NCBI GenBank assembly: GCA_049322575.1
Contig: JBMORQ010000003.1
Location: 17,719-81,718, forward strand
DNA length: 64,000 nt
Source of the DNA: Patescibacteria group bacterium
GTDB lineage: Bacteria; Patescibacteriota; Microgenomatia; UBA1400; PJMF01
Direction: 5' to 3'
How positions within the stretch are numbered: the stretch's first letter is position 1; each line of letters opens with the position of its first letter. The notes under the pieces were generated by a model that had not been told where the DNA came from, made no database searches, and worked only from the letters and a program-made list of their open reading frames with translations. Made by a program: the position numbers and the translations under genes. This document shows positions 1 through 64,000 of this stretch, piece after piece.

Positions 1-1
1 T

Positions 2-742
2 CTTTCTTTACCTAGAGATCTATGGTTAGCAGACTATCAAACAAAGATCAACGCGCTTCTTTATTACGGAGATCAACGAGACTCAAATAATCCTACAAGT
101 TTCCCCAAAGAAGTTATTGAAAACCTTACACAAACCAAGATAGATCACGTAGTAGTGATGAGTTTGGATAATCTTAAGGAACTAATTGATTTGCTCGGAG
201 GAGTAGAAATTGATGTGCCTGAGGCCTTCGTAGATTCTGAATTTCCAAGAAATGATGTTGATGTGAATATAGTTACAGATCCCAAGTTACTTTATGAGGT
301 TGTTAGTTTTCAAAAAGGCAAACAAATCATGGACGGAGAATTGGCTCTTAAATATATTCGCTCGCGTCACAGTCAAGATGAACAGGGCAATGACCTAGCA
401 AGAAACAATCGACAACAAGAGGTTGTCTATGCTATTTTTGCAAAAATCAGTAACCCTATGGATTTGATCAAGGATCCAGCTAGAGCAGGTAGACTTTTTA
501 ATTATTACCAAACAAATTTTGAAAAATACCTACCATTAAATAGCCTAATGGCCATTGGAAAGTCTGTTGTACCTGTGGCAAATCAAATCACCTTTGTTGG
601 TCATGGTCTAGACGAGTACGATGAGACAACTCAAGATGGATCGATATATCATCCAAACCCAAAGCTGTATAACAACCAATGGGTGTATATAATCAAAGAT
701 CAGACTGCTTTTAATCAAGAAATCAAAAATAAGCTTGAATAA
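2..742 (+). CDS. LytR-CpsA-Psr (LCP) family cell-envelope phosphotransferase, C-terminal part. The reading frame is open from the window edge, so the gene is 5'-truncated by the window.
   Basis: Translation carries LCP-domain signatures: 'IDHVVVMSLDNLKELIDLLGGVEIDVPEAF' and 'ALKYIRSRH...DLARNNRQQEV'. There is no in-frame stop between position 2 and the annotated GTG at 155. Confidence 0.8.
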   Translation, partial: LSLPRDLWLADYQTKINALLYYGDQRDSNNPTSFPKEVIENLTQTKIDHVVVMSLDNLKELIDLLGGVEIDVPEAFVDSEFPRNDVDVNIVTDPKLLYEVVSFQKGKQIMDGELALKYIRSRHSQDEQGNDLARNNRQQEVVYAIFAKISNPMDLIKDPARAGRLFNYYQTNFEKYLPLNSLMAIGKSVVPVANQITFVGHGLDEYDETTQDGSIYHPNPKLYNNQWVYIIKDQTAFNQEIKNKLE

Positions 743-779
743 TAATTCTGGCTCAGAATAACTTATCAGGATAATATCT

Positions 780-1034
780 ATGACTAATCCATTCACGAGA
801 AAGACTTTCCCAAGAATCTCCCAGAAAAACTTAACCAGATTTTTGCTGATGGTTATTGTTATTTTGAGTCTGGCTACGGGCTACTACCACACTCTTTGGC
901 AACAAGAACTCAAGCGGTATCGTCGACTAGAGGACAATTATGTTAGAGTTAGACAAATGCTTGGTAGAGAAGAAACTCAAAGATTAATTGATCTCTCAAA
1001 AGAAAACCATCAAGAGAACCAACAAGAAAACTAA
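780..1034 (+). CDS. Small membrane protein: one TM helix followed by a coiled-coil tail rich in Glu, Gln and Arg. Hypothetical, FtsL/DivIC-like architecture.
   Basis: 84-aa ORF with a clear hydrophobic segment 'FLLMVIVILSLATGYY' and a charged tail. It sits in the gap between the LCP gene and rmlB. No homology is recognised. Confidence 0.35.
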   Translation: MTNPFTRKTFPRISQKNLTRFLLMVIVILSLATGYYHTLWQQELKRYRRLEDNYVRVRQMLGREETQRLIDLSKENHQENQQEN

Positions 1035-1068
1035 ACTAAGTCATGTCAAATCAAAAGGAAATGTATCT

Positions 1069-2091
1069 ATGACTGAACCAAAAACACTCTTAGTAACAGG
1101 CGGAGCTGGTTTCATTGGCTCTAATTTCGTACATTATTGGCTAAAAAATCATCCACAAGATGAGGTAATTAACTTGGATTTACTCACATATGCCGGTAAT
1201 TTGTCTAGCTTAGTAGATATAGAAAGATTAGCAAATTATCACTTTGTGCAAGGTGACATTTCTGACAAACAACTGATTAACAGAATTATGCCTGATGTTA
1301 ATATTGTTGTTCATTTTGCGGCTGAGTCTCACGTCGACAGATCAATTATGGACCCAGAACTATTCACAAAAACCAACGTGCTAGGTACCCACGTCTTGCT
1401 TGAAGCTGCCAGAGATCATAAGATTGAGCGCTTTCACCACATTTCAACCGATGAGGTTTTTGGCTCACTGGAGTTGAATACTAGTATGAAATTTTCCGAA
1501 GAAACAAATTACGATCCTCGAAGTCCCTACTCTGCAAGCAAGGCTGCGTCGGATCATCTAGTGCGTGCATATGGAGAAACTTATGGTGTACCCTTTACCC
1601 TTACAAACTGCTCAAATAATTATGGAGAGTATCAATTTCCAGAGAAACTTTTTTCTTTAGCGATCACCAATCTTATAGAAGGCAAAAAAGTACCGGTATA
1701 CGGTGATGGCCTTAATGTGCGCGACTGGTTGTATGTACAGGATCATTGTAGAGCCATAGAACGGGTTTTAGAGGATGGCCACTTAGGTGAAACCTACTTG
1801 ATAGGTGGACTCAATAAAGACATTTCAAATCTGGAGATTGTCAAAATGATTTTGCAAATGATGGGTCAAGATGAATCAGCCATTGAATTTGTCAAAGATA
1901 GAGCTGGTCATGATCGTCGTTACGCTGTTGATTTCAGTAAAATTGAAAATGAGCTTGGCTGGAAACCTAGTGTTACATTAGAGGAAGGTTTGCAAAAAAC
2001 CATTAAATGGTACCAAGATCATCCAGAATGGTGGCAACCACTTAAGCATCAATTAAAAGATTATTACCAAGAACAGTATCAACTGCGCTAA
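1069..2091 (+). CDS. rmlB: dTDP-glucose 4,6-dehydratase
   Basis: 'LLVTGGAGFIGSNFV' Rossmann motif, the 'YSASKAASDHL' catalytic YxxxK, and the SDR-extended dehydratase family overall. ATG at 1069 is preceded by an AAGGAA RBS; the 988 start in the ORF track is an upstream extension. Confidence 0.9.
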   Translation: MTEPKTLLVTGGAGFIGSNFVHYWLKNHPQDEVINLDLLTYAGNLSSLVDIERLANYHFVQGDISDKQLINRIMPDVNIVVHFAAESHVDRSIMDPELFTKTNVLGTHVLLEAARDHKIERFHHISTDEVFGSLELNTSMKFSEETNYDPRSPYSASKAASDHLVRAYGETYGVPFTLTNCSNNYGEYQFPEKLFSLAITNLIEGKKVPVYGDGLNVRDWLYVQDHCRAIERVLEDGHLGETYLIGGLNKDISNLEIVKMILQMMGQDESAIEFVKDRAGHDRRYAVDFSKIENELGWKPSVTLEEGLQKTIKWYQDHPEWWQPLKHQLKDYYQEQYQLR

Positions 2092-2093
2092 AC

Positions 2094-2975
2094 ATGTCAG
2101 AGAAGATTCCACTAGCTGTGACTGGCACTAACGGGCTGGTAGGCTCCAGGTTTATTACTGATTTTGCCGATCGATATGACGTTTTATCACTTGATCGTAA
2201 CAACCCCATTCAGCCTGTCGATATTACTGACTCAGAAGTAGTTGAGGCTGTTCTGAGAGACTCAAAGGCTGAGTTTTTGGTACATTTTGCAGCTTTTACT
2301 GATGTAAACGCAGCCTGGCGACAGCAAGGCGATAAAAATGGTTTAGCATATCAAGTTAACGTAGCCGGTACCAATAATTTAGTTAGCGCTTGCGAGAAAT
2401 TTGGCAAAAGATTAATTCACGTTTCTACAGCCTACGTGTTCGATGGGAATTCTATTGACCAATATCGAGAAACCGACACTCCTCATGCAATTGAATGGTA
2501 CGGCCAGACGAAACTTTGGGCTGAGGAAATCATTCAAAGCTCCACAATTCCCTGGACGATATTTCGTATAGATCAACCATTTGCCAGTCAACCTCATCAA
2601 AAACTTGACATTGCTCACCGCTTAGCAAGCGGACTTCAGAACAACACTCTTTATCCCCAGTTCACCAATCACTATTTTGGGCCAACAATAATCGAGGATT
2701 TTGCCAAAACAATCGATTGGGCTATAAGAACTTCGGCAACAGGTCTCTATCATGCCTCAAGCGGTGAACGTTGGAGCGATTTCCAATTTGCCCAAGCAAT
2801 TAAAGACCAGCACCTGCTTTCCGGCGAGGTCAAACCAGGTAATCTCGATGAATATCTTAAAACACAACCACGGCCATATCAGAGAAACACAGCCCTTGAT
2901 TGCACAAAACTACATAGTCAAATTGACTTCACTCCACAAACCGTTCATCAAGCTATCTCCAAATTAAAATTTTAA
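2094..2975 (+). CDS. rmlD: dTDP-4-dehydrorhamnose reductase
   Basis: RmlD-like N-terminus 'IPLAVTGTNGLVGSRF', length about 290 aa, immediately downstream of rmlB (3-nt gap). Confidence 0.8.
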   Translation: MSEKIPLAVTGTNGLVGSRFITDFADRYDVLSLDRNNPIQPVDITDSEVVEAVLRDSKAEFLVHFAAFTDVNAAWRQQGDKNGLAYQVNVAGTNNLVSACEKFGKRLIHVSTAYVFDGNSIDQYRETDTPHAIEWYGQTKLWAEEIIQSSTIPWTIFRIDQPFASQPHQKLDIAHRLASGLQNNTLYPQFTNHYFGPTIIEDFAKTIDWAIRTSATGLYHASSGERWSDFQFAQAIKDQHLLSGEVKPGNLDEYLKTQPRPYQRNTALDCTKLHSQIDFTPQTVHQAISKLKF

Positions 2976-3034
2976 TATCTACTTTGGCGAGACTAAAGAG
3001 GTTTGACGATAGGGATAATTTTTCACTCACAAAC

Positions 3035-3697
3035 TTATTCCACCGGAACTCTGTTTTTTTCTCTCCATTGGCTAATTTGAGCGTGATTTCCTGTTAAAAG
3101 AATCTTTGGCACCCGCTTTCCAGAAAATATCTCTGGTCTAGTGTACTGAGGAAAAGCAGACCGACCAGGCTCTGCATGCGACTCGTCTTTATTGCTAAGT
3201 TCATTTCCCAATACTCCTGGAATCAAGCGGGAAACGGCGTCAATCATGACTGCAGCCGCTGGTTCACCGCCTGTTAGAACGAAATTACCGATTCTAATTT
3301 CCTCATCGACAAATAAGTCGGTCACCCGCTGATCGACACCTTCATAGTGGCCGCAAATTATTGTGAGAGAATCGAGCTTGGCAAAATCTCTTGCTATAGC
3401 TTGGTCGAAAATTTGCCCATCGGCCGATGTTAAAATAATTCGTTGATTTGCCTTGCCTTTTTGACCCTGCTGCCCAAGCGCTTTCAGAGCCGCAGCGATT
3501 GGTTCCACCTTCATGACCATTCCTGGACCACCACCATAAGGACGTTCATCTGTTGTCTGATGTTTATCAGTGGCAAAATCACGAATGTTGATGAGATTGA
3601 TTTCAATTTGTTTTTTAGCAACGGCTTTGCCTAGAATCGAGGTTTTTAATACCGATTGAAAATAGTCAGGAAAAAGTGTTAGAACATTTATCTTCAT
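3035..3697 (-). CDS. trmD: tRNA (guanine37-N1)-methyltransferase
   Basis: 'MKINVLTLFPDYF...' matches the TrmD N-terminus, with the 'ICGHYEGVDQRV' SPOUT knot motif and length 220 aa. Confidence 0.9.
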   Translation of the reverse strand: MKINVLTLFPDYFQSVLKTSILGKAVAKKQIEINLINIRDFATDKHQTTDERPYGGGPGMVMKVEPIAAALKALGQQGQKGKANQRIILTSADGQIFDQAIARDFAKLDSLTIICGHYEGVDQRVTDLFVDEEIRIGNFVLTGGEPAAAVMIDAVSRLIPGVLGNELSNKDESHAEPGRSAFPQYTRPEIFSGKRVPKILLTGNHAQISQWREKNRVPVE

Positions 3698-3756
3698 GAG
3701 GTAATTATATCGTGTTATAGTAGACTTGCGACAACAATCATTAATTTGGAGACATT

Positions 3757-4713
3757 ATGGAAAAACAAACTGTATTAATCACGGGAGGTACCGGATTTGC
3801 TGGTTCTCACTTGGTTGAGTCATTGTTACTTGAGAACACTCCTAAGTCGATTCACGTCACTAGTTTCGGGGGTAAGCCAGGCTTCGTCGCCAGCCTTTTG
3901 CCCGCTACCAACATCCATAAATTAGATCTTACAAACTACGAGGAAACAAAAACACTTCTATCTAAGATTCAGCCAACCCACATTTTCCACCTAGCAGCCA
4001 GTGCCTCAGTTGTAAGCAGTTTTGAGCAAGCGCGAGCCACCATGCAAAATAATCTTGATTTGCAGCTTAGCTTACTAGACGCAGTTAAAGACGTTTGTCC
4101 TGATGCCAGGATTTTAAATATTGGCAGTGCCTTAGAGTACGACTTTACAAAATCACGAGTTTTTGCCGAATCCGCTGAACTAGGCCCTGTTAGTCCTTAT
4201 GCCTTTTCAAAGGTTATGCAGGACATGTTGGCGGTTATGTACCAACGAAGTCATAAACTACACATCATCAGAACAAGGCCTTTTAACCATTTTGGAGAAC
4301 GACAAACACCAGGCTTCGTGGTGGCCGATTTTGCCAAAAAAATCGTTGAGATTGAAAAAGATCCAACTCGAGAAAAACTTATCACTGTTGGCAATCTGGA
4401 AGCTGTGAGGGATTTTTGTGACGTTAAAGATATGGTAGAGGCATATAAGCTCTTAATGGATAAGGGTGCTGAAGGTGAAGTTTATAATATCGGTTCGGGT
4501 GTTGGTACCTCAATCAAACAGATTTTAGACGAGCTCATCAGTCTTACTAGTCTTAATATCCAGGTCGAGATTGATCCGGAGAAATTTCGCCCTCTTGATG
4601 TTCCGACAGTTATTGCAGATAATGAGAAAATTAAAAACTTAGGCTGGTCACCGTCCAGGCATCTATCAGAAACATTATTAAGAACTCTTAATTGGTGGAG
4701 GAATAACTCATGA
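3757..4713 (+). CDS. NAD-dependent epimerase/dehydratase, GDP-4-keto-6-deoxy-D-mannose reductase-like (Rmd/GDP-fucose-synthase-like)
   Basis: 'VLITGGTGFAGSHL' Rossmann motif and 'YAFSKVMQD' YxxxK. Its stop overlaps the start of gmd (4710-4713), suggesting a functional Gmd plus reductase pair. Confidence 0.7.
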   Translation: MEKQTVLITGGTGFAGSHLVESLLLENTPKSIHVTSFGGKPGFVASLLPATNIHKLDLTNYEETKTLLSKIQPTHIFHLAASASVVSSFEQARATMQNNLDLQLSLLDAVKDVCPDARILNIGSALEYDFTKSRVFAESAELGPVSPYAFSKVMQDMLAVMYQRSHKLHIIRTRPFNHFGERQTPGFVVADFAKKIVEIEKDPTREKLITVGNLEAVRDFCDVKDMVEAYKLLMDKGAEGEVYNIGSGVGTSIKQILDELISLTSLNIQVEIDPEKFRPLDVPTVIADNEKIKNLGWSPSRHLSETLLRTLNWWRNNS

Positions 4714-5687
4714 AAAAGGCATTTATCACAGGAATAACGGGTCAAGATGGTTCATACCTGGCAGAATTACTCCTTGAAAAGGGATACAAAGTCTATGGTC
4801 TAACCAGACGAACCAGTACCCAAAATTTTGCTCGTATTGAGGGTATCATGCATCACCCTAATCTTGAACTAATCTCGGGTGATTTAATCGATCAGCACTC
4901 TCTCACCTTTGCTCTCAAGGAGATTCAACCAGATGAAATCTATAACTTGGCAGCTCAATCGTTCGTCAAGGCTTCCTGGGAACAACCGGTTTTAACTGGA
5001 GAATACACCGCTCTTGGAGTTACTAGAGTTTTAGAGGCCATGCGCTTGGCATGTCCTAATGCCAAGTTCTATCAAGCAAGCTCAAGCGAAATGTTTGGCA
5101 AGGTCCGCGAAGTACCTCAAACAGTAAACACACCATTCTATCCACGTTCGCCTTATGGCGTTGCCAAAGTTTATGGCCACTGGATCACGGTAAATTACCG
5201 AGAGTCATACGATATGTTTGCTGTCTCGGGGATTCTTTTTAACCACGAGTCACCTAGGCGTGGATTAGAGTTTGTCACCAGAAAAATAGCCAATGGCATC
5301 GCTCGTGTCAAGCTTGGCAAACAATCACATGTTGAGCTTGGCAACCTTGAAGCTAAGCGTGACTGGGGTTACGCCAAAGATTATGTTGAGGCAATGTGGC
5401 TAATGCTACAGCAAGACAAGCCAGACGACTATGTAGTGGCAACAGGTGAAACCCATTCCGTTAGAGAATTCTTGGAATTGTCCTGCAGTTTTGCCGGTAT
5501 TGCTGACTGGCAAAGTGTTTATAAACACAATCCTAAATATGATCGACCTGCAGAGGTCGATCTTTTGATTGGAGATCCAAATAAAGCAAAACAGACACTC
5601 AACTGGCGACCCTCAGTAGATTTTCCAGGATTGGTGAAGTTGATGGTTGAGGCTGAGCTGGAGTTGGAAAAAAATAAGAACAACTAA
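4710..5687 (+). CDS. gmd: GDP-mannose 4,6-dehydratase
   Basis: 'KKAFITGITGQDGSYLAELLLEKGYKVYGLTRRTS' and 'YGVAKVYGHWITVNYRESY' are near-canonical Gmd blocks. Confidence 0.9.
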   Translation: MKKAFITGITGQDGSYLAELLLEKGYKVYGLTRRTSTQNFARIEGIMHHPNLELISGDLIDQHSLTFALKEIQPDEIYNLAAQSFVKASWEQPVLTGEYTALGVTRVLEAMRLACPNAKFYQASSSEMFGKVREVPQTVNTPFYPRSPYGVAKVYGHWITVNYRESYDMFAVSGILFNHESPRRGLEFVTRKIANGIARVKLGKQSHVELGNLEAKRDWGYAKDYVEAMWLMLQQDKPDDYVVATGETHSVREFLELSCSFAGIADWQSVYKHNPKYDRPAEVDLLIGDPNKAKQTLNWRPSVDFPGLVKLMVEAELELEKNKNN

Positions 5688-5699
5688 CTGAGGATACGG

Positions 5700-6863
5700 A
5701 TGAAATTAGCCACTATCATTATTCCCACCTACAATGAAAGTGATAACATTGAGCATACTCTCAATTGCTTATTTGAGGTTTTCTCTACAATTACCACCTG
5801 GAAGATGAGTATTCTTGTAGTAGATGACTCATCACCCGATGGTACATCCAAGATTGTTCAAGATTTACAAAAGACACACAACAATCTTCACTTACTAATC
5901 AACAAAACAAAATCGGGACTAGGTGGTGCTTATCTCAAGGGAATGGATTACGCTTTCAACAAAATTGGTAGTGATGTTGCTTTTGAATTCGATGCTGATT
6001 TATCTCACGATCCAAAAAAAATCCCAGAATTCTTGAAAAAACTAGATCAGGGTTTTGATCTGGTTATGGGATCTCGCTATATACCCGGGGGGAGTATTCC
6101 AGAAAATTGGGGTTGGCATCGTAAGTTTCTGAGTGTGGTCGGAAATTTATTTATCATGTTAGTCATGACAAATTTTAAAATTCACGACTGGACAGGAGGA
6201 TATCGAGCTATCAGGAAAGAGGTCTTTCAAGCCGTCTCGAAAGATTTAACCGATGCTAAATTTGCCGGTTATACCTTTCAGGTTGGTTTCTTAAATAGCA
6301 CTTTAAATAATGGCTTCAAAGTTGCCGAGGTTCCTTTCCATTTCAAAGACAGGACAAGAGGGGTGAGTAAAATGGGTCCTGAGTACCTCAAAAGCATCAT
6401 GATTTTTTTAATAAAGACGCGATTGGAACAAATCGTTAAAAGCAGAATTTTCAAGTTTGTGACGGTCGGTGGTTTAACAGCAATGTTGCAGCTGGTAGCT
6501 TTACAAATAATGCGCAATCTCTTGCCCTATCAAATTGCTTTCTTTTTGGCAATTGAGATGGCGGTTTTAGGTAATTTTGTTCTCAGCAACCTCTGGACAT
6601 TTGCCGATAGAAAACTATCAGTCAGTCAATACCCACTTAAATTTATCCAATTTAATTTGGCCTCTGCTGGTTCGATATTAATCCAGCAAACCATCGCCTT
6701 CGTTGGCGAGAGATTTATCGGTCTAAAAGATCTTTTCATGGTGCCAATTCTAGGTTTTAGAGTCGATACTGGCCTGATCTTTGCTGTGGTCGGAATATTA
6801 ATTGGTATGTTTTGGAACTTCTTTGCTTACAGTACCATCATTTGGAAAAAGAACAAATCATAA
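5700..6863 (+). CDS. GT2 polyprenyl-phosphate sugar synthase (Dpm1/GtrB-like) fused to a C-terminal GtrA-like flippase domain
   Basis: N-terminal 'IIIPTYNESDNI...VVDDSSPDGT' GT-A DxD region. C-terminal 'FKFVTVGGLTAMLQLVALQIM' plus three to four TM helices is typical of the GtrA family. Confidence 0.8.
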   Translation: MKLATIIIPTYNESDNIEHTLNCLFEVFSTITTWKMSILVVDDSSPDGTSKIVQDLQKTHNNLHLLINKTKSGLGGAYLKGMDYAFNKIGSDVAFEFDADLSHDPKKIPEFLKKLDQGFDLVMGSRYIPGGSIPENWGWHRKFLSVVGNLFIMLVMTNFKIHDWTGGYRAIRKEVFQAVSKDLTDAKFAGYTFQVGFLNSTLNNGFKVAEVPFHFKDRTRGVSKMGPEYLKSIMIFLIKTRLEQIVKSRIFKFVTVGGLTAMLQLVALQIMRNLLPYQIAFFLAIEMAVLGNFVLSNLWTFADRKLSVSQYPLKFIQFNLASAGSILIQQTIAFVGERFIGLKDLFMVPILGFRVDTGLIFAVVGILIGMFWNFFAYSTIIWKKNKS

Positions 6864-6864
6864 A

Positions 6865-8415
6865 ATGACTGCCTTAAAAAATACTTTTTACCAACGGAAA
6901 ATTTCTGTTATTAGTATTTTACTTGCCACAATCTTAATTTTCGCTGGTTTTTTTCGTCTCTATAACTTGAGGGGGTCATTGCAATTCCAAGGCGATCAGG
7001 GTAGAGATGCCATCATTGTCGCCAAAATGTTTCTGGAACGAGACATGGTGTTTATTGGCCCAGTGACAAGTGTTGGTAATATGTATCTCGGACCTCTCTA
7101 TTACTATTTCATGTTGCCATTTTTATTTATTAGTTTTCCCAGCCCAATGGGGCCGGTTTATGCGGTGGCGTTTTTAGGCATATTGACAGTTTTTCTAACC
7201 TACTGGCTTGGTCAAGAGATGATTGGAAAAAAAGCATCTATGATAGCTGCTGCTTTTATGGCTTTTTCAGCTACAGCCACTCTTTACTCTCGTTTCAGTT
7301 GGAATCCAAATCCAGCTCCACTAGTCTCATTATTGATGATTTATTCTCTCTTCAAAGCTTTAAAAAAGAATGTTTTTTATTGGATTTTAGTGGCTGTCTT
7401 TTTTAGTATTTTGATTCAACTTCATTACTTAACACTTTTATCAGCCGTAGCATTGGCAATCATTTGGGTTTGGCAATTGATTTCAATCATCAAGAAGATG
7501 AGGGATCCCTTGATAAAAAAAGGCAATATAAACCAGTTTATCATTGCAACTTTTACCTCTGTCGTTGTAGTAATCATGTCGATGGCACCGCTAATTCTTT
7601 TTGACATTAAACACCAAGGCTTAAACGCAAAGGCTTTCCAATCACTCATTAGTCACAAAGAAAACTTTACTTACAGTGAACCTGTCTCAATTGTTCAGAA
7701 ATTGGCTGAAACTGTTGCCGAAACTGAGGGAAGAAGCATGCATGTTCTTTTCGAGATCACCATCGGCAAAAACCGACCACTCAATCGACTGCTTTACTTA
7801 TCCGTTTTTGTCGTTTTGGCTTTCATAGTTCTAAAAAGAAAAGATCGACAGTTCTTTCTTGGAGAAGCCATCGTTATTACTTTTCTCTTAACTGGTATCA
7901 TCGGCACTGCTTTTTATCAGCATACCATTTTCGATCATTATATCGCTTATCTTTTTCCGGTAACCTTCTTGATATATGGCATTGTTGGCAACTGGCTCTG
8001 CACAAGGATTTGGGGCAAGCTTATTGTTATGTTATTCGCTCTAGTTTTCCTCAGCTACAATCTGCCTCGTATGCCGTTAAAAAGTCTAGGGTGGCAAGTT
8101 GATGACATCGAGCGTACCAGCCAAGAAATTCTAAAACGGGTCGCAGTTGGTGATAAATACAATATTGTGTTACTTTCAGAATCAAAAGATCATTACGGCC
8201 AGAATTACCGATATTTTTTAGTGGCGAGTGATAAACCCCCTGTCGAGATCGAGAACGGGGCTGATGCTGATAAACTATTTATCATCAATGAGGAAAAAAA
8301 GACAAAAGATGTCACCGGACTTCCAATCTATGATCTTGTAGTCTTTCCAAACAAGACAGTCAAGGATTTTTTTGTGATCGATAACGGCCCGGAAATTACC
8401 CTTTTAGAAAAATAA
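6865..8415 (+). CDS. GT-C membrane glycosyltransferase (ArnT/PMT-like, GT39/GT83-type)
   Basis: At least ten TM helices. An N-terminal lumenal loop 'QGDQGRDAIIVAKMF' resembles the DE/DD motif loop of ArnT/PMT enzymes. ATG at 6865 follows the stop of the upstream GT2 gene. Confidence 0.6.
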   Translation: MTALKNTFYQRKISVISILLATILIFAGFFRLYNLRGSLQFQGDQGRDAIIVAKMFLERDMVFIGPVTSVGNMYLGPLYYYFMLPFLFISFPSPMGPVYAVAFLGILTVFLTYWLGQEMIGKKASMIAAAFMAFSATATLYSRFSWNPNPAPLVSLLMIYSLFKALKKNVFYWILVAVFFSILIQLHYLTLLSAVALAIIWVWQLISIIKKMRDPLIKKGNINQFIIATFTSVVVVIMSMAPLILFDIKHQGLNAKAFQSLISHKENFTYSEPVSIVQKLAETVAETEGRSMHVLFEITIGKNRPLNRLLYLSVFVVLAFIVLKRKDRQFFLGEAIVITFLLTGIIGTAFYQHTIFDHYIAYLFPVTFLIYGIVGNWLCTRIWGKLIVMLFALVFLSYNLPRMPLKSLGWQVDDIERTSQEILKRVAVGDKYNIVLLSESKDHYGQNYRYFLVASDKPPVEIENGADADKLFIINEEKKTKDVTGLPIYDLVVFPNKTVKDFFVIDNGPEITLLEK

Positions 8416-8453
8416 GCATTAACAGCAATTTTTAATTACAGTAAGATAAATAT

Positions 8454-9206
8454 ATGTCACAACCATTCTTATCAGTCATCATTCCGTCTTACAACGAGCT
8501 GAACAATCTCAACAGAGGAGTTTTAGAACAAGTTAATGACTATCTCAAGAAGCAAGACTATTCATGGGAAGTGATCTTAACTGATGATGGATCTACTGAT
8601 GGGACCTTAGAAAAATTAGTGGAGTTTTGCCAGCAACACCCAAATTTCCATGTACTTGCCAACGACCACGCCGGAAAAGGGCCAACCGTCAAAAGTGGCA
8701 TGTTATCGGCACAGGGTGAGTGGAGACTTTTCACTGATTTTGATCAATCTACCCCTATTGGTGAGGTTAAAAAACTACTAAATTTTACCAACCAATATGA
8801 TATTGTACTTGGTTCAAGAGAGGGAGATGGTTCGAAACGAGATACTGAACCATTTTATCGACACATAATGGGTAGAGGTTTTAATCTATTAGTACAGTTA
8901 TTGGCGGTTCCAGGACTTAGGGATACTCAATGTGGATTTAAGATCTTTTCTGCTCGAGCAACCAACAAACTTTTTGGGTCGTTGTATATTTATGGTCAAG
9001 CGAAATCGCGTAAAGATGCATTCACCGGGGCGTTCGATGTTGAATTGCTGTTTTTGGCCAAGAAGTATGGATACAAGTTTATTGAGGTACCCATTTTTTG
9101 GAAACACTATAAATCCGACCGAGTAAGTCCTATTCGTGATTCCCTAAGAATGCTGCTTGATATTGTTAAAATTCGATTGGCAGATCTATCAGGTAAATAC
9201 AATTAA
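8454..9206 (+). CDS. GT2 glycosyltransferase, Dpm1-like polyprenyl-phosphate hexose synthase
   Basis: 'SVIIPSYNELNNL', 'ILTDDGSTDGT' and a 'TDFDQSTP' DxD-like block; 250 aa. Confidence 0.8.
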   Translation: MSQPFLSVIIPSYNELNNLNRGVLEQVNDYLKKQDYSWEVILTDDGSTDGTLEKLVEFCQQHPNFHVLANDHAGKGPTVKSGMLSAQGEWRLFTDFDQSTPIGEVKKLLNFTNQYDIVLGSREGDGSKRDTEPFYRHIMGRGFNLLVQLLAVPGLRDTQCGFKIFSARATNKLFGSLYIYGQAKSRKDAFTGAFDVELLFLAKKYGYKFIEVPIFWKHYKSDRVSPIRDSLRMLLDIVKIRLADLSGKYN

Positions 9207-10507
9207 TGTCAAAAAATAAATTCTGGTTTTTCTTATTGTTTGCGCTCTTCTTTTGCCTGATACTATTATATAGCTGGTTTAGTTACGGTATGACGGCTCC
9301 CAATCTAGTCTTGTTAAAAGCTGATTGGTTTTGGCAGTTTCAAAGTCAGATGTGGCGGACATTTTTTAATGATCGTCAACTAACTGCTAAGATTTATTTT
9401 TTAATTATCTCACTATTGTTTGTGGTCTATTTTGGATTACTGAAATTTGTTTCAAGATTGAAGGAGACTCTTTCACACAAAACCATCCTTTCTCTCTTGT
9501 CTGTGACTCTATTACCACTGCTTTTTAGTTACAATATGTTGTCATATGACGTCTTCAATTACATTTTTAACGCTCGGATGGTTGTCGAATATCAAGCAAA
9601 CCCCCACATTAAGGTGGCACTAGATTTCCCAGATGACCCATGGACAAGGTTTATGCACAACACACATACCCCTGCTCCGTACTGGTACGGATGGACGGCT
9701 TTTTCATTGGTGCCTTATGTTGTTGGCATGGACAAATTTGCGCTAACTTGGTTAGTCTTCCGCAGTCTGAGTATACTAAGCGTCTTTTTACTCTATTGGA
9801 TACTGAATCTTTTGCATAAAAAAATCTATTCAAGGCCTTTGGATGCCTTTCAAATAATTTTAGTTTTTTTTAACCCTCTTTTTTTGATAGAAATTGTTAG
9901 TAATTCTCATAACGATTTGTGGATGATCGTACCCGCAATCGCATCGCTCTATTTGTTAACTACCCATAAATCAGAAAATATTTCTCTAATAAAAATTTTT
10001 TGCTCAGTTTTACTATTGTTGTTTTCGGTTTCAACTAAACAAGCAACTCTAGTTTTGTTGCCAATTTGGGCGTTACTATTCTTCAAAAACAACATCCTCA
10101 TGTTAAAAATTGCTCAAGCTAATTGGCCAGTATTTGTTAAAAAAATAATCGTAATCGCAACGCACAAAATTTCCGAGTTAATCAATTACTGGTGGCCAAC
10201 TTTCGCATCACTTTTACTGTTTATTCCGCTGTTGACTGATCGTTCACAACAATTTCATCCCTGGTATCTAACGTGGTCACTTGTCTGGTTACCTCTAATC
10301 AGGATCAGCACTTGGAAAATAATCTTGGTGGGTTTTTCTATCAGCTCTCTTTATCGATATTTGCCCTGGATTTTGGCTGGTGGTTATGGAGAAGAGGTGA
10401 TCCATCAGCAAAAAATGATAACCTGGCTACCCAGCCTAATTTTGCTTATGGCAACTTACCTTTGGCAACGTAGGCAAAACAATACAAATCTAACACGGAT
10501 TGAGTAA
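9206..10507 (+). CDS. Polytopic membrane protein, possibly a GT-C/DUF2029-like glycosyltransferase
   Basis: 433 aa with at least ten predicted TM helices, start overlapping the upstream GT2 stop. No soluble domain is recognised; the function is inferred from context only. Confidence 0.45.
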   Translation: MSKNKFWFFLLFALFFCLILLYSWFSYGMTAPNLVLLKADWFWQFQSQMWRTFFNDRQLTAKIYFLIISLLFVVYFGLLKFVSRLKETLSHKTILSLLSVTLLPLLFSYNMLSYDVFNYIFNARMVVEYQANPHIKVALDFPDDPWTRFMHNTHTPAPYWYGWTAFSLVPYVVGMDKFALTWLVFRSLSILSVFLLYWILNLLHKKIYSRPLDAFQIILVFFNPLFLIEIVSNSHNDLWMIVPAIASLYLLTTHKSENISLIKIFCSVLLLLFSVSTKQATLVLLPIWALLFFKNNILMLKIAQANWPVFVKKIIVIATHKISELINYWWPTFASLLLFIPLLTDRSQQFHPWYLTWSLVWLPLIRISTWKIILVGFSISSLYRYLPWILAGGYGEEVIHQQKMITWLPSLILLMATYLWQRRQNNTNLTRIE

Positions 10508-10510
10508 ATC

Positions 10511-12076
10511 ATGTCTAAAAAGAAAATCAGCTTCGACACTGACAAAGTACCTATTTTTTCGTCGATAGCAATTGTTTTGGTGGTAGTTTTCTATTTGATC
10601 ATTCACCTAGCCAAATTAACCAACTTGCCAGTCTTTGCTGATGAGGCAATTTATATCCGCTGGACACAGCTAATCATGGATGACCCTGGTCGCTATTTAT
10701 TCTTCCCAATGAACGATGGTAAACCACCGCTTCACATGTGGCTAATGTTACCTTTCCAATACTTGTTTAACGATCAGCTTTACGCAGGTCGTTTTCTGTC
10801 AGTCTTAGTTGGCTTAGTGCAAATATTTGTACTGGCTGCCTTGGTCAGGTCCCTAGGAGGCAGGAAAAAAGCAACCTACCTGTCGATGATTTTTGGCTCT
10901 ATCGTACCTTTCTGGTATCTTCACCACAGAATGGCACTAATCGACGCCCTGATGACCTTGTTCTTAAGCCTCTGTCTACTCTTCCTGATAAAATTAAGCC
11001 AAAAAATAACCACCATACACGCGATTTTTGCTGGTTTGTTTTTTGGATTGGCTTTACTTTCAAAATTGCCCGCAATTTTATTTGTTTTTGCTTTTTCGAT
11101 TCTGGCGATACTGCTAAAGAAAAGAACAGAGTTGCCGCGTTATCTCTTTTTTACTGCGTTTAGTTTACTTTTTGGTCTAGTAGTTTTTGCATCTCTGAAA
11201 ATTCATCCTGCTTTTGGTCAGCTTTTTGCGAGGGGCGGGGATTTTCTATATCCTCTAAATGATTTTTTTACTGGTAAAACAATCCTTAGCTCTTTTGGCA
11301 ATCTACTAAGGTTTTCCGATTACATCTTGAGTTACCAGACTTGGCCTTTAGTTGTTTTTAGCTTTATTGGACTTTTTCAGCCCAAAACTCAAAAACAACA
11401 GTTCGTTCTCTGGCTATTAACACTAAGTTTTTTGGCTCCAATCGTCCTTTTGGGAAAAGTTGTTTATCCGCGTTATTTGCTACCGGTGGCAATTTTTATT
11501 ACCACTTCCGCTGTGATTGCCTTACAGGGCGTCTCCGAGACCGTCGCAAATCTATCTTCGATGCCAAAAAAAGCGGCTCTGAGTTTGCTAACCGTTTTCC
11601 TTATCTCAATAACAACTCAGCAGTCTGTTAATTTTATATATAACTCGATTAATGATTATGAGAAAATCCCTTTCAATATAGCTGATAAATCCCAGTATCT
11701 TTACGAATGGTCTGCGGGCTATGGCATCAAAGAAGTAACCTCATTTATTCAAGAAGCAGCTAGCAACCAGCGGGTTAGTATGGCCACTGAGGGTTATTTT
11801 GGAACGCTACCTGACGGCATTCTTATGTACTTGCATGCCAGAGACGTTTCCAATATTTTCGTGGAAGGAATCGGCCAACCAGTTATGCAGATTCCCGATA
11901 GTTTCGTAAAACAAGCAGCTGGATCAGATAGGGTCTTGCTCTTGGTCAACTCTCATCGACTAAAAATGTCTATGGATCAGTCAACTCTCTTGCGCGAATA
12001 TTGCAGACCTGCTAACCCTAATAGCTCTGATGGTCCCCAGTGTCTACAGCTTTGGGATATTACTCAAAAAATTTAA
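10511..12076 (+). CDS. GT-C membrane glycosyltransferase (PMT_2/ArnT-like)
   Basis: 'FADEAIYIRWTQLIMDDPGRYLFFPMNDGKPPLHMWLM' matches the conserved first lumenal loop of the ArnT/PMT_2 family; multiple TM helices; 521 aa. Confidence 0.7.
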   Translation: MSKKKISFDTDKVPIFSSIAIVLVVVFYLIIHLAKLTNLPVFADEAIYIRWTQLIMDDPGRYLFFPMNDGKPPLHMWLMLPFQYLFNDQLYAGRFLSVLVGLVQIFVLAALVRSLGGRKKATYLSMIFGSIVPFWYLHHRMALIDALMTLFLSLCLLFLIKLSQKITTIHAIFAGLFFGLALLSKLPAILFVFAFSILAILLKKRTELPRYLFFTAFSLLFGLVVFASLKIHPAFGQLFARGGDFLYPLNDFFTGKTILSSFGNLLRFSDYILSYQTWPLVVFSFIGLFQPKTQKQQFVLWLLTLSFLAPIVLLGKVVYPRYLLPVAIFITTSAVIALQGVSETVANLSSMPKKAALSLLTVFLISITTQQSVNFIYNSINDYEKIPFNIADKSQYLYEWSAGYGIKEVTSFIQEAASNQRVSMATEGYFGTLPDGILMYLHARDVSNIFVEGIGQPVMQIPDSFVKQAAGSDRVLLLVNSHRLKMSMDQSTLLREYCRPANPNSSDGPQCLQLWDITQKI

Positions 12077-12110
12077 TGTTTTTTTAATTTTCATCAGTTA
12101 TCTTAACTGT

Positions 12111-12764
12111 ATGCAATGGAATGAAAACCAAGTAATCTCATACAATCATTTACCATTACTCAAACATGCTCTAGCAACCCCACTTACAAGCATCCTGATC
12201 AACGCTGAGCAAGCCCTGGAAAGAACAAAACCCTCGGAGAAACAATTTCAACCCTTAAATGCCATTTATCACCAAACTCGACATGCTGTATCTATTCTCA
12301 AGATGGCTGATCACACCAGTCCATCTTTTACTAAATTCTCTTTAGAACATCTTCTAGGAGACTTAAAAATGATGTTTCCTCCAACTACAAACCGACAGCT
12401 TTTAGTTTTTTACCAGGTTAGTCATCAGGTCTTGATCGTCGGACCAAAAACTCATTTTCTAGAAGCATTAATTTGTTTGATTAACAACGCCTTTGAATCG
12501 TATCATCAAGAAAAAAACCAACTAGTCATGGTTAGTGCTATTAAAAAACAATTGTTTTTGGAAATTAAGATTGTTGACGCTGGCAGAGGTATAAATAAAA
12601 GCCTCAGGTCTCAACCAAGACTCAAATCTACTAAAGAAAATCACCTGGGAATTGGTTTGGCTTATGTTAAACACATCCTAACTTGGTACTTCCATGCTGA
12701 GCTTAAGATTGATACCAGGAAGAGGCTCGGCACAACCATTACAATTAACCTTCCTCTAAATTGA
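12111..12764 (+). CDS. Sensor histidine kinase core (HisKA plus HATPase_c) with no TM or sensor domain
   Basis: H-box 'LKHALATPLTSI', an N-box-like 'LINNAFESY', and a G-box region 'IVDAGRGI'. ATG at 12111 lies after the stop of the upstream gene. Confidence 0.6.
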   Translation: MQWNENQVISYNHLPLLKHALATPLTSILINAEQALERTKPSEKQFQPLNAIYHQTRHAVSILKMADHTSPSFTKFSLEHLLGDLKMMFPPTTNRQLLVFYQVSHQVLIVGPKTHFLEALICLINNAFESYHQEKNQLVMVSAIKKQLFLEIKIVDAGRGINKSLRSQPRLKSTKENHLGIGLAYVKHILTWYFHAELKIDTRKRLGTTITINLPLN

Positions 12765-12890
12765 ACAATGTAGCTCAAGTCATTTTCGACCATTCCCAAG
12801 CACCAAACATCAGCCTGCTGAGCTCCACAAAAAATTACTCGCATCAGATTCCACTGCCGGATTTAGCCAGAATGACTTGCTTTGTCAAGC

Positions 12891-13661
12891 TTAACCAGCA
12901 AGCTCAACATCAAAAAAGCGATTTGATTGCCCCTGCTGAGTATAAGCACCATTGACTGAAGTCTGTTTTAAGTTTTGAGGTTCAGCCAAATAATAACCAT
13001 AGCCTCTGCTTGTCTGGATATACTTGCCAAAATTACCTAGACTCATACGAAGACGCCTAATATACACATCTATTGTTGAGCTAGTTGGTTGATCCTCCGT
13101 ACCAGGCCAGAGAGTTTGAACAATTTTTTCCCTGGACAAAATACTGTTGCGATTTTGCAATAAAAGCCTCAACAGTTGTGTCTCGGTGTATGATAGACGC
13201 AATTTACCCTGAGGTGTTTGTAAAACGCCGATCCGGTAGTAAAGGCTAAAATCACCAAAAGTAATTACTGGAACTAATTGTTTCTTTTTGCTTAGTAAAG
13301 ATTGAAGTCTGAGGGCAAATTCTTTAAGTGAGAACGGTTTGGCTAAATATTCATCAGCACCTAACGACAAACCCATGATCCGATCAAGCAAATGAGATCT
13401 CTGAGTTAAAATAAAAATCATGGTCTCAGGGAAGGTATGATTGATGTGACTGACCAGTTCCAAGCCGTCAGATTCACCAAGTTGACGATCTACAATAACC
13501 AAGTCAAAAGTTGATTCTTTTATGATATCAAATGCTCTCTCAAGACAATAGGCCTGGGCAACAAAATAATTTTTGCTAGTTAGATAGTTCCTCAGAGTGT
13601 TAGAAAGAACCAGGTCATCCTCAACTAGTAAGATTTTTCTGCTGTACAAAATCTTTGTCAT
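12891..13661 (-). CDS. OmpR-family response regulator (receiver plus winged-helix)
   Basis: 'KILLVEDDLVLSNTL', 'DLVIVDRQLGESDG', and a C-terminal 'VYIRRLRMSLG...YGY' trans_reg_C block. Start taken at MTKILYS (13661); the ORF-track start at 13763 is an extension. Confidence 0.8.
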   Translation of the reverse strand: MTKILYSRKILLVEDDLVLSNTLRNYLTSKNYFVAQAYCLERAFDIIKESTFDLVIVDRQLGESDGLELVSHINHTFPETMIFILTQRSHLLDRIMGLSLGADEYLAKPFSLKEFALRLQSLLSKKKQLVPVITFGDFSLYYRIGVLQTPQGKLRLSYTETQLLRLLLQNRNSILSREKIVQTLWPGTEDQPTSSTIDVYIRRLRMSLGNFGKYIQTSRGYGYYLAEPQNLKQTSVNGAYTQQGQSNRFFDVELAG

Positions 13662-13851
13662 GACTGTCAATCTGATGTAAAATTTGATATACTTGCGGCC
13701 GCTTATAATCGCGGCTGGGTCGGCTTTGCCGATGGACTTACCACGATAGGGCATTCTGCTCACACTTGCTTGCAGAGAAGATCATAGATCAGCAATCTTA
13801 AAATAACATTAAATTTTCGTAGTCAAATCAAACTCGAGAATTTGCCACGAC

Positions 13852-13922
13852 TCCCGGATAGTGAAATGGCATCACAACAGGTTCTGACCCTGTTATTCTA
13901 GGTTCGAATCCTGGTCCGGGAT
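13852..13922 (+). tRNA. tRNA-Gln (anticodon CUG); no CCA is encoded
   Basis: Hand-folded cloverleaf: acceptor TCCCGGA/TCCGGGA, D-stem GTGA/TCAC, anticodon stem ACAGG/CCTGT with loop TTCTGAC, T-arm CTAGG-TTCGAAT-CCTGG. Confidence 0.65.
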
Positions 13923-14062
13923 CAAAAGTTGGCGTCAGGTAAGTTGAATTGCTACTTCATCACCTAGCTTGTTTAATTGGTTAGATTGACTTCCATTAAA
14001 ATGCATTCCATTTCCAAAAAAATCCCCCTCAACAAATCACGGCATTTTCGTATAATGATCGC

Positions 14063-14932
14063 ATGAGCGATGATAAATTTTCAGCAGTATGGGTTTCGCA
14101 TACTTCAATCAGTGACTTTCTTAAGTGTCCACGAGCCTACTACCTCAAAAACGTTTACAAAGATCCAAAAACAAAACACAAAGTTCAATTAATGAGTCCT
14201 TCTTTAGCTCTAGGACAAGTTGTACACGAAGTCTTGGAAAATCTATCCAATTTGCCGACTCAGGATCGATTCAAACAATCATTAGTCGAAAAGTTTGACA
14301 TAAGTTGGAAAAAGATCTCGGGACGACGTGGTGGATTTAGTAATGAATCTCAAGAACAGTCATTTAAAAAACGTGGTGAGGAAATGATGAGGAAAATCAT
14401 TAACGACCCAGGCCCATTGGCTAGGTTGGCGGTTAAAATCACAGAAGACCTGCCGCATTATTGGTTATCCCAAGAACAAAATATCATTTTATGTGGCAAA
14501 ATTGATTGGCTGGAGTATTTGCCCAAAACTGATTCGGTGCGGATAATCGATTTTAAAACTTCCAAAACCGAGGAAAATGATGGTTCCTTACAACTACCAA
14601 TCTACAATCTGCTAGTCAATAACACCCAGAAGAGAAGGGTTGATGGGCTGGCCTACTGGTATCTGGATCTTAACGTCGGCATGGTAGATAAACAACTTCC
14701 CACGCTCGAAGAATCTCAGGAAAAAGTTCTAACTATAGCTAAGCAGATCAAGCTAGCCCGCCAGCTGAACCGTTTCCGTTGCCCACAGGGAGAAGCCGGT
14801 TGTTATGCTTGCCGCCCTTTTGAAAAAATTATCAAAGGTGAAGCCGAGTTTGTAGGTAATAACCAATACAACCAAGACATCTACATCTTGAGAAACCAAG
14901 ACAATCCAACTAACGACAGTGTTCTGCTGTAA
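14063..14932 (+). CDS. PD-(D/E)XK nuclease superfamily protein, Cas4/RecB-like, with a Cys4 (Fe-S) signature
   Basis: N-terminal Cys 'FLKCPRAYYLKN', 'IIDFKTSK' (the ExK block) and C-terminal 'CPQGEAGCYACRPF' (C-x6-C-x2-C), as in Cas4/AddB nuclease domains. No cas genes or CRISPR array lie nearby. Confidence 0.6.
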   Translation: MSDDKFSAVWVSHTSISDFLKCPRAYYLKNVYKDPKTKHKVQLMSPSLALGQVVHEVLENLSNLPTQDRFKQSLVEKFDISWKKISGRRGGFSNESQEQSFKKRGEEMMRKIINDPGPLARLAVKITEDLPHYWLSQEQNIILCGKIDWLEYLPKTDSVRIIDFKTSKTEENDGSLQLPIYNLLVNNTQKRRVDGLAYWYLDLNVGMVDKQLPTLEESQEKVLTIAKQIKLARQLNRFRCPQGEAGCYACRPFEKIIKGEAEFVGNNQYNQDIYILRNQDNPTNDSVLL

Positions 14933-14944
14933 TCTTGTAAATAA

Positions 14945-15946
14945 CTATATCTCCAGCATGTAATAGATTCCAACGCTTTCCGATGGTACTTTGCTGCTTA
15001 GATTCCTCAACCATTGAGGTGAAGTTGATTGCAAAATCGACTCAAACAAGCTCAGAGTCGAGTATTCAGCGATGCTGGGATTATCTAAGTCTGCCATTTG
15101 CTGGATCATCTCTAAAGCCTGATCTTGATTGGCAAAACCGTCGATTAGACCATTTTGCTCGGCCTGTTTGCCTGTGTAAACCCGCCCATCAGCTAAGGCA
15201 CGAACCTTACTCTCATCCATTCTCCGACCAACGGCCACAGCTTTTACAAACTGCTCATAGGAATCACTAATTATGCCTTGAAATATCTTGCGTTCGTCTT
15301 CATTCATCTCACGGAAAGGTGATCCGATGTCCTTGTAATCTGATGATTTAAAAACTCTCATCTCAACCCCAACCTTCTTCATAAGTTCGGAATACTGAGG
15401 TAATTGAGCAATTACGCCAATCGAACCGGTTAAGGTAGCGGGATTTGCGACTATCTTGTCAGCTGGAGCCGAGATATAGTAACCACCCGATGCAGCCACA
15501 TCACTAAACCTGGCTATGACTACTTTTTTTGCTGCTAACTCGGCTACCTGTTGATAAATATCATCGGAAGCAACGACTCCACCACCGGGGCTATTAACAT
15601 TGAGCAAAACCCCTTTGACATTATCATCTTCCTCCAGTTGTTTGAGTAATGCGATTACTCGACTTGCGTCAATGCCTGTGCTGGCCATGAGACCTCCATT
15701 TGAATCCGGATAGGCGATTACTCCGGTGAGATTGACAACGGCTACAGTTTGGTCAAGACTTCCAGATTTAATAGGTTTGCTCGGAAAACTCATCGGGCCT
15801 GAGGTATTGGCTGGTAAAACTGCTAGTAAAAGTGCGACGTATAAAGCAAAAACTACTACGAATGAACCAACTATTGCGGTCAAGCCTTTCCATAAAAACT
15901 TAATCACCCCCGCCAAAGAACGCATAATTTCAGTAAATTTTTGCAT
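14945..15946 (-). CDS. sppA: Signal peptide peptidase SppA (36K type)
   Basis: 'VVIARFSDVAASGGYYISAPADKIVANPATLTGSIGVI' S49 catalytic Ser/Lys region, plus an N-terminal TM helix. Confidence 0.85.
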   Translation of the reverse strand: MQKFTEIMRSLAGVIKFLWKGLTAIVGSFVVVFALYVALLLAVLPANTSGPMSFPSKPIKSGSLDQTVAVVNLTGVIAYPDSNGGLMASTGIDASRVIALLKQLEEDDNVKGVLLNVNSPGGGVVASDDIYQQVAELAAKKVVIARFSDVAASGGYYISAPADKIVANPATLTGSIGVIAQLPQYSELMKKVGVEMRVFKSSDYKDIGSPFREMNEDERKIFQGIISDSYEQFVKAVAVGRRMDESKVRALADGRVYTGKQAEQNGLIDGFANQDQALEMIQQMADLDNPSIAEYSTLSLFESILQSTSPQWLRNLSSKVPSESVGIYYMLEI

Positions 15947-15983
15947 AAAACCTTGTCACCTAGTAACCTTTATACCACTTAAA

Positions 15984-17414
15984 TTAATTAGCAAAAGTTA
16001 AAAGTTCTGGCTTGAATAGCATAGCCAAACCAATCAGTAACATCAAGATGCCCCCAATTAAATGAGAATAGCGGGCATATTTGGTATCAACCCCTATTGA
16101 TTTTAATGTCACCATGGCTATAAGGAAAACCACCAAATCATCCAACATAAAAACCACGATATAAAAAATCATATATAAATAGTACTGCCAGGTTGGTAAG
16201 TTATTGATAGTTAGAAGTTGGGTAAAAACAGCCGGCAATCCTGCCGAGCACACCAGCTCAACAGCGTTAACCGCTACAGCCAAGACAGCAATTCCAGCCA
16301 TCGAGATCAACAGCGACTGCCGATGAGCAATTTCTCTTAGTTTCTCAAAGACCTGTCGTTTCTTACCACCGACATCAACTTTGCACGCACCATCCTTGTT
16401 CTTGTAGAAATCCCACAAGTAATAGCCGGCTGCGGCTAAGGCCGTGATGCCAATCACCACTCTAATCCAGGTAACATATCCCACAAATAAAAATAAATTT
16501 AGCCAAGCTGTGAGGAACAAGAAATAGATAAAACCTGATATAAAAATAAACGTACTACCAAGTAGCAACATGCGCTTACGGTCTCCCATACCTAATAGCA
16601 GTGATATTAGAAAGATTAAAGTCCACATGGCACAAGGATTGAAACCATCTAGAAAAGCTAGTACGAAGGTTACAATTGGCAAGGACATTTGTGATAAATT
16701 CAGCTCACCAAAAATTGGCAACTTGGTCAAGTGAGATGATCCAGTACTAGAAGACGTTTTAGCTGAGTTTTGGCCTTCTACTCTGTTCTCCTCAGCAATT
16801 TCACTAATAACAGGCACTAGATTGTACTCGGTGATTGTTTCAGAAACCAAATCAACCGTGCTGTTGTCAGTTTGATCGATTACCAACGCCAAAATATCCC
16901 AACCCGTCGTCTCTGGATCAGAGAAGCCAACGATATATTGATCACCAATGACTGTAAATGGAACACCGCCTGACTTGGCACCAAGCTTTTCAGCCACTTT
17001 CTTGACCAGCTTACTATTGGATGGTTGTGAAACCTCGTAGTCCAGAATCCTTAAATCAGGCAGCTGTTTTTTTAGCATTTGTAAAAAAGCTTTTTCTTCG
17101 CGACAGTGTGGACATGTTTTTGAGGAAAAAAGATGAACAACAACTTGTTGTGTTTTTTCTGTGGAGTCAATGTCAGAAGCCGACCGGCTGGCCTGCCCAC
17201 TCACCGATAAATCTATGACTTGGGCATCCAACGAGGCTGTTCCCTGCACGGGGACCGAACCAGCATCGATAACTGCTGGAGTGCTTGCCCAAACATTTCT
17301 CGGCACAAACAGAACCGATGTAAGGATAAAGCAACAGATCCAAGCTAAAGAGATTCCGACCGTTAATTTAGCTTTGTGAGACTTTGTTGCAAAGGCCATA
17401 AATAATTCTTCCAT
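15984..17414 (-). CDS. Thioredoxin/glutaredoxin-like domain fused to a CcdA/DsbD-type transmembrane thiol:disulfide transporter domain
   Basis: 'FSSKTCPHCREEKAF' CxxC thioredoxin fold. The membrane domain has 'FLDGFNPCAMW' and later 'LVCSAGLP' cysteines, typical of the DsbD_2 family. Confidence 0.7.
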   Translation of the reverse strand: MEELFMAFATKSHKAKLTVGISLAWICCFILTSVLFVPRNVWASTPAVIDAGSVPVQGTASLDAQVIDLSVSGQASRSASDIDSTEKTQQVVVHLFSSKTCPHCREEKAFLQMLKKQLPDLRILDYEVSQPSNSKLVKKVAEKLGAKSGGVPFTVIGDQYIVGFSDPETTGWDILALVIDQTDNSTVDLVSETITEYNLVPVISEIAEENRVEGQNSAKTSSSTGSSHLTKLPIFGELNLSQMSLPIVTFVLAFLDGFNPCAMWTLIFLISLLLGMGDRKRMLLLGSTFIFISGFIYFLFLTAWLNLFLFVGYVTWIRVVIGITALAAAGYYLWDFYKNKDGACKVDVGGKKRQVFEKLREIAHRQSLLISMAGIAVLAVAVNAVELVCSAGLPAVFTQLLTINNLPTWQYYLYMIFYIVVFMLDDLVVFLIAMVTLKSIGVDTKYARYSHLIGGILMLLIGLAMLFKPELLTFAN

Positions 17415-17429
17415 GATCCAACCATTTCT

Positions 17430-18263
17430 TTAAAGTTTCTTTAGTATAACAAACCGACTTTTGCTGAAACTATCTTTTACCATAGTCAAGGCAAACGCCT
17501 CGATTCCCTTTATCTCCAATAAAATCTTTTCATTATGAAAGCAATCAACTTCAAGAATTGCCTCTCCGCCGGTAACTAAGTGAACTGCAAGCTGAGGGAT
17601 CAATTCTGAAATCAACTTTAATCCGTCTTCACCACCATCTAGGGCTAACCATGGCTCATAATCCTTAACAGAAGCATCGAGATGTCGAATCCTTCCAGAT
17701 GGAATGTATGGTAGGTTGGCAGTCACTAAATCAAAGGTTTCATCTGAAAAATCAGACATCAAATCGCTTTTTTCCAGTCTGATAAGCTTCTTGAGAGTCG
17801 GGAAGCGCTGGAGGTTGGCTGCTGCTACTCTCAGGGCATTTGAAGAAACATCACTTGCCACAAAACTCGCTTCAAGCTTTTTTTGCAAGCAAAAGTCAGC
17901 CATAGCCAAAACTATCGCTCCGCTACCTGTGCCGATGTCTGCAATTTTTAACGGCCTCTTCTGGGTTTGCCAATGCTTCATGATTATTTTTTGAGCCATC
18001 TCGGCCAATTCCTCAGTTTCTACTCTGGGAATTAGCACTTGGTTATTTACGACTAACTCTAGGCCCATAAAATCAACAAAGCCGGTGATATACTCAACTG
18101 GCATCTCTCCGTACTTATTGAGCTCAGTTGAAGTGAGACCATGCTTTGACAGATGACTCTTTTCGTATGCAGAAAAACTACGATTTTTTTTATTTTTGCT
18201 CATATAATTTGCGTCAAACAATTCAGTGTTTGAAATTCCAGGTTTTAACTGACAAAAAAACAC
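17430..18263 (-). CDS. prmC: Release-factor glutamine N5-methyltransferase (PrmC/HemK)
   Basis: 'IADIGTGSGAIVLAMA' SAM motif and 'VTANLPYIP' (NPPY-type motif). An alternative start at MSKNKK (18203) is possible. Confidence 0.75.
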   Translation of the reverse strand: MFFCQLKPGISNTELFDANYMSKNKKNRSFSAYEKSHLSKHGLTSTELNKYGEMPVEYITGFVDFMGLELVVNNQVLIPRVETEELAEMAQKIIMKHWQTQKRPLKIADIGTGSGAIVLAMADFCLQKKLEASFVASDVSSNALRVAAANLQRFPTLKKLIRLEKSDLMSDFSDETFDLVTANLPYIPSGRIRHLDASVKDYEPWLALDGGEDGLKLISELIPQLAVHLVTGGEAILEVDCFHNEKILLEIKGIEAFALTMVKDSFSKSRFVILKKL

Positions 18264-18436
18264 TCAACAAAATCAGTTGGCTAAAGTGTAACAAAGCTTA
18301 ACAAAATAGAGCCTTGTTTTTTTGTTTAAGATGTATAAAGATAGGCACTATCTTATCAATTATTAAAGCATTGTGGTGAGGTATTTTTTAAGCGAATATT
18401 AAGAAAACTTATCACAAGCATAATTAAAAGCTAAAT

Positions 18437-19318
18437 ATGCCTAGAAAAGCATCCAAAACCAAATCAACAACTGCCAAACCATCCGTCGGGCAAGTTAGTG
18501 TTAAAACAGCCAGCAACCCGATCGTTGATTCTCAGACAAGTAGTGTCTCAACACAATATTCATTTGCTACATTGATAAACTTCATCAATACTAACTTTAC
18601 TATCATCTTCTTGATGGGCATCTTTTTCATCGTTGGTTTCTTGTTCGGCTCTCTATGGACCGAGAATCAAATGATGAAAAACGGTAGTATCAGTGGTAAT
18701 AACAACCAACCAACAAACAACGTAGCCCAAGCCCCAGTTGATAACGGCCCAACCGAAGAAACTCTTAAGAAAGTACCGAAAGTCTCAAAGGACGATCATG
18801 TGCTTGGAGCCAAGAACCCCAAGGTTACCTTGATTGAATACTCGGATTATGAGTGTCCATTCTGCAACCGTTTCCAACCAACAATGCACCAGATAATAGA
18901 AAAGTACCCCGATGATGTTGCCTGGGTATATCGTCATTATCCTCTGGCCTTCCATCCTAGCGCCCAAAAAAGTGCCGAAGCTGGAGAGTGTGTCGCCAAG
19001 TATGGTGGAAATGAGGCTTTCTGGCAGTTTTCAGATTTATTATTCGACCGAGTTGCCAACAACGTTCCGGATGCGCTGGCTATAGAAGTCCTACCAAAAC
19101 TAGCATCGGACATTGGTGTGAGCGCCGGCAAAGTTGAGAAATGCATTTCCAGCGGTGAGATGGCAGACAAAGTTAAAGACATGATGGAAAAAGGTCAAGC
19201 TGCCGGTATTTCAGGAACTCCAGGCACAATACTGGTTACTAAAGACGGCAAGTATGAACTAGTCCCAGGAGCTCTTCCATTTGAACAAGTTAGTGCTATG
19301 GTTGAGAAATATTTGTAA
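18437..19318 (+). CDS. DsbA-like thiol:disulfide oxidoreductase, membrane-anchored
   Basis: An N-terminal TM helix then a thioredoxin fold with '[12 protein letters not shown]' CxxC and a C-terminal 'GISGTPG' cis-Pro loop region. Confidence 0.75.
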
Positions 19319-19327
19319 GCTTTAAGT

Positions 19328-19370
19328 GATTTGCTGCGCAATAGAGCGCAGCAAATCTGTCTTTGATATT
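19328..19370. terminator. Rho-independent terminator (12-bp stem GATTTGCTGCGC/GCGCAGCAAATC). It is possibly bidirectional, lying between the convergent dsbA-like and recJ genes.
   Basis: A perfect inverted repeat followed by a T-rich tract, immediately after the stop at 19318. Confidence 0.6.
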
Positions 19371-19440
19371 ACACTTGGAGTGGAATAATATTTTGTAATA
19401 GAAATATTATTTGGCAGGAACTCGATTACAAGGTAATTGC

Positions 19441-21066
19441 TCACTCCAGGGTTAAATCAGACAAAACCAGTTGAATTTCTTTATGTCCGTTCCATTGGTT
19501 GAGAGAGGGCGAGCCAGCAACCGACACTCGTTGACCAGTCTCAATCACAGCTAACAACTTAGCCTGGTTCCAAAATATACACTCCAAAGGAACTGAGTCA
19601 GATTGACAAACAATCAGTTTGAGATGACGTTTGTCCTTGCCCAATGACTCAGCTTTAACAATTTCCAGATTTTTGATAGCAAAAACTGGAGGTTGGTTAG
19701 CCTGGCCATAAGGTTCAAGCTCTTTCAGCCTTTCCATCAATTCAATATTGCATAAAGATAGCGGCAGTTCAGCATCGACAAAAAGCTGTGGTTGAAGCTG
19801 TTGCTTGCTAATAGTAATTCTGGAGTGTGAAAAAAGCTGTCGTTTAACCGCTTCAATCTTGGCCATTTCAACCGTGAAACCAGCAGCCATGGGGTGACCG
19901 CCAACATCAATCAAGTCATCTTTCACTAAACGGATTAGCTCAATAATATTCACTCCGTATACTGAGCGGGCTGAAGCTCTGGCTACTTGCCCGGCTTTGC
20001 TAATTACAATTGCAGGTTTGTAAAAAGCCTCGACCATTCTACCAGCGATCAAGCCCACCAAGCCATCGTGAAACTTTTCTGACTCCACAATCAGTAAATG
20101 CTCTTGTTCTTGCTGTTTTGCCTGAGAAATGGCTTCGTCAAGCAAGCTATCTGTGAGTTGCTGACGCGTTGAGTTGGTATCATTAAGTAGTTTTGCTAGT
20201 TCAGTTGCCCGAGTCGTTGACTTGGTACAGATCAAGCGTAAGGCATCCAAGCCACTTGCGATCCTACCCATAGCATTGATTCTTGGAGCAATACCAAAAC
20301 CCACAAGAAAACTATCAACTGGCCTTTTATCCAAGCCTGCATGATAGATCAAGGCTTTTAATCCCGGCCTGGTGGTTTTAGCCAAAGCCTCTAATCCATA
20401 TTTCGCCAAGGTCCGATTGGTTCCTTGGAGAGGAACCATATCAGCAATGGTGGCCACTGCCACTAGGTCTACAATGTTCAAGGCGTGGTCAGGTGTCAGC
20501 GATCGAGCAATTAACCAGGCAACGGCCGCACCACAAACCTCTGTGGAGTGAACAATTTGGTTAGCCATAGGCAAAGTTGACTCTGGCTGGTGATGATCGG
20601 TGATGATTACATCAACTCCCTGGTTGCGAGCATAATCAACTGCCTTGTGAGCGACAATACCGTTATCAACGGTAATAATCAGATCTGGTTTGGATTTAGC
20701 AAATATTTGTTCCAAAGCCTTAATTGACAACCCATAACCATGTTCTGTTCTGCTTGGAATATATGGCAAGACGTCCAGGCCAAACAGATTCAGCGACTCC
20801 CACAAGATTGCCGTTCCCAAAATACCATCGGCATCATAATCTCCAAATACCACAATCTTCTGGTTTTGCTGTTTTGCCAACTGCAAACGATCGACTAGTT
20901 TTTGAATTATCTTCGAATCAATCGCAAAATCCTTAGCCTGGAGTTGACTAATTTTTTTTGGGTTAAGAAACTTTGAGCTGTCGTCGACCTTTCGGTTTTG
21001 CATGAGGACTTTAATTACTTCATCTAAGCTGAGGGGAAGTTTATGATTCTGCAAAAGCCATTTCAT
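19441..21066 (-). CDS. recJ: Single-stranded-DNA-specific exonuclease RecJ
   Basis: 'VVFGDYDADGILGTAIL' DHH motif I, 'ITDHH' DHH motif, and a DHHA1 region 'GGHPMAAG'. Confidence 0.9.
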   Translation of the reverse strand: MKWLLQNHKLPLSLDEVIKVLMQNRKVDDSSKFLNPKKISQLQAKDFAIDSKIIQKLVDRLQLAKQQNQKIVVFGDYDADGILGTAILWESLNLFGLDVLPYIPSRTEHGYGLSIKALEQIFAKSKPDLIITVDNGIVAHKAVDYARNQGVDVIITDHHQPESTLPMANQIVHSTEVCGAAVAWLIARSLTPDHALNIVDLVAVATIADMVPLQGTNRTLAKYGLEALAKTTRPGLKALIYHAGLDKRPVDSFLVGFGIAPRINAMGRIASGLDALRLICTKSTTRATELAKLLNDTNSTRQQLTDSLLDEAISQAKQQEQEHLLIVESEKFHDGLVGLIAGRMVEAFYKPAIVISKAGQVARASARSVYGVNIIELIRLVKDDLIDVGGHPMAAGFTVEMAKIEAVKRQLFSHSRITISKQQLQPQLFVDAELPLSLCNIELMERLKELEPYGQANQPPVFAIKNLEIVKAESLGKDKRHLKLIVCQSDSVPLECIFWNQAKLLAVIETGQRVSVAGSPSLNQWNGHKEIQLVLSDLTLE

Positions 21067-21104
21067 GTGGAGTAATTTATAATAGAGTTCATATCAAAAA
21101 TCTA

Positions 21105-22760
21105 GTGATAGACCTTTATTTTTTGCTAATGACCAATAAAACACCTTTACATCTACCAGTTGAAAGCGTTTACATCCTTTACAAGCTACATCAGGCAAAT
21201 TTTCAGGGCTATTTAGTTGGTGGTGCCGTCAGAGACTTGCTACTCAACTCATTTGACAACACCTCAACTGGTTCACCAACCGTCACTGATTATGATTTCA
21301 CAACCAACGCTATTCCCGAACAAATACAACAAATTTTCCCTAATTCCTTTTATGAAAATAAATTTGGTACCGTCAGTATTAGTTATCAGCACTTGGTTGA
21401 ACAAATGAACGATGAGGGTTTTGTTCTTAGCGAGAAGAACATAAAAAATCAACTCAACCAAAGCCAGGAAAAGTCGACCGATTCCAAAATAATTGATATC
21501 GCTCGTGCCACCAAGATCCACTCATCCTTAGATTCCACTGAAAACAGCCTCAAGTCCAAGTCTCAGCTTGAACCACCAGCCTTTGAAATCACAACCTATC
21601 GTTCCGACGGCCAATATCTGGATGGGCGACGTCCTGAGTCTGTTAGTTGGGGAAAACAGATTGAAGAAGATCTTAACAGACGAGACTTCACTATTAACGC
21701 CATGGCTATTGGCTTAAAACAAGACTTTCTGGAAAAGCTTTTTAACCAACACCTTGGTCAAGTAGACCCGTTAGTGCTCGATGATCAATACCTATTAGTT
21801 GACTTACATGGGGGATTATCAGACTTGCAGCACAAAATCATTCGCACTGTTGGTGAACCCAATCAACGTTTTCATGAGGACGCGTTGCGTATGCTTAGAG
21901 CCATACGCATGGCCGTTCAGTTAGAAATGCAGATCGACCCATCAAGCTATCAGGCAATTCTAACTAACTCTCAACTCATCACTAAAGTTAGTCAAGAAAG
22001 GATCGCTGATGAACTCCTAAAAATGCTCTCGAGCAATTGGCCAAAACAAGCCATCGAATTACTTGATAAAACAGGTCTTTTGCCCTTGATTTTACCAGAG
22101 CTAATAGCTACTAAAGGTGTTGAACAAGCTGGTCATCACACCACAGATGTCTGGCAACACAGCCTGGATTCTCTGCAAAATTGCCCATCAAAAGACCCAA
22201 TTGTGCGTCTGGCTACACTCTTGCATGACATAGCCAAGCCGAATACCCAACAATTCCAAAACGATACGATATCTTTTTATAACCACGAAATCTTAGGGTC
22301 GAGAATTGCTAGCAATGTTGGCAAACGCTTGCGGCTATCAAAAAATGACCTCCAACGTCTGTTTTTATTGGTTCGCTATCACATGTTCCATTACCAACCA
22401 GAAAATTCTGATGCTTCAATCCGAAGACTAATGAGAAAAGTTGGCTTGGAGAACATTGACGACATCCTAGCCTTGCGCGAGGGTGATCGCTTAGGCAGCG
22501 GTGCAGCCAAAACCAGTTGGCGTTTAGAAGAGCTCAAAGAACGCATGATCGAGCAGCTCCATCAACCGATGGACGTAACTGATTTAGCAATTGACGGTCA
22601 CATGCTCATGGCCGAGCTGGGCCTGAAACCAGGCCCTATCCTGGGAAAGCTACTTAATCAATTGTTTGAAATTGTCCTGGAGAAGCCTGAAGCTAACCAG
22701 CGCCATACCCTTCTTGAGATGGCAAAAACACTTCTAAAGCAAGAAGATCATACTGGTTAA
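21105..22760 (+). CDS. cca: CCA tRNA nucleotidyltransferase (PolyA_pol family) with an HD domain and a long insertion
   Basis: 'GYLVGGAVRDLLL' head-domain motif, 'RRDFTINAMA', and an HD motif 'HSLDSL...LLHDIAKP'. Confidence 0.8.
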   Translation: MIDLYFLLMTNKTPLHLPVESVYILYKLHQANFQGYLVGGAVRDLLLNSFDNTSTGSPTVTDYDFTTNAIPEQIQQIFPNSFYENKFGTVSISYQHLVEQMNDEGFVLSEKNIKNQLNQSQEKSTDSKIIDIARATKIHSSLDSTENSLKSKSQLEPPAFEITTYRSDGQYLDGRRPESVSWGKQIEEDLNRRDFTINAMAIGLKQDFLEKLFNQHLGQVDPLVLDDQYLLVDLHGGLSDLQHKIIRTVGEPNQRFHEDALRMLRAIRMAVQLEMQIDPSSYQAILTNSQLITKVSQERIADELLKMLSSNWPKQAIELLDKTGLLPLILPELIATKGVEQAGHHTTDVWQHSLDSLQNCPSKDPIVRLATLLHDIAKPNTQQFQNDTISFYNHEILGSRIASNVGKRLRLSKNDLQRLFLLVRYHMFHYQPENSDASIRRLMRKVGLENIDDILALREGDRLGSGAAKTSWRLEELKERMIEQLHQPMDVTDLAIDGHMLMAELGLKPGPILGKLLNQLFEIVLEKPEANQRHTLLEMAKTLLKQEDHTG

Positions 22761-22855
22761 CTTATGCGGTGAGCAAGCCAGATCCTAACACAGCAAAACA
22801 AGCCTCTCATATAATTCAATTGTCGAGGAAGTCATTATTCTGGAAAAGAACCAGA

Positions 22856-23746
22856 CTAGATTTTTTTCTTGGAAATCTTTTCGTTCCAAACCAACAAAAG
22901 TGGCACAGCTGTAAAAGGACTTGAGTACGTACCAGAAATAGCTCCAATTAGTAACGCCACTGCGAACCAACGAATACTCTCGCCACCCAATAAAACCAAA
23001 GATAGCAACATAATAATGATTGTCACAGAGTTATTAACTGAACGACCCATTGTTTCCAGAACAGCCGCATCTGCAAGCTCTTCAAGAGACTGATTAGGGT
23101 GATTTTTGCGTAACTCACGAATGCGATCATAAACCACAATCGTGTCATGAACAGAAAATGACAAGGTGGTGAGTAGTGCTGTCACAAATAACACATCGAC
23201 TTCGACACCCATGAAATACCCCAGCAAACTGAATATACCAAGCAAAACCAGAGAGTCATGCAACATCGCTAAGATAGCACAGACACCAAACATCAATTGA
23301 TTGAACTGCCTCCAAACGTATAAAGTGATCGCAATCGATGCCAAAAGCACGGCGGCTAAAGTCTTGACCAATAGTTCTCTGCCTAAAATCGGTCCCACTG
23401 AAGCAAATCGAACTTCTTCAATCTGGCCATATTTCTCCGATAATTTCTTTATAAAAGCATCTTTTTGGTCATTTGAGATGGTTTTGCCACGGACAATAAT
23501 TTGATTATCACCAGATTTTTGGACCGAATTAATTTCATAGATATCCGCAGCAACTGCTTGAATATCTTGACGCTCCAGTAATTTTTTTGAGTCGGCCTGA
23601 GCATACTTAACCTCCAACAACGAGCCGCCTGTAAAATCTATTGCCGGTTTTAGACCATAACGAAGCAATGAATACAGACCTGGAACAATAACCAAGAGCG
23701 AGATAATGAAAAAAACATTTCGATGTTTGAGAATACTAAATTGCAT
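22856..23746 (-). CDS. secF: Protein translocase subunit SecF
   Basis: SecF topology and conserved C-terminal TM bundle; adjacent to secD with an 11-nt overlap. Confidence 0.9.
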   Translation of the reverse strand: MQFSILKHRNVFFIISLLVIVPGLYSLLRYGLKPAIDFTGGSLLEVKYAQADSKKLLERQDIQAVAADIYEINSVQKSGDNQIIVRGKTISNDQKDAFIKKLSEKYGQIEEVRFASVGPILGRELLVKTLAAVLLASIAITLYVWRQFNQLMFGVCAILAMLHDSLVLLGIFSLLGYFMGVEVDVLFVTALLTTLSFSVHDTIVVYDRIRELRKNHPNQSLEELADAAVLETMGRSVNNSVTIIIMLLSLVLLGGESIRWFAVALLIGAISGTYSSPFTAVPLLLVWNEKISKKKI

Positions 23747-25130
23747 GCTTCTTTCTGGTAACTAAAGGCAAAAATACTCTCATCAGAGTTCGGCTCACAA
23801 CCACACCAGTGAACAGGCTCACCGTTACTCCAATTAATAGGGTTATACCAAATCCCCTTACCAAACCACTTGAATTCAAGAAGTTGAAATCCAGAGGATT
23901 AATTAAGATAAGAGAAGTCATGATTGTGGCGAGATTAGCGTCTTTTATGCTGTCCCAAGCTCGACCAAAACCAAGCTCCATTGAGCGCTCAAGAGAGTTG
24001 CCTACCCGCAGCTCTTCTTTCATTCTCTCAAAAATTAGGATATTGGAATCAACCGCCATACCTATTGATAAAACCAATCCAGCGATTCCGGGTAACGTCA
24101 GAGTAATCCCCAGAATCTTATAAATTGCTAGTGTCAGTATTGAATAAATCACTAAAGCAACACTCGCCAAAAACCCCTTCCAACCATAATAGATAATCAT
24201 GAAGAGCATGACTAAGAAAATTCCCACCAAACCGGCTCGTAAGCTTTGTTGGATTGACGTTTCACCCAGACTTGCACCAATCGTCTGTTGCTGTAAAACC
24301 TTGATTGGCACAGGTAGGGCGCCTGCATTAAGCTGAATAGCCAACTGCTTGGCTTCCTCCAAGCTGAAACCACCTGTCATCACTGCACGACCATCGAGAA
24401 TGGCCGTAGAAATTTGCGGCATGGCAACGGGAAAATCGTCGATGAAAATTGCCAAAACCTCGCCAGTGTGCTCCGAGGTAATATCGGCAAAAAGCTTGCT
24501 GCCATCCTCCTTAAACTCAAGGTTAATAACAGGCTCTCCGGTATTGGGATCAAAGCCAACCATAGCTCTTTTTAGCTGTTTTCCTGTCAAACCAGTCGTC
24601 TCAAATTGATTAAAGAACGCCAATGCTGACTCAGTAGCGACAGCGCTTTCTGAAGCCTGTGCCGATAAACTGCTTTCCAAACGGAAATCAAGATTAGCAG
24701 TTGTACCAACCAACTCAAGTGCCTGTTTGGGATCGGTTACTCCAGGTAGCTCTACAAATAAGCGATAGTCATCGTTCATTTTAGCCGTCTGGATAACTGG
24801 TTCACTGATGCCAAACATATCGACGCGACGTTGAATAATTGTCCGAGCAGACTCTATTGCCGTTTCACGGTCCTCGAGAGCAATGTCAGTCATGTCCGCC
24901 TGCAATACCACCTGCATACCACCTTGAATATCCAAACCACGTTTTAAAAGGAATTCCTTTTGGTAATGAGTTCCCAAAAAATAGAAATCGTAGCCACCTC
25001 CGGGTAGTATAAAGTTGATTTGCTTACCAAAAAGATTAAAAGACACAGGCCAATTTTTTGGCAGTGCCACAAAGCCAGCAAGTAAGGTCAACACCACAAT
25101 AAACAACAACAGTTTACTTTGTTTTTTCAT
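23736..25130 (-). CDS. secD: Protein translocase subunit SecD
   Basis: 'GLDIQGGMQVVLQAD' P1-head motif and a C-terminal six-TM bundle 'LVLSIGMAVDSNILIFERMKEE'. Confidence 0.9.
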   Translation of the reverse strand: MKKQSKLLLFIVVLTLLAGFVALPKNWPVSFNLFGKQINFILPGGGYDFYFLGTHYQKEFLLKRGLDIQGGMQVVLQADMTDIALEDRETAIESARTIIQRRVDMFGISEPVIQTAKMNDDYRLFVELPGVTDPKQALELVGTTANLDFRLESSLSAQASESAVATESALAFFNQFETTGLTGKQLKRAMVGFDPNTGEPVINLEFKEDGSKLFADITSEHTGEVLAIFIDDFPVAMPQISTAILDGRAVMTGGFSLEEAKQLAIQLNAGALPVPIKVLQQQTIGASLGETSIQQSLRAGLVGIFLVMLFMIIYYGWKGFLASVALVIYSILTLAIYKILGITLTLPGIAGLVLSIGMAVDSNILIFERMKEELRVGNSLERSMELGFGRAWDSIKDANLATIMTSLILINPLDFNFLNSSGLVRGFGITLLIGVTVSLFTGVVVSRTLMRVFLPLVTRKKHAI

Positions 25131-25730
25131 CTAGAGTCCTGGTATCTGACGGTGGGCAAAATCGTCTTCGCTTCCAATCACCATTACGCGACTGGAGTAA
25201 AGAATTTCCATGATAAAAGGATCACGCCTGGTCTTCCTGAAGTTAAACTCCTCCAAAGAAAACACAGCGTAGTTAATCTCACGACCGATCTTTTCTTGTT
25301 CTTCTTTAATCATTAGCTGCAGTTCCTGCAGAACAATCTCACCAATAATCAAAACATCCACATCATCCTTGCCTGGTCGTAAACCTCGAACAAACTTACC
25401 AGAAAACATAACAAAATCGATCTCACCTAGTTTCTTGCGATTTTTGCGAATTTTTCTACCTAAACCAGTACTTTTTGCAACCATTTGTTGCAGTTCTTGA
25501 AAATACAAATACCGTTTATTTAAGGAATAATAGAGCCTGTTACCCCGCTGCTCACTTTTAAGGAGTCCGCAACCTACCAAGCGATCCAGTTCTCGGCGCA
25601 CCGCATTGATTTCCTCCTTAACTAGCCGAGTAATCTCACGCACGTAATACATCTGGTCATCGTGAGTGAAAAACAGCTCCAACATTTTCACTCTGACCCG
25701 AGAAACTATAATGTCTTGTAATGTTGTCAT
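25131..25730 (-). CDS. Winged-helix DNA-binding protein with a possible C-terminal minimal nucleotidyltransferase-like domain
   Basis: wHTH-like 'VREITRLVKEEINAVRRELDRLVGCGLLKSEQRGNRLYYSL'; C-terminal 'GKDDVDVLIIGEI' weakly resembles an MNT motif. Abuts the secD start. Confidence 0.4.
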   Translation of the reverse strand: MTTLQDIIVSRVRVKMLELFFTHDDQMYYVREITRLVKEEINAVRRELDRLVGCGLLKSEQRGNRLYYSLNKRYLYFQELQQMVAKSTGLGRKIRKNRKKLGEIDFVMFSGKFVRGLRPGKDDVDVLIIGEIVLQELQLMIKEEQEKIGREINYAVFSLEEFNFRKTRRDPFIMEILYSSRVMVIGSEDDFAHRQIPGL

Positions 25731-25974
25731 ATCTTATTTTACTACTGGAGTGATAACCGAATACCACACCTGATGTCAATACATTTATATTACCAGAAAC
25801 GATTAACTTTTGTACTCGGAATTTTCCGACCACCAGAAGATGCCAGCAACTTGGGCAGAAGACTACAGAGCTCCAAACGGTTTTTGTGATACAAATGTTA
25901 CGGGCAGGAAGTCAAATAAACCTTCTCCGCAGCTCAAGTCGAAATTTTACCGCCTGCCCTATGCAATGGTCTGT

Positions 25975-27219
25975 TTAATACTGCACCTCGTTGCTCACAT
26001 CGACAACCGAGATCCAGACTTGTCCACGAGCTAGCTCGACCTGCTTGCCTTTAGCATCGTTAAACTCGAGTTCTGACTCGCGGGTCTTTTTCACCCAAGT
26101 GATTTTTTCAGCTGATCCATGTTTGAAGAGCAATGCCTCTCCCTTGCCAGTCGTTTGGTAAAGCATATGTTTCTTTTCGTTGATTGGACCCTCTTCTTTA
26201 GTGAAAAGCACGATAACATTGCTTGAGGCAATCTGTTGACCATCGTTCAGATCAGTATGTTTGTCGCCTCCAACCTCTCTCAAAAAAACGTCTTTGGTTG
26301 AATCATATGTCCATTTGACTGAGTAGTCGCTGTAACCACTCCAAAAATCATAAGCAACAGTACTAACGTTACCTTTAGCTGACGCAGTTTCCTCAAAGGT
26401 CCAACCAGTGTAACCGTCTTTCCAATCAGAACCAGGCACTGTTTTCTTACCTAGCTTTCTTTCTGGAGACATGTTGGTCCAGCCACGTTTAGCAGCAACT
26501 GCCCACAATTTCTCGGTAGAGGTTACCATAGTATGCTCTGTAGCAATTTCTTTACCCTCAACACGATTGTAATCGCGGTAGAAAGTAGGATATCCTACCG
26601 AGAATTGGTTGATGTCTGTGTTCAGCTCCCAACCATAATCGCCAATCTTCCCGAGAGCATCACTTGGCCCTGGAACATTTGCGCCACCGACATGAACGTA
26701 CATTGGTAAATTAAAACCTGAAGCCCAGTCAACAAAATAAATACGGGCAGAACGAATTGGAGCCAAAAGCAAGTCTTGATACTGAGCACCACAATAAAAA
26801 ATCGCGCCAAATCTGGTCACTCCACCTTCAGCAACTGCTTCAAAAACGGCGTCAGCCTTACTCAAACCAGACTGAGGACGAGCATCGGGTGTGTTCTCGA
26901 TCATCACAAATAACGGACGTCGGGCTGACCAAGCATCTTTCTCGGTTTTAGTATACATTCTGCCATTAATTGGACAAACCTGGTCACGAGGTTCATTGGG
27001 GTCAATTTGCAGTAAAGCACCTAATAATGATGAATCATCTCCTTCAGCCTGCTGAGTTGTCTCGCCACCCTCTGGAACGACCACTGTCGAACTTCCAACG
27101 CGGGCAAAAATAGCATAAGAGCCAATAGCTGAGACGATGTATAGAACCAAGGCTAAGAACAAAGATTTTTTCGACATTACTCTCCCTTCCGAAGAAATAG
27201 TCTTTATTGCTGACTGCAA
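25975..27219 (-). CDS. DUF3048 (YerB-like) secreted/lipoprotein-type protein
   Basis: 'RPLFVMIENTPDARPQSGLSKADAVFEAVAEGGVTRFGAIFY' matches the conserved DUF3048 N-domain block, with an N-terminal signal/TM. Confidence 0.7.
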   Translation of the reverse strand: MQSAIKTISSEGRVMSKKSLFLALVLYIVSAIGSYAIFARVGSSTVVVPEGGETTQQAEGDDSSLLGALLQIDPNEPRDQVCPINGRMYTKTEKDAWSARRPLFVMIENTPDARPQSGLSKADAVFEAVAEGGVTRFGAIFYCGAQYQDLLLAPIRSARIYFVDWASGFNLPMYVHVGGANVPGPSDALGKIGDYGWELNTDINQFSVGYPTFYRDYNRVEGKEIATEHTMVTSTEKLWAVAAKRGWTNMSPERKLGKKTVPGSDWKDGYTGWTFEETASAKGNVSTVAYDFWSGYSDYSVKWTYDSTKDVFLREVGGDKHTDLNDGQQIASSNVIVLFTKEEGPINEKKHMLYQTTGKGEALLFKHGSAEKITWVKKTRESELEFNDAKGKQVELARGQVWISVVDVSNEVQY

Positions 27220-27238
27220 AAATATGACTTGTATTTGG

Positions 27239-27529
27239 TTATTTAGTATAAAGTAAAATCATAAATAACACAGCAAGAATAATCAAGCTGGTTATTAAGG
27301 TTTTGCCCAAATCAGCAAAAATTAGTTTTTGAGAATAACCGAAGTTTTTTTCCCAAGAAAACGATTTACTCTGCTGGCCTCTGTCAGGATGTTTTTTCTG
27401 CTCTGAGGGCTTTTTTTTATCCGATCTAATCACCTCACTTGGTTGATAACTCTCTACTGGATCTTGAGTTACCTGCTTCCTCTTTTCCGCAGCAGAAATT
27501 TTTTGACTACGTAAACGTTTTTTCGACAT
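27239..27529 (-). CDS. Small basic tail-anchored membrane protein (hypothetical)
   Basis: Lys/Arg-rich N-terminal part and a single C-terminal TM 'LITSLIILAVLFMILLY'. Start taken at MSKKRL to avoid overlap with rseP. Confidence 0.3.
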   Translation of the reverse strand: MSKKRLRSQKISAAEKRKQVTQDPVESYQPSEVIRSDKKKPSEQKKHPDRGQQSKSFSWEKNFGYSQKLIFADLGKTLITSLIILAVLFMILLYTK

Positions 27530-27554
27530 AATCACTTTCCATAAATTTTGCCAA

Positions 27555-28757
27555 TTAGTTTCCTTGAACAATTCTGGCCACATCCTTAAATGTGATCAAA
27601 ATAATCAAGCCCATAAGTGCAATAAATCCCCCATAATTGACATAACCTTCAACCTTGTCAACTCGACTCTTGCCAATCACTTTCTCCATCAAGATCATCA
27701 GAATTCTACCTCCGTCCAAGGCAGGAATTGGCAAAATGTTCATTACTGCCAAATTAATAGACAACAAACCCATGAAATTTAACACCATCAACCAGCCTTG
27801 AGCCAACAAATCGCTTTTTTGTGCCTGATGTGCAATCCCAACTGGACCCGCAACATCTACAGGTAAGCCATTACCTAGAAACAAGTTGGTGAAAAGTTGC
27901 ACAATACCTGTCACCATCAACCAGCCCATCGCCAATGCCTGCCCAATGCCGTAGACAATGCCGCGGAAAGGCATCTCATACCATGGGTAAAATTTTAAAT
28001 AAAAGTCACTAAAAACAATTCCCATCGAACCTTCACCCGCCGGAGTTTCCTCTGCTGTGCGTAAGTACAGATTAAAGGATTGACTTACTTCCTGACAACT
28101 CTCCTCTCGACACAGTCCTGAAGTAATCACTGTTACCTCTTGACCAGCATGAGCGGTTACGTACTTTTGAACATCATCAATACTACTTACAGGAGTAGTT
28201 TCCCCCTGATAGACAAAGGCAATGATGCTGGTTTCTGCTTCTACACCAGCTTGAGCCGCTGGGCTGTTTTCAAGTGTCTGAAGTATACGAGGTTGATTAT
28301 CAAGTGGAACAGGTATCCCAGAGAAAGAAAAGATCACCGAAAAGGCTACCATACCAAAAATTAAGTTGAACAAAGGCCCAGCCGAAATGATGGCTATTCT
28401 AGGCAGCATTGGCTTGAGGAAGAAAACTCCATCCAGGCTGTTCTTATCGACAGAAAGACTGGTCTTTTTTGACTCTTCACCCGCCTCAGAAGCCAAGCTT
28501 GATTTGACTGATCGCGAGGCACCAGCATTGCTGGTGTCGGCTTCCTCACCTCTAAGTTTAACAAATCCTCCAAAAGGAATGGCATTAAGCGAAAACAATG
28601 TTTCCTTTATCTTAAACAGGGACAAGATTCTAGGAGGATAACCAAAACCAAATTCTTCCACCGCCACGCCAAACTTTTTGGCCATCAGGTAGTGACCTAA
28701 CTCGTGAATAATGACCAAGAGGGATAACAGTAGTAGGATGAGTAAAACATTAATCAT
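27555..28757 (-). CDS. rseP: RIP zinc metalloprotease RseP (site-2 protease, M50)
   Basis: 'HELGHYLMAKKFGV' HExxH, a PDZ-like middle region, and a C-terminal 'LNLAVMNILPIPALDGG' LDG motif. Confidence 0.85.
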   Translation of the reverse strand: MINVLLILLLLSLLVIIHELGHYLMAKKFGVAVEEFGFGYPPRILSLFKIKETLFSLNAIPFGGFVKLRGEEADTSNAGASRSVKSSLASEAGEESKKTSLSVDKNSLDGVFFLKPMLPRIAIISAGPLFNLIFGMVAFSVIFSFSGIPVPLDNQPRILQTLENSPAAQAGVEAETSIIAFVYQGETTPVSSIDDVQKYVTAHAGQEVTVITSGLCREESCQEVSQSFNLYLRTAEETPAGEGSMGIVFSDFYLKFYPWYEMPFRGIVYGIGQALAMGWLMVTGIVQLFTNLFLGNGLPVDVAGPVGIAHQAQKSDLLAQGWLMVLNFMGLLSINLAVMNILPIPALDGGRILMILMEKVIGKSRVDKVEGYVNYGGFIALMGLIILITFKDVARIVQGN

Positions 28758-28784
28758 AATCTTGACCCAAGCTCTGTGACTGGG

Positions 28785-29339
28785 CTATATGGTTAGCAAG
28801 TCTTTTTCTTTTATCTCGATCAGTCGATCAATCTTTTCCAGATATTCTTTAATGATTTCCTCAAGCTCTTTAAGTTGTCGCTTGACATCGTCCTCGCTCA
28901 CTCCTGCTTCACCCTGCTGAGCCTCAATTTCCTTTTTGAACTCAACACGCTGATTCCTGACCATAACTCGGGTTGACTCGGCCTTTTGATGGACGAGTTT
29001 GACCAATTCTTGTCGACGCTCCTGATTTAATGGAGGAACCGGCACTCGGACAATCTCGCCATCAATGATCGGGCTCAAATTAAGTTGAGCAATCTGAATA
29101 GCTTTTTCAATGTTAGCCAAAAGAGATTTGTCCCAGGGTGTGATTGTCAGCATGTGTGCGTCCAAAACAGAGACATTTCCCACCTCGTTAAGCTTCATGC
29201 GGGTGCCGTATGCCTCGACCATAACTGAGTCAAGCATCTGAACCGATGCCTTACCAGTCCGAATGTTAGACAATTCCTGAGATAAATGATCAATCGTGGC
29301 CTGGAGCTTTGGTTTGTATGTTGAGGTTTCAATTGGCAT
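28785..29339 (-). CDS. frr: Ribosome recycling factor
   Basis: Length 184 aa; canonical RRF N-terminus and 'IRTGKAS' block. Confidence 0.9.
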   Translation of the reverse strand: MPIETSTYKPKLQATIDHLSQELSNIRTGKASVQMLDSVMVEAYGTRMKLNEVGNVSVLDAHMLTITPWDKSLLANIEKAIQIAQLNLSPIIDGEIVRVPVPPLNQERRQELVKLVHQKAESTRVMVRNQRVEFKKEIEAQQGEAGVSEDDVKRQLKELEEIIKEYLEKIDRLIEIKEKDLLTI

Positions 29340-29551
29340 ATTTTTTAAGAAATTTATAATCTAACTCGAGAAAATGCTTCAAGTCAATAAATTTTCCCGT
29401 GAAAAAGCGCTCTTGGCTGCTTCGTGCATTATTTCGCAGTTAGTGAAACCCATTCTACCAAAAAAAATCGAGAATATCTCAGTGTGTTAGATCAACCTCA
29501 TCAAGAAATCAGACATCTATCAGGCGAGAACTATTCGGCGGGGACGATATT

Positions 29552-29582
29552 TTGCTACAAGCCTATTAAACTCTGATATACT
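29552..29582 (+). promoter_or_regulatory. Putative promoter: TTGCTA -35 and an extended -10 TGaTATACT ending 6 nt before the ATG at 29589 (leaderless-type arrangement)
   Basis: Sequence read directly. No RBS-like purine tract lies between the -10 element and the ATG. Confidence 0.3.
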
Positions 29583-29588
29583 CAGACC

Positions 29589-30491
29589 ATGCTTCAACGG
29601 TTTAAGGATATCCTTCTTCAAAGGCTCTGGCGGAGTTTTGCGGACGTTGGTTATTATTTGCAGTTGCGCCAAGAATCAATTAAACAATCAAGTTTTTTCT
29701 TCCTGGTTTTCTATGGTTTGCTATCAATGAGTTCGGCAGCTTTATTTATCAACAGAGACTTGCCGCATTATTTATCATTAGCCAAACAAGCTGCTAAAGA
29801 AGCTGTCCAACACTTTGACACTACAAGCTCTATCACCTGGAACGGGCAAAGACTCCAATTGACGGGCCAAAGCGTCTTTGAGGTGTTTTACCCGTCTTTT
29901 ATTGACACCAAAAAAGAAGGATTGCCAGAGAGGCTAGCACTTATTATTGATAAAAACACCTCTCCCACTGAATACTACAATCAAAAACAACAAGAAACCT
30001 CAGACCCATTGGTATCTACGGCCTTTTTTCTCAACCAAAACTCATACTATTTCCAAGATGCTCAAAGAAGTTGGGTACAAAGAAATCTCAATGAAACCAT
30101 TCCGCCAGATGTAGCTTTTGAGTTGTCGAAAATCAAACTTGAGCAATTGGTTACGCAGTATCTTGATCCGGCCCTCACTATCCTAGATCAACATCGTTTC
30201 GAGATATTTATTGCCATATCAGCCTGGAAAATGTTAGCAGGCATGCTTATAGTCGTTTGGAACGGTCTGCTAGCCAGCTTGGTGATGCGCTTCTATCGCA
30301 TCAAAACAAATTTTGTGCAGAGTTTTAATTGGTCAATCCATCTAACTATTCTGGCGCAATCAATCAATGTTTTTGTTCAAGTGATTTATCCAGATGTCGA
30401 TTTCTCGATCTTTACGCTCAGTTACTGGGCCATCTTTACCTTTTTAGTCATCTCTCTGAGGTCCAAACTGTTAAACGAAAACGAAGTTTAA
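29589..30491 (+). CDS. Hypothetical membrane protein (DUF1189-like?)
   Basis: 300 aa, several TM helices, no recognisable catalytic motifs. Confidence 0.5.
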   Translation: MLQRFKDILLQRLWRSFADVGYYLQLRQESIKQSSFFFLVFYGLLSMSSAALFINRDLPHYLSLAKQAAKEAVQHFDTTSSITWNGQRLQLTGQSVFEVFYPSFIDTKKEGLPERLALIIDKNTSPTEYYNQKQQETSDPLVSTAFFLNQNSYYFQDAQRSWVQRNLNETIPPDVAFELSKIKLEQLVTQYLDPALTILDQHRFEIFIAISAWKMLAGMLIVVWNGLLASLVMRFYRIKTNFVQSFNWSIHLTILAQSINVFVQVIYPDVDFSIFTLSYWAIFTFLVISLRSKLLNENEV

Positions 30492-30493
30492 CT

Positions 30494-30895
30494 CTATTCT
30501 TCTTTCACTTGATCAACCGAGATGTTTTCGTCTATCTGAGGATAGGGCAAGATTTGCAAAGTTGGATCTGTTTCTTGTTGAAACGCTTTAAGTTCAAGAT
30601 ACTTTGCCTGTAAGGGCGAGATCTCTGCTTGTTCAGATGCGGTTTCTTGTACTTTCTCTTGAGTAACTAAAGGTTTTTCAGGCTGCATCAGGGATAGCAA
30701 AAAAAGCAACACGATTACCAGTACTAAAGAGATGGCCGCTACCAGGATAACAATGCCTCTTTTCCTCTGGAGAAATGATTTTTTAGGCAAACTTGATAAG
30801 GTTGGATCGATGTAAGGATCCTCTGGTCGCTGAAACAGAGGCCTTTCGCTTGCAAACTGTGTTTGATTGGTGGGAAAAAAATCTTGTTCAGTCAT
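30494..30895 (-). CDS. Hypothetical single-pass membrane protein
   Basis: 133 aa with a central TM 'IVILVAAISLVLVIVLLFLLSL'. Its start overlaps the stop of the upstream DUF333 gene by 8 nt. Confidence 0.4.
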   Translation of the reverse strand: MTEQDFFPTNQTQFASERPLFQRPEDPYIDPTLSSLPKKSFLQRKRGIVILVAAISLVLVIVLLFLLSLMQPEKPLVTQEKVQETASEQAEISPLQAKYLELKAFQQETDPTLQILPYPQIDENISVDQVKEE

Positions 30896-31994
30896 TTTTA
30901 GTCATGATTTCATCCAAATACGACATTCCCTGAGCCAGAGAAACATAGACCGGATTTAGGTCTCGATTTAAGTTGTTATAATTTCCGTCAAGCTGCCCTT
31001 TTGCCTGAGACCTAGCCAAACGCTGCCAATACTCAGCCAATGAGTCCTGAGCTTTTTTGAGAACTCGATCTGTTTCAATGAATGACCGTCTAGTCGAGGC
31101 ATCGATACCTAAGTCCGATTTTTCAAGATATTTTTCAATATCATTTCTCAACAAAACCTGCCGATCGTAGAAGTTCTGCAAACGAGCTGCTGTCAAGACA
31201 ACAGATACCGATAAAGAGTTCTTTTTATAGATTTGATTCTTCTTCTTAAACTCTATACTTAATTCATTCAACTTGACACGATCAGTGGTAGTGGCTAATT
31301 GCTGTTGAGATTTATCCAATTCCTCGATGTTAGTTTCCAAAACACTAAGCCATTCTTTTTTAAAGCTTTCTTCCACACCAGCAGTATCAAGCAGGTAGAG
31401 GCGCAGCAAACGGAAGTGAGTTTGCAGCACCTGATCTCTGGTAATCATTAATTCTCGTGTCGCCGTCACGGCTTTTTCGATAGATTCTAGCGTTCCTAAT
31501 TTGCGATATTGATCAACGGCAATTGTATAAACTTTCTCTTTGTCGCGGTATTCACGCAGCTGACCACGATAGGTTTCTTTCAAATCCTCAATCTCTGCCG
31601 ATAGCTGGCTCTTTTGACCCAAATTAGATCCCGAATCGGGCTCCTTTTCTGTTTGGTCAACCTGATTCGTCCCCTGTTGGCACTCTTGACGGAAATATGC
31701 CCACTCTTCGCACTCGCTGCCATCATCAAATTGGCAGTAACCTACCTCGCCGTTCGACTCCTGTCGAATATTAAGAGTACCATTATTATTGAGACAATAT
31801 TCCGATGCTGGGTTTGACAACGCTTGCTCCTGAGCAAAAACCTTTGTCTCACCAAATAAAGGCGTCAACGCCATTGCCAACCCAACCAAACAAAATATGA
31901 GTGGCTGTTTTTTAACTCTTGCAAGTAACTTCTGTGAAACTGATCGAATTAACATGTTATCAAAACCAAAAACTTGTCTCAAATAAGACAACAA
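30888..31994 (-). CDS. Secreted protein with an N-terminal DUF333-like (putative hemolysin, YoaF-type) Cys domain and a long coiled-coil region
   Basis: Signal peptide, then 'NPASEYCLNNNGTLNIRQESNGEVGYCQFDDGSECEEWAYFRQEC', matching the four-Cys DUF333 pattern. The rest is heptad-rich. Confidence 0.55.
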   Translation of the reverse strand: MLSYLRQVFGFDNMLIRSVSQKLLARVKKQPLIFCLVGLAMALTPLFGETKVFAQEQALSNPASEYCLNNNGTLNIRQESNGEVGYCQFDDGSECEEWAYFRQECQQGTNQVDQTEKEPDSGSNLGQKSQLSAEIEDLKETYRGQLREYRDKEKVYTIAVDQYRKLGTLESIEKAVTATRELMITRDQVLQTHFRLLRLYLLDTAGVEESFKKEWLSVLETNIEELDKSQQQLATTTDRVKLNELSIEFKKKNQIYKKNSLSVSVVLTAARLQNFYDRQVLLRNDIEKYLEKSDLGIDASTRRSFIETDRVLKKAQDSLAEYWQRLARSQAKGQLDGNYNNLNRDLNPVYVSLAQGMSYLDEIMTKND

Positions 31995-32121
31995 GAGTCA
32001 TTCACTCTTCAAATTTTACCGTCAGAACATTATAGACCAAATCACTCGCTAAACTAAACACTCAAAGTACAAATGACTGACCAGCCATTCTGTAGAATCT
32101 TAACTCAGGCAAAGAGTTTAC

Positions 32122-32838
32122 TTAAACTGATAAAGTTTTTTGGCGAACAAAAGTGGTTGCCTGATACATCGACTCAAATGTTCCAGTATCGAACCATTGA
32201 CCATTAACAAAGGCCACGTCTAATTTGCCTTCTTGTAGATACAAATTGTTGATATCGGTAATTTCTATCTCGCCACGAGAAGATGGTTTGAGCGATTTTG
32301 CCTTTTCCACCACCGTGTTATCGTAGATATATAATCCAGTGACAGCATAATCTGATTTAGGTTGAGTTGGTTTTTCCTCGATCGAGATTGCTTTGCGGTT
32401 TTGATCAAACTGCACCACTCCAAACCTCTCAGGATCACTCACTTTTTTGGCAAAAACCCGACCACCTTGCTCAAAACTCTGAATTGCCTGTGAAAAGTCG
32501 TCTTCGTATAGGTTGTCGCCCAAAATTAAGGTCACATTATCTTGCCCGATAAATTTTTCTCCTATCAGAAAAGCTTGAGCCAAACCTTCTGGCTTCTCCT
32601 GGATTTCGTAAACAAAATCACAGCCAAAATTGCTTCCGCTACCAAGCAACTTTAAAAAATCGCCAGCGTTGTTAGGTGCCACGATTATCATCACGTCATG
32701 AATACCCGCCTTAAGCAGAGTTTCAAGCGGAAAATAGATCATTGGCTTATCGTAGATTGGCAGCAATTGTTTACTCGTGACACGAGTTAAGGGGTGTAAA
32801 CGAGTACCGCTTCCACCAGCTAAGATGATTCCCTTCAT
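32122..32838 (-). CDS. Sugar-1-phosphate nucleotidyltransferase (glucose-1-phosphate thymidylyltransferase-like, short form)
   Basis: '[39 protein letters not shown]' matches the RmlA/NTP_transferase N-terminus; AAGGAAGG RBS. Confidence 0.75.
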
Positions 32839-33019
32839 AATTCCTTCCTTGTTACTTACCTAAGTGTTCAGAAATCCTAAGGACTGCACCAGGTATGGGT
32901 TAAAATAACTTTTCTCGAAATGTTATTTAATTACATGCCTGTTGTATTGTTAATTCTAGTATATCAAACCATATATAACTTGTCGCTTGGATCAATCATT
33001 GTTCATTAAATTAAGAATG

Positions 33020-33277
33020 TTACAAGGTGATTAAAAATAAGATTAATCCAGACAACCCTGAAACTGCCAAGTACTCCAGAATAATATTTTTTGTGATAGT
33101 TCCAAGGCGAATGTGAGAAAAGATCCCCCAGAGAAAGTAGAAAACAGAAATTATCACAACAATGATACGTTGCAACAAACGATCAGGCCATGCTGCAAAG
33201 AATAAAAAAGCCAAAATCGATAAAACCAACACCAATAACAAATAGGCTAGTCGGTGACGTAAATACTCTTTTTTCAT
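33020..33277 (-). CDS. Small two- to three-TM membrane protein (hypothetical)
   Basis: 85 aa, highly hydrophobic, start abuts the CAP-domain gene stop. Confidence 0.4.
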   Translation of the reverse strand: MKKEYLRHRLAYLLLVLVLSILAFLFFAAWPDRLLQRIIVVIISVFYFLWGIFSHIRLGTITKNIILEYLAVSGLSGLILFLITL

Positions 33278-34278
33278 TACTGAATAATCCCACCTTTAAA
33301 GAAAATTAATAAAAATGCTATGGTCGAAAAAAGGATTATATGAGCAAAATTATGACCAACAACTCTATCCAGTTTCTTGTGATTACTGACTAAGCCGTCA
33401 TATATCAGAGTCATGATGATTAGAAAAACGACAGCCAAAAAGAAAGCTTTGGTTAGATGCAAAGGATTAAAGATGGGTGAACTCTGAGAAAAGATTCTAA
33501 CAGGTGACTGTCCAGCCAAAATTGAGGCCTGACCAAAAGCTGCTTGTTGGCCATCTTCAGCGAAAACCACAGACTTCGGTTGATTTGCCACTAATTGAGA
33601 AAGATCACTTCCTGGTGAACCAAACATCTGGACGACCAAGGTTGTCTCGAAACCTTGGAGACGACCATCCACAACCGCCACGCCAATCTCAGTAAACTTA
33701 TCATTTACAATATTGGCTCGATGAGTTGGAGACTCCATCCAGGCAGAGACCATTTGATCGGTCGTTTGAAAATCACGAGCTAAATTTTCCCCAGCAACCT
33801 GATAAACATAGCCCGCCTGATTAATGAAAAACCATGGCTCATGTCCATCTGGTGAATTATGTGACCAATACTGCTGGTCAAACATGTTTTGAGCCTTGCT
33901 GAGAGCCGCCGCAGCTAATTTGTCATTATAAGTTAACGTCGACAAGCCCATTTTCTGACGTTCAAGGTTGGTTTTTTCCAAAACCTTATCTGCACTAATT
34001 TCTGAGGAAAATCCTAAGATGCTATCTTTTAATCCAGGAAAGAAACGGACAGCCTGAATAAGAGAAAAAATACCGATAACAATCAGACCCAAATAAAAGA
34101 TTGATTCCGGATGTAATATTTTAGCTCGGTGATGATTTCCACGATGAGGATGAAAGAGATTTCTAAAAGAAACATGCAAAAAATTTAGCTTTTTTGTCGA
34201 GTTTCTTTTAATTCGTTTGGTATGCTTGGGTAGATGAGTATTCATGAGATCAAATAAAGCTAATAAATAACCAAACAC
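33277..34278 (-). CDS. CAP/SCP/PR-1 domain secreted protein with an N-terminal TM anchor
   Basis: 'ENLARDF' and 'VSAWMESPTHRANIV' are CAP-domain signature blocks. Confidence 0.7.
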   Translation of the reverse strand: MFGYLLALFDLMNTHLPKHTKRIKRNSTKKLNFLHVSFRNLFHPHRGNHHRAKILHPESIFYLGLIVIGIFSLIQAVRFFPGLKDSILGFSSEISADKVLEKTNLERQKMGLSTLTYNDKLAAAALSKAQNMFDQQYWSHNSPDGHEPWFFINQAGYVYQVAGENLARDFQTTDQMVSAWMESPTHRANIVNDKFTEIGVAVVDGRLQGFETTLVVQMFGSPGSDLSQLVANQPKSVVFAEDGQQAAFGQASILAGQSPVRIFSQSSPIFNPLHLTKAFFLAVVFLIIMTLIYDGLVSNHKKLDRVVGHNFAHIILFSTIAFLLIFFKGGIIQ

Positions 34279-34351
34279 CTTTGATCAAGATATCGTTTTG
34301 TTTCTGAGTAACAAAACAGAAGCACAAAAAACTCACTTGACACAAATCCAT

Positions 34352-34516
34352 TAGACTTGTAGCGAAATAAAACTTTGTAGTGAAAAAACTGATTTTTTTG
34401 AACGAAAAGGGTTTTTTTGAGTGAAGTAGCAGCATAGCTACTTCAAGCAAGAAAAAAAACCTTTGCAGTACTTAAAAGCAGTTTTGTAATAAAACTGTTA
34501 TTTCACTACAAGTCTA
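34352..34516. repeat. MITE-like palindromic repeat, copy A (165 bp) with about 19-bp terminal inverted repeats TAGACTTGTAGCGAAATAA / TTATTTCACTACAAGTCTA
   Basis: Near-identical (about 3 mismatches) to 43723-43887. The TIRs are also found in the minimal copy at 50728-50783. Internal hairpin GAAGTAGCAGCATAGCTACTTC. Confidence 0.8.
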
Positions 34517-34573
34517 TTATGAAGAAAACTGCTGTATTTGTCTAGATTATCGGTTCCAAGCTAGACAATTCTA

Positions 34574-35968
34574 CTATTGATTCATACCACTGGTTTTATC
34601 AGCGGCTTCTTTAACGTTTGCGGGTTTTTTTCTCGCTTCAACTTCTTCGATAAAAGCGTAGTTAATTAGACGTGATACCAATAGATCAAGAACAGCAACA
34701 ATCCAATACCATTTACACAGCCAAACCAGCAGCCAAAAACCTCCTGAGTAACAGTCACACTGGCGCAACCAGTAGAACAGGCCAATGGAAAGCAGGGCTA
34801 TGACCACAGCCACCCAGTGCTTTGTCTGAGTACGCTTCTTCTTGAAATAGTTGTCGAATAACATGGTCACTAATAGTTGCAGGATAAGTAGTATCCAAGG
34901 AACATAGAAACGCCAGCTCACACAAACTCCACTTGTGGCACCGGCTACCTCACCAGTTGGTTGAGAGGTTGGTTGCACCTGCGCTGATTGAGTCGATTCA
35001 TCGGTTGTTTCACCTAAAACTTGCCCGCCTTGACCAACTGGGCGAACGTCAGGCGCCAAGACCTGTCCAGATGTGATAGGAATTTCAGCACTATTAGACC
35101 TAGGGCCAGGAGCACAATCGTTAACTCCAAAAATCTGGAAAGAGTACGCTTGACCTGCTGAAAGCTGAGTAACTGTGTATGATGTAGTATTGCCAATATT
35201 GGTACTTCCGTATGATGCACCATCAGATATTCTAGTAAAAACTAGGGCATAGTGAGTCACTGGGCTGACTGACGTCCAGTTAAGGGTTACAGCATTCGGT
35301 CCGGCACCAGCTACACTCAAAGAAGGCGCGGAGGTAGGAACTTCTGCCTCACAAACAGGTGGCTTGGCTGGATCAGTGTTGGTGGAGCCGGGATTACCAC
35401 CAGGAGGATTCCCCGGATTGCCAGGATTTCCCGGGTTAGAGGGTCCATCACAAGTGATTCTGACAGCAAAATCAAAAACTGTCCGAGAACGTTGAAACTC
35501 GTTACCAGCTAAAATGTCAAAATTAGCATTCCAGGTAAAAACTCTTGTTGAATTGGGAGCCAGACTACCGAGTGAAATATTATCAGTGTCGTATAAGTCT
35601 TGGTATGAGCGATCGCTGGTGGCAACACCCGATATCTGTGTACCGAAATAATCTGTATTACCAGAATAAATGGCCGCAAACATTCTCTCAGCCAGGTTAA
35701 CCGAGCTTTCTGGGGTTGTGTCTGTGGCGTTGAGCAGCAGATTGCATGTTTCGTCACTATCATTATTGGTAATAGTTAATGTCTGAGTGAAATTGTCTCC
35801 AGGCATCATACCACTCTCATTGAATAGTGGAGTATCAGCTGGGGAAATACTACACGGACCATTGTTAGCACAAGTCACAGTTAAATCTGTGCCCGCCTCA
35901 GCTGAAACAACCAAGTTAAGAAAAAATGACAACGAAACTAGAAGTGATAAAAATATTTTTCTAATCAT
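34574..35968 (-). CDS. Cell-surface protein: signal peptide, TasA/camelysin-like N-domain, PGN-repeat linker, FN3 domain, Ser/Thr/Gln-rich stalk, and a C-terminal polytopic (three to four TM) Cys/Trp-rich membrane anchor
   Basis: 'LFNESGMMPGDNFTQTLTITNN' resembles the TasA-family 'kPGD...N.G' block. 'NPGNPGNPGNPPGGNPG' linker. An FN3-like 'VTLNWTSVSPVTHYALVF...YSFQIFGVND' region. Hydrophobic tail 'WILLILQLLVTMLF ... AVVIALLSIGLFYWL ... FWLLVWLCKWYWIVAVLDLLV'. Confidence 0.6.
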   Translation of the reverse strand: MIRKIFLSLLVSLSFFLNLVVSAEAGTDLTVTCANNGPCSISPADTPLFNESGMMPGDNFTQTLTITNNDSDETCNLLLNATDTTPESSVNLAERMFAAIYSGNTDYFGTQISGVATSDRSYQDLYDTDNISLGSLAPNSTRVFTWNANFDILAGNEFQRSRTVFDFAVRITCDGPSNPGNPGNPGNPPGGNPGSTNTDPAKPPVCEAEVPTSAPSLSVAGAGPNAVTLNWTSVSPVTHYALVFTRISDGASYGSTNIGNTTSYTVTQLSAGQAYSFQIFGVNDCAPGPRSNSAEIPITSGQVLAPDVRPVGQGGQVLGETTDESTQSAQVQPTSQPTGEVAGATSGVCVSWRFYVPWILLILQLLVTMLFDNYFKKKRTQTKHWVAVVIALLSIGLFYWLRQCDCYSGGFWLLVWLCKWYWIVAVLDLLVSRLINYAFIEEVEARKKPANVKEAADKTSGMNQ

Positions 35969-38900
35969 TCCATCCTCCAGTTAAACCTGTTTCCAGGAGT
36001 TTTTCGGCATTATCTTTATCCTGCAGCCTTAGTTGCAGCTTGATAGATGTAGCATCGATACCGCGGTGGGGAGTACACTCTCCGCCAGAGCAGGTACCAA
36101 AATATATGTCCTTAACCTCGACTGAATCACTATCTATATCAACTCCGCCGTTAATCACATCCACAACCTTCACTTGATTGTCGGCATCTACCACTGGATG
36201 CTCGTATTCAATATGATATAGACCGCGTTCAAAGCTTGACGCATTCTTAATCGACATCCAAGCCTTAAAAGGCTCCTGTTGTTGTAAAACCACCAAAGGA
36301 TCGGTGGCTGGCACTGGAGTCGGACTGATGGCAGGCATGGTCTGACCCTCAACTAGAGCAAGATTGGAAAGTTCCGACCATTTATGAGCAGAATCCATCG
36401 ATTTAAGTGCAAAATAGTAGGCTTTACCCGCCTCCAAACCTTTGACCAGAAGATCTTCTTGCTCTCCAGCAACTCTAGGAGCTAGACCCTCTGAACCCAG
36501 TGTTAAATTTGAAACCGCTGAAACTCGGCTGGCCGCAGACCAGTTGTCCTGAGTAATTGGTTGCTCAGAATATCGAATTTCATAGCGTAGAACGCTGGGA
36601 GCAAAGTTATCTGAGGGTGCTGTGAATGTCAGGCTATACTCGCCCTCTCCCTCATCATACGCCTTGAGATCGTTGATCGAGCTTGGTGCTTGATCATCCC
36701 ATGTGACGTAGATCGAATTCATCTTTCCTTTGGCTCCAGTACTGGCTACGGACCAGAAGTAAAGCATGTGGTCATCCGGCTCACCTTCAAGTGTGAAACC
36801 CACACCTGATTTGAGTGAGCCAGTTTTGATCTGACCATCCAGTAAATATCTGTAAGCTACTTCGCCGATGGTATCAGGATTGTCACTATAGATGGTAAAC
36901 AAAGCTCCACTGTCAACAACAGTCGCTGCAGTGTTGACGTCGTCCAAGTAGACGAGAGTGTTTTGCGATTGATCGCCTGTGTTACCTGCTTGTAGTTTAA
37001 GATTGAGCTGAGACGAGGCATCGTCGGCAACGTATATTGAAACATATTGCCAACCACTTGCCTGCCCAGATGCACCTGACAACGCCTGAAGTCTCGAAAG
37101 ATCTTTTGCCCAGACTTGGTATACCAGTTTGTCATTGATGTAGGCCGACAAGGCTGGTTCATCAAAGCCAGGATCAACTTCGCTCGTAACCATATTAAAC
37201 CAGAAACCAACCGAACGAAGTCCACGACCGGAATTATCAATATTCTGCGAAATGCTGTTCACACCTTGGCCAGAACCGTCTAAAACCGCCATAAAGGTAG
37301 CGCTACGTGGCTTAACTCCTGCCTGTCCGTTTTCAACCGCAGCAACCTGGCCCTGAGTGCCCCATGACTCTAATCCTTTGGAAAAATCGCCATTGTACAC
37401 TTTGTTTTGGATATCTTTTTCTGGACTGTTGGTTACGGTAATTGTCGAACCAGATGTGCTATCAATTGTGACAATAACTTGAGAAGTGGGAGAGGTGACT
37501 ACACTAGCATTGCCGGCTTCATCAACTGCTGAAAAGGAAATAGTGTACTCTCCGTCAGGTACACCCGTAGTGTCCCAGCTGTAAATTGTTTCGTTGTTGT
37601 AAGTGTTGGCTCCACCAGTCTGATCTGGGAAAGAAGGGACGGCGTTATTGCTTGCATCACGTGCCGTCAATAACCAAGAAGCCGGATTGGCATCAGATAA
37701 AGTAACGTAAAAGTCTATTGTTGCATTAGCTGCATAGCTATCGCCATCACTTGGGCTGTTAATAGCAGCTGCTGGCGCTAAAGTATCTAAAGTAATCTCA
37801 CAGTAATCACTCCAGGCACCTGGCCAATCAACTCCTGCATCAAAATTTCCATCATGATTATTATCCTCAAAGGCTCTAACTCTAGTATTCCACAAACCTT
37901 GAACGCCTGAACCCGAGCCAAATGAAGAGAATAGTGTGTAATTGTCTGTGGCATAGAAATAACCAATTGAACCAGAAGGGTAAGTTACTTCACGTTGATA
38001 GGCAATGTTTCGCCCAGAAACTGCAGACCAATTATGTGCGACTCTAGGCGCTGAAGTATTACCCGTGTTGGTTGTTGCGCCACAAGCTAGGTCGAGAGGC
38101 CTTTCATCGGGTGTGGTGGAAGACGGAGGGATGTTCCAGCCATCATTGGTTGGAGTTGCGGGCGTCCAGACAGAAGTAGATAAGCTACCGGCAATTAACT
38201 CAGTATCACTAAAGCCCTGATCGTAGGATTCAAAATTTGTCTGCCAGGCTTCAGTCACCATGTTAAAGTTACATGTCATGTTCTCAAGACTTGTATCAGC
38301 ATCCACAGGCAAACTCACCTCGTAGCTAAACCAATGCTCATCAGCCCCATAAAAACTGTTGGGGTAATAAGTATGACTATTGATGATGACCATGTCTGGG
38401 TCATGAGTGGGATTGTTGGTTACAAAATCATTAAAAGCACTCAAGGAACCACTGTATTTGAGATCGCTCTGGACGTTTGTTAGATCGCCTGGAGTGGCTG
38501 GTGCTGCAGTATGCCAGTTGTAGTGAACCTGAAGTTGTAGAGCGTCACAAAGAGCAGTGTCACTACCTGGCAAGATCGAGACGCGTGAAAGATATTTCAC
38601 ATTGAGAGAACCTAGTTTCTGCACGTAGATATCTCGAGAAACCACGTCTCCTGGCCAAAGACTGTTACTAATTGGACCAAAATCAGCTTGATCTGAGCGT
38701 AGTCCAATATCAAGAGTCGAAGCAGTAAAAACACTATTATAAGAAGTCTCGAGATCGGCAATTCCAGACAGTGTTGGCAGAGTTGTCGAGACCAAAATGA
38801 CTAAGGCAAAAAAACTAGTAACTTTGAGCCAGGTAATCGACCTCTTCTTCAAGAAGTCCACAAAATTTTTGATGGTGGTTAGATCATTCTTTATCTTCAT
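35961..38900 (-). CDS. 979-aa secreted multidomain protein with a SipW-cognate-type signal peptide, a TasA-like N-domain, Ig-like, CBM4/9-like and FN3-like domains
   Basis: The N-terminus 'IADLETSYNSVFTASTLDIGL' aligns position-for-position with the TasA-like 'FDDTEVSANNTFVAGQIDLEV' of the gene at 39596-40408. 'LWPGDVVSRDIYVQKLGSL' is a TasA block. 'NGDFSKGLESWGTQG' is a CBM_4_9-like start. Confidence 0.65.
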   Translation of the reverse strand: MKIKNDLTTIKNFVDFLKKRSITWLKVTSFFALVILVSTTLPTLSGIADLETSYNSVFTASTLDIGLRSDQADFGPISNSLWPGDVVSRDIYVQKLGSLNVKYLSRVSILPGSDTALCDALQLQVHYNWHTAAPATPGDLTNVQSDLKYSGSLSAFNDFVTNNPTHDPDMVIINSHTYYPNSFYGADEHWFSYEVSLPVDADTSLENMTCNFNMVTEAWQTNFESYDQGFSDTELIAGSLSTSVWTPATPTNDGWNIPPSSTTPDERPLDLACGATTNTGNTSAPRVAHNWSAVSGRNIAYQREVTYPSGSIGYFYATDNYTLFSSFGSGSGVQGLWNTRVRAFEDNNHDGNFDAGVDWPGAWSDYCEITLDTLAPAAAINSPSDGDSYAANATIDFYVTLSDANPASWLLTARDASNNAVPSFPDQTGGANTYNNETIYSWDTTGVPDGEYTISFSAVDEAGNASVVTSPTSQVIVTIDSTSGSTITVTNSPEKDIQNKVYNGDFSKGLESWGTQGQVAAVENGQAGVKPRSATFMAVLDGSGQGVNSISQNIDNSGRGLRSVGFWFNMVTSEVDPGFDEPALSAYINDKLVYQVWAKDLSRLQALSGASGQASGWQYVSIYVADDASSQLNLKLQAGNTGDQSQNTLVYLDDVNTAATVVDSGALFTIYSDNPDTIGEVAYRYLLDGQIKTGSLKSGVGFTLEGEPDDHMLYFWSVASTGAKGKMNSIYVTWDDQAPSSINDLKAYDEGEGEYSLTFTAPSDNFAPSVLRYEIRYSEQPITQDNWSAASRVSAVSNLTLGSEGLAPRVAGEQEDLLVKGLEAGKAYYFALKSMDSAHKWSELSNLALVEGQTMPAISPTPVPATDPLVVLQQQEPFKAWMSIKNASSFERGLYHIEYEHPVVDADNQVKVVDVINGGVDIDSDSVEVKDIYFGTCSGGECTPHRGIDATSIKLQLRLQDKDNAEKLLETGLTGGWND

Positions 38901-39459
38901 TGCTTAATGACTCAGTTGCTAGCTTTTTGGCAGATTTTCTTGCTCTGAAAATTCTGGCAATTTCTTTTTTTATGGTATTAAATTCGTTATAGGCAAGTAA
39001 AGTAGCAGGAATAACAATTAATAAAACAAAACCCATCTGGGTTTGAGAAAACATCACAATTTTACCCAAATATGGTATATGGAAGATTACCTTGCCGATT
39101 ACTCTCTTTTGTTCGGCTAATTCAGGATCTGCTTCTTCATTAGCATCACCTTTTGTTTGATAAAGCACACGGTCTTCTCGGTTCACTATACCAGTAATTC
39201 GGTGAGTATAAGTCTTATTGGAGCCAATCACTGGTACAGCAGTGATAATGTCTCCTATCTTGTATTCTGCCTGATCTTTAACTATGACCAAGCTACCAAC
39301 GTTAAGTGCTGGCTCCATTGAACCGGACAGAACAGCAAAAACTCTAAGTTTCAGCGGAGTGTTGAACTTGGATAATGCCAACATTCCAGCAACTACAACG
39401 ATAAAGATAGCCACCATCCAGGAAACAAGATTGCTGATAAATGATATTTTACTTTTCAT
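38884..39459 (-). CDS. sipW: SipW-type (archaeal/ER-type) signal peptidase I
   Basis: N-terminal TM, 'VLSGSMEP' catalytic Ser motif, 'THRI' and 'TKGDAN' blocks, and a C-terminal TM. 191 aa, the same size class as B. subtilis SipW. Confidence 0.75.
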   Translation of the reverse strand: MKSKISFISNLVSWMVAIFIVVVAGMLALSKFNTPLKLRVFAVLSGSMEPALNVGSLVIVKDQAEYKIGDIITAVPVIGSNKTYTHRITGIVNREDRVLYQTKGDANEEADPELAEQKRVIGKVIFHIPYLGKIVMFSQTQMGFVLLIVIPATLLAYNEFNTIKKEIARIFRARKSAKKLATESLSNEDKE

Positions 39460-39595
39460 GGTTAAAGCTAGTTTAGCTTAACTTGCTAACATTTAGCTTA
39501 CATTTTTATTATTGCTTTTTAAAACTTGGCCTTTTGCCGGTTATTGCCTATGTGGCGGGGACAATCGCCCCGCCACAAGCAATTTAACAAAATCA

Positions 39596-40408
39596 TTACG
39601 GAGTCCAGGTAGAGCACTCGAAATTTTCGTTGTGTCTTGATTGAACTGCGTAGAAAGTGATGTCACCAACGACATCGTCTCCCTGAGCGACGTTATTTGT
39701 TGCAACACCGCTACAAGTGAAACCACCGTTGACAGCATCGACAGTCATGGTACCGAAGCACCAAGCCTGACCCAAATACTCAGCTCCAGGAGCTGGAGTA
39801 AATGGAGTTCCAACTGTACCTCCAAAAACGTGGGTAGTAGAGTCAACCAAATCGAAGGTTTGACCACCATTACCAGCACCTTGAGGTAAGTTGTTGAGGG
39901 TGGTTGGAGGCATAACGACTGACTCGCCTGCTTCGTAAACACCATCCCCATCGTCGTTCCAGAAGAAGAAGTTCAACTGGTCATCGAGCTCACCATTCCA
40001 GTCTCCTGCAGTGGTGTCTTCATCAGCTGACTCGGCGTCGTTAACGGCGTCGTCGTCTGATGCGGTTAATTCGATGTTAGAACAAACCCATGAAGGATTG
40101 TCGCTAACTTGCAAGGTTGCGTAACCGTAGCCGGAATCACCTGGTTTGACATCATCAAAATTAAAGAAAATTTGAGATGCTGTCAAATCTTGGACTCCCC
40201 AAGTTCCAGCTGTGTCAGCGACATAGCCAGCACCTTGGTCAACCCAAGCTTGGTGACCAACTTCTAAATCAATCTGTCCAGCGACGAACGTATTGTTAGC
40301 TGAAACTTCGGTATCATCGAAGTAAGCCAGAGTACCAGCAGAAACGCCGGCCACGACTACACCTAACAAAACTGCGCTTGATAAGATTTTCTTCATTGCA
40401 CTATTCAC
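39596..40408 (-). CDS. TasA/camelysin-family secreted fibre subunit with a SipW-cognate signal peptide
   Basis: 'KKILSSAVLLGVVVAGVSAGTLAYFDDTEVSANNTFVAGQIDLEVG' is the SipW-cognate class signal plus mature N-terminus. 'FDDVKPGDSGYGYATLQVSDN' is a TasA block. A GGGGG RBS lies upstream of the ATG at 40408. Confidence 0.7.
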   Translation of the reverse strand: MNSAMKKILSSAVLLGVVVAGVSAGTLAYFDDTEVSANNTFVAGQIDLEVGHQAWVDQGAGYVADTAGTWGVQDLTASQIFFNFDDVKPGDSGYGYATLQVSDNPSWVCSNIELTASDDDAVNDAESADEDTTAGDWNGELDDQLNFFFWNDDGDGVYEAGESVVMPPTTLNNLPQGAGNGGQTFDLVDSTTHVFGGTVGTPFTPAPGAEYLGQAWCFGTMTVDAVNGGFTCSGVATNNVAQGDDVVGDITFYAVQSRHNENFECSTWTP

Positions 40409-40838
40409 CCCCTTCCCAAGAAGAGTTATTTTTAAGTCAAAACTTAAACAAAAAACTCCGCCCTTCGAAAACGAAGTTAGCTACATCACTCCTAATTAAA
40501 GAAGTGCTGGGCAGGCAGAGTCCTTGTAAAGTCTTTCGTGCACTAAGTATTACGTGTTTTTTTTTGCTTTGTCAATTAGTGGGTTTGAGTAATTAATATT
40601 TTTTGCCAAGTGAGTCAAAATAGCAAAAAGGCATGATAGATAGGCGTGAGAATCCGATGAGATTTTTATAAGTTTTTTTCTGAGTTTCTGCACTTATGAG
40701 TAAATTATTTAACACAACACTAAAGCCATAGAAGTCTTGTGCGTGAAAAAATGGCAATGACGATTTTGATTTTTATATGATCTTAAAAAACTGCAAAAAC
40801 TCTTTTGTTCAAAAATCCAAAGTCTGAAAAATCCCGAG

Positions 40839-40867
40839 TTGAGCAAAAGCTAACATAACGCTATAAT
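40839..40867 (+). promoter_or_regulatory. Consensus-like sigma70 promoter (TTGAGC, 17 bp spacer, TATAAT) about 55 nt upstream of tRNA-Glu
   Basis: -35 TTGAGC at 40839-40844, a 17-nt spacer, -10 TATAAT at 40862-40867. Confidence 0.55.
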
Positions 40868-40924
40868 CTTGGGGCTCTTTATATAATAGTACAATTAAGT
40901 TTTTTAAGCCAAGACAGCAAACTT

Positions 40925-40996
40925 GGCCCCATCGTCTAGCGGCTAGGACATCGGGTTCTCATCCCGGTAACTGGGGTTCGATTCCCCATGGGGTCA
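40925..40996 (+). tRNA. tRNA-Glu (anticodon CUC)
   Basis: The cloverleaf GGCCCCA-TC-GTCTAGCGGCTAGGAC-A-TCGGG-TTCTCAT-CCCGG-TAAC-TGGGG-TTCGATT-CCCCA-TGGGGTC-A has the same architecture as E. coli tRNA-Glu. Confidence 0.75.
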
Positions 40997-41119
40997 CATC
41001 ATAAAAAAAGGATGCTTTACAGCAACTTTTTTATGATTGATACCGACAAATATATTTTTTCACTTCCCATTCACATCTAAATTACCAACTTGTCTGGCTC
41101 ATCGAGCACGAAGGAAAAA

Positions 41120-41380
41120 ATGAAAGTTCAAGTTTTGGGATCGGGCTGCGCCACCTGCAAAAAGCTATATCAGATTGTAAAAGAATCCATCGTAGAAATG
41201 GAGCAAGACCTGGAGCTTGAATATCTCACAGGAAACGAAGGCATAAATCGAATCATCCAACTTGGAGCGATGAACAGTCCAGTGCTAGTAGTGAATAATA
41301 GAATTGCCATGGTCGGTTTTTCACCAGACAAAGAAAAATTAAAAGCAGCCATTAGAAAAGCATTGGAGGAAACAAAATAA
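41120..41380 (+). CDS. Small thioredoxin-fold redox-active disulfide protein (redox_disulf_2-like)
   Basis: 'MKVQVLGSGCATCKKL' N-terminal CxxC with about 80 aa. AAGGAAAAA RBS before the ATG at 41120. Its stop overlaps the permease start. Confidence 0.65.
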   Translation: MKVQVLGSGCATCKKLYQIVKESIVEMEQDLELEYLTGNEGINRIIQLGAMNSPVLVVNNRIAMVGFSPDKEKLKAAIRKALEETK

Positions 41381-42357
41381 TGGATGTTTTTGCACCTCTT
41401 CAGGTTTTAGCTGATCGGGTAACTTACAACTTTCTAGGCATCACCCATGATAGTTATTTAGCCGGAGTAGTGAACTTCTGGATTTATGACGTAATTAAAA
41501 TCAGTCTACTGTTGATTGTCATCAACTATTTTATGGCGATCACACGGTATTATTTTCCAGTTGAAAAGGTTAGAGATTTGTTAGCAGAAAAAAAGTGGTA
41601 CGGAGTCAACTACTTTTTGGCAGCTTTACTGGGAGTTGTAACTCCTTTTTGTTCTTGTTCATCTATACCCTTGTTTGTTGGTTTTCTGTCTGCAGGTATA
41701 CCTTTGGGTGTTACCTTTGCTTTTCTGATTAGCTCGCCGCTAATAAACGAGTCATCGCTTTTTTTATTTCCCAGTGTTTTTGGAGTGAGAGCTACAGTTT
41801 TGTACAATCTTTTTGGCTTAGTTGTCGCCATGCTGGGCGGTTTTCTTATTCAGAAACTCAAGCTTGAAAAATATCTTCAACCCAATGTTTTGGTGTTCAC
41901 TGGCAAAAAACAATTACTTGAAAAGTATCAAGGCAAAAGCATTCCTTTTGCTGAAAAAATTAAGCTATGGACAAACGAAATGTGGCAGATTACAAAAAAG
42001 ATCTATCCGTACGTCTTAATTGGAGTAACACTCGGTGCCCTCATCCACGGTCTTATGCCAGAATCGATTATCAGCGACACTTTATCAATATCATCAGGAT
42101 GGAGTGTGCCTTTGGCAGTTGTACTGGGCGTACCTCTTTATGCTAATTCCGTAAGTATCATTCCTATAGTCGAGGCGCTGATAAACAAGGGGGTACCAAT
42201 GGGCACCGCTCTTGCATTTATGACAGCTACAGTTACTTTATCCATTCCAGAAGCACTCATGCTCAAAAAAATACTTAAATGGCAACTTTTAGCTTTCTTT
42301 TTCGGCATAACTATTATAGGTATTATCCTGATGGGTTACTTATTTAACCTTTTATAG
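41380..42357 (+). CDS. ArsP/DUF318-family permease
   Basis: About 8 TM helices with 'TPFCSCSSIPLFVGFL' (the TPFCSCS motif typical of the PF03773 permease family). It is co-transcribed with the small CxxC protein, as is commonly seen for this family. Confidence 0.65.
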   Translation: MDVFAPLQVLADRVTYNFLGITHDSYLAGVVNFWIYDVIKISLLLIVINYFMAITRYYFPVEKVRDLLAEKKWYGVNYFLAALLGVVTPFCSCSSIPLFVGFLSAGIPLGVTFAFLISSPLINESSLFLFPSVFGVRATVLYNLFGLVVAMLGGFLIQKLKLEKYLQPNVLVFTGKKQLLEKYQGKSIPFAEKIKLWTNEMWQITKKIYPYVLIGVTLGALIHGLMPESIISDTLSISSGWSVPLAVVLGVPLYANSVSIIPIVEALINKGVPMGTALAFMTATVTLSIPEALMLKKILKWQLLAFFFGITIIGIILMGYLFNLL

Positions 42358-43692
42358 TGTATTTTCCCTATTCAGAATATTTGCTGCCTTTTCACCTGAG
42401 TCTACCGCTCCCTCCATGGTTGCTAGATACTTCTGCTTTGTATAATCTCCAGCTAGAGTCAAACCAGGGAGAGAGGTCGCTTGAGGAGGCCTAAGTTTTT
42501 CAGATCCTGGGGACAACGAATAGAAATCTGCAGGATGTCGTATCACACGATAGTTTGTCATTGTCTTGAGATTAATGTTGATTTCTTTTGCATCTTCGAG
42601 GGCCTTTTCCAATATTTCTGAGTCTGACAGGTAAATTAGTTCGTCAGCTTTTGCCATAATTGCCGATAAACGTCCGGGTAGGTGTGTAAAAGTTGTTCGG
42701 GCTTGTTCTGCGTAAGAAGCCCACAAGGTATCGGGGCTGAAAACCACTCTGTCTGTGTTGGCAGATGGCTCAGATAACTCAAACTGAACAGTCACAGCTG
42801 GCATAGTTGGCAGAGCAAGTAATTCAGGGAAATGCCTTTTGAGTCCCGGTGTCTGGCGAATAATCGTTTTAGCTCCTGCCAGCGAAGCAGCCAGAATCAC
42901 TTCGTCAGCTACAATCTCTTCATAGCTGAGTCGAACACCTCTGACTTTTTTCCCATCAAAGAGTAGTTGGGTCACTTCACGTTCAGAATCAACTCGTCCC
43001 CCCTGCTTGGTAATGAAGTCAACGATTGGTTCAATCATTACTTCCGTCATACCGCCTCTAAATGCTCCAATCTTCAGTTGATGGATTCGTTTTAGATATG
43101 GTCCTATCGTGCCAAAAAAAACATAACTCGAATAACCCTCAGGAGGTAGAAAAAACAAACCCGTACTGAAGGGAGTTATTATCTTTTTAATGATGTCCTG
43201 ACTTAATCCTTCTCTTGTAGCAAATTCATATATGGAGACTTCGTCTAAAGAAGCAGGTGAAGAAAAGTACTCCTTAAGGCCCTTCACCATAAAATTTGAA
43301 AGAGCAAGTTTCTCGCTCGCTGAGAGAAAATCATTGTTGCCAAGTAATGAGCGTAATGTGTCAACAGGCTGACCTAGCGGAGACAAGGTTAAAATTTGAC
43401 TTGGGCCAGGGTTAGGCAATCTAATTTCAAGCTCATTGACCCATTGAACAACATCATCAACCTGCACCCCAACTTGGTGCAAAAGCCTAGGCAGAATCTC
43501 ATAAAATCCAAGAAAGCGATGTAAACCAGATTCGACAACCATGCCGTCTGCTTCCCATGAAGCAGTACGTCCCCCTATATATGGTTTCGCTTCAACGACA
43601 TGAATAAAAAAACCCTTTTTTATTAAATACACCGCAGCTGAGAGTCCGGCCAAACCCGCCCCAACAATGATTACTTTCTTTCGTCTAGTCAT
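42352..43692 (-). CDS. FAD-dependent oxidoreductase (amine-oxidase / phytoene-desaturase / HpnE-like fold)
   Basis: 'KKVIIVGAGLAGLSAAVYL...VVEAKPYIGGR' dinucleotide-binding motif. Start taken at MTRRKK (43692); the upstream 43 codons in the ORF track are translation of the MITE repeat. Confidence 0.7.
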   Translation of the reverse strand: MTRRKKVIIVGAGLAGLSAAVYLIKKGFFIHVVEAKPYIGGRTASWEADGMVVESGLHRFLGFYEILPRLLHQVGVQVDDVVQWVNELEIRLPNPGPSQILTLSPLGQPVDTLRSLLGNNDFLSASEKLALSNFMVKGLKEYFSSPASLDEVSIYEFATREGLSQDIIKKIITPFSTGLFFLPPEGYSSYVFFGTIGPYLKRIHQLKIGAFRGGMTEVMIEPIVDFITKQGGRVDSEREVTQLLFDGKKVRGVRLSYEEIVADEVILAASLAGAKTIIRQTPGLKRHFPELLALPTMPAVTVQFELSEPSANTDRVVFSPDTLWASYAEQARTTFTHLPGRLSAIMAKADELIYLSDSEILEKALEDAKEININLKTMTNYRVIRHPADFYSLSPGSEKLRPPQATSLPGLTLAGDYTKQKYLATMEGAVDSGEKAANILNRENTL

Positions 43693-43722
43693 AAGGCTAA
43701 CTGCACAACCTATTAATCGAAT

Positions 43723-43887
43723 TAGACTTGTAGCCAAATAAAACTTTGTAGTGAAAAAACTGATTTTTTTGAACGAAAAGGGTTTTTTTGAGTGAAGTAG
43801 TAGCATAGCTACTTCAAGCAAGAAAAAGAACCTTTGCAGTACTTAAAAGCAGTTTTGTAATAAAACTGTTATTTCACTACAAGTCTA
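43723..43887. repeat. MITE-like palindromic repeat, copy B (165 bp)
   Basis: Direct copy of 34352-34516 with about 3 substitutions. It ends 31 bp upstream of the oxidoreductase start codon. Confidence 0.8.
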
Positions 43888-43898
43888 TTTCTTGATAG

Positions 43899-44444
43899 CT
43901 ACTTTTCCCGACTGATATTGATCTCTTCGGCGTTGTGTTGAGTCATAATTTCCTCAATCTCGGCGCTTTTTTTCTGAAGATCTGCTGAACTGCCTTTGCC
44001 CGTTTTCTCAGTTTTTCCAGTGGCGTTCTGCTTTTTTGCCGAATCCATCTTCTCCTCCAAACTCACTGCCACCATTACGTCGCCTTGAATAATCCGATCT
44101 TGATAACGCCTGGCTGACTCTTCCGTCATACCCAAATCAACCAGTCCGCCAACTAAACCGCCTGCTAGGGCGCCAAGAGCTGCACCGGTAATACCCCAGG
44201 CTGCCATAAATGGACCAGCAACCAAGAGTGAGCCAACTCCAGGAATGGCTACAGAGGACAAACCTGCTAACAAACCCACAATTCCTCCGACCGCTCCGCC
44301 AGTCATCACGCCAGAAGTCACCTGGCTGTCTTTCTCATCTCTGGCAATCACCGAAATGTCTTCCCCATAACCTTTTTCGCGTAGCTTTTGCACCACCTCT
44401 TTCGCATCCTGTTTGTCGGTAAAAATTCCTGCTATGTACCTCAT
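43899..44444 (-). CDS. YflT-like general stress protein N-domain fused to a glycine-zipper membrane segment
   Basis: 'MRYIAGIFTDKQDAKEVVQKLREKGYGEDISVIARD' resembles B. subtilis YflT (GSP17M). 'GGAVGGIVGLLAGL...GAALGALAGGLVGGLV' is a glycine-zipper TM region. Confidence 0.5.
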   Translation of the reverse strand: MRYIAGIFTDKQDAKEVVQKLREKGYGEDISVIARDEKDSQVTSGVMTGGAVGGIVGLLAGLSSVAIPGVGSLLVAGPFMAAWGITGAALGALAGGLVGGLVDLGMTEESARRYQDRIIQGDVMVAVSLEEKMDSAKKQNATGKTEKTGKGSSADLQKKSAEIEEIMTQHNAEEINISREK

Positions 44445-44548
44445 CTTATCCTTTCTTCAACCCTTAGGGCTGTTTATTAACCTGCCACCTTGAGCACCTT
44501 GGCTGTTCGGTGGCAGGACATTTATTGATGTTGCTTGTCAGATCGGAA

Positions 44549-44929
44549 TCATGCCGAGCTTTTGCTATCGCCTGTCTCACGTCTTTTTCTCTCTCTGACA
44601 TTAATCTGGTTCACCACATCGGTTACGCCACTACTCCAATATGCATCGGCATACGCTAAGGGCTTTGTTCGAGGATTCCTCACCTCACCCCTAAGCGTGA
44701 CAACTCCATCCTTTACAGAGATCGAGATTTTATCGGCGTCGGAATAGGTAATGCCCGGGTCGGTCCGGATATTGTCATAAACCAGATCTTCAATCTCGTT
44801 GTCATCTAGTACAAAATTATTGTTGTAATCATAAAGGTTGTAATCTGTCCAACCTGTCGGGGCTCCCCACCAGTAACTATCCGTGTCACCATAGTCCCAG
44901 TTTCGCCAGTATCTGATCATTTGTCTCAC
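44549..44929 (-). CDS. BON-domain (OsmY-like) protein
   Basis: 'ISISVKDGVVTLRGEVRNPRTKPLAYADAYWSSGVTDVVNQINV' matches the BON domain pattern. Confidence 0.55.
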   Translation of the reverse strand: MRQMIRYWRNWDYGDTDSYWWGAPTGWTDYNLYDYNNNFVLDDNEIEDLVYDNIRTDPGITYSDADKISISVKDGVVTLRGEVRNPRTKPLAYADAYWSSGVTDVVNQINVRERKRRETGDSKSSA

Positions 44930-45402
44930 CTCCTTTCTATTATTTACTGAGCTGACTGCTATGTTTAACAGTAACTCGCAGCAACCTAAGTAGCTTAACT
45001 AAAGCTTGCTCTTAGTATGCCTGTGTCTTAGAGTGTCAGGTTTATGTGTGTCTTAAAGAAAAGGCGTGTAAAGATCGTGTAAGAGGATTAATCGATGTTT
45101 TTAATAGGCAACCTTGCCGATATTGACTGGCTGCCTAAACGAACTATTTAAAAATCGAATTTTCTAACGAAAAACTGATTTTTGTGAGAGAAGTCATTCT
45201 CGAACGCAGAAATGATAAGGCTACTAAGTTTGATCAAACGACCTTAGTATTAATAAAAAGTAGCTTTGTGCTGCTGCTCTCTACACATCCTTTACATCTG
45301 TTAAAAAGGCCTATATATCGCAAAATATACATATTTAATACACTAAAAATCACTTTGATAGGGTTGATAGATCTGGTAGAGCATGATAGTATCAACAAAC
45401 TT

Positions 45403-48219
45403 ATGACAAAAAAACTACTAACCCTCACTGGATTAGCAATTAGCAGCCTTGTGCTTGCCCCAAAGACCTATGCTGGCAACTTGCCAGGTTTTGTCGTCAA
45501 TCACGACAATGTTGAGGAAACAATCGAAAACGGCGACGGTACTCAACGTACACAGGAAATAATCCCTAGCACCTATTTAGATGCTGCACGAAATAGTGAT
45601 ATCTTATTCGGTCACCAATCTGTCGGTCGTGTCATTTCTTACGGCGATGACAACACCTCAAACGGAGGTTTAGATGACTTGGTGAGCATGTATACCAATG
45701 GTTCACGATATCAGATTAATATGGATGGCAATCAGCCAAATGGCCTCCCCGATACAGTTTCAGCAAACTGGTATGTGACAAATAATGGTGTGGGAGAAGT
45801 ATTAATTGGTGACAATTTTAATCCCGTTTCCAAAATGGAGCACTTTGTCAATCTACTAGCTAGATCAGATATTAATCAAAACGTCAAGCTTGCATTAATG
45901 AAGTTCTGCTACGTTGACTTCACTAATTACACCGCAGCACAGGTCTGGAATGAACTCCCCGTCAACGTGGGTAGTACTACTGTATACGGTTACCGCGGCA
46001 TGATGGAGTATCTGGAAACGACCTATCCCAACATCAATTTCGTTTGGGTCACAGCTCCTCTAACTAGATCTAATCCTATTAGTGGCTATGGCACCAATGC
46101 CAATCGTTATGACTACAACACTCTAGTCAGGAACTACACTGCAGCCAACAATAAGGTTTTGTTTGACATTGCAGATATTGAGTCCCACGATTTATCTGGC
46201 AACTATTGCTATAACGCAACTGAGCGTGAGTATGAGTGTGACGGTACCTTGGCAGAAAACTATGTCAATGGTACTGGTCATCCCAACACTTTAGGCGCTT
46301 CTCGACTATCTAGAGCATTCTGGTGGTTAATGGCACGCGCCTCAGGTTGGAACCCTGGCTCATCGAATTATTCGCCTGTTGCCAGTTTCACCAGTAGCGT
46401 CAACGCTGCCTTGGTCCCTGCCACAGTGAGTTTTGATGCCTCGGCTTCTAATGACCCAGATGGCAATATCGTTAGCTATAGCTGGAACTTTGGTGATGGT
46501 AGCACAGGCTCAGGTGTAACTACCAGCCACACCTACACCCAGGCTGGTACTTACCAAGTCACTCTAACAGTCACCGATAATGCAGGAGCAACCGGCACAG
46601 CTTCAACTACTCTAACCATAAGTAGCGAGAACTCTGGCACTGGCGCTTTTAACGAAATAGCTGGTCAAGTTTCAATCGAAGCCGAACATTATCATTCAAA
46701 CCAAGCAGCTTCCAATGGCTCTTGGTCTGAAACAACCACCGTTGCAGCCTTCTCTGGTGAGTCGTATTTGGTGACCCCAGACAATGGCTTATGGAGAAGC
46801 GAGTATCAACTAAATGACTCTCCAATGGTGAGTTACGAGGTTAATTTTAGCTCTCCAGGTACTTATTACCTCTGGGTTCGCACCAATAATCCAAGCAACA
46901 CCAGTGACTCTCTCTACTTCGGAATCGACGGTAGCAGAGTTGGAGCCATGGAATTAAGTAATCTCAACAACTGGGGATGGAGCAGAACGGTTCGCATGAG
47001 TTCTAGCCCTGCGTCTGTCACCATCGGCTCAGCCGGCACTCATTCCATCAATATTTGGATGAGGGAGGATGGAGCAACCGTTGACAAGGTCATCTTAACC
47101 ACCAATGCCTCCTATGTGCCATCAGGCTCTGGACTAGCCGAGAGCCCACGAGGAGAGGTCAATCAATTGCCAGTGGCATCGGCCACTGCTACCCCAACTT
47201 CAGGAAATATTCCACTTGAAGTTAGCTTTGATGCCTCGGCTTCTAATGACCCAGATGGCAATATCGTTAGCTATAGCTGGAACTTTGGTGATGGTAGCAC
47301 AGGCTCAGGTGTAACTACCAGCCACACCTACACCCAGGCAGGCAGTTTCACTGCCACCTTGACCGTCACCGATAACGACGGTGGCACCGCCAACCACACC
47401 ACTAGCATCACGGTGGTGGATCCAAATGCCAACAATCAGCCAACCGCCAGCTTCACCCAGGACAAAACCAGCGGTGTTGCACCTGTTGAAGTAAACTTTG
47501 ATGGCTCGGCTTCAACTGATTCTGATGGCACAATCACCGACTACTCTTGGAACTTTGGTGATGGCAATACAGGATCTGGCGTCACTACCAGCCACACCTA
47601 CACCCAGGCGGGGTCATATCAAGTCACCTTAACTGTGACTGATGATGACGGGGCAACCGCCACCGCAAATCTCACCATCACCGTGACTGTACCCAACGGC
47701 ACGGGGGCTTTTGTTGAGACGGCTGGCAATGTCTCTATGGAAGCTGAGCATTTCATGAGCAATGCCTCAACGACTATCGGAAGCTGGAATGCAGCCACTG
47801 CTCTTGCTTCTTATACCGGTGAGTCTTACATCACTACTACAGACAGCAATGTCTGGAGAAGCGAGTATCAACTAAATGACTCTCCAATGGTTAGCTATGA
47901 GATCAACTTCAGTACTCCTGGTACATATTACCTCTGGGTTCGTACCAACAATCCAAGCGGCACTAGCGATTCTGTCCACTTTGGTCTTAACAACGCTCGA
48001 GTTGGTACCATGGAACTGAGCAATGTCGGCAGCTGGGGTTGGAGCCGAACCCTTCGTATGAGTTCAAGCCCTGCTTCAATTACGGTGAGCAGTGCTGGCA
48101 CTCACACCTTCAATATCTGGATGAGAGAGGACGGAACCAACGTAGACAAGATTATCTTGACCACTAACGCCTCCTACACTCCAAGCGGTGAAGGAATAGC
48201 CGAGAGCAGCAGACAATAA
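45403..48219 (+). CDS. Large secreted protein: signal peptide, SGNH/GDSL-like hydrolase-like domain, PKD domain, CBM-like beta-sandwich, two PKD domains, and a second CBM-like beta-sandwich
   Basis: Signal 'MTKKLLTLTGLAISSLVLAPKTYAG'. 'ILFGHQSVG' (GDSx-like) and 'NGTGHPNTLG' (block-V-like). Three 'SFDASASNDPDGNIVSYSWNFGDGSTGSGVTTSHTYTQAG' PKD units. Two 'SEYQLNDSPMVSYE...YYLWVRTNNPS...WGWSRT' units of about 170 aa. Confidence 0.8.
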   Translation: MTKKLLTLTGLAISSLVLAPKTYAGNLPGFVVNHDNVEETIENGDGTQRTQEIIPSTYLDAARNSDILFGHQSVGRVISYGDDNTSNGGLDDLVSMYTNGSRYQINMDGNQPNGLPDTVSANWYVTNNGVGEVLIGDNFNPVSKMEHFVNLLARSDINQNVKLALMKFCYVDFTNYTAAQVWNELPVNVGSTTVYGYRGMMEYLETTYPNINFVWVTAPLTRSNPISGYGTNANRYDYNTLVRNYTAANNKVLFDIADIESHDLSGNYCYNATEREYECDGTLAENYVNGTGHPNTLGASRLSRAFWWLMARASGWNPGSSNYSPVASFTSSVNAALVPATVSFDASASNDPDGNIVSYSWNFGDGSTGSGVTTSHTYTQAGTYQVTLTVTDNAGATGTASTTLTISSENSGTGAFNEIAGQVSIEAEHYHSNQAASNGSWSETTTVAAFSGESYLVTPDNGLWRSEYQLNDSPMVSYEVNFSSPGTYYLWVRTNNPSNTSDSLYFGIDGSRVGAMELSNLNNWGWSRTVRMSSSPASVTIGSAGTHSINIWMREDGATVDKVILTTNASYVPSGSGLAESPRGEVNQLPVASATATPTSGNIPLEVSFDASASNDPDGNIVSYSWNFGDGSTGSGVTTSHTYTQAGSFTATLTVTDNDGGTANHTTSITVVDPNANNQPTASFTQDKTSGVAPVEVNFDGSASTDSDGTITDYSWNFGDGNTGSGVTTSHTYTQAGSYQVTLTVTDDDGATATANLTITVTVPNGTGAFVETAGNVSMEAEHFMSNASTTIGSWNAATALASYTGESYITTTDSNVWRSEYQLNDSPMVSYEINFSTPGTYYLWVRTNNPSGTSDSVHFGLNNARVGTMELSNVGSWGWSRTLRMSSSPASITVSSAGTHTFNIWMREDGTNVDKIILTTNASYTPSGEGIAESSRQ
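46432..47339 (+). repeat. Intragenic direct repeats: a 113-bp perfect DNA repeat (46432-46544 and 47227-47339) encoding identical PKD-domain cores. Together with the duplicated CBM-like module (about 46640-47150 and 47700-48210), this indicates recent internal duplication.
   Basis: Identical nucleotide strings 'TTTGATGCCTCGGCTTCTAATGACCCAGATGGCAATATCGTTAGCTATAGCTGG...' are seen at both positions. Confidence 0.75.
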
Positions 48220-48242
48220 TCAAAAAATAAATTGATATTAAA

Positions 48243-48285
48243 CCAGCCTATTGTCGGTTCATAACTGACAGGGCTGGTTTTTTTG
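48243..48285 (+). terminator. Rho-independent terminator after the PKD-protein gene
   Basis: CCAGCC..TGTC / GACAGGGCTGG stem followed by a TTTTTTT run. Confidence 0.65.
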
Positions 48286-48343
48286 TGGCTTTTTCCCATT
48301 TACAAAGCTTTCTTGATCTGGATTAATCCTATAATAATAAGGA

Positions 48344-50746
48344 TTGACATGTGTATTAGATGAGTTACAATTGCTTTTTACATATTTGATGTGTATCGAT
48401 ATGTTAAACACAATTGAACGTATAACTAAAAGAAATCGAGGAATTAGATCATTCCGCAGGAGTGGCGCAGAGCGACCAAACCCCGATGTTTCTTCTGGCA
48501 CGCTTGCTGCATACCTTTTGCTAGAATTTTTAAGTCGAGAGACTGCCAATAAATCAACTATTCCCTCAGTCGATAAGACCATCACCTCAATTGAACAGCA
48601 GTTAAATACTCTCGAGATTGAGATACCAGAAGCACTAGATATTGATGGTTCAAACGAACTTGCTTATCATTATTTAAGAACTTTGAAGGTCGCTCAATAC
48701 CTTGACGGAGGTCTAGACACTAGAAACACCCCATCTCAAATTTATACCACAGCCACCAGGCTAAATTTGGAACAACAATTAGCTAATCTCCCAGATGGCG
48801 TGGCTAATGCTTTCACTAACCCCGCATTTATTCTTAGACAAGAACTTGCCTCGATGGGTTTACATGGATTTGATATTTATTGTGATGCAATTATTAACGG
48901 CCCACTTGTTTCAAACGCAACTGAAACCAGAATTTTACATAAGATCAGAGAAGCCAATCCTGAGTTAATAGGTAAGGAGTTAAATAGACTCTCAAAATTG
49001 ATTAAGAAACTGTCATTGTTAACCTATGACGCTGGCTCCACCACTGGCAACAGCATTCACCAGGACTCTCAAACCTTCTCAAATCTAGAAAAATGGACCA
49101 TGTTTTTACAACGACTTGAGCGTATTGAAAACGAAAACCAAAGAAGAATAGCGGCCAGAATAGTCATGGAAACTGTCCGTCAACAAACAGCCCTAACTCG
49201 AGCCGATGGCCTGGGCTTGGCGTTTGATTCAGTATTTGGTATTTCAGGTACACACTTTATGTATTTCATGGTAAATGGCGACCAAGAAGGTGTGTTGTGT
49301 CAACCTGCCGCCTCGGGAAGTACTGTGGGGGATGCTGCTAGAGGGAAAAAATTAGGTGGTGGTGTTGGTAGCTGCGCAAATTTACCAGAAAACAAAAATC
49401 CCTGCACCAAGGTCGATGTCACGATCGTACCCAGCCGTAAAGAAGATGGTTCCGCGCTGAGTTTTGAGGAATACCGTTTCCTGCAAATTAAATCGCTTGT
49501 TGAGGGTCTGGAAAAAAGCTTGAAAATTTCTGAGACCACCAATAATCCACCTCAGTTTAGCCATCTAGTTGCCATTCCACCCAAGTGTGGCTTGGTTTAT
49601 AAACAAGCTGAAGAGCTTTTAAATAGCTTTGACCTAAACTATCTTTTAGAGAGCTCAACATTAACAAACAAAGCACAAAAAGCGATAATTACAAAGTTTT
49701 TAGAGAAGCAAGGCAAATTCTTATTGATCATCGATGCTGCTCAAGAGCGTTGGCTGGTAGATCCAGCTAAAGTTTTGCAATTGTTTGAAAATAAAGGTAT
49801 TGCCACTGTCTGGATGAGCACTCTTTCTAAGTCAATCGGAGCCGCAAAGTTGGCCGGTCTTTTTTACTTTAATTCACAGGCCACTGAGTTGGTTGCTGAA
49901 AGAATTTCTAGGGCTACTAGAGAAGAAATTCTCAACATAATTCGTTATTATGCTGTTGGTTTCTTGAGCCCAGCACTTGAGCAAGCTGTAATGCAAAGAA
50001 TCGAGACACTGAATGCACAGCCCAATGCTGAGAAAATACCCACAGAATTAGCTATCAACTTCAACCAAGCAGCCAAAGTTCTGGCCTCCACAGAAACATT
50101 AGCGGAGTTTAGAGCTGCCAATAAACACGACATAGACCAAGAAGGTGAACTTCAAGCAAGTATTAACTGGTTAAGGAACATTACCTCCGCCAGCATTAAG
50201 GATCATCTCCAGATCAAATTAGTTGATGACCAAGATGCTTCACCCTCAATGATTCAATCATTTCTCATTAAGGATTTGCTTGGTGAGCCATTCAGCTCTA
50301 CCATGTTAAAAAGACTGAGAGTGATGCTCCGAACCGGCGTTGCTTTTAATGAAAATAGTAGCAAGCTAGAATTTTTTGCTACCAAAACATTTTGTGGCAA
50401 CCCATTTGATGACATTACTGCCACACCCAAGAGAGATGAAAACGGTAATTTGCTAGACGTTGCCATCAACAAAACCAAACACGTACCTTTCTTAAGGTTT
50501 GGACCTAGAGCCGAGCTGATCATGACCATAAGCAAATTGTTAAACGAAAAACAGAGACTGGAAGCTATTGAACAAAAAACTGAGGATGACTTGGTTCAGC
50601 TCAATGCTGCTCAAACTCAACTAATAATCATCGAAAAGTTATGGCAAGAAAATATTGATCGATTGAGAAATGTCGTTGAATATTATCATCTGCTTGCAAC
50701 AAAGCTTTATCAGGATGGAACATCTAATAGACTTGTAGTGAAATAG
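48344..50746 (+). CDS. Large orphan protein (up to 800 aa), predicted soluble and alpha-helical, no recognisable domain. The true start may be an internal Met.
   Basis: A long uninterrupted ORF with balanced composition, no signal peptide or TM, no Walker or nuclease motifs. Its stop codon TAG (50744-50746) lies inside MITE copy C. Confidence 0.55.
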   Translation: MTCVLDELQLLFTYLMCIDMLNTIERITKRNRGIRSFRRSGAERPNPDVSSGTLAAYLLLEFLSRETANKSTIPSVDKTITSIEQQLNTLEIEIPEALDIDGSNELAYHYLRTLKVAQYLDGGLDTRNTPSQIYTTATRLNLEQQLANLPDGVANAFTNPAFILRQELASMGLHGFDIYCDAIINGPLVSNATETRILHKIREANPELIGKELNRLSKLIKKLSLLTYDAGSTTGNSIHQDSQTFSNLEKWTMFLQRLERIENENQRRIAARIVMETVRQQTALTRADGLGLAFDSVFGISGTHFMYFMVNGDQEGVLCQPAASGSTVGDAARGKKLGGGVGSCANLPENKNPCTKVDVTIVPSRKEDGSALSFEEYRFLQIKSLVEGLEKSLKISETTNNPPQFSHLVAIPPKCGLVYKQAEELLNSFDLNYLLESSTLTNKAQKAIITKFLEKQGKFLLIIDAAQERWLVDPAKVLQLFENKGIATVWMSTLSKSIGAAKLAGLFYFNSQATELVAERISRATREEILNIIRYYAVGFLSPALEQAVMQRIETLNAQPNAEKIPTELAINFNQAAKVLASTETLAEFRAANKHDIDQEGELQASINWLRNITSASIKDHLQIKLVDDQDASPSMIQSFLIKDLLGEPFSSTMLKRLRVMLRTGVAFNENSSKLEFFATKTFCGNPFDDITATPKRDENGNLLDVAINKTKHVPFLRFGPRAELIMTISKLLNEKQRLEAIEQKTEDDLVQLNAAQTQLIIIEKLWQENIDRLRNVVEYYHLLATKLYQDGTSNRLVVK

Positions 50747-50783
50747 CATTTTTATTACAAAATTTTATTTCGCTACAAGTCTA
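50728..50783. repeat. Minimal MITE-like copy C (56 bp): the two TIRs joined by a short AT-rich spacer
   Basis: TAGACTTGTAGTGAAATA...TATTTCGCTACAAGTCTA. The TIR variants (GTG on the left, GCG on the right) are swapped relative to copies A and B. Confidence 0.7.
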
Positions 50784-50784
50784 A

Positions 50785-51564
50785 TTAACTATCTGGGTAA
50801 CGCAACATCACTTGAATCATACGAATTGTAGTCAGAGCGTCGAGTGCTTCGGCTAAATTATCAACACAAATGTGGGCTAGAGATATTAGTCCTTCATCGG
50901 GTTTTTCTGGATTAATAATGGCAATAGCTAACCCAGCAGCTTTGAAAACTTCGTAATCGTTTGGCCCATCGCCAATTACCAGACAGTTATCAAAATCAAC
51001 GCCTGCCAAACCCGCTCTTGATCTACCCTGACTCAATTCTTCAAGAAAAACGCTAAGCTGCTCATGCTTCCGAGCTGCTTGATCTGGAAAATAATCGAAA
51101 CTGACCAGTTCGCCTGTTCGCTTATCCCAATTAAATCTGGCATTAGCTAAATACCTGGAAACCCCCAGAGTACCTGCAAATACTTTGGCAAACTCTTCCA
51201 ATGAGCCTGTTAAGATACAACAAACAACTCCCCAATCATTTAAAAAATGAACTAGCTCTTTGGCCCACTCTTTCGGCTTAAGCTGTTCAAATATTTCCTC
51301 TGCCTTCTCTTCGGAAATACCTAAGCCGTTCCATAAATCAACCCAAATCTTCATTGCTTGATCAAAAGTCATCTCATTTTTAGCAAAAGAGGAATAGGCA
51401 GCAAGATGAATAGCAACATTTGATTCAATTTTGTCGGGATCAGACAATCCCTCTGTCAGCTCAACCCAAGAGTTTCCTTCGTACAGCGTGCCATCTACAT
51501 CAAGAATGGCAGCGTAAATGCTTGGTAAAAAAGAATCTAATGACCTTCCACCTCTTCTAATCAT
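50785..51564 (-). CDS. HAD-superfamily hydrolase (HAD-IB / phosphoserine-phosphatase-like)
   Basis: 'AAILDVDGTLYEG' motif I, and 'VIGDGPNDYEVFKAAGLAIA' motif III/IV. Confidence 0.7.
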   Translation of the reverse strand: MIRRGGRSLDSFLPSIYAAILDVDGTLYEGNSWVELTEGLSDPDKIESNVAIHLAAYSSFAKNEMTFDQAMKIWVDLWNGLGISEEKAEEIFEQLKPKEWAKELVHFLNDWGVVCCILTGSLEEFAKVFAGTLGVSRYLANARFNWDKRTGELVSFDYFPDQAARKHEQLSVFLEELSQGRSRAGLAGVDFDNCLVIGDGPNDYEVFKAAGLAIAIINPEKPDEGLISLAHICVDNLAEALDALTTIRMIQVMLRYPDS

Positions 51565-51663
51565 CCGACGAGTATATCACCAGAGTAATAATTCAAAATA
51601 TGTCGATATTACGCACCTTTTTCGATTCATGCTCCACCGTTGGACTATAAGCATCGTCAAACC

Positions 51664-51693
51664 AAAAACCCCGGCACTCGGCCGGGGTTTTCT
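51664..51693. terminator. GC-rich hairpin (CCCCGGC / GCCGGGG) flanked by an A-run and a T-run. Intrinsic terminator for the minus-strand RRM gene; possibly bidirectional.
   Basis: Sequence AAAAACCCCGGCACTCGGCCGGGGTTTTCT lies directly downstream (minus sense) of the stop at 51710. Confidence 0.6.
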
Positions 51694-51709
51694 ATTTGTG
51701 TTAAGACAA

Positions 51710-52099
51710 TTAACGATCGTTGTTACGACCGTAGCCTCGATTTCTGTCGCCACCAAAGTCACGACGTCCACCGCCAAAACCACCACGGCTGAATGATCCG
51801 CCACGGCTGTTGTTGTCACGTGGAGCACGAGGTCGAGCGACGTTAACGATTAGTTTACGACCACTCATCTCGGTTTCGTTGAGAGCCAAAGCGGCCTGAG
51901 CTGCTGATTCCTCGACGAAACGAACAAAAGCAATACCACGAGAACGACCGGTCATACGATCGGTAACGACTTTGACTTCTTCAATCTCACCGAATTGAGA
52001 AAACAGGTCATTGAGTTCAGCGTCGGTTGTGCTGTATGGCAAATTGCCGACAAATAATTTTTTTGGATCGGCTTGTGCCGACTCATCTTGACTATACAT
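51710..52099 (-). CDS. RRM-domain RNA-binding protein with a Gly/Arg-rich (RGG-type) C-terminal tail
   Basis: RNP-2 'KLFVGNLPYSTT' and RNP-1 'RGIAFVRF'. Tail 'GGSFSRGGFGGGRRDFGGDRNRGYGRNN'. A GGAGG RBS lies upstream of the ATG at 52099. Confidence 0.75.
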   Translation of the reverse strand: MYSQDESAQADPKKLFVGNLPYSTTDAELNDLFSQFGEIEEVKVVTDRMTGRSRGIAFVRFVEESAAQAALALNETEMSGRKLIVNVARPRAPRDNNSRGGSFSRGGFGGGRRDFGGDRNRGYGRNNDR

Positions 52100-52274
52100 A
52101 TAGTCTCTCCCTCCGCAATTACTAAAACTTCTGCAGCGGAGCATGCATTTAGGCTGAGAACGATTCAGAAACGAGGGAAAAAGACCGACGAAGAAAAGTT
52201 CACTAGACCAGGTCTAATTATAGCAGATTTTTACAATAAATCATGACTAGTTGTTGTAAGTGTATTTGTGGTAA

Positions 52275-52745
52275 TTAGGTCGATATTTCAAGCAATTTTT
52301 CCAGTTTTTTAAGTTGTTGTTCGTGTTGCTCAACCTCAAGTAAGAAGACCTGCATGCCCAACTCCATAGCTGGGTAAATATCTTTACTCATTGAGTCACC
52401 TACCATTAAAATTTTAGTCGGAGACAGTCCCAGAGATCCACAAGCAGCCAAAAAAATCCGTTTGTCTGGCTTAGAAAAACCAACCTCGTCAGCGAAGGTC
52501 AAACTTGAGAAATAACCATCAATACTTAGTTTTTTTAATTCATAACGGGCTGTTAATCCTGGCGAGTTAGAAAGCAAACCTAAACGGTATCGTGAGTTTT
52601 CAATCTTCTTCAAAAGCCCAGTGACCCCTGGAAAAAGCACCATCTCTGTTTGGCTATGATCCGCCTGATTAGCTTGATAAAAAACCAATGTTCCTGCCAA
52701 GTCAAATACAACCGCCTCAACTTGCTGACAATCAATTTTATTCAT
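52275..52745 (-). CDS. HAD-superfamily hydrolase (small, beta-PGM/phosphatase-like)
   Basis: 'AVVFDLAGTLV' motif I and 'MVGDSMSKDIYPA' motif III. Start taken at MNKIDC. Confidence 0.6.
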   Translation of the reverse strand: MNKIDCQQVEAVVFDLAGTLVFYQANQADHSQTEMVLFPGVTGLLKKIENSRYRLGLLSNSPGLTARYELKKLSIDGYFSSLTFADEVGFSKPDKRIFLAACGSLGLSPTKILMVGDSMSKDIYPAMELGMQVFLLEVEQHEQQLKKLEKLLEIST

Positions 52746-53508
52746 GGCTCTCGGAATATTTCTTGAGGTATTTTCCGGGCTCTGCCTTGAGCTTGTTGTA
52801 TTGTTGATGAGTTCCAACATCATAGTAATAGCCATTCTCAATCACAAAAGCGTAGCAAGCTGCCCTATCAATCAACCAAGGCACAATTGCCCCAGGTGAG
52901 TCGAGATTGGCACCAGGCAGACTGGCATATTCTTTAATCAGTGGCAATACTTCCTTAGGGTAGATGTAGATGGGAACCGAGGCATAAGCAGCCTTGGGTT
53001 CAGCTGGTTTTTCCTCGAAGCTGATGATTTTCCTGGTAGATACATCCACCTCCACGCAGCCAAGCGCACCAGCTATTACTTGGGGATCTTCTTTGCGCAC
53101 TACGTTGACAAAGCCGCGATGCTCTCGATAGAAAGCCATGAGTTTTTCAAAATCGATATCAACCAGAGTGTCACTCGGCAATACCAAGACATCGTCATCC
53201 TGACCGATTTTTTCTAAAGCCAAAAGCAAATCACCAATCGCTCCAAGACGTTTCTCAGATTGACTCACGCCATTATCCACTAAGACAAAAGCCTGATATT
53301 TGGGTTGATGCAAAAAATCCTCAAAATGCTTGGCAACCACTGAATTGGCTACCAAGACAAAATTACCCAAATCAGGCAACTTAATAGCTTCGTCAAGTAG
53401 ATGGGCCATCATCGGCAGGCCACCGATCTCCAATAAGCCTTTGGGAAATGAATCTGTGAGTGGGCGCAAACGAGTGCTAAAACCAGCACCCAAGACGATT
53501 AAATTCAT
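52738..53508 (-). CDS. Sugar-phosphate nucleotidyltransferase (NTP_transferase family)
   Basis: 'MNLIVLGAGFSTRLRPLTDSFPKGLLEIGGLPMMAHL' N-terminal GxGxR motif. Confidence 0.7.
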   Translation of the reverse strand: MNLIVLGAGFSTRLRPLTDSFPKGLLEIGGLPMMAHLLDEAIKLPDLGNFVLVANSVVAKHFEDFLHQPKYQAFVLVDNGVSQSEKRLGAIGDLLLALEKIGQDDDVLVLPSDTLVDIDFEKLMAFYREHRGFVNVVRKEDPQVIAGALGCVEVDVSTRKIISFEEKPAEPKAAYASVPIYIYPKEVLPLIKEYASLPGANLDSPGAIVPWLIDRAACYAFVIENGYYYDVGTHQQYNKLKAEPGKYLKKYSESHE

Positions 53509-53530
53509 ATCTCTTTCTTGCATTGCTGGA

Positions 53531-54220
53531 TTACTGCGTCAGCTTTTCCAAACCCATTAAACATTCTTGCTTTTCCTCACCAGAGAGACTATCGCAAATA
53601 GCTCCAAGCTGATCAGCACTTGGTCTTACTTCTTGAAGAGCCTGGTTGAGATCAACAAACTTGACCGAAGTTGGTGCAATAAACTTGGATGAATCAACTT
53701 TCCAGTCCTGGCACTCAAGCTTTAGATCATCTGCCAAAACTGACATCTGATTCTCTTCCTCATCTTTTGCAGCTTGTTCAGACTCAGTTAATTCTGGGTT
53801 ATCTGATAAATTAGATTCTACCGATTCATCCACAGGCATGTCCTTGGAACTCATTTTGACACCCTCTGTTGCACCCTTCTCCCAGATATAAACAATCTCA
53901 CCATCGCTTAAAATGTAACTTTCAACGGTCTTTTCTCCTAAAACAACACTGGATTCCACAAAAGATCGCTTGCCATCGGTGTAGACCGTGCCCATGCTAG
54001 TGCCCTCTTGTTGCCAGGTGCATTTTTGAGCCTTGTTACTTGCAATCATGTCTTGAATAGAGCCGGAGAAACTACCCAACTCTTGATCCTTAACTTCTCC
54101 CTCTACTCGTGTATTTGTCTCCTGTGCTTGATCAACTTGACGATCAGTGCCAACACCACAAGCAGCCAAGCCCAAAGAAGCAACCATTACCATCGAAAAA
54201 AGAAGGACGTTTTTCTTCAT
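53531..54220 (-). CDS. Hypothetical lipoprotein
   Basis: 'MKKNVLLFSMVMVASLGLAACGV' lipobox; acidic mature part; no homology recognised. Confidence 0.5.
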   Translation of the reverse strand: MKKNVLLFSMVMVASLGLAACGVGTDRQVDQAQETNTRVEGEVKDQELGSFSGSIQDMIASNKAQKCTWQQEGTSMGTVYTDGKRSFVESSVVLGEKTVESYILSDGEIVYIWEKGATEGVKMSSKDMPVDESVESNLSDNPELTESEQAAKDEEENQMSVLADDLKLECQDWKVDSSKFIAPTSVKFVDLNQALQEVRPSADQLGAICDSLSGEEKQECLMGLEKLTQ

Positions 54221-54306
54221 ATAGCCACATTCTAACAAAGACCGACTTAAAATTCCCAAGTAAAATCCAGGCTAAATTGTCTTCAACTAAACATTTTTTA
54301 AGCTAA

Positions 54307-55947
54307 CTAATAAAGCTTCTGTAGATATTCCTGAAGCATTCTTTTGGCGCTAAACTGCTGGGCTAGATTAATCGAGCCACGCATCATTTGCAGCCATTTT
54401 TCCGGAATGCCCGCAGTATTGCGCTCGAAATAGAGCGGCACAATTTGTTGCTCTAACTTTTCATATAAATCAGCCGAGACGCGATTGTCATCCAACGTCC
54501 AGCCCAAGCCATACCAATCGACCTCGTGCGCCCAGCCATCCGGCACGGTGCACTGTAAAACACCGTTGGCAATTGCTTTCATGCCTGAAGTACCAGATGC
54601 CTCCATACCAAACTCTGGCAGATTAAGCCAGACATCAGAGCCCCGCACCAACATCTTGGCCACATCCAGGTTATAGTTTGGAATGAACAAAGCATGGCCA
54701 GAAAGTTCCTTGGCCATGTATTTAATGATTGTCTGGAGACGGATCTTTCCAGCCTGATCAAGCATGTGAGCTTTGCCCGAAACCAAGAGCTGAACAGGCC
54801 GATCTACCTGGCGCAAAATAGCTCGTAAACGCTCGATGTCTTCAAAAATTGCCTCAACGCGCTTATATCCAGCCAGACGCCGAGCCCAGGAAATAACCAG
54901 ACTATGTGGATCGTAACCAAATCCAGTTTGCAGAGATACAAACTCTGCCAAGCGGCGCTTATTTGCTTGATGAATCTGCCAAAGTTGCTCGTCATTAAGA
55001 TCTGGCTTAGCTAACTCTGGGTCTTGCCAGGTGGGAAGGTGCACGCCGTTAGTCACATTCGTCCAGAGATATTGTGGCCACTGCTCAGCCGAGAGTTTGG
55101 AATGAATCTGGCTAACGCCGTTGGCTCGGTGAGAAGAATTCAGCGAAAAAGTTGCCATAGAAAAACGATCGGGCGCCTCTGGCGAAATTCCCAGCTCTAA
55201 AAGCTGATCAACTCCAATGGCCATTTTATCGGCGTAATACTTGGCGTATCGACGAATTAGGGACAAATCAACCGAGTTATTCCCTGCCGCCACCAAAGTA
55301 TGATTAGTATAAACGGTTTTACTGACAGCCAACTCCCTCGCCTGGCGATAATCCATGCCATGTTCATCCATCAACTGACGAATCACCTGCCAAAGCATCA
55401 AGGCCGGCCGGCCCTCGTTGAGGTGATAAACGGAGGGATGAATCCCCAGGGTCTGGAGCAACTTGACACCACCCACCCCCAAGACGAACTGCTGCTTGAG
55501 CGTCACCTCTTCGTTGCCAGTATAAAGGGCGTGAGTGATGCTCCGCTCTGGGAGCTGGTTTTGATCGGTGTCGGTGTCGAGCAAATATAAGGTGACATTG
55601 GGAGCGTAGCTCTTTTTCCAAACTCTCGCCCAGATATCCAGTTCTGACAAATGGACGCGAATGAACAACGGCTGATCATCGAGATAAACATGTTCCAACC
55701 CTGCCGAGAGCGGCTCGAAAATCATATCTCGATCCTGTTGCATACCATCTTGGTCGATCTGCTGCACAATGCCCTCGCCGCGATACATCAAGCCCAAAGC
55801 CACAAAAGGCAGATTCTGATCTGCGGCTTGTTTGACAGTGTCTCCCGCCAAAACCCCCAAACCACCAGCGTAAAAAGGCCAGTTGGTCTGGAGACCATAC
55901 TCAAAACAAAAGTAGGCAATGGGGTTGTGGGGTGTGATTTGAGGCAT
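54307..55947 (-). CDS. glgP: Alpha-glucan phosphorylase (GT35, short GlgP/archaeal-type)
   Basis: 'FEYGLQTNWPFYAGGLGVLAGDTVKQAADQNLPFVALGLMYRGE' matches the GT35 N-terminal block. The PLP-site region 'SGTSGMKAIANG' is the conserved EASGTSNMK variant. Confidence 0.85.
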   Translation of the reverse strand: MPQITPHNPIAYFCFEYGLQTNWPFYAGGLGVLAGDTVKQAADQNLPFVALGLMYRGEGIVQQIDQDGMQQDRDMIFEPLSAGLEHVYLDDQPLFIRVHLSELDIWARVWKKSYAPNVTLYLLDTDTDQNQLPERSITHALYTGNEEVTLKQQFVLGVGGVKLLQTLGIHPSVYHLNEGRPALMLWQVIRQLMDEHGMDYRQARELAVSKTVYTNHTLVAAGNNSVDLSLIRRYAKYYADKMAIGVDQLLELGISPEAPDRFSMATFSLNSSHRANGVSQIHSKLSAEQWPQYLWTNVTNGVHLPTWQDPELAKPDLNDEQLWQIHQANKRRLAEFVSLQTGFGYDPHSLVISWARRLAGYKRVEAIFEDIERLRAILRQVDRPVQLLVSGKAHMLDQAGKIRLQTIIKYMAKELSGHALFIPNYNLDVAKMLVRGSDVWLNLPEFGMEASGTSGMKAIANGVLQCTVPDGWAHEVDWYGLGWTLDDNRVSADLYEKLEQQIVPLYFERNTAGIPEKWLQMMRGSINLAQQFSAKRMLQEYLQKLY

Positions 55948-56309
55948 TATGAGTGAATTGTTTTAATGGTTGCGCCATATTTGGCTGTGATATTTCTGGC
56001 CGTGCTATTTCGGTCCGCGCCGGCCATGTTATTTAATGATTTTTAGATGTTTTCAGTTTATGTGATTTTTGGGGATTTCTGAATAATCAAATCATTTGAG
56101 GTGGAATTAAAGGGCTGGAGTCATGATGGATTTTTTATTGATTTTGTCGTTTTTGATTTGGAATGTAGAGTGGCCTCTGATTCATTAGAAATAAGCCTAT
56201 AATATTTACATATTTGTCTTTTTAAGATAAAATAAGCTTGTTGCCACCATCCCCAAAACAAGTCACAGCGACTTGAGGCGGGGAACCCGGCAACAAAAAG
56301 GAGGGAGGC

Positions 56310-56510
56310 ATGAAAAAACTGCCTTCCGCTTTAACGAGGGCCTTAATGGCCCTCCCCCGCTGGGTTCGAATCCCAGCGGGTATCAGCCTAATTGCCGGCC
56401 CAAGTTTTTTTCTGGCTTGGGCGAGGCAAAACAATCCCGATGAATGGCTATGGATCGCCATAGCCATCATCGGGTCGGTGATTTTTTCAGTCGTTTTTTG
56501 GAACGACTGA
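56310..56510 (+). CDS. Small (66 aa) two-TM membrane protein
   Basis: Strong RBS AAAGGAGGGAGG 5 nt before the ATG; two hydrophobic helices; followed by an intrinsic terminator. Confidence 0.45.
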   Translation: MKKLPSALTRALMALPRWVRIPAGISLIAGPSFFLAWARQNNPDEWLWIAIAIIGSVIFSVVFWND

Positions 56511-56519
56511 GAACAGGTC

Positions 56520-56556
56520 GCCCCCACCTGAACCAACGGGGGCATTTTCCTTTTTA
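56520..56556 (+). terminator. Rho-independent terminator (GCCCCC / GGGGGC stem then a T-rich tail)
   Basis: Sequence GCCCCCACCTGAACCAACGGGGGCATTTTCCTTTTT lies directly after the stop at 56510. Confidence 0.6.
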
Positions 56557-56699
56557 CCTTTCTCCCCACCCTTTCCTCCTCCCACACACCCAGTGTTTTT
56601 GCTACACTAGATTGAGTAATTAGTGGAGTGTTTTGGACTTCTTTGGCCGCAGCCGCCCAATAATCCAAAAAAACATCCACAAAATCGATTAACCCTGCC

Positions 56700-57758
56700 A
56701 TGACTTATCAAGACATCATCAACATTCTAGGAGAGCAAGCCGAGTACTATCTCGGTCATATTTGTCACAAAATCCCTAAAGATAAAATCCATGCTACCAA
56801 CCCAGATCATGTGCCGCAGATCTTTGGCTTTTCCGATCGTAATGAGCGGGTGGTCAATAATCTCCAGCGTTTGTATCAACACGGCCGCCTCGGAGGCACG
56901 GGTTATTTGTCGATTTTACCGGTAGATCAAGGAATCGAGCACACAGCCGGTTACTCTTTTACCCGTAACCCAAGTTACTTCAACCCCGACGAGGTTGTTA
57001 CCTTGGCCATCGAGGGCGGAGCTAACGGCATCGCTTCCACTCTTGGCCTATTGGGCTTGGTTAGCAAAAAATATGCCGACAAGATTCCTTTTATCGTCAA
57101 GATTAACCATAACGAGCTCCTAACCTATCCCACCAAGCATGACCAAATCCTGTTTGGCAATGTGCAGCAAGCCTACGACATGGGTGCAGCCGGCATTGGG
57201 GCAACCATTTATTTTGGCTCTGCTGAATCTAACCGCCAAATCGTGGAGATTTCTCAAGCATTTCATCAAGCACACAAACTGGGTCTTTTTACCATCCTCT
57301 GGTGCTATCCTCGCAATCCCGCCTGGGAGAAGGATGGCGTTAATTACGAGACGGCCGCTGATATTACCGGCCAAGCAATTCATCTAGGGGTAACTCTCGA
57401 GGCCGATATCATCAAACAGAAAATGCCCACGGTTGGCGAAGGCATGAAGACGTTTAACTTTGGCAAGTATGACGATGAGATGTACCAAAGTCTACTTACC
57501 AATCACCCCATTGATATGGTACGCTACCAAGTAGCCAATGCCTACGCTGGTAAAATCGGCTTGATCAATTCAGGCGGAGCGTATGGCGGGGAGACTGACT
57601 GGCGTGAAGCCGTCATCCAGGCGGTGGTCAATAAGCGGGCGGGCGGTGCCGGCTTAATCATGGGCCGCAAAATTTTTAACCGACCTTTCTGGCAAGGTGT
57701 AGAACTGATGAGAGCGGTGCAAGATGTCTACCTCGAAAAAGAAATAACTTTGGCTTGA
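56700..57758 (+). CDS. fbaB: Class I fructose-bisphosphate aldolase (DhnA/FbaB type)
   Basis: Collinear similarity to E. coli FbaB: 'LYQHGRLGGTGYLSILPVDQGIEH', 'IPFIVKINHNELLTYP', 'GAAGIGATIYFGS', 'ADIIKQKMP', 'LINSGGAYGGETD', 'INKRAGGAGLIMGRK'. Confidence 0.9.
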   Translation: MTYQDIINILGEQAEYYLGHICHKIPKDKIHATNPDHVPQIFGFSDRNERVVNNLQRLYQHGRLGGTGYLSILPVDQGIEHTAGYSFTRNPSYFNPDEVVTLAIEGGANGIASTLGLLGLVSKKYADKIPFIVKINHNELLTYPTKHDQILFGNVQQAYDMGAAGIGATIYFGSAESNRQIVEISQAFHQAHKLGLFTILWCYPRNPAWEKDGVNYETAADITGQAIHLGVTLEADIIKQKMPTVGEGMKTFNFGKYDDEMYQSLLTNHPIDMVRYQVANAYAGKIGLINSGGAYGGETDWREAVIQAVVNKRAGGAGLIMGRKIFNRPFWQGVELMRAVQDVYLEKEITLA

Positions 57759-57826
57759 GAGCTCTTGAGAAACTCTTCACAGCTTTTTCTCAGACCATTT
57801 TCTCTCAAGTCGAAAGAAAGGATCGT

Positions 57827-58264
57827 ATGAATAAAGCTGTCATTTTTTCTCTTGGCGTGGCGGTAGGACTAATTGGAGCAACTGTTTTAAGCCTGTTGTT
57901 TAGAGCCTTGAATCCGCCTGACGTACGATATTACCCACAAAACAACGGACAAATTGGCACTGACCCAACTTCACCAACTGGTAATAATATTGCCACTTGT
58001 GGTATTGAGCAATGCCATGGTGTAGATGTAACTTGCGGTAGCAATGTTCCCGAGGCTTGCACTCTAGAATTTAGAATCGATGATACCTGCCGCAGCTTGA
58101 TTCGCTGTCAGCAAACTGGCACGAGATGTGAGCTCGTCAAGGACGATGCTTTTGCAAATTGCCAAAACTGTGTAGAAAAATGCATGCAGCTCAGTGATGC
58201 TGACCAATCACTGAACTGTGCAACAAAATGCATAGGGCCGGACATTCCAGAGCTGAGCAACTAA
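57827..58264 (+). CDS. Membrane-anchored Cys-rich (12 Cys) extracytoplasmic protein, hypothetical
   Basis: TM 'AVIFSLGVAVGLIGATVLSLLF' then 'CGIEQCHGVDVTCGSN...CTLEF...CRSLIRCQQTGTRCELV...CQNCVEKCMQ...CATKCIG'. RBS AAAGGA before 57827. Confidence 0.5.
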   Translation: MNKAVIFSLGVAVGLIGATVLSLLFRALNPPDVRYYPQNNGQIGTDPTSPTGNNIATCGIEQCHGVDVTCGSNVPEACTLEFRIDDTCRSLIRCQQTGTRCELVKDDAFANCQNCVEKCMQLSDADQSLNCATKCIGPDIPELSN

Positions 58265-58281
58265 CAGTGAAATAAATTGGT

Positions 58282-58881
58282 CTACGTCTTGCTTTGAGCA
58301 AGCCGAGTTTTGAGTTTAAGTAGAGCTTGGTATCGGTGGCTAAGTTGGTTTTTTTGCTCTTGTCCCATTTCGGCAAAAGTTTGACGAAACCCATCCGGGA
58401 TAAAAAGTGGATCGTAACCAAAACCCTCTTGTCCACGGATTTCCCGTGCTATTTTTCCCTGGATTTGACCTTCAAAGTAGCGTGCGGTTTCGGTGGAAGG
58501 ATCAAACAAACACAAAACGGTAACAAAACGAGCCTGGCGTTGGTCATCTGGAATATCCGCTAGTCGCTCCAGCAGAGCATCATTTCTAGCGCGATCATCG
58601 CCAACCAGCCAACGAGCCGATTTAACGCCGGGAAAATTATCCAAAGCCTTAACCTCCAACCCAGAGTCATCAGCCACGGTTAACATGCCAGAGATCTCGG
58701 CAAAGGTTTGTGCTTTGATCAAGGCATTTTCAGCAAAAGTTTGACCTGTTTCCTCAACATCCAATCCGGTCACACCGCTTACTTCCGCCGGAGAAACTAA
58801 CGAAAAACCGAGGCCACCCAAAATTGAGCGCGCCTCGGCTAATTTACCTTGATTGTTTGTAGCAAAAAGAATATTGGCCAT
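58282..58881 (-). CDS. rdgB: Non-canonical purine NTP pyrophosphatase (RdgB/Ham1)
   Basis: 'ILFATNNQGKLAEA', 'TFAENALIKA', and a 'FGYDPLFIP' Ham1 signature. Confidence 0.85.
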   Translation of the reverse strand: MANILFATNNQGKLAEARSILGGLGFSLVSPAEVSGVTGLDVEETGQTFAENALIKAQTFAEISGMLTVADDSGLEVKALDNFPGVKSARWLVGDDRARNDALLERLADIPDDQRQARFVTVLCLFDPSTETARYFEGQIQGKIAREIRGQEGFGYDPLFIPDGFRQTFAEMGQEQKNQLSHRYQALLKLKTRLAQSKT

Positions 58882-58898
58882 TCTTGCTTGCTAATTTT

Positions 58899-59213
58899 TT
58901 ATTTACCTGCGCCAAACAAACCACCCATTCCACCGGTCATCTCTTGAAGTTTTTTAGCAGCTAACTCTTGAGATTGCTTAATAGCTTTGTTTAGGACATC
59001 GACAGCTTCTTGGCTAGTGATACCTTGTACGGAAAAACGCTTGATTTTTTGATCACCAGAAATAACAACCATGATGTCACCTTCCTCGACTGTGATTTCC
59101 TCAGCTGCCAAGTCTTGTTGCATTTTCTTGGCTTGTTGACGTAAGTTGTTTAAGTCACCCAGAGCTTTGAAAGGGTTGTTCATATTTTTCCTTAGACCGG
59201 TAACCCGGCACAA
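58899..59213 (-). CDS. ybaB: Nucleoid-associated protein YbaB/EbfC
   Basis: 104 aa; 'MNNPFKALGDLNNLRQQAKKMQQDL...' matches the YbaB family. Confidence 0.85.
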   Translation of the reverse strand: MCRVTGLRKNMNNPFKALGDLNNLRQQAKKMQQDLAAEEITVEEGDIMVVISGDQKIKRFSVQGITSQEAVDVLNKAIKQSQELAAKKLQEMTGGMGGLFGAGK

Positions 59214-59346
59214 CTAACAATATGGCTAGATTCTACTAAAGTTTGCGAAAAATGGGAATGTGAGGAAAGGGGGTTTATTAAAACTATGTGTTTGAAGATA
59301 CTTATCCATTGATAAGAACTGCTATCTCTATACAAACTTTATGTCT

Positions 59347-60006
59347 TCAAGAACCAGAAGCATTGTCGCTTTGGTTGAAATTGGATAAAAACTTTTCAAG
59401 TTCAGAATTTTGCTGGCAACTATTAAGTAGTTGACTCAAACTAAACCTGAAGAAAACCGGCCCCCTGTTCATTCCCATCACACGGTAAAAAATAAACGTC
59501 AACTGATCAGGAAAAGATGATTTGTGATAGTAAACAGCTTCTTCAAATAAAGAACCTCTTTGAAAACCAAACCTCTGTAGAAGATGCGCAAGGTTATCAT
59601 TAGCAAAACAAATGATCTCTTGCTCATTCGACTTAAAATATTCTTTTCTTGATAACTTCTCGATTAAACTTGAAAATCCTGTTGCCAACATTTGAAAAAT
59701 GTGTCTCTTAATACTATGTCCCACGTTTGGAATTTGATTTATATCAAAATCAACCCTGAAAGGCATAAAATGAAGTTCGTAACGACCACTATATTGCTGA
59801 AGAATTACGCCATGGTGTTCAAATTTCATCAGGTTTCCCTGATCATCAGTTATAATTGATGACTGGACGTTCCAGTCGTATTCCTTAACTAGCTTAGCAA
59901 CTTGATCAAGTATCTCACTGTATCTCTCTAACAATTCTTGGCCCTCGATGGGTCCCTCATTTTCACTGTAATCAGGTTGTTGTTCTTGTTCAGACATGTT
60001 TTTCAA
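59347..60006 (-). CDS. Hypothetical protein (219 aa) inserted between dnaX and ybaB
   Basis: A clean ORF with no recognised motifs and an acidic N-terminus. Confidence 0.5.
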   Translation of the reverse strand: MKNMSEQEQQPDYSENEGPIEGQELLERYSEILDQVAKLVKEYDWNVQSSIITDDQGNLMKFEHHGVILQQYSGRYELHFMPFRVDFDINQIPNVGHSIKRHIFQMLATGFSSLIEKLSRKEYFKSNEQEIICFANDNLAHLLQRFGFQRGSLFEEAVYYHKSSFPDQLTFIFYRVMGMNRGPVFFRFSLSQLLNSCQQNSELEKFLSNFNQSDNASGS

Positions 60007-60026
60007 GTTTATTTTGTTTATCTTTC

Positions 60027-61766
60027 TTACATCAAAACATCCTTGACCATGCCAGACAGATCTTCAGCTGGTTTAGTCACTTCCTTCAACTCTGTTTCTT
60101 TCGGCATTTCTTGAAGCAAAAAATTGAATTTGATTGGTACTCCAACTAGTTTTTGGCTACAAGCCTCAATCACCGAATAAAACTTAGGTAGTTGCAGCTG
60201 TTCTTGATGAAAACGATAATAAACCCCAACCTTGGCAGTTCCCTCTGAGGAAACCAAAGGGGTGCTTGATCGTAACAAAGCAGCCAAACTCGGGTTTTCT
60301 TGAGCAACAGTTCTAACGAAATCTTCCCATCTATCAAGCAAAAGCTGAGTCCGTCCCTCATCAGCTGTTGGCGGTGATTCCGGAATTGAGTCGGTTTTAC
60401 AAGACAAAGCCGTAACTTTATCTCCAAGCTCTTGAACTCTTTTAACCACTTCAACAGAACCAGCATCAACCTCAAGAGAAGCTATGTCTTTGTCTAGTTG
60501 TTCAGCAATCTCGGAATTTTTCACTATGTCTGAGAGGTCATTAGAATTTTTTTTTATGTCCTGGTCAGCCTGGGTTTGAACTGTAACCACCACTTTTTGC
60601 TTAGCCTGCTCTGGAGATGTCATGCCTCGGTTTTGCCCATTACCTGACCCATTGCCCTGGTTTTTATTTTTGGAACGTTCTAAGAGCTCCAAAAGCTTGA
60701 GCTCTAGAGGCAAGAACTCGATTGGCGATGCTAAGTTGGTGTTGATGGTTAAAAGCTCACTAGTCAAAAAACGAATTACAGGCTGGCTTGCAAAGGCGGA
60801 CGTCACCGGAGGCTGAGTCTCAAGGCCAAAACTTGATATTAAATGGCGATGTAGATAGTCAAAAAGTGATTTATAGAAAAATTTTTCATCAATATCTCGT
60901 TGTCGTAGATCTTCAAAAAATTGACAAACAGCCTGCTCGTTTTTGGCTAGGACTGCTTGTAAAAGCTTCTGCAAATCCTGCTCAAGATCGGTTCCAAGTA
61001 GTTGTTGGGCCTTATTCAGTTGGGTAGCACCAGCGTCGGCTAAGTGCTCTAAAAGTTTGACGGCATCGCGGAAACTGCCATCGGCTCGAGCCGCCACTAA
61101 CTCAAAGACTTCTGATTCAATTTTTAACTTCTCAGCAGAAGCAATACTTTTAAGTGCTGCAACGATTTCATCTAAATTTGCCTTACGAAACTCGATCTTG
61201 GTACATCTTGATACTATCGTAGCTGGTAACTTGTGCAACTCGGTTGTAGCCAAAATGAAAACTACATGCGGCGGCGGCTCCTCAAGGATTTTTAGCAAGG
61301 CGTTGAATGCCTCGGTTGTTAGCATGTGAGCTTCATCAAGGATGAAAACCGACATTTTCCCAGATTGAGGTGGAAGGAGGACGCGCTCGCGCAGCGAGCG
61401 CACATCGTCGATGCCTCGATTGCTGGCTGCATCCATCTCTTGAACAACAAACGACTGGCCATCAAAAATTCCTCGAGCAAAATCTGCCTCATTGTCTGGT
61501 TCCATTAGCACCATTTTTTTTGGAGCAGGCTTCTTAAAAAAAAGCGCGTCGACCACAGCGGCATTTTGAGGATCATTGAGCATGGCTCCTATAATACGAG
61601 ACGTCGAGGTTTTACCCGTTCCTTTAGGGCCGGCAAAAAGCAGCACCTGAGGAAAACTACCTTTTGCCATCATGGCCAAAATCACCTGTCGCACATTTGT
61701 TAGGTGTAGTTCCTCAATTTTTTTGGGCCGATATTTGCGAAACCAAGTCATTTTTATCTTTTGCAA
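60027..61766 (-). CDS. dnaX: DNA polymerase III subunit gamma/tau
   Basis: 'LLFAGPKGTGKTSTSRIIG' Walker A, 'ILDEAHMLT' Walker B, 'ATTELHKLPATIVSRC' sensor-2 region. Confidence 0.9.
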   Translation of the reverse strand: MQKIKMTWFRKYRPKKIEELHLTNVRQVILAMMAKGSFPQVLLFAGPKGTGKTSTSRIIGAMLNDPQNAAVVDALFFKKPAPKKMVLMEPDNEADFARGIFDGQSFVVQEMDAASNRGIDDVRSLRERVLLPPQSGKMSVFILDEAHMLTTEAFNALLKILEEPPPHVVFILATTELHKLPATIVSRCTKIEFRKANLDEIVAALKSIASAEKLKIESEVFELVAARADGSFRDAVKLLEHLADAGATQLNKAQQLLGTDLEQDLQKLLQAVLAKNEQAVCQFFEDLRQRDIDEKFFYKSLFDYLHRHLISSFGLETQPPVTSAFASQPVIRFLTSELLTINTNLASPIEFLPLELKLLELLERSKNKNQGNGSGNGQNRGMTSPEQAKQKVVVTVQTQADQDIKKNSNDLSDIVKNSEIAEQLDKDIASLEVDAGSVEVVKRVQELGDKVTALSCKTDSIPESPPTADEGRTQLLLDRWEDFVRTVAQENPSLAALLRSSTPLVSSEGTAKVGVYYRFHQEQLQLPKFYSVIEACSQKLVGVPIKFNFLLQEMPKETELKEVTKPAEDLSGMVKDVLM

Positions 61767-61848
61767 AAAATAATCGGTTGATAATGGTCACACTACCAAT
61801 AAGCCAGCCACATACTAACTTACAGATCTCAGAAAACAGAATCAACTA

Positions 61849-62238
61849 CTAATCGTGGTGATAACCAAGTAGATGCATTAAACCGTGTTCTAAGTAAAAA
61901 CACAATCGATCATCCACTAGCTTTCCGTATCGCCTTGCTGTCTCTACCGCAAAAGGATAGCAAATGACGATATCACCTAGATGTGGTAAAAAACCCGGTG
62001 GTAAAGGAAAATCTTGCAATTGGTTACGTTCATGCTGAGGAAAAGATAAAACATCTGTCACACCCTGGTGTCGTAGCCGCTCCTCATTGAGTTGTTGAAT
62101 CTTTCTTTTGCCAACAATCGAGACATCAACTTGGGCATTCTCAATTTTATGTGCCTTTAATACTCGATCGACCGTTTGACGCATTTTTTTGCGATTTATT
62201 AAATATCTCGAACCAACAAATAAATGTGTTTTTATCAT
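61849..62238 (-). CDS. ybeY: Endoribonuclease YbeY (rRNA maturation factor)
   Basis: The terminal 'HGLMHLLGYHH' H3xH5xH zinc motif; 129 aa. Confidence 0.85.
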   Translation of the reverse strand: MIKTHLFVGSRYLINRKKMRQTVDRVLKAHKIENAQVDVSIVGKRKIQQLNEERLRHQGVTDVLSFPQHERNQLQDFPLPPGFLPHLGDIVICYPFAVETARRYGKLVDDRLCFYLEHGLMHLLGYHHD

Positions 62239-62247
62239 ATTTTTCTG

Positions 62248-63150
62248 CTATTTATTTGCAAATGAGTTGTCCTGTGAGGCAAGTTGCTGCTTGTCTTCCC
62301 ACTTCAGACTAATCGGACCTAGGGGAATTTTATCTTCCGGATCATCAACAAAAAGCAACATTACCTTGCCTTTAGTCTTTGGACTCCATATCTTGCCTTC
62401 TCGGATCACTTCCGGTGACCCGCCCGACTGTTTTTTAACCCACATGGCAGGACCAGCATCAGCTACCACGCCAACCACGGCTACTTCTTCGGCTGGATTG
62501 ATCACAACCATTTTGCGATATTTGTACCATGGCTTAAGTTCAGGATAGTTTTCATTCCAATCAGGCAGATACATTAGCTGAACAGCGAAGTAGTATTTTT
62601 CACGCTCTATGGCTTTTTTTGTTAGCTCACCGCTCTCCAAAAACCAACCAAAAGCACCTCGATTTGGTGCAATGCCAGCCTCTTGATAGGCATCGTGTTG
62701 GTCTAGGGTATCTCCTGGATAGCGTTTGAGATGCTGCTCCGAGCCCATTATTCCAATCGTGTGATTCAACCTATGACCATCGAGCTCTGCCGTAACTTCA
62801 AAGCCCAACATATCCGCTAATTGCTGTTCCAAATACAACTCGTCATCAGATTTCAAATGACCTGCTGGCATGTTAACATAGCTCACCATCTTACCGATGA
62901 TCTCCTGATGCTCTTCCTGAGTGATTTTTACTGTCAAAGGGTCAGGTTTTTCCTGTTCTTGCGCCTGGACCGAGGTAGGATTGACTGGACTTGGGTTATT
63001 CATGGCCACCTGACCAGCAAAAGAAATAGCTGCTAAGAACTGTTGTGACTTACTTTTCAGAGATTTGTCATCCTTGGCCTTAACCAACCCCAAAGAGTTT
63101 GTATTCTGGGCAGAAGACTGGACACTGATGGCTGGCAGACTATCCGGCAT
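62248..63150 (-). CDS. Hypothetical protein, possibly extracytoplasmic, with a weak RlpA-like double-psi beta-barrel resemblance at the C-terminus
   Basis: 300 aa. 'VVINPAEEVAVVGVVADAGPAMW' loosely resembles the DPBB 'V.V.N..NG.sv.vrinDRGP' pattern. No confident assignment. Confidence 0.45.
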   Translation of the reverse strand: MPDSLPAISVQSSAQNTNSLGLVKAKDDKSLKSKSQQFLAAISFAGQVAMNNPSPVNPTSVQAQEQEKPDPLTVKITQEEHQEIIGKMVSYVNMPAGHLKSDDELYLEQQLADMLGFEVTAELDGHRLNHTIGIMGSEQHLKRYPGDTLDQHDAYQEAGIAPNRGAFGWFLESGELTKKAIEREKYYFAVQLMYLPDWNENYPELKPWYKYRKMVVINPAEEVAVVGVVADAGPAMWVKKQSGGSPEVIREGKIWSPKTKGKVMLLFVDDPEDKIPLGPISLKWEDKQQLASQDNSFANK

Positions 63151-63159
63151 ATGTTTGTC

Positions 63160-64000
63160 TTACTTTTTACTCTGCAAAAAAAGAATAGCTTGCTGTATGC
63201 GTCTAAAGCTTTCTTCTTGACCTAAAACTGTCATGACTTCAAACAGGGGCGGGGTGGCTTTGCGGGCCGTAACAGCCGACCTCAGCGCCATAAAGACGTC
63301 TTTATGCTTCCAACCAAGTTGATCGGCACATCCCCGGACTGCTGCTTCCCACAAATCCGCACGCCACTCATTCAATTCTTTAAGAGTCGTTAATACTAGC
63401 TGTAAAGCTTGGCTCATTTCCTCTGGTGAATGCTTCTGTAGAATGTCATCAAGATCATAGTTTAAGTCAGTTTCGTAATACATGGCTAGCAGCTCTGGTA
63501 ATTCGCCAAATATCTTGAGACGCTCGTGACTCAAGGATAGCGCACTTCTAAAAAGATCTGGCTTGCTTTTCTGCCAATCGAGTAACTGGGAGGCGCCTTT
63601 TTTGATGTTTTGGTCGGCACCTTTTGCCACTACCCATTCGGCCCACTGCAAAACTTCTTTTAAGAGTTCATCCAAAGATGTGTGACGAATGTAATGTCCA
63701 TTGAGCCAAGTGAGTTTGGTAACATCAAAGATTGGACCGGTCACATTGAGTTGCTCCCACTCAAATTCCTCAAGCATCTTTTGGCGATCAAAAATCTCTG
63801 ACTCATCGTCTGGTTTCCATATAATCATGGCCAGAAAATTCTCGAAGGCCTGCGGTAAAAACCCCTGCTCACGGTACCACCAGATAGAGGTATTCCCCTT
63901 GCGTTTCGACAGTTTGGAGCGGTCTGGATTGCGCAAGGTCGGTGTGTGAATAAAAACTGGAGGTTCCCATGAGAAAAATTCGTATAGCAAAACATGTTTA
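63160..64000 (-). CDS. gltX: Glutamate--tRNA ligase, C-terminal part; the N-terminus lies beyond the window end
   Basis: 'KLSKRKGNTSIWWYREQGFLPQAF' KMSKS-type motif and the GluRS anticodon-binding region. The ORF is open to position 64000. Confidence 0.85.
   Translation of the reverse strand, partial: KHVLLYEFFSWEPPVFIHTPTLRNPDRSKLSKRKGNTSIWWYREQGFLPQAFENFLAMIIWKPDDESEIFDRQKMLEEFEWEQLNVTGPIFDVTKLTWLNGHYIRHTSLDELLKEVLQWAEWVVAKGADQNIKKGASQLLDWQKSKPDLFRSALSLSHERLKIFGELPELLAMYYETDLNYDLDDILQKHSPEEMSQALQLVLTTLKELNEWRADLWEAAVRGCADQLGWKHKDVFMALRSAVTARKATPPLFEVMTVLGQEESFRRIQQAILFLQSKK

What the first reader, a model, noticed from the sequence alone, without database searches (positions are those of the whole stretch)
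34574..35968. TapA-like component with a polytopic C-terminal membrane anchor rich in Cys and Trp
The 464-aa protein has a signal peptide, a TasA-like N-domain, an NPGNPGNPGNPPGGNPG linker, an FN3 domain, a long Ser/Thr/Gln-rich stalk, and three to four hydrophobic helices with CDC and WYW motifs at the very C-terminus. A multi-pass C-terminal anchor on a secreted fibre-family protein is unusual. It could serve as the membrane base or anchoring point of the fibre, a role filled by peptidoglycan-bound TapA in Bacillus.
Basis: seen in the sequence. Interest (0 to 1): 0.6.

Follow-up and report, generated by a model that had tools for sequence, protein, structure and literature searches.

The report
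Membrane anchor subunit of TasA-type fibre
This gene from an uncultured Patescibacteria (CPR) bacterium encodes a fibre-subunit-like domain that lacks the strand needed to link onward and sits on a three-helix membrane anchor, so it most likely holds a TasA-type surface fibre or adhesin to the cell; only archaea have a described counterpart.

Summary
Window 34574..35968 (-) encodes a real, conserved 464-aa protein: signal peptide, jelly-roll N-domain, NPG-rich linker, FN3, disordered stalk, three C-terminal TM helices. Four Cys and a C-x-W-Y-W motif are near-invariant. The N-domain is TasA-like: its five best PDB fold matches are AbpA and TasA, and it matches the operon's own TasA-like proteins (hhalign 97%, E 1.7e-11). 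"TapA-like" is wrong. The protein has no donor strand, no SipW-type signal and no TapA fold.

It is the last, translationally coupled gene of an operon conserved in 9 of 9 complete loci: shaft subunit, SipW peptidase, large adhesin-like protein, this protein. Shaft and large proteins carry an N-terminal donor-strand segment. The target's mature end is 7 residues before a disulfide-stapled hairpin.

Best reading (about 0.6): an acceptor-only subunit that takes the last donor strand and anchors or terminates the fibre at the membrane. This parallels haloarchaeal TafF, itself known only from modelling. The FN3-stalk-3TM part is a portable cassette, found here only in Patescibacteria and unmatched in Pfam/NCBIfam, that also ends 54 giant surface proteins.

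Strand acceptance was not tested. Verdict: new variant of a known kind, moderate interest.

The parts
39596..40408 (-). Shaft subunit (270 aa from the GTG start; 266 aa if the ATG at 40396 is used): SipW-type signal, donor-strand segment TLAYFDDTEVSANNTFVAG, then a TasA-like body
   Evidence: Pfam Peptidase_M73 E 2.5e-7. NCBIfam TIGR04088 SipW-cognate signal E 1.1e-6. Donor register against TasA 28-38. Orthologues sit in the same position in 9/9 loci.
38884..39459 (-). SipW / archaeal-type signal peptidase I (191 aa), with SGSMEP, THRI and GDAN motifs
   Evidence: TIGR02228 E 1.9e-29, above its cutoff; SipW equivalog model E 8.7e-33, below its cutoff. Pfam Peptidase_S26. Conserved position in all loci.
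35961..38900 (-). Large adhesin-like protein (979 aa): signal, donor-strand segment ADLETSYNSVFTAS, an extra TasA-like jelly-roll (about residues 45-240), then a body shared with relatives. No C-terminal anchor.
   Evidence: Weak Peptidase_M73 and Ig-like hits. Residues 240-979 align to relatives' proteins starting at their residue 52-55, right after their donor segment. Residues 247-403 match giant protein P0105, which is fused to the anchor cassette. C-termini carry no TM.
35894..35968 (-). Target, residues 1-25: ordinary Sec signal peptide with A-E-A|G cleavage motif. The ATG overlaps the stop codon of the 979-aa gene (ATGATTAG), with GGAGGA upstream.
   Evidence: No TIGR04088 match.
35444..35893 (-). 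Target, residues 26-175: TasA-superfamily jelly-roll head without a donor strand. The mature N-terminus GTDLTVT leads into the C33-C39 stapled hairpin; C75/C173 form a co-varying pair.
   Evidence: AF2 pLDDT 94.5. Foldseek top five are AbpA/TasA. hhalign 97.3%, E 1.7e-11 to the operon's TasA-like proteins. Cys statistics.
35375..35443 (-). Target, residues 176-198: disordered Asn/Pro/Gly-rich linker (NPGNPGNPGNPPGGNPG)
   Evidence: pLDDT below 50 for 176-198; sequence.
35009..35374 (-). Target, residues 199-320: FN3 domain flanked by invariant C206/C285, plus the ordered extension RP-x-G-x-G-G-x-VLG
   Evidence: Pfam fn3 E 3e-9. pLDDT 95-98. C206/C285 present together in 49/49. This is the start of the portable cassette.
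34928..35008 (-). Target, residues 321-347: disordered stalk
   Evidence: pLDDT below 50 for 321-347.
34634..34927 (-). Target, residues 348-445: three-helix membrane module with C349, Q364, C404-x-C406, C418-x-W-Y-W and the cytoplasmic YAFIEE motif
   Evidence: AF2 helices 351-374, 382-401, 412-445. Conservation. Positive-inside counts. 196 clusters in 1.84 billion representatives, always at the C-terminus.
34574..34633 (-). Target, residues 446-464 plus stop: short charged cytoplasmic tail
   Evidence: Sequence; low pLDDT.

Best explanation
The 464-aa protein is the membrane-anchored end subunit of a TasA-superfamily donor-strand fibre or adhesin in a Patescibacteria (Microgenomates-type) bacterium.

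Shown:
- Its head is a TasA/AbpA-like jelly-roll.
- It lacks the N-terminal donor strand that every shaft and large protein of these operons carries.
- It has an ordinary Sec signal where the others have SipW-type N-termini.
- It ends in a conserved FN3-stalk-three-TM cassette with N-out/C-in topology.
- It is the last, translationally coupled gene of a conserved operon: shaft, SipW, large protein, anchor.
- The same cassette anchors giant surface proteins directly.

Inferred:
- SipW cleaves the shaft and large proteins and exposes their donor strands.
- The anchor's jelly-roll accepts the donor strand of the cell-proximal subunit. That subunit is either a shaft subunit or the large adhesin directly.
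- Because the anchor cannot donate a strand, the chain ends there.
- The chain would read: large protein (donor-only in most relatives, distal tip), then shaft subunits (donor plus acceptor), then anchor (acceptor-only, in the membrane).
- The two disordered linkers and the FN3 domain carry the head through the cell envelope.
- The four outward-facing Cys staple the helix bundle.
For: 1. Fold. The N-domain model has pLDDT 94.5. The five best Foldseek PDB hits are 7UEG AbpA (E 7e-4) and TasA 5OF2, 5OF1 and 8AUR (E 2.6e-3 to 6.6e-3, prob 1.0, TM 0.45-0.51). The next hits are unrelated or low probability.
2. Sequence. hhalign of the N-domain family against the operons' shaft and jelly-roll proteins gives Prob 97.3%, E 1.7e-11 over 115 columns.
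3. No donor strand. Shaft and large proteins carry 14-16 residues (A[FYW]F.D...N.F..) in front of the G-x-L-x-L strand, the position of TasA 28-38. The target goes from A-x-A straight to GTDLTV. In nearly all family members the mature end is 7 residues before a Cys-stapled hairpin.
4. Context. The order shaft, SipW, large protein, target holds in 9 of 9 distinct loci with full upstream sequence, plus a partial tenth. The target start codon overlaps the upstream stop codon.
5. Anchor. Three confident helices. Mean K+R is 3.4 and 4.2 on the predicted inside, against 0.9 and 1.1 outside. Ectodomain Cys occur in pairs, with perfect co-variation of C75/C173.
6. Cassette. Target 200-447 matches the C-terminal 250 residues of giant proteins (E 1e-43 to 1e-61). 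127 of 136 mid-size module proteins have the TasA-like head and 0 of 54 giants do.
7. Rosetta stone. A domain of the 979-aa protein (247-403) occurs in P0105, which is fused directly to the cassette.
8. Precedent. TafF of Haloarcula tafi has a Sec signal while its partners use Tat, a pilin-like N-domain that receives TafA's donor strand in AlphaFold models, and three C-terminal TM helices. It was proposed as anchor and terminator (PMC11821415).
Against: - Acceptance of a donor strand was not tested. No multimer modelling was possible and model coordinates could not be inspected.
- The groove may be permanently filled by the protein's own disulfide-stapled N-terminal hairpin.
- hhalign against the big-protein jelly-rolls places GTDLTVTC opposite their donor segment. 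The register of the first 15 or so residues is therefore ambiguous, and the hairpin could be a locked, self-complementing donor remnant.
- Pfam PF12389 and a PDB hmmsearch do not detect the N-domain.
- No fibre has ever been observed in these organisms.
- TafF itself rests on modelling only.
Confidence: 0.6

Rival explanations
1. A closed, self-sufficient surface protein. The TasA-fold head is a stable monomeric domain, for example a ligand-binding or adhesive head, displayed on the generic FN3-stalk-3TM cassette. It takes no part in donor-strand exchange, and its operon linkage reflects co-regulation of surface proteins.
For: The cassette is a generic anchor for many unrelated heads. The conserved C33-C39 hairpin could lock the fold. 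One hhalign register aligns the first strand with a donor segment, consistent with permanent self-complementation. AF2 predicts the monomer with very high confidence.
Against: Strict four-gene synteny in 9/9 loci and start/stop overlap with the donor-strand-bearing large protein. The large proteins have no anchor of their own yet carry a donor strand that needs an acceptor. The head's only structural relatives are fibre subunits. 127 of 136 mid-size cassette proteins carry exactly this head.
Confidence: 0.2
2. An assembly platform or chaperone rather than a structural end-piece. The membrane-tethered head transiently caps newly cleaved subunits next to SipW, perhaps through contact between the 3TM module and SipW, and hands them to a growing secreted fibre. 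This would be an usher- or chaperone-like role.
For: It is membrane-bound next to a membrane peptidase encoded in the same operon. The conserved polar and Cys residues in the TM module and the conserved cytoplasmic YAFIEE motif suggest more than passive anchoring. TasA-type fibres lack any known usher (PMC9245690).
Against: The same TM module anchors giant adhesins encoded far from any SipW, so the module does not need SipW. TasA and AbpA fibres are thought to assemble without a chaperone or usher. There is no direct evidence.
Confidence: 0.12
3. One reading: a TapA-like component that nucleates and anchors the fibre the way TapA does in Bacillus.
For: Same operon type as tapA-sipW-tasA. An anchoring role is plausible.
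Against: No donor-strand-like N-terminus. No SipW-type signal and no NCBIfam hit. The fold matches TasA/AbpA, and TapA 6HQC is not among the top 50. TapA supplies a strand (PMC9674648), whereas this protein can at most receive one.
Confidence: 0.04

Closest known systems
TafF, proposed membrane anchor and terminator of haloarchaeal Tat-fimbriae (Haloarcula hispanica HAH_0238; PMC11821415, PMC12337348)
   Same: N-terminal pilin-like beta-sandwich or jelly-roll head with no donor strand of its own. General Sec signal while the polymerising subunits use a different, specialised N-terminal signal. Three C-terminal TM helices. Encoded with shaft, tip and a dedicated signal peptidase. Proposed to receive the last donor strand and fix the chain to the membrane.
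   Different: TafF is archaeal and its partners are Tat-secreted. It has no reported FN3 or Cys-rich C-x-C...C-x-W-Y-W module. Sequence homology could not be tested here because the TafF sequence was not obtainable. The TafF role is itself only modelled with AlphaFold. No TafG/DUF5305-type accessory gene was seen among the four operon genes here.
TasA / AbpA fibre subunits (PDB 8AUR, 5OF1, 7UEG)
   Same: Jelly-roll fold, conserved PGD and terminal AGNEYQG..FD strand motifs, and an operon with SipW.
   Different: The target has no N-terminal donor strand, no SipW-type signal and no PF12389 match, and it is membrane-tethered rather than secreted. It cannot polymerise.
TapA (Bacillus subtilis)
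   Same: Minor, non-polymerising partner of a TasA-type fibre, thought to tie the fibre to the cell.
   Different: TapA donates a strand, has a different beta-sandwich fold, and is SipW-processed and wall-associated. The target would accept a strand, has the TasA fold, and is an integral membrane protein. In strand logic the operon's large protein is the closer TapA counterpart.
Anchor and terminator subunits of other donor-strand pili: Mfa2/FimB of type V pili and PapH of P pili (from established knowledge, not tested here)
   Same: A pilin-fold subunit that cannot propagate the chain, ends polymerisation and fixes the fibre to the envelope.
   Different: Unrelated lineages in outer-membrane systems, anchored by lipidation or at the usher. 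Strand polarity and assembly machinery differ.
SLH- and LPXTG-type anchors in bacterial AbpX loci (bioRxiv 10.64898/2026.01.04.697558)
   Same: Bacterial TasA-superfamily loci encode dedicated anchor proteins predicted to join the fibre by donor-strand complementation.
   Different: Those are cell-wall anchors (S-layer homology or sortase-linked). Here the anchor is a polytopic membrane module specific to Patescibacteria.

Membership tests
TasA/camelysin superfamily (PF12389 Peptidase_M73; TasA, CalY, AbpA) | Jelly-roll fold of TasA/AbpA | tested here: met
TasA/camelysin superfamily (PF12389 Peptidase_M73; TasA, CalY, AbpA) | Sequence match to the family | tested here: inconclusive
   No PF12389 hit for the target or any of 49 homologues, and no PDB TasA hit with the profile. 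However, hhalign to the operons' PF12389-positive shaft and jelly-roll proteins gives Prob 97.3%, E 1.7e-11.
TasA/camelysin superfamily (PF12389 Peptidase_M73; TasA, CalY, AbpA) | N-terminal donor strand (TasA residues 28-38) that drives polymerisation | tested here: not met
   The mature N-terminus is 7 residues before a stapled hairpin in nearly all family members. Shaft and large proteins have the 14-16-residue segment.
TasA/camelysin superfamily (PF12389 Peptidase_M73; TasA, CalY, AbpA) | SipW-cognate signal peptide (TIGR04088) | tested here: not met
   The target matches no NCBIfam family. The 270-aa neighbour matches TIGR04088 at E 1.1e-6.
TasA/camelysin superfamily (PF12389 Peptidase_M73; TasA, CalY, AbpA) | Encoded next to a SipW-type signal peptidase | tested here: met
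   SipW lies in the same operon in the window and in all 10 informative loci.
TapA (YqxM) | N-terminal segment resembling the TasA donor strand, which nucleates the fibre | tested here: not met
   Absent. The defining feature is taken from PMC9674648.
TapA (YqxM) | TapA beta-sandwich fold (PDB 6HQC), distinct from the jelly-roll | tested here: not met
   6HQC is not among the 50 best Foldseek hits, and TasA/AbpA are on top. The fold distinction is from PMC9245690.
TapA (YqxM) | SipW-dependent signal / TapA family model | tested here: not met
   No NCBIfam hit at E up to 1. The signal is an ordinary A-x-A type.
TafF-like membrane anchor of donor-strand fimbriae | Pilin-like N-terminal head without its own donor strand | tested here: met
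   TafF description from PMC11821415.
TafF-like membrane anchor of donor-strand fimbriae | Three C-terminal transmembrane helices with the functional domain outside | tested here: met
   AF2 helices 351-374, 382-401 and 412-445. Positive-inside counts across 49 sequences. No dedicated topology predictor was available.
TafF-like membrane anchor of donor-strand fimbriae | General Sec signal while polymerising subunits use a specialised signal | tested here: met
   The target has A-x-A|G and no TIGR04088 match. Shaft and large proteins have SipW-type N-termini. This is analogous to Sec versus Tat in tafi.
TafF-like membrane anchor of donor-strand fimbriae | Sequence or structural homology to TafF itself | not testable with these tools
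   The TafF sequence could not be obtained: no supplements are held and AFDB was unavailable.
TafF-like membrane anchor of donor-strand fimbriae | Head accepts the donor strand of the last fibre subunit | not testable with these tools
   There is no multimer prediction and no access to model coordinates.
Fibronectin type III domain (PF00041) | Match above the Pfam gathering score, with the FN3 fold | tested here: met
   37.4 bits against a cutoff of 25. Found in 49/49 homologues. The full-length model hits FN3 structures.

The most novel reading that the evidence does not exclude
Microgenomates-type Patescibacteria build a complete, three-part donor-strand surface appendage: a donor-only tip adhesin, a TasA-like shaft, and an acceptor-only base. 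The base is fixed directly in the cytoplasmic membrane by a previously undescribed, lineage-specific FN3-stalk-3TM/4-Cys anchoring cassette. This cassette is the clade's general alternative to sortase/LPXTG anchoring, and the same clade uses it for its giant adhesins. The appendage would be a main device by which these ultra-small, probably host-dependent cells attach to partners or surfaces.
Probability: 0.35. Interest if true: 0.72.

Novelty: new variant of a known kind. Interest (0 to 1): 0.55.

Why it matters
- How TasA-type fibres are held to the cell is still unsettled, even in Bacillus, where TapA's role is debated. The only explicit membrane-anchor proposal, TafF, comes from haloarchaea and rests on modelling.
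- This family gives a bacterial case with a clean division of labour that can be read from sequence: donor-only, donor plus acceptor, and acceptor-only subunits in one conserved operon. That makes the polarity and termination of TasA-type assembly directly testable with three small recombinant pieces.
- It also defines a portable membrane-anchoring cassette with no Pfam or NCBIfam match, which flags surface proteins, including giant adhesins, in Patescibacteria. Their cell-surface biology and attachment to hosts are largely unknown, and most such genes are annotated only as 'FN3 domain-containing' or 'hypothetical'.

Tried and rejected
- Full-length Foldseek search: only FN3 hits, uninformative for the head. 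Solved by modelling the head alone.
- PDB hmmsearch with the head profile: nothing relevant.
- hhalign of the head profile against single neighbour sequences: only short, low-probability matches around PGD. A profile of nine shaft and three jelly-roll sequences was needed.
- phmmer of the shaft and the large protein's N-terminus against PDB: not significant. TasA appears at E about 0.8-0.9, in the expected register.
- The search for related loci with the broad alignments failed for lack of a conserved stretch. A narrower alignment worked.
- The search for homologous proteins with the head profile returned a single fragment, so it gave no view of heads on other anchors.
- TafF sequence: not obtainable from the paper, so homology to TafF stays open.
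- Stand-alone C-terminal module: rejected. The short hits sit on contigs of 0.7-2.6 kb, and cluster mates, where present, are 225-471 aa.
- C-terminal sorting signal (sortase, exosortase or archaeosortase type): rejected. The module has three helices, is 100 residues long and strongly conserved, and has no LPXTG- or PEP-like motif.
- Regulatory RNA upstream of the operon: Rfam finds only tRNA-Glu there.
- Literature: nothing on TasA-type systems in CPR beyond a phylum-level distribution note.
Full report
**1. The observation**

The ORF lies exactly where stated, at window 34574..35968 on the minus strand, and encodes 464 aa. It is a real gene. An identical protein is on record as 'MAG: fibronectin type III domain-containing protein [Patescibacteria group bacterium]'. 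About 73 near-full-length homologues at 30-50% identity were found, and every named source is Patescibacteria, Microgenomates, Pacebacteria or Woesebacteria.

All the described parts are present:
- A signal peptide with A-E-A|G.
- A folded N-domain.
- The NPGNPGNPGNPPGGNPG linker at residues 178-194.
- An FN3 domain (Pfam E 3e-9, residues 214-294).
- A second disordered stretch.
- A hydrophobic C-terminus with C404-D-C406 and W420-Y-W422.

The full-length AlphaFold2 model, built on 49 homologues, is confident for the head (about 90), FN3 (about 97) and the C-terminal helices (85-95). It is disordered for residues 176-198 and 321-347. It shows three helices, 351-374, 382-401 and 412-445 (kinked at 420), rather than 'three to four'. 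The stalk is rich in Gly, Val, Thr and Gln rather than strictly Ser, Thr and Gln.

**2. The head is TasA-like, not TapA-like**

Pfam and NCBIfam see nothing in the head, and neither does a PDB profile search. A model of the mature head alone has pLDDT 94.5 and pTM 0.87. Searched against 350,542 PDB chains, it returns as its five best hits only TasA-superfamily fibre subunits:
- Archaeal bundling pilin AbpA 7UEG (E 7e-4).
- TasA monomers 5OF2 and 5OF1.
- The TasA fibre 8AUR (E 2.6e-3 to 6.6e-3, probability 1.0, TM 0.45-0.51).

Everything below these hits is unrelated or of low probability.

There is independent support at sequence level. The head family's profile matches a profile of the operons' own shaft and jelly-roll proteins with 97.3% probability and E 1.7e-11 over 115 columns. 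The match includes the PGD motif and the terminal AGNEYQG..FD strand.

TapA has a different beta-sandwich fold (PMC9245690) and does not appear among the hits.

**3. The missing donor strand**

In TasA, residues 28-38 form the donor strand, 39-47 a linker, and 48-61 a strand that self-complements in the monomer. TapA is thought to supply the first donor strand (PMC9674648).

I aligned the N-termini on the conserved G-x-L-x-L strand. Every shaft protein and every large protein of these operons carries 14-16 residues of the type A[FYW]F.D......N.F.. between its signal peptide and that strand. The target runs from A-x-A directly into G-T-D-L-T-V.

In nearly all of the 49 family members, the mature N-terminus is exactly seven residues before the first Cys of a C-x5-C hairpin. 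C33 and C39 occur together in 48 of 49 sequences. Such a short, stapled end cannot reach a neighbouring subunit, so 'cannot donate' is robust.

One caveat applies. A second hhalign register puts GTDLTVTC opposite the donor segment of the big-protein jelly-rolls. The hairpin might therefore be a locked remnant of a donor strand that fills the protein's own groove. Whether the groove is open was not testable here.

**4. The operon**

The target is the last of four co-directional genes:
- A 270-aa protein with Peptidase_M73 (E 2.5e-7) and the SipW-cognate signal TIGR04088 (E 1.1e-6).
- A SipW / archaeal-type signal peptidase I (TIGR02228, E 1.9e-29).
- A 979-aa protein.
- The target.

The target's ATG overlaps the stop codon of the 979-aa gene (ATGATTAG) and follows a GGAGGA, which indicates translational coupling.

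The same order of shaft (250-345 aa), SipW (191-238 aa), large protein (519-1155 aa) and target recurs in all nine distinct loci with complete upstream sequence. A tenth locus is cut by a contig end.

In most relatives the large protein goes from its donor segment straight into an adhesin-like body, often with a lamin-tail domain, and has no jelly-roll. The window's copy aligns with those proteins from its residue 240 onward and has an extra TasA-like jelly-roll fused in front. None of the large proteins that sit directly upstream of the target has a C-terminal anchor.

**5. The anchor is a portable cassette**

The C-terminal module is among the best-conserved parts of the protein: mean column identity is 49%, against 37% overall. 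C349, Q364 (inside TM1), C404, C406, C418 and W420 are each present in at least 90% of sequences, and a YAFIEE motif marks the cytoplasmic end of TM3.

An exhaustive profile search of 1.84 billion representative proteins finds 196 clusters (85 at E 1e-10 or better), and the module is always at the extreme C-terminus. The short hits are fragments.

Two classes emerge:
- Mid-size proteins: 127 of 136 carry the TasA-like head at the N-terminus.
- Giants of 600-2470 aa: 0 of 54 carry it.

Target residues 200-447 (FN3, stalk and 3TM) align with the last 250 residues of the giants at 36-42% identity, E 1e-43 to 1e-61. The two giants whose loci were examined lie away from any SipW or TasA genes.

A domain of the 979-aa protein (247-403) recurs inside giant P0105 (E 1.4e-14), which is fused directly to the cassette. 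This is a Rosetta-stone hint that the large protein and the cassette work together physically.

**6. Topology and disulfides**

Across 49 sequences, mean K+R is 3.4 in the TM1-TM2 loop and 4.2 in the C-tail. It is 0.9 before TM1 and 1.1 in the TM2-TM3 loop. This fits N-out, three spans, C-in, which a secreted N-terminal ectodomain requires.

The ectodomain Cys come in pairs:
- C33/C39 occur together in 48 of 49 sequences.
- C206/C285 occur together in 49 of 49.
- C75/C173 are both present in 13 sequences, both absent in 36, and never present singly.
- 45 of 49 proteins have an even Cys count.

The four module Cys all lie at or near the outer face. I infer two disulfides stapling the bundle, though metal binding is not excluded.

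**7. Mechanism**

Putting the pieces together gives three subunit types:
- Shaft proteins can both donate and accept a strand.
- Large proteins can donate (donate only, in most relatives) and have no anchor.
- The target can at most accept and is fixed in the membrane.

The only chain that uses all three is large protein, then shaft subunits, then target. The target is then the cell-proximal terminator and anchor. The large protein could also plug directly into the target.

SipW would expose the donor strands, and a general signal peptidase would process the target. The linkers (23 and 27 disordered residues) and the FN3 domain would carry the head across the envelope.

The shown and inferred steps are listed separately under the best explanation. 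I put this reading at about 0.6. The main rivals are:
- A closed, non-exchanging head on a generic anchor (0.2).
- An assembly-platform role next to SipW (0.12).
- The TapA-like reading (0.04), which fails its defining features.

**8. Comparison with known systems**

The closest described thing is TafF of Haloarcula hispanica tat-fimbriae. It has a Sec signal while TafA, TafC and TafE use Tat. Its 140-residue pilin-like head receives TafA's donor strand in AlphaFold models. It has three C-terminal TM helices and was proposed to 'finalize' and anchor the chain TafC-TafE-TafA-TafF (PMC11821415). Natrinema has single-TM variants (PMC12337348).

For bacterial TasA-superfamily loci, SLH and LPXTG wall anchors have been predicted (bioRxiv 10.64898/2026.01.04.697558).

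For Patescibacteria I found only the remark that PF12389 occurs in the phylum (PMC9245690), and nothing on an anchor or on this cassette.

Homology to TafF could not be tested. Type V pilus anchors (Mfa2/FimB) and PapH are functional analogues, cited from general knowledge.

**9. Verdict**

The 'membrane base of the fibre' idea is supported by anatomy, context and precedent, and the 'TapA-like' label is wrong.

This is a new variant of a known kind: a bacterial, Patescibacteria-specific, TafF-style acceptor-only anchor built on an undescribed FN3-stalk-3TM/4-Cys cassette.

Interest is moderate (0.55). The finding is not categorically new and rests on inference for the key step, but it makes the polarity, termination and anchoring of TasA-type fibres directly testable. 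It also marks a whole class of CPR surface proteins.

Noticed in passing
window 38151-38900 (-), N-terminal ~250 aa of the 979-aa protein: The window's large protein has an extra TasA-like jelly-roll (with its own donor segment) fused in front of the body. In most relatives the body starts right after the donor segment. Around residue 230 there is a second donor-like stretch (FSDTELIAGSL). This suggests a fusion of a shaft-like gene with the adhesin gene. L006 (520 aa) and L015 (519 aa) have the same jelly-roll form.
   Followed up: partly
L008 8001-14567 (P0105, 2188 aa); also P0106, P0107, P0114, P0117, P0125: Giant Patescibacteria surface proteins (SdrD_B, SpaA-like, CarboxypepD_reg and DUF642 domains) end in the same FN3-stalk-3TM/4-Cys cassette. 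The two examined (P0105, P0091) are encoded away from any SipW/TasA genes.
   Followed up: partly
window 35012-35047 (-) (residues 308-319) and residues 339-347: A conserved R-P-x-G-x-G-G-x-V-L-G motif directly after FN3 is ordered in the model. A second G-x-V-x-G motif lies just before the first membrane-module Cys. Both recur in the giant proteins' cassettes. Function is unknown; possibilities include packing against FN3, or a processing or modification site.
   Followed up: no
window 34634-34660 (-), about residues 437-445: A strongly conserved Y-A-F-I-E-E motif at the cytoplasmic end of TM3, and a conserved Gln (Q364) inside TM1. Together they suggest the module does more than passively anchor.
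   Followed up: no
window 40454-40478 and 40546-40575 (-): A terminator-like hairpin followed by a T-run lies in the 5' leader of the shaft gene, about 45 nt before its start and downstream of the best promoter-like site (TTGACA-18-AATACT). It could be an attenuator. Rfam finds no known family there.
   Followed up: partly
window 33277-34278 (-): A CAP/YkwD-domain protein (333 aa) with hydrophobic helices at its N-terminal region and C-terminus sits directly downstream. The same neighbour (CAP, then an ~85-aa protein, then NTP_transferase) follows the target in L001, L005, L006 and L007 but not in L003. It may be conserved core synteny rather than part of the system.
   Followed up: partly
L006 3512-8615: A variant locus in a Microgenomates genome: after the target homologue comes a 1493-aa LTD/Big_13/FN3 protein with a C-terminal hydrophobic tail, then a sortase gene. 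Two anchoring strategies therefore sit side by side.
   Followed up: no
L012, L015, L016, L017 (record titles): GTDB representative contigs carrying this Patescibacteria-type locus are titled 'Vitreimonas sp.' (a 1.4-Mb contig) and 'uncultured Pseudomonadales bacterium'. These are probably mislabelled or mis-binned MAGs, or less likely evidence of transfer. In L012 my ORF script picked a different FN3 protein, so that locus was not analysed.
   Followed up: no
window 40925-40997 (+) and 13852-13923 (+): tRNA-Glu(CTC) lies in the 680-nt gap upstream of the operon on the opposite strand. tRNA-Gln(CTG) lies further away. These are the only Rfam or ARAGORN hits in the 64-kb window.
   Followed up: yes
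window 40396-40408 (-): The shaft gene's listed GTG start (VNSAMKKIL...) is 4 codons upstream of an ATG that gives a more typical signal peptide (MKKILSS...). The true start is uncertain.
   Followed up: no

Follow-up and report, generated by a model that had tools for sequence, protein, structure and literature searches.

The gene and its product

The window, that is, the whole stretch of 64,000 nucleotides analyzed here, contains a coding sequence at 45403–48219 (+ strand) for a protein of 938 aa, which is identical in sequence to GenBank MFZ5376121.1 from a Patescibacteria metagenome-assembled genome (MAG). The reading frame is open from 45184, and the signal-peptide-type start at 45403 (MTKKLL) is shared with the deposited MFZ5376121.1. 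The gene is real and intact and belongs to a fairly ordinary enzyme type. MFZ5376121.1 is composed, in this order, of a signal peptide, a 296-aa N-terminal domain (N-domain), PKD1, module 1, PKD2, PKD3 and module 2, and the stop codon (48217–48219, + strand) directly follows module 2. The putative Sec-type signal peptide (aa 1–24, MTKKLLTLTGLAISSLVLAPKTYA/G; 45403–45474, + strand), as read from the translation, has a basic n-region, a hydrophobic core and the cleavage-type site TYA-G, suggesting that MFZ5376121.1 is secreted.

Directly upstream of the start codon lies a promoter-like site (TTGATA-17-TAGTAT with TG; 45364–45392, + strand), a weak candidate from a consensus scan only. On the other side of the esterase-like gene, a terminator-like hairpin (CCAGCC...GGCTGG) with a T-run behind it (48243–48285, + strand; sequence reading and consensus scan) separates it from a downstream ORFan. 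This ORF of 781–800 aa, which has no homologue besides itself among 5.8 billion proteins, is preceded by a strong promoter-like site of its own in the consensus scan (48344–48371).

The N-terminal SGNH-fold domain

The AF2 model of the N-domain (aa 26–321; 45478–46365, + strand) has a pLDDT of 89.1 and a pTM of 0.90 and is predicted to adopt a divergent three-layer α/β/α SGNH (flavodoxin-like) fold. All 32 Foldseek matches of this model in the PDB at E ≤ 0.001 are either esterases or acyltransferases of the SGNH type or designs on the SGNH fold, with probabilities of 0.99–1.00 and a modest similarity (TM-scores of 0.37–0.46 on the query and 0.35–0.64 on the target, 10–15% identity). Among them are the acetyl-xylan esterases 7tog and 7ddy, PatB (7tjb), rhamnogalacturonan acetylesterase (1deo), sialate O-acetylesterases and PAF-AH (1fxw and 1wab). 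By sequence, the N-domain matched no model of Pfam or NCBIfam; the GDSL models PF00657 and PF13472 gave no match at E ≤ 1 with the whole protein or at E ≤ 0.01 with the N-domain alone, and GDSL Pfam models reach 1e-5 in only 3 of 63 multidomain relatives. The N-domain as a single sequence found nothing among the PDB sequences, and the best match of its profile was a marginal one to the GDSL acetyl-xylan esterase 7ddy (E 0.04), which is aligned over blocks III–V with MKFCYvD opposite LFVGVND. Alignment of the family profile with E. coli TesA by hhalign recovered block V alone. The earlier note had described the N-domain as SGNH-like and bearing the motifs FGHQSVG and GTGHPN, with the catalytic Asp apparently replaced, and all of this is borne out; of the Pfam search that it had proposed, the PKD and GH115_C assignments described below came through, and the SGNH domain was reached by no Pfam model.

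Residue conservation was counted over 249 members of the N-domain clade. The putative nucleophile Ser73 (45619–45621, + strand) is kept in 248 members, Gly75 in all 249 and His293 (46279–46281, + strand) in 248, and Lys144, Lys167, Cys169, Asp172 and Asp255 are likewise near-invariant. An SGNH domain usually has its Ser after strand 1 and its His before the last helix. In the model, Ser73 and Gly75 occupy the junction of strand 1 and helix 1, Ser73 following the strand immediately at the start of the helix, and His293 is placed just before the last helix. By comparison, the block II candidate Gly136, which follows strand 2 and is assigned by position alone, is present in only 139 members. The block III variant K167-F-C-Y-V-D172 (45901–45918, + strand) is devoid of the Asn: C169-Y-V171-D172 stands opposite G-V-N-D of 7ddy, and 217 of the 249 members have Val or Ile at position 171. 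In block V, Gly290 (46270–46272, + strand) is found three residues before the His (His–3), where an acid is expected. This position is Asp in 177 members; the remaining 72 (29%), including MFZ5376121.1, have no Asp there, so that its loss is a normal state of the family. The subfamily lacking the Asp still keeps Ser73, His293 and the near-invariant polar residues. The loss of the Asp had earlier been taken as a hint of non-catalysis, which is hard to reconcile with Ser and His being kept in 248 of 249 members.

The N-domain shares the α/β/α fold with the SGNH/GDSL carbohydrate esterases (AlAXEase 7ddy, PbeAcXE 7tog and rhamnogalacturonan acetylesterase 1deo), as well as the candidate block I Ser followed by Gly, the His-(L/P)-N of block V, probable secretion and fused putative binding modules. 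It differs from them in having G-H-Q-S for G-D-S, C-Y-V-D for G-x-N-D (no oxyanion Asn) and no Asp at His–3, in the additional invariant Lys144, Lys167 and Cys169, in being ~80 residues longer and in being reached by no GDSL model. Both the replacement of the block III Asn by Val/Ile and the G-H-Q-S motif indicate that the chemistry could depart from that of canonical SGNH esterases. Most likely, Ser73 would serve as the nucleophile and His293 as the base of a putative Ser-His dyad lacking both the usual Asp and the Asn of block III.

The absence of both the canonical Asp at His–3 and the block III Asn would also suit a non-catalytic surface adhesin or lectin, in which an SGNH-like pseudo-enzyme only binds and the protein thereby attaches the bacterium to a host or matrix. 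Adhesins are a typical setting for PKD and CBM-like modules, and the secreted proteins encoded by Patescibacteria are few, with a presumed dependence of these bacteria on other cells (PMC11495043). We consider such an adhesin quite improbable, since Ser73 and His293 are retained in 248 of 249 relatives together with five more near-invariant polar residues near the predicted site, the Asp-less subfamily retains the same residues, and no sortase motif, SLH or transmembrane tail is visible in the translated C-terminus as a cell anchor. Judged from the aligned sequences, the conservation of the N-domain is that of an active enzyme and not of a decayed one.

PKD domains, GH115_C-type modules and the age of the repeats

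The three PKD domains recognized previously, PKD1 (aa 323–405; 46369–46617), PKD2 (aa 588–672; 47164–47418) and PKD3 (aa 678–763; 47434–47691), all on the + strand, were each scanned alone and score 92.4, 90.1 and 91.2 bits with PF18911, respectively, well above the gathering cut-off of 27 bits for PKD (PF18911/PF00801, PKD_4). They would act as spacers. NCBIfam gave a weak match to PamR, a pilus protein of CPR bacteria (53 bits, cut-off 300); it arises in the Ig/PKD region, and we discarded it.

Modules 1 (aa 411–584; 46633–47154, + strand) and 2 (aa 765–938; 47695–48216, + strand) are GH115_C-type β-jelly-roll modules, scoring 65.7 and 65.4 bits with PF17829 (GH115_C; cut-off 24.1 bits) and covering profile positions 2–171 of 172. 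The module was modeled by AF2 with medium confidence (pLDDT 72.7; residues 23–60 below 50), and Foldseek with this 174-aa model returned domain D of GH115 enzymes (4zmh, 6nps and 4c90) on top, followed by CBM6, CBM35 and CBM36. The structural prediction called for in the earlier note agrees with its description of two copies of a CBM-like β-sandwich module: the modules are predicted to be CBM-like β-jelly-rolls with a CBM6/CBM35-like fold, a resemblance of fold only (Foldseek E 2e-5 to 3e-4, TM 0.41–0.46 on the query). No CBM Pfam model matched in the protein or in the modules scanned alone. The Pfam scan of MFZ5376121.1 found no GH115 catalytic TIM-barrel (PF15979), and the GH115 contribution is thus the accessory domain only.

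Both modules share the motifs IEAEH(Y/F) and W...D(K/R) with domain D (PF17829) of AxyAgu115A and SdeAgu115A. In MFZ5376121.1, two copies of domain D stand without any GH115 catalytic domain and are joined to an esterase-type domain, unlike in the GH115 α-glucuronidases, where domain D acts in trans within a dimer (PMC3879575). In BoAgu115A, a PF17829-type domain lines the xylan cleft, and mutation of Tyr792 lowers the activity 100-fold (PMC3879575). In the literature, we found no report of PF17829/GH115_C as an independent CBM or as binding carbohydrate as an isolated module. The two GH115_C-type modules may function as putative carbohydrate-binding or substrate-cleft modules, and their presence in two copies could allow two-site binding (avidity). 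A precedent for cooperation of an SGNH domain with CBM35 is the O-acetyl-peptidoglycan esterase Ape1, in which a CBM35-type jelly-roll helps to form or feed the active cleft; CBM35 and CBM6 are fold neighbors of the modules described here. In Ape1, the Asp-His-Ser triad is complete and the CBM35 is an insertion within the catalytic domain, whereas the modules of MFZ5376121.1 are C-terminal, duplicated and separated from the N-domain by PKD domains, and no sequence similarity between the two proteins was detected.

An exact-match search confirmed the previously noted identity of two 113-bp tracts, one inside PKD1 (46432–46544, + strand) and the other inside PKD2 (47227–47339, + strand), which are spaced 795 bp apart (265 codons, in frame). 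Outside this tract, PKD1 and PKD2 share only ~49% of their nucleotides, and the probability of such a run arising by chance is ~1e-33; the exact tract is therefore best read as a gene-conversion patch between diverged repeats. Modules 1 and 2 (~520 bp) are 70% identical in amino acids and 70–74% in nucleotides, with a saturated dS of 2.07, a dN of 0.24 and a dN/dS of ~0.12, and the PKD pairs have dS values of 0.7–1.3. By these sequence measures, the module and PKD copies are old paralogues under purifying selection. A module duplication "with high identity" and a "very recent intragenic expansion", both put forward in the earlier note, are not supported by these values: dS among the copies ranges from 0.7 to 2.1, and exact identity is confined to the 113-bp patch. 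The repeat layout would be explained if a PKD-module cassette was duplicated in tandem long ago and one extra PKD was gained; later gene conversion would have homogenized 113 bp between PKD1 and PKD2.

Because the source is a MAG and exact repeats of ~113 bp can mislead assemblers, short-read assembly might have created a false count of PKD/module units or the identity of the 113-bp tracts. This is very improbable: 30% of the nucleotides differ between the two modules, their synonymous sites are saturated, and the sequences flanking the five repeat copies are distinct, so that each copy is independently supported. In addition, no break interrupts the reading frame, each copy reaches the score of a complete domain, and a single linear path (A-R-B...C-R-D) appears to be the only one that takes in all unique segments.

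Relatives, proposed function and genomic setting

The N-domain clade is large and uncurated, comprising 5,072 clusters at 50% identity. A search for full-length homologues returned mostly PKD-repeat proteins, and only P0164, P0244, P0175 and P0218 were informative. Two metagenomic proteins show the fusion of the N-domain with GH115_C again: P0164 (682 aa), with two PKD domains and one module, and P0244 (688 aa), with two modules on Pro/Thr linkers and without PKD. Their N-domains (54% and 49% identity, respectively) belong to the same subfamily as that of MFZ5376121.1, with which they have the motif NGTGHP and a pair of conserved Cys residues in common, and their modules are of the same type; the PKD count and the linkers differ. 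These architectures indicate that the pairing of N-domain and module is what persists and that the linkers are interchangeable. The closest relative of each module is its partner in the same protein (70% in MFZ5376121.1 and 62% in P0244), pointing to independent doubling or concerted evolution. By comparison, a scan of a genome collection for the N-domain gave 79 loci in many phyla, and in none of the 79 is a GH115_C module found beside it; the fusion is thus rare. Other members of the clade carry TIG, Laminin_G_3 (lectin), F5/8-C, β-helix, Ig_Rha78A_N, GH44, cohesin, BACON and dockerin-like repeats, so far as their sequences tell a set of glycan-related and not lipid-related accessory parts.

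The structural matches with PatB (7tjb) and PAF-AH (1fxw and 1wab) near the top, and the unusual invariant Lys/Lys/Cys set with its hint of non-standard chemistry, raise the alternative that the N-domain does not de-acylate polysaccharides but acts as a PatB/AlgX-like O-acyltransferase of the SGNH fold or as a PAF-AH-like esterase of lipids or phospholipids. The Foldseek scores of esterases and transferases are indistinguishable, and their ranking carries no weight. We regard this alternative as unlikely, given that no MBOAT/AT3-type acyl-donor partner adjoins the gene here or in the related loci L001 and L002 and that the accessory domains of the clade appear glycan-related. We find it somewhat probable that MFZ5376121.1 is a secreted, multimodular, glycan-targeted Ser-His esterase (de-O-acylating), which would take ester-linked groups, probably O-acetyl, off an extracellular polysaccharide. 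A glycan-directed esterase or binder, as envisaged in the earlier note, remains the sensible reading; the loss of the Asp lends no support to non-catalysis.

A broader joint reading, which we hold to be rather doubtful as a whole, is that the N-domain represents an unrecognized carbohydrate-esterase family of at least 5,000 50%-identity clusters in many uncultured phyla. Where the classic tetrad has Asn and Asp, its re-wired site would combine the Ser-His dyad with the invariant Lys144, Lys167, Cys169 and Asp172. The Patescibacteria enzyme, directed by its pair of GH115_C-type modules, would remove O-acyl groups from a glycan of a host or matrix in an episymbiotic or scavenging lifestyle, and the 795-bp in-frame spacing of the 113-bp tracts could permit recombinational switching between a two-module and a one-module form, the latter of which would match the architecture of P0164.

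One study predicted ~15 extracellular proteins per Patescibacteria MAG (PMC11495043). With secretomes this small, a secreted 938-aa protein combining an enzyme and binding modules would be one of few tools acting on the surroundings or a host surface. Since the clade is large, unseen by Pfam and NCBIfam and off the classic S-G-N-H tetrad, characterization of a single member would give thousands of proteins an annotation and might establish a new family of esterases; PF17829, in turn, emerges as a portable accessory module outside GH115. The gain is at the level of annotation and alters no concept of the field.

The gene has no glycan-utilization genes as neighbors, and neither do its two relatives at the level of architecture. 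The gene was earlier regarded as horizontally acquired cargo, and the elements invoked do exist: a MITE-like repeat at 43720–43889 on its 5′ side, a 62-bp miniature of this repeat at 50725–50786 on its 3′ side and the orphan ORF. Acquisition by transfer is nevertheless only weakly indicated, as the GC3 of the gene is just ~1.3 SD above expectation, other genes of the window deviate equally or more, and the MITE-like copies are at most putative mobilizers of the segment. The patchy phyletic distribution of the N-domain family is compatible with transfer and is no proof of it. We did not adopt a "MITE-bounded island", given the modest deviation in codon usage and the low GC3 of the ORFan inside the MITE-flanked segment. 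A third MITE-like copy is located at 34350–34519.

Gene structure and predicted fold of the N-domain

The window is part of a Patescibacteria-group MAG contig of 123,950 bp, and the product of CDS 45403–48219 is identical to MFZ5376121.1 (938 aa, 'PKD domain-containing protein'). The mechanical ORF starts at 45184, upstream of the Met at 45403, which is immediately preceded by a promoter-like site and begins a typical Sec signal peptide as read from the translation (aa 1–24, MTKKLLTLTGLAISSLVLAPKTYA|G). A GC-rich hairpin with a T-run (48243–48285) lies 3' of the stop codon, and the ORF that follows has a strong, near-consensus promoter-like site of its own (48344–48371, TTGACA-16-TACAAT); the gene therefore looks monocistronic. 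The signal peptide is followed by the N-domain (aa 26–321), PKD1 (aa 323–405), module 1 (aa 411–584), PKD2 (aa 588–672), PKD3 (aa 678–763) and module 2 (aa 765–938). In the whole 938-aa protein, Pfam recognises PKD three times and PF17829 (GH115_C) twice. Scanned singly, all three PKD_4 copies exceed the gathering score (90–92 bits per copy), and the GH115_C copies, at 65.7 and 65.4 bits, lie above the 24.1-bit cut-off. Together with the SGNH-fold model of the N-domain, this leaves the domain-level interpretation of the earlier note largely intact.

The N-domain gave zero matches in Pfam and NCBIfam, even at permissive thresholds, and no relative of its sequence was found in the PDB. A sequence search returned 223 relatives, some annotated by their source as 'SGNH/GDSL hydrolase family protein'. 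Extending this with a profile across 1.84 billion cluster representatives retrieved 5,072 with E ≤ 1e-3, of which 1,864 had E ≤ 1e-30. The AlphaFold model, built from 72 sequences, is confident (pLDDT 89.1, pTM 0.90), and by this prediction the domain has an SGNH hydrolase fold. Its significant PDB matches are all SGNH-fold proteins or de novo designs on that fold, including PAF-acetylhydrolase, PatB, the acetyl-xylan esterases PbeAcXE and AlAXEase, a polyvinyl-alcohol esterase, rhamnogalacturonan acetylesterase and sialate O-acetylesterases; these matches are modest (query-normalised TM 0.37–0.46, identity 10–15%). Alignment of the family profile with AlAXEase 7ddy is weak (E 0.04) but sensible over blocks III–V, where M-K-F-C-Y-V-D pairs with L-F-V-G-V-N-D, and hhalign pairs G-T-G-H-P-N of the N-domain with D-G-I-H-P-N of TesA.

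Among 249 aligned members, Gly75 is conserved in all 249, Ser73, Lys144, Lys167, Asp255 and His293 in 248 each, Asp172 in 247, Cys169 in 244 and His71 in 237. By comparison, the block III Asn position is occupied by Val or Ile in 217/249. The domain departs from the SGNH consensus at two of the four name-giving residues and is thus treated as an SGNH variant, not a canonical member. The earlier note had correctly observed that the catalytic Asp is replaced: the window protein carries Gly at the His-3 position, as do its closest relatives P0001, P0164, P0244 and P0002. Yet only 177/249 members have Asp there (35 have Gly), so the replacement is frequent across the clade, which in other respects looks catalytically intact. 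Other SGNH esterases with a Ser-His dyad and no acid are known. An SGNH hydrolase mechanism is probable from the residue pattern, and the product of the gene is most likely, at moderate confidence, a secreted Ser-His esterase directed at glycans and carrying two binding modules; the alternatives are a non-catalytic adhesin, and an acyltransferase or lipid esterase. The finding as a whole is of use for annotating a large uncurated clade. For Patescibacteria biology it is of mild interest and would not surprise a specialist.

GH115_C-type modules and the age of the internal repeats

By sequence, the repeated module matches the C-terminal domain found in two GH115 enzymes of solved structure, 4zmh and 6nps, and shares their IEAEH(Y/F) motif. 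Its structure model is of medium confidence (pLDDT 72.7, with residues 23–60 poorly predicted) and has GH115 domain D as first structural neighbour, followed by CBM6, CBM35 and CBM36, which bears out the CBM-like reading of the module in the earlier note. Domain D is PF17829 (PMC13059095). In BoAgu115A the partner protomer's xylan cleft is lined by the same beta-sandwich, and activity falls 100-fold in the Y792A mutant (PMC3879575). Our literature search found no report of sugar binding by PF17829 as an isolated module. An alignment of seven modules shows invariant Glu, Asp and Trp residues within EAE, WxW and WMREDGxxxD, which by analogy could form a CBM6/35-like metal site and an aromatic platform.

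The identical PKD cores described from the sequence are real, with an exact match over 113 bp between 46432–46544 and 47227–47339. The very recent expansion read from them is wrong for modules and PKD domains alike. PKD1 and PKD2, with the tract included, share 68% amino-acid identity (dN 0.27, dS 0.74), PKD1 and PKD3 64% (dN 0.30, dS 1.30), PKD2 and PKD3 66% (dN 0.35, dS 1.21), and the two modules 70% (dN 0.24, dS 2.07); these values mark the copies as ancient paralogues evolving under purifying selection. Around the tract, the PKD copies are ~49% identical at the nucleotide level, and a 113-bp identical run in such DNA has a chance probability of P ~1e-33. For the tract, the best explanation is a recent gene-conversion event involving PKD1 and PKD2. 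The modules lie 1062 nt apart and the PKD copies 795 and 270 nt apart, spacings that fit a PKD–module cassette duplicated in tandem long ago, with one additional PKD. An assembly error is an unlikely source of the repeat structure, because every copy has distinct flanks, and using all of them would require one linear path. The two tracts are 795 bp, or 265 codons, apart, and recombination between them would remove one unit in frame, leaving N-domain–PKD–PKD–module.

Related proteins and distribution of the N-domain clade

That arrangement (N-domain, two PKD domains and one module) is found in P0164, one of two metagenomic proteins that combine the N-domain subfamily with the module. The other, P0244 (locus L002, 2996–5062), carries two modules on Pro/Thr linkers without PKD, and its gene lies directly 3' of rpoA-rplQ-rplM-rpsI. 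Within-protein module identity is 70% in the window protein and 62% in P0244, as compared with 36–43% between proteins (39–43% for P0244 against the window protein). The closest relative of each module is thus the copy in the same protein, so that either the doubling was independent or the copies evolve in concert. PF17829-type modules also occur in the DUF5060-containing, T9SS-sorted proteins P0175 and P0218.

Among 63 multidomain members of the clade, TIG occurs in 10, PKD, GH115_C, beta-helix, Laminin_G_3 and Ig_Rha78A_N in three each, cohesin in two, and GH44, SLH and an exosortase fusion in one each. The exosortase fusion joins EpsH and DUF3485 (EpsI-like) to one member, and the GH44 glycoside hydrolase is fused to another; these architectures hint that roles in exopolysaccharide processing and in the breakdown of plant-type glucans coexist in the clade. 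Our genome scan places the clade in Patescibacteria (four lineages), Chloroflexota, Melainabacteria, Planctomycetota, Acidobacteriota, Myxococcota, Spirochaetota, Bacteroidota and one archaeal MAG, with GH115_C fused to the N-domain in 0/79 loci. The Woesebacteria and Amesbacteria proteins end in dockerin-like repeats, not PKD/GH115_C. The repeat DxNxDxxVNxxD terminates the Patescibacteria relatives of the N-domain at L009 1734–2777, L023 5815–7017 and L003 938–2131 (Woesebacteria, Amesbacteria and a marine MAG), and suggests cohesin-dockerin-type attachment in CPR bacteria.

Genomic neighbourhood and putative transfer

Upstream of the gene lie an ArsP permease, an amine oxidase, a YflT-like and a BON gene, and downstream a HAD and an RRM gene; genes for glycan use are absent among the neighbours in the window and in the relatives' loci L001 and L002. 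As the earlier note had stated, MITE-like repeats flank the gene. They bracket a four-gene segment and comprise two 98% identical copies of a 170-bp element with TIRs of ~22 bp (34350–34519 and 43720–43889) and a 62-bp miniature with little beyond two inverted repeats (50725–50786); the terminal inverted repeat reads A[T/A]TAGACTTGTAG[C/T]GAAATAA. Copy B overlaps the mechanical 5' end of the amine-oxidase ORF. The bracket also holds the adjacent ORFan on the + strand (48344–50746, annotated start 48401; 781–800 aa), which has low GC3 and its own promoter-like site. Its orphan status was upheld: a homologue search over 5.8 billion proteins returned only itself, and Pfam and NCBIfam gave no match.

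Acquisition of the gene by horizontal transfer is plausible because the N-domain clade is patchily distributed. The proposal of transferred cargo is nevertheless weak: the gene's GC3 is only ~1.3 SD above the window mean (0.476 versus 0.411 expected from amino-acid content; codon-usage chi-square ~142, df ~41), that of the bracketed ORFan is low, and the phosphorylase gene region at 54–58 kb deviates more in composition. There, the alpha-glucan phosphorylase gene and its neighbours (54307–57758) have the highest GC3 of the window (0.51–0.55 versus ~0.40 expected).

Elsewhere in the window, on the − strand, a SipW-type signal peptidase (38884–39459, NF046067, E 9e-33) adjoins a TasA/camelysin-like protein with a SipW-dependent signal peptide (39596–40408). 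A 979-aa protein with zero family matches (35961–38900) adjoins this pair, and a 464-aa fn3 protein (34574–35968) the same cluster. The segment 34574–40408 resembles a surface-fibre operon of the TasA/SipW type, here in a genome of Patescibacteria.

Follow-up and report, generated by a model that had tools for sequence, protein, structure and literature searches.

A divergent, enlarged protein family of Patescibacteria with a predicted fold-type I PLP-enzyme core

The PLP fold-type I superfamily is among the best-sampled enzyme superfamilies. [quoted passage not shown] The described systems closest to the protein presented here are the α-oxoamine synthases (AOS; AONS/BioF, KBL, SPT, ALAS and SphA; PF00155) and the class V aminotransferases and desulfurases (IscS, NifS, SufS, CsdA and DndA; PF00266). 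Within the 64,000-nucleotide stretch of Patescibacteria DNA analysed in this work (the window), we describe a gene for a 781-amino acid protein, which is probably a fold-type I (aspartate-aminotransferase-like) PLP enzyme of the cytoplasm, about double the usual size, extremely divergent and the founder of a very small family. This apparently domain-less CPR orphan could be placed in a catalytic superfamily only via structure prediction on a six-sequence alignment.

Gene structure and surroundings

The reading frame from 48344 to 50746 on the + strand was found to be unbroken, as reported in the initial annotation, and comprises 800 codons when counted from a TTG. That TTG had been taken as the start; however, it forms the opening bases of the −35 box of a sigma-70-type promoter-like site, which by its sequence may act as the promoter of the gene. 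Translation likely starts at ATG 48401, from which the product is identical to the NCBI-annotated 781-amino acid protein, with ATG 48389 as a second candidate start. The extent of the open frame stands, whereas the length of 800 amino acids probably does not. As had also been described, composition is ordinary (GC content of 40.8% versus 42.1% for the window), and a Kyte-Doolittle scan with a 19-residue window, for which the highest mean was 1.18, revealed no hydrophobic stretch qualifying as a signal peptide or transmembrane segment. A motif scan found no Walker A, HExxH, CxxC or GxSxG motif, in keeping with the earlier view that nucleotide-binding and nuclease motifs are absent. Searches of Pfam, NCBIfam, PADLOC and PDB sequences returned 0 matches; for the PDB, neither phmmer nor hmmsearch with the full family profile produced a match, and the core block gave random weak matches only. 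The statement that the protein has no recognizable domains is correct as far as sequence methods go, but the predicted structure tells otherwise, since Foldseek retrieves fold-type I PLP enzymes (see below).

The upstream neighbor encodes a 1011-amino acid product with three PKD domains (Pfam). At its end lies an intrinsic-terminator-like hairpin, which none of 200 shuffles matched in folding and which a terminator scan lists at the same site, bearing out the earlier description of a terminator-separated gene. The copy of the family gene in the window is monocistronic with its own putative promoter. As terminator and promoter both intervene, and none of the homolog loci checked has a PKD neighbor, the position next to the PKD gene seems to be a coincidence. 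The segment of about 7 kb is flanked by copies of a MITE-like palindromic element, as previously noted, and this element recurs in the window (8 matches versus 0.33 expected). The downstream copy, whose hairpin has a ΔG of −26.7 kcal/mol and a z score of −8.5, supplies the last six codons of the 781-amino acid gene (N then RLVVK) together with its TAG stop, and abuts the stop codon of a convergent HAD gene.

Table 1. Coordinates of the gene, its flanking elements, predicted domains and candidate residues (window numbering)
Feature	Position	Strand	Basis
CDS, 781-aa protein	48401..50746	+	ATG start; 100% identity full length to annotated MAG protein
Sigma-70-type promoter-like site, TTGACA-16 nt-TACAAT	48344..48371	+	11/12 consensus match; best in 44000-52500
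Intrinsic-terminator-like hairpin + U-run, end of PKD gene	48240..48287	+	ΔG −23.9 kcal/mol, z −4.87
Full-length 165-bp MITE-like copy, upstream boundary of segment	43723..43887	.	Alignment, inverted repeat
56-bp internally deleted MITE-like palindrome, downstream side of segment	50728..50783	.	Inverted repeat; alignment to 165-bp copies
N-terminal extension, mostly helical, aa 1-270	48401..49210	+	AF2 model; alignment
Predicted large PLP-binding domain, aa 271-540	49211..50020	+	AF2 model, seven-stranded α/β core
Predicted C-terminal small domain + long terminal helix pair, aa 541-781	50021..50743	+	AF2 model
S282-G283-T284, invariant Gly-rich loop, strand-to-helix N-terminus	49244..49252	+	Alignment + model
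D445-A-A-Q448, C-terminal end of strand 439-446	49733..49744	+	D445, Q448 invariant
T474-L-S476-K477	49820..49831	+	T474, S476, K477 invariant
R699, invariant, strand then helix like IscS R354	50495-50497	+	Alignment + model

Relatives and the CysH-like partner

An exhaustive HMMER search over 1.84 billion representatives (~15 billion proteins) returned five related clusters only, so that the protein, initially called an orphan, is nearly but not strictly one. All five relatives come from MAG contigs that are low in GC and of Patescibacteria/CPR type, and this very small family is so far confined to such contigs. A GTDB scan gave just the four members already found and a scan of metagenome contigs added none; phage and plasmid searches likewise yielded no relatives, and the possibility that the gene is phage or plasmid cargo was dropped. 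The relatives align full length and collinearly, with 24–43% identity and 52 invariant columns in the six-sequence alignment, and fall into two subclades that are ~25% identical to one another; the two closest relatives of the 781-amino acid protein share 41–43% identity with it. Because this end-to-end alignment contains zero frameshifts, the gene is intact and a pseudogene, an outcome considered in the initial annotation, was ruled out. Nor was there any clear match to a housekeeping family, the other outcome considered there.

Apart from the gene itself, nothing in the window is syntenic with the homolog loci, and the five independent homolog loci have no common neighbor save a CysH-like gene or domain in one syntenic pair (L001 and L006). 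Downstream genes in the distant subclade differ, being a YibE_F membrane protein, a 410-amino acid protein, or none; the 410-amino acid gene overlaps that of the relative P0007 by 4 bp, and for its product neither Pfam nor NCBIfam gave a match, nor the PDB a meaningful one.

For the closest relatives, the CysH-like partner was analyzed by comparison with domain models. In P0002, a PAPS_reduct domain is fused at the C-terminal end (31 bits; cutoff 22.5), and its best NCBIfam matches were end-to-end CysH models (1.8e-18 and 8.3e-21). At L006, the CysH-like domain is instead a separate gene 3 bp downstream of the gene for P0003; it is 54% identical to the P0002 domain and it, too, matches CysH models end to end. 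Both retain CC-X82-CxxC and ECG[LM]H, including the catalytic C-terminal cysteine; a CC-X~80-CxxC pattern together with the C-terminal ECG[LM]H cysteine is the hallmark of Fe-S APS reductases (PMC1175818). With scores of 67–75 bits, the partners fall well short of the equivalog cutoff of 154, so that these domains constitute a divergent CysH subfamily. L001 and L006 are mutually syntenic and so represent one lineage only; no CysH-like or Sat/CysC partner was found in the 64-kb window, and no CysH-like partner downstream in the distant subclade. We found no literature on CysH fused to a PLP-fold enzyme. Fusion or adjacency to a domain resembling APS reductases, which produce sulfite, suggests sulfite-linked chemistry in the two closest relatives.

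Predicted structure and putative catalytic residues

AlphaFold was unusable from the single sequence (pLDDT 36.8). With the six-sequence family alignment (the 781-amino acid protein and five relatives) as input, the AF2 model reached a pTM of 0.65 and a mean pLDDT of 65, with two of the five models down to 50–54 and a core mostly at 70–90. It contains 52% helix and 12% strand, so that the earlier prediction of a largely helical protein is half correct: the core is a seven-stranded α/β domain (strands 276–280, 298–302, 339–343, 385–392, 439–446, 468–474 and 486–490). The N-terminal extension, which has no counterpart in typical ~400-amino acid PLP enzymes, is homologous in both subclades and includes the invariant T214-T215 of an STTGNS motif, with pLDDT below 50 at residues 1–53, 80–168 and 211–222. 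The C-terminal domain comprises β-strands within 605–700 plus helices, the terminal helices 728–770, and the invariant residues H694 and R699. The large-domain/small-domain layout of fold-type I is accordingly present in the predicted model (strands 276–490, then β-plus-helix 600–770).

Foldseek comparison of this model with the PDB, a check that had been proposed in the initial annotation, gave 362 matches at E ≤ 1e-3. The 50 listed were all fold-type I PLP enzymes (SphA, SPT, AONS, ALAS, class V aminotransferases, CsdA, MppP, HisC, C-S lyase and group II decarboxylases), each with a probability of 1.00 and target-normalized TM scores of 0.40–0.58. The rmsd values were large (8–19 Å) and query-normalized TM was ~0.3, the latter because half of the protein falls outside the canonical fold.

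Candidate catalytic residues were assigned from the alignment and the model. The invariant S282-G283-T284 may form the PLP-phosphate binding loop, by analogy with fold-type I topology (PMC9309667, Box 1), and K477 is the putative Schiff-base lysine, with D445 as the presumed pyridine-N1 aspartate and Q448 as the presumed PLP O3′ ligand. K477 lies in a loop right after strand 468–474 and before the hydrophobic strand 486–490 (GLFYF), pLDDT being below 50 for the loop in the AF2 model; the SGT loop precedes it, in the order known for fold-type I. D445 stands 32 residues before K477, a separation that fits the 20–50 residues from the lysine expected of a fold-type I aspartate. In all modes of unsupervised MAFFT alignment, D445 and Q448 co-aligned with IscS D180/Q183 and with Kbl D210/H213; K477 aligned exactly with Kbl K244 in three of three modes, and with IscS K206 exactly in one mode and off by one in two. 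With column-permuted controls, the catalytic columns were co-aligned together in 0 of 40 cases for IscS and 0 of 40 for Kbl. R699 might serve as the arginine that in fold-type I enzymes binds the substrate α-carboxylate from the small domain, although MAFFT did not co-align it with IscS R354 in a test that, with controls at 5 of 40, is without power.

For profile–profile comparison, class V and AOS reference profiles were built from plasmid and E. coli records; a search for IscS homologs had given only orthologs of at least 89% identity, too uniform for a profile. Comparison of the family with either profile by hhalign, full-length or as the core block, was never significant (probabilities of 0.4% for class V and 3–9% for AOS). 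Comparison with the single IscS sequence was also non-significant; over all these comparisons the probabilities ranged from 0.15 to 9%, and the forced global mode gave nonsensical alignments. The only local match to the AOS profile was the D...K block, which was in register at non-significant E values of 0.015 and 0.0035. As these profile–profile statistics are non-significant, it is the predicted structure and the positions of the residues that carry the PLP assignment.

Such statistics, together with the six-sequence input, the mean pLDDT of 65, the two poorer models and the useless single-sequence model (pLDDT 37), are also what would be seen if the fold were an artefact of AlphaFold on a shallow alignment and the protein truly novel and mostly helical. 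We regard this as unlikely, given that the 50 Foldseek matches listed agree on one fold at a probability of 1.00, with 362 matches at E ≤ 1e-3 overall, that co-alignment of D, Q and K with two reference families is model-independent and was not reproduced by permuted controls of either, and that the motif order (Gly-rich loop, Asp, Lys 32 residues on, hydrophobic strand) was read from the alignment before a usable model was available. A genuine PLP-type fold might nevertheless lack catalysis, as in a pseudoenzyme, scaffold or ligand sensor with its real function in the N- and C-terminal additions; MocR/GabR regulators carry aminotransferase-like domains. Consistent with this, about half of the protein (residues 1–270 and helices 728–770) lies outside the canonical fold yet is conserved in both subclades, the usual phosphate- and carboxylate-binding arginines were not identified, and genomic contexts differ among loci. 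The Lys, Asp, O3′ ligand position and Gly-rich loop are, however, invariant across subclades at ~25% identity, the pattern expected of retained catalysis; Pfam and NCBIfam detect no DNA-binding or other known module, and fusion to a catalytic CysH-like domain suits a metabolic enzyme better. A non-catalytic role is thus unlikely.

Two further readings are highly improbable. The gene adjoins the PKD-repeat gene in a MITE-flanked segment and has a very narrow phylogenetic range and a variable neighborhood, as accessory genes often do, which would suit an effector, toxin or host-interaction protein, the candidates named in the initial annotation, that an episymbiont secretes or injects and that is functionally linked to the PKD surface protein. 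This reading was not borne out: the protein has no signal peptide or transmembrane segment, matches no toxin or defense system (PADLOC, Pfam), has no phage or plasmid relative, and is predicted to have the fold of a metabolic enzyme. A terminator-like hairpin and a separate promoter-like site stand between the gene and the PKD gene, no homolog locus shares that neighbor, and the search for a small immunity-like partner, which had been put forward as a check, showed none conserved in the five independent homolog loci. The resemblance of the D-A-x-Q ... S-x-x-K motifs to class V enzymes, the fused or adjacent PAPS_reduct-superfamily domain in the closest relatives and the presence of CsdA among the Foldseek matches listed would fit a cysteine-desulfurase-type sulfur mobilizer (IscS, NifS, DndA) feeding a PP-loop/PAPS-reductase-like partner, as in DNA phosphorothioation by DndA-DndC or in tRNA thiolation. 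The family has no conserved cysteine, though, and is therefore not a cysteine desulfurase: the column aligned to IscS C328, the residue that forms the persulfide, is occupied by hydrophobic residues (F, L, W, I or V), and the classical enzyme was rejected because none of the six cysteines of the 781-amino acid protein (P0001) is conserved. A DndA/DndC-like pair was rejected too, as the partner is CysH-like; its substantial NCBIfam matches are to end-to-end CysH sulfonucleotide-reductase models only, and the families listed include neither a DndC nor a tRNA-thiolase model. The hhalign comparison with class V, moreover, does not rise above noise.

Proposed activity and comparison with described enzymes

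A novel enzyme family was one of the options offered in the initial annotation, and it is the one favored by the fold match, by the invariant Asp, Gln and Lys at catalytic positions and by the failure of any family model to detect the protein. In a divergent fold-type I PLP enzyme of this kind, PLP would be held on K477 as an internal aldimine, with D445 touching the pyridine nitrogen, Q448 touching O3′ and the phosphate bound by the S282-G283-T284 loop together with T474 and S476; an amino-acid-like substrate would then displace K477 to form the external aldimine. Enzymes of this fold type are obligate dimers that have their active site at the interface. Because a CysH-like domain is fused or immediately following there, we guess that in the CysH-linked lineage of closest relatives a PLP-catalyzed replacement may consume sulfite, or the thiosulfonate intermediate of the reductase, to give cysteate or a similar sulfonated amino acid. 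The window copy might work with a partner encoded elsewhere or perform the PLP half-reaction alone. The cysteate synthases known so far belong to fold-type II, and we know of no fold-type I precedent for the proposed sulfite chemistry.

That this lineage-restricted PLP family and the Fe-S APS reductase together transfer sulfite or a Cys-thiosulfonate onto a PLP-bound amino-acid intermediate, yielding sulfonated amino acids or organosulfonates, is a speculative proposal that we consider doubtful. If true, ultra-small episymbionts, which are otherwise thought to be without sulfur assimilation, would have a fold-type I route to these compounds that has not been described before, and the fused P0002 would be a channelled two-step sulfonate synthase. 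The metabolism of such organisms is mostly inferred from missing pathways, and the APS-reductase-like fusion and adjacency provide a concrete and cheap biochemical hypothesis on sulfur chemistry, with K477, D445 and Q448 as candidate residues for mutation. Should the sulfite hypothesis fail, the protein would be another divergent PLP enzyme, of annotation value and unsurprising.

Among fold-type I enzymes, the basic-amino-acid decarboxylases of the LdcI/AdiA/SpeC type, which combine an N-terminal wing domain with an OKR_DC_1 core, are similar in size (700–790 amino acids). The 781-amino acid protein has no OKR_DC_1 Pfam match, however, no such decarboxylase is among the 50 Foldseek matches listed, and the S-x-H-K lysine motif of that type is replaced by T-x-S-K, without the histidine. 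Class V aminotransferases and desulfurases share the same fold, with 3f0h, 2dr1, 3kgx, 3isl and 4lw4 among the matches listed, as well as an identical D-A-x-Q and a lysine 26–32 residues on after an S-x-x-K-type motif. By contrast, no invariant residue of the family aligned with the ring-stacking His104, nor any with R354 (for which the mapping is unreliable), PF00266 gave no match and the hhalign probability was below 1%.

The α-oxoamine synthases provided the best Foldseek matches (SphA 9ds0 at 1e-7, and also SPT, AONS and HemA). Their D...K blocks are in register with the family (LVlDcAQ...MSTxSKxxG..GG in the family versus vDDaH...GTlgKa.G..GG in AOS), with about the same Asp–Lys spacing and a hydrophobic strand after the lysine in both. 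The His213 column, invariant in AOS, is Gln in six of six family members, which thus lack D-x-x-H; PF00155 gave no match, hhalign remained non-significant at 3–9%, and there is no acyl-CoA-related context. The 781-amino acid protein is also about twice as long, with its N-terminal helical region of ~270 amino acids and extra C-terminal helices. It is most likely a member of a new, enlarged family inside a known enzyme superfamily, and because no profile detects this family, which has about double the usual length and is confined to a handful of genomes, it extends the sequence space of a superfamily that is otherwise well sampled.

Gene boundaries and the element at the 3′ end

The unbroken ORF reported in the initial annotation was confirmed on the + strand (see table). 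The best promoter-like site of the region (TTGACA-16 nt-TACAAT, 11/12) has the TTG at 48344 as its first base, so ATG 48401 (MLNTI...) is the likely start, with ATG 48389 as an alternative. The resulting 781-aa protein, P0001, has an exact counterpart at NCBI, annotated "MAG: hypothetical protein [Patescibacteria group bacterium]" and encoded on a 123,950-bp contig. The upstream PKD gene is closed by a strong hairpin and U-run (dG −23.9 kcal/mol, z −4.9), the separating terminator noted at the outset, which together with the promoter-like site argues for monocistronic transcription of the target from a promoter of its own. The ordinary composition and the lack of a signal peptide or TM segment also stood: GC is 40.8% versus 42.1% for the window, pI is 6.4, and the top 19-residue Kyte–Doolittle mean is 1.18. 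Walker A, HExxH, CxxC and GxSxG motifs were all absent.

The PKD gene itself has a GC of 47%, above the 42% of the window, carries long internal DNA repeats (173–209 nt, 74–88% identity), and its product matches the NCBIfam model "CPR pilus RbmA-like protein PamR" weakly (52.7 bits; cutoff 300). Flanked by a signal-peptidase-like gene and an fn3-domain gene, with a camelysin-like (M73) gene close by, the 979-aa ORF may belong to a cluster of surface or pilus type. RRM proteins, of which the window encodes one, are uncommon in most bacteria.

Coordinates of features in the window and, where a locus is named, in homolog loci
Feature	Position	Strand	Remarks
Target, open frame	48344..50746	+	
PKD gene, upstream	45184..48219	+	three PKD domains and a GH115_C-like domain
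HAD-IB hydrolase gene, downstream	50785..51564	-	convergent; Pfam and NCBIfam
MITE-like element, 165-bp copy	34352-34516		near-identical to 43723-43887 copy
MITE-like element, 165-bp copy	43723-43887		near-identical to 34352-34516 copy
MITE-like element, 56-bp internal-deletion derivative	50728-50783		near-perfect hairpin, dG −26.7 kcal/mol, z −8.5
MITE-like single half-sites	near 29548-29565 and 19370-19387		
Amine-oxidase/FAD ORF	42352..43821	-	listed TTG start (43821) within 43723-43887 MITE-like copy
979-aa ORF	35961..38900	-	no Pfam match at E ≤ 1e-3
537-aa ORF	6802..8415	+	no Pfam match at E ≤ 1e-5
433-aa ORF	9206..10507	+	no Pfam match at E ≤ 1e-5
476-aa ORF	15984..17414	-	no Pfam match at E ≤ 1e-5
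RRM-type RNA-binding protein gene	51710..52144	-	PF00076, 86 bits
Terminator-like hairpin, after RRM gene	51665-51691		strong
410-aa gene, L004	9518-10750		overlaps P0007 3′ end by 4 bp
410-aa gene, L005	2553-3785		overlaps P0007 3′ end by 4 bp
Fused PUA_2/ATP-sulfurylase/APS-kinase gene, L003	15094-16824		2.7 kb downstream of P0008, beside TGT gene

A palindromic MITE-like element, with termini of the form GACTTGTAG[YR]AAATA preceded by TA, has eight half-sites in the window against 0.33 expected by chance. Its ends, GACTTGTAG and CTACAAGTC, are flanked by TA, which suggests a target-site duplication, as in IS630/Tc1-mariner-type elements. The last six target codons (N-R-L-V-V-K) and the TAG stop sit within the 56-bp remnant. 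If TA is the target-site duplication, the pre-insertion protein would have ended in ...GTSNN, with its stop overlapping that of the convergent HAD gene, so that insertion would have altered only the extreme C terminus. P0001 ends where its relative P0003 ends, and the possibility that the target is a pseudogene was therefore rejected. "MITE-bounded" is correct as a description of the segment, but no evidence was found for a foreign origin, and the element is absent from all homolog loci. The amine-oxidase/FAD ORF probably starts downstream of its MITE-like copy, because its Pfam domains start only near residue 48; the element would then lie in the promoter/5′ region of that gene.

A rare family and the putative CysH-like partner of its closest members

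P0001 itself was the only match in a word-indexed search of 5.8 billion clusters, in keeping with its description as an orphan, but five relatives emerged when 1.84 billion 50%-identity representatives were scanned exhaustively with HMMER: P0002 (1124 aa, 41% identity to P0001, E 1.6e-128), P0003 (580 aa, cut by the contig end, 43%, E 9.0e-125), P0004 (725 aa, 27%, E 8.0e-34), P0005 (704 aa, 29%, E 5.8e-29) and P0006 (794 aa, 28%, E 5.3e-28). In its 90% cluster, each stands alone or with one other sequence. Pattern scans found only four loci in 185,579 species-representative genomes and no family members in JGI metagenome contigs; plasmid and phage collections gave no family match. Named sources were "Patescibacteria group", "Candidatus Saccharibacteria" and two TPA MAGs labelled "uncultured Pseudomonadales" (loci L001/L007, CAZYBC010000003.1, and L004/L009, CAZPFY010000007.1). 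The GC of these loci (35.5% and 41%) makes the latter label doubtful, and the title looks wrong. Their gene content, including an FeFe-hydrogenase and many small unknown ORFs, is also unlike that of Pseudomonadales.

The neighboring genes of the homolog loci, which the initial annotation proposed checking for partners, include none in common with the window. The loci of the two closest relatives, L001 (P0002) and L006 (P0003), are mutually syntenic. P0002 has a C-terminal extension of ∼330 aa that exceeds the Pfam PAPS_reduct threshold (31.1 bits versus 22.5); in L006 a PAPS_reduct-type domain is encoded by a separate 369-aa gene, 3 bp past the P0003 stop, whose product shares 54% identity with the fused domain. 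The best NCBIfam matches of both were end-to-end CysH (APS/PAPS reductase) models (E 1.8e-18 and 8.3e-21), with scores well under the equivalog cutoffs. Both keep CC-X82-CxxC and the C-terminal ECG[LM]H. The CC...CxxC-type [4Fe-4S] motif characterizes bacterial APS reductases, not PAPS reductases, and the Cys of the ECG[LM]H-type motif is the essential nucleophile forming the enzyme–thiosulfonate intermediate (PMC1175818). By its domain matches, P0002 is a putative Rosetta-stone fusion tying a PLP-fold protein to sulfite production, in one lineage only.

In the distant subclade, a YibE_F membrane protein gene lies 3 nt past P0004. The overlap between the genes for P0007, a further member, and a 410-aa product suggests translational coupling; for this product, Pfam and NCBIfam gave no match and PDB no meaningful one, and it may be a lineage-specific partner in place of the CysH-like domain. 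P0008, another distant member, has no co-directional gene downstream, and the ATP-sulfurylase/APS-kinase gene of its locus hints again, though more weakly, at a sulfate-activation context, here in the other subclade. No CysH-like or Sat/CysC homolog was found in the 64-kb window, nor was a paper on a PLP-fold enzyme coupled to CysH found in the literature.

Predicted fold and catalytic residues

The six-sequence alignment (A1) has 52 invariant columns, among them S/N-T-T-G-N-S (T214, T215) in the N-terminal part, S282-G283-T284-H285, P393-x-K395-x-G397, D445-x-A447-Q448-x-R450-W451, M472-x-T474-x-S476-K477, G486, H694 and R699-x-G701. The order Gly-rich loop, D-A-x-Q, S-x-x-K was likened to fold-type I PLP enzymes before any usable model was available. 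AlphaFold on the single sequence was useless (pLDDT 37); with A1 as the MSA, pTM was 0.65 and mean pLDDT 65 (core 70–90). This model has seven β-strands alternating with helices (residues 276–490), a β-plus-helix C-terminal domain (600–770) and ∼270 helical, mostly low-confidence N-terminal residues. At 52% helix it bears out the "largely helical" prediction in part, but that prediction missed the seven-stranded core (12% strand overall).

Sequence searches of Pfam, NCBIfam, PADLOC and PDB were empty, as the claim of no recognizable domains implied, but the Foldseek comparison proposed at the outset gave 894 PDB matches, 362 at E ≤ 1e-3, and the best 50 were all fold-type I PLP enzymes. The matches listed include α-oxoamine synthases (AOS; SphA, SPT, AONS, ALAS), class V aminotransferases, CsdA, MppP/RohP/Plu4, HisC, one C-S lyase and group II decarboxylases (best E 1.1e-7, probability 1.00, target-normalized TM 0.40–0.58, sequence identity 8–13%). 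SphA belongs to the AONS family and acts in sphingofungin biosynthesis (PMC13351049).

Fold type I comprises a seven-stranded large domain and a small 3–4-stranded C-terminal domain; its Schiff-base Lys comes after a Gly-rich region in the sequence and precedes a hydrophobic strand, and 20–50 residues separate this Lys from an invariant Asp (PMC9309667, Box 1). The model places S282-G283-T284 after a strand and before a helix N terminus, D445 at the C-terminal end of strand 439–446, and K477, 32 residues on, in the loop past strand 468–474, with strand GLFYF (486–490) following.

The family core was aligned, by unsupervised MAFFT in three modes, with class V references (IscS, 404/404 identical to PDB 1P3W, plus ten plasmid-borne homologs at 23–68% identity) and AOS references (E. 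coli Kbl, BioF and nine plasmid homologs). Against class V, D445 and Q448 met IscS D180 and Q183 in 3/3 modes, and K477 met K206 in one mode and missed it by one residue in two. Against AOS, D445, Q448 and K477 met Kbl D210, H213 and K244 exactly in 3/3. Column-permuted controls brought the catalytic columns together in 0/40 cases in each test (singly in 1–2/40), and a reversed control in the class V test also failed. hhalign was non-significant for the family and core block against class V (probability 0.4% and 0.25%) and AOS (E 0.015, 3%; E 0.0035, 9%), the sole local AOS match being the D...K block or Lys motif in correct register; the core block drew only random weak matches from PDB with hmmsearch. 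Predicted structure and catalytic-residue positions support membership of the fold-type I superfamily; sequence statistics do not.

Proposed activity and relation to known enzymes

P0001 is probably an active PLP enzyme in which K477 would form the Schiff base, D445 contact N1 and Q448 O3′, and S282–T284 with T474/S476 hold the phosphate; the substrate would be amino-acid-like. R699 is only a candidate for the carboxylate-binding Arg, the blind alignment giving no mapping. The N-terminal 270 residues and terminal helices possibly serve oligomerization or partner docking. That the fold is a model artefact would fit the non-significant profile comparisons, but is unlikely given the Foldseek matches and the permuted controls. 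Slightly less likely still is a non-catalytic PLP-fold protein, a reading favored by the lack of a mapped carboxylate-binding Arg but opposed by the invariance of K477 and D445.

The initial suggestion of an effector, toxin or novel enzyme family survives in its last part, as a new PLP-fold family by model and residue positions. A secreted effector or toxin is highly improbable, and no signal-peptide-like stretch is present. Equally remote is a desulfurase-type sulfur relay, which the class V-like motif and CysH-like partner might evoke; A1 contains no conserved Cys, and a classical cysteine desulfurase is excluded for that reason. For the P0002/P0003 lineage, a tentative, low-confidence proposal is a β- or γ-replacement that yields a sulfonated amino acid by capturing either sulfite or the thiosulfonate of CysH. 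The partner of the window copy may be elsewhere in the genome or lost; the MITE remnant, at the spot where L006 has its partner gene, is suggestive but proves nothing.

Interest lies in a very rare, unannotated PLP-fold family whose link to sulfur chemistry in CPR-type bacteria is concrete and testable. P0001 is neither a toxin nor a categorically new system, and resembles fold-type I PLP enzymes in predicted structure and mode of action. By its Lys motif (T-L-S-K-S-I-G...G) P0001 comes closest to AOS, which have His as the O3′ ligand whereas the family has Gln; by its D-A-A-Q motif it comes closest to class V enzymes, whose desulfurases have a catalytic Cys that the family lacks. Since P0001 lacks a defining feature of each and both profiles are blind to it, placement is at superfamily level only, as a predicted new, enlarged family within fold type I.
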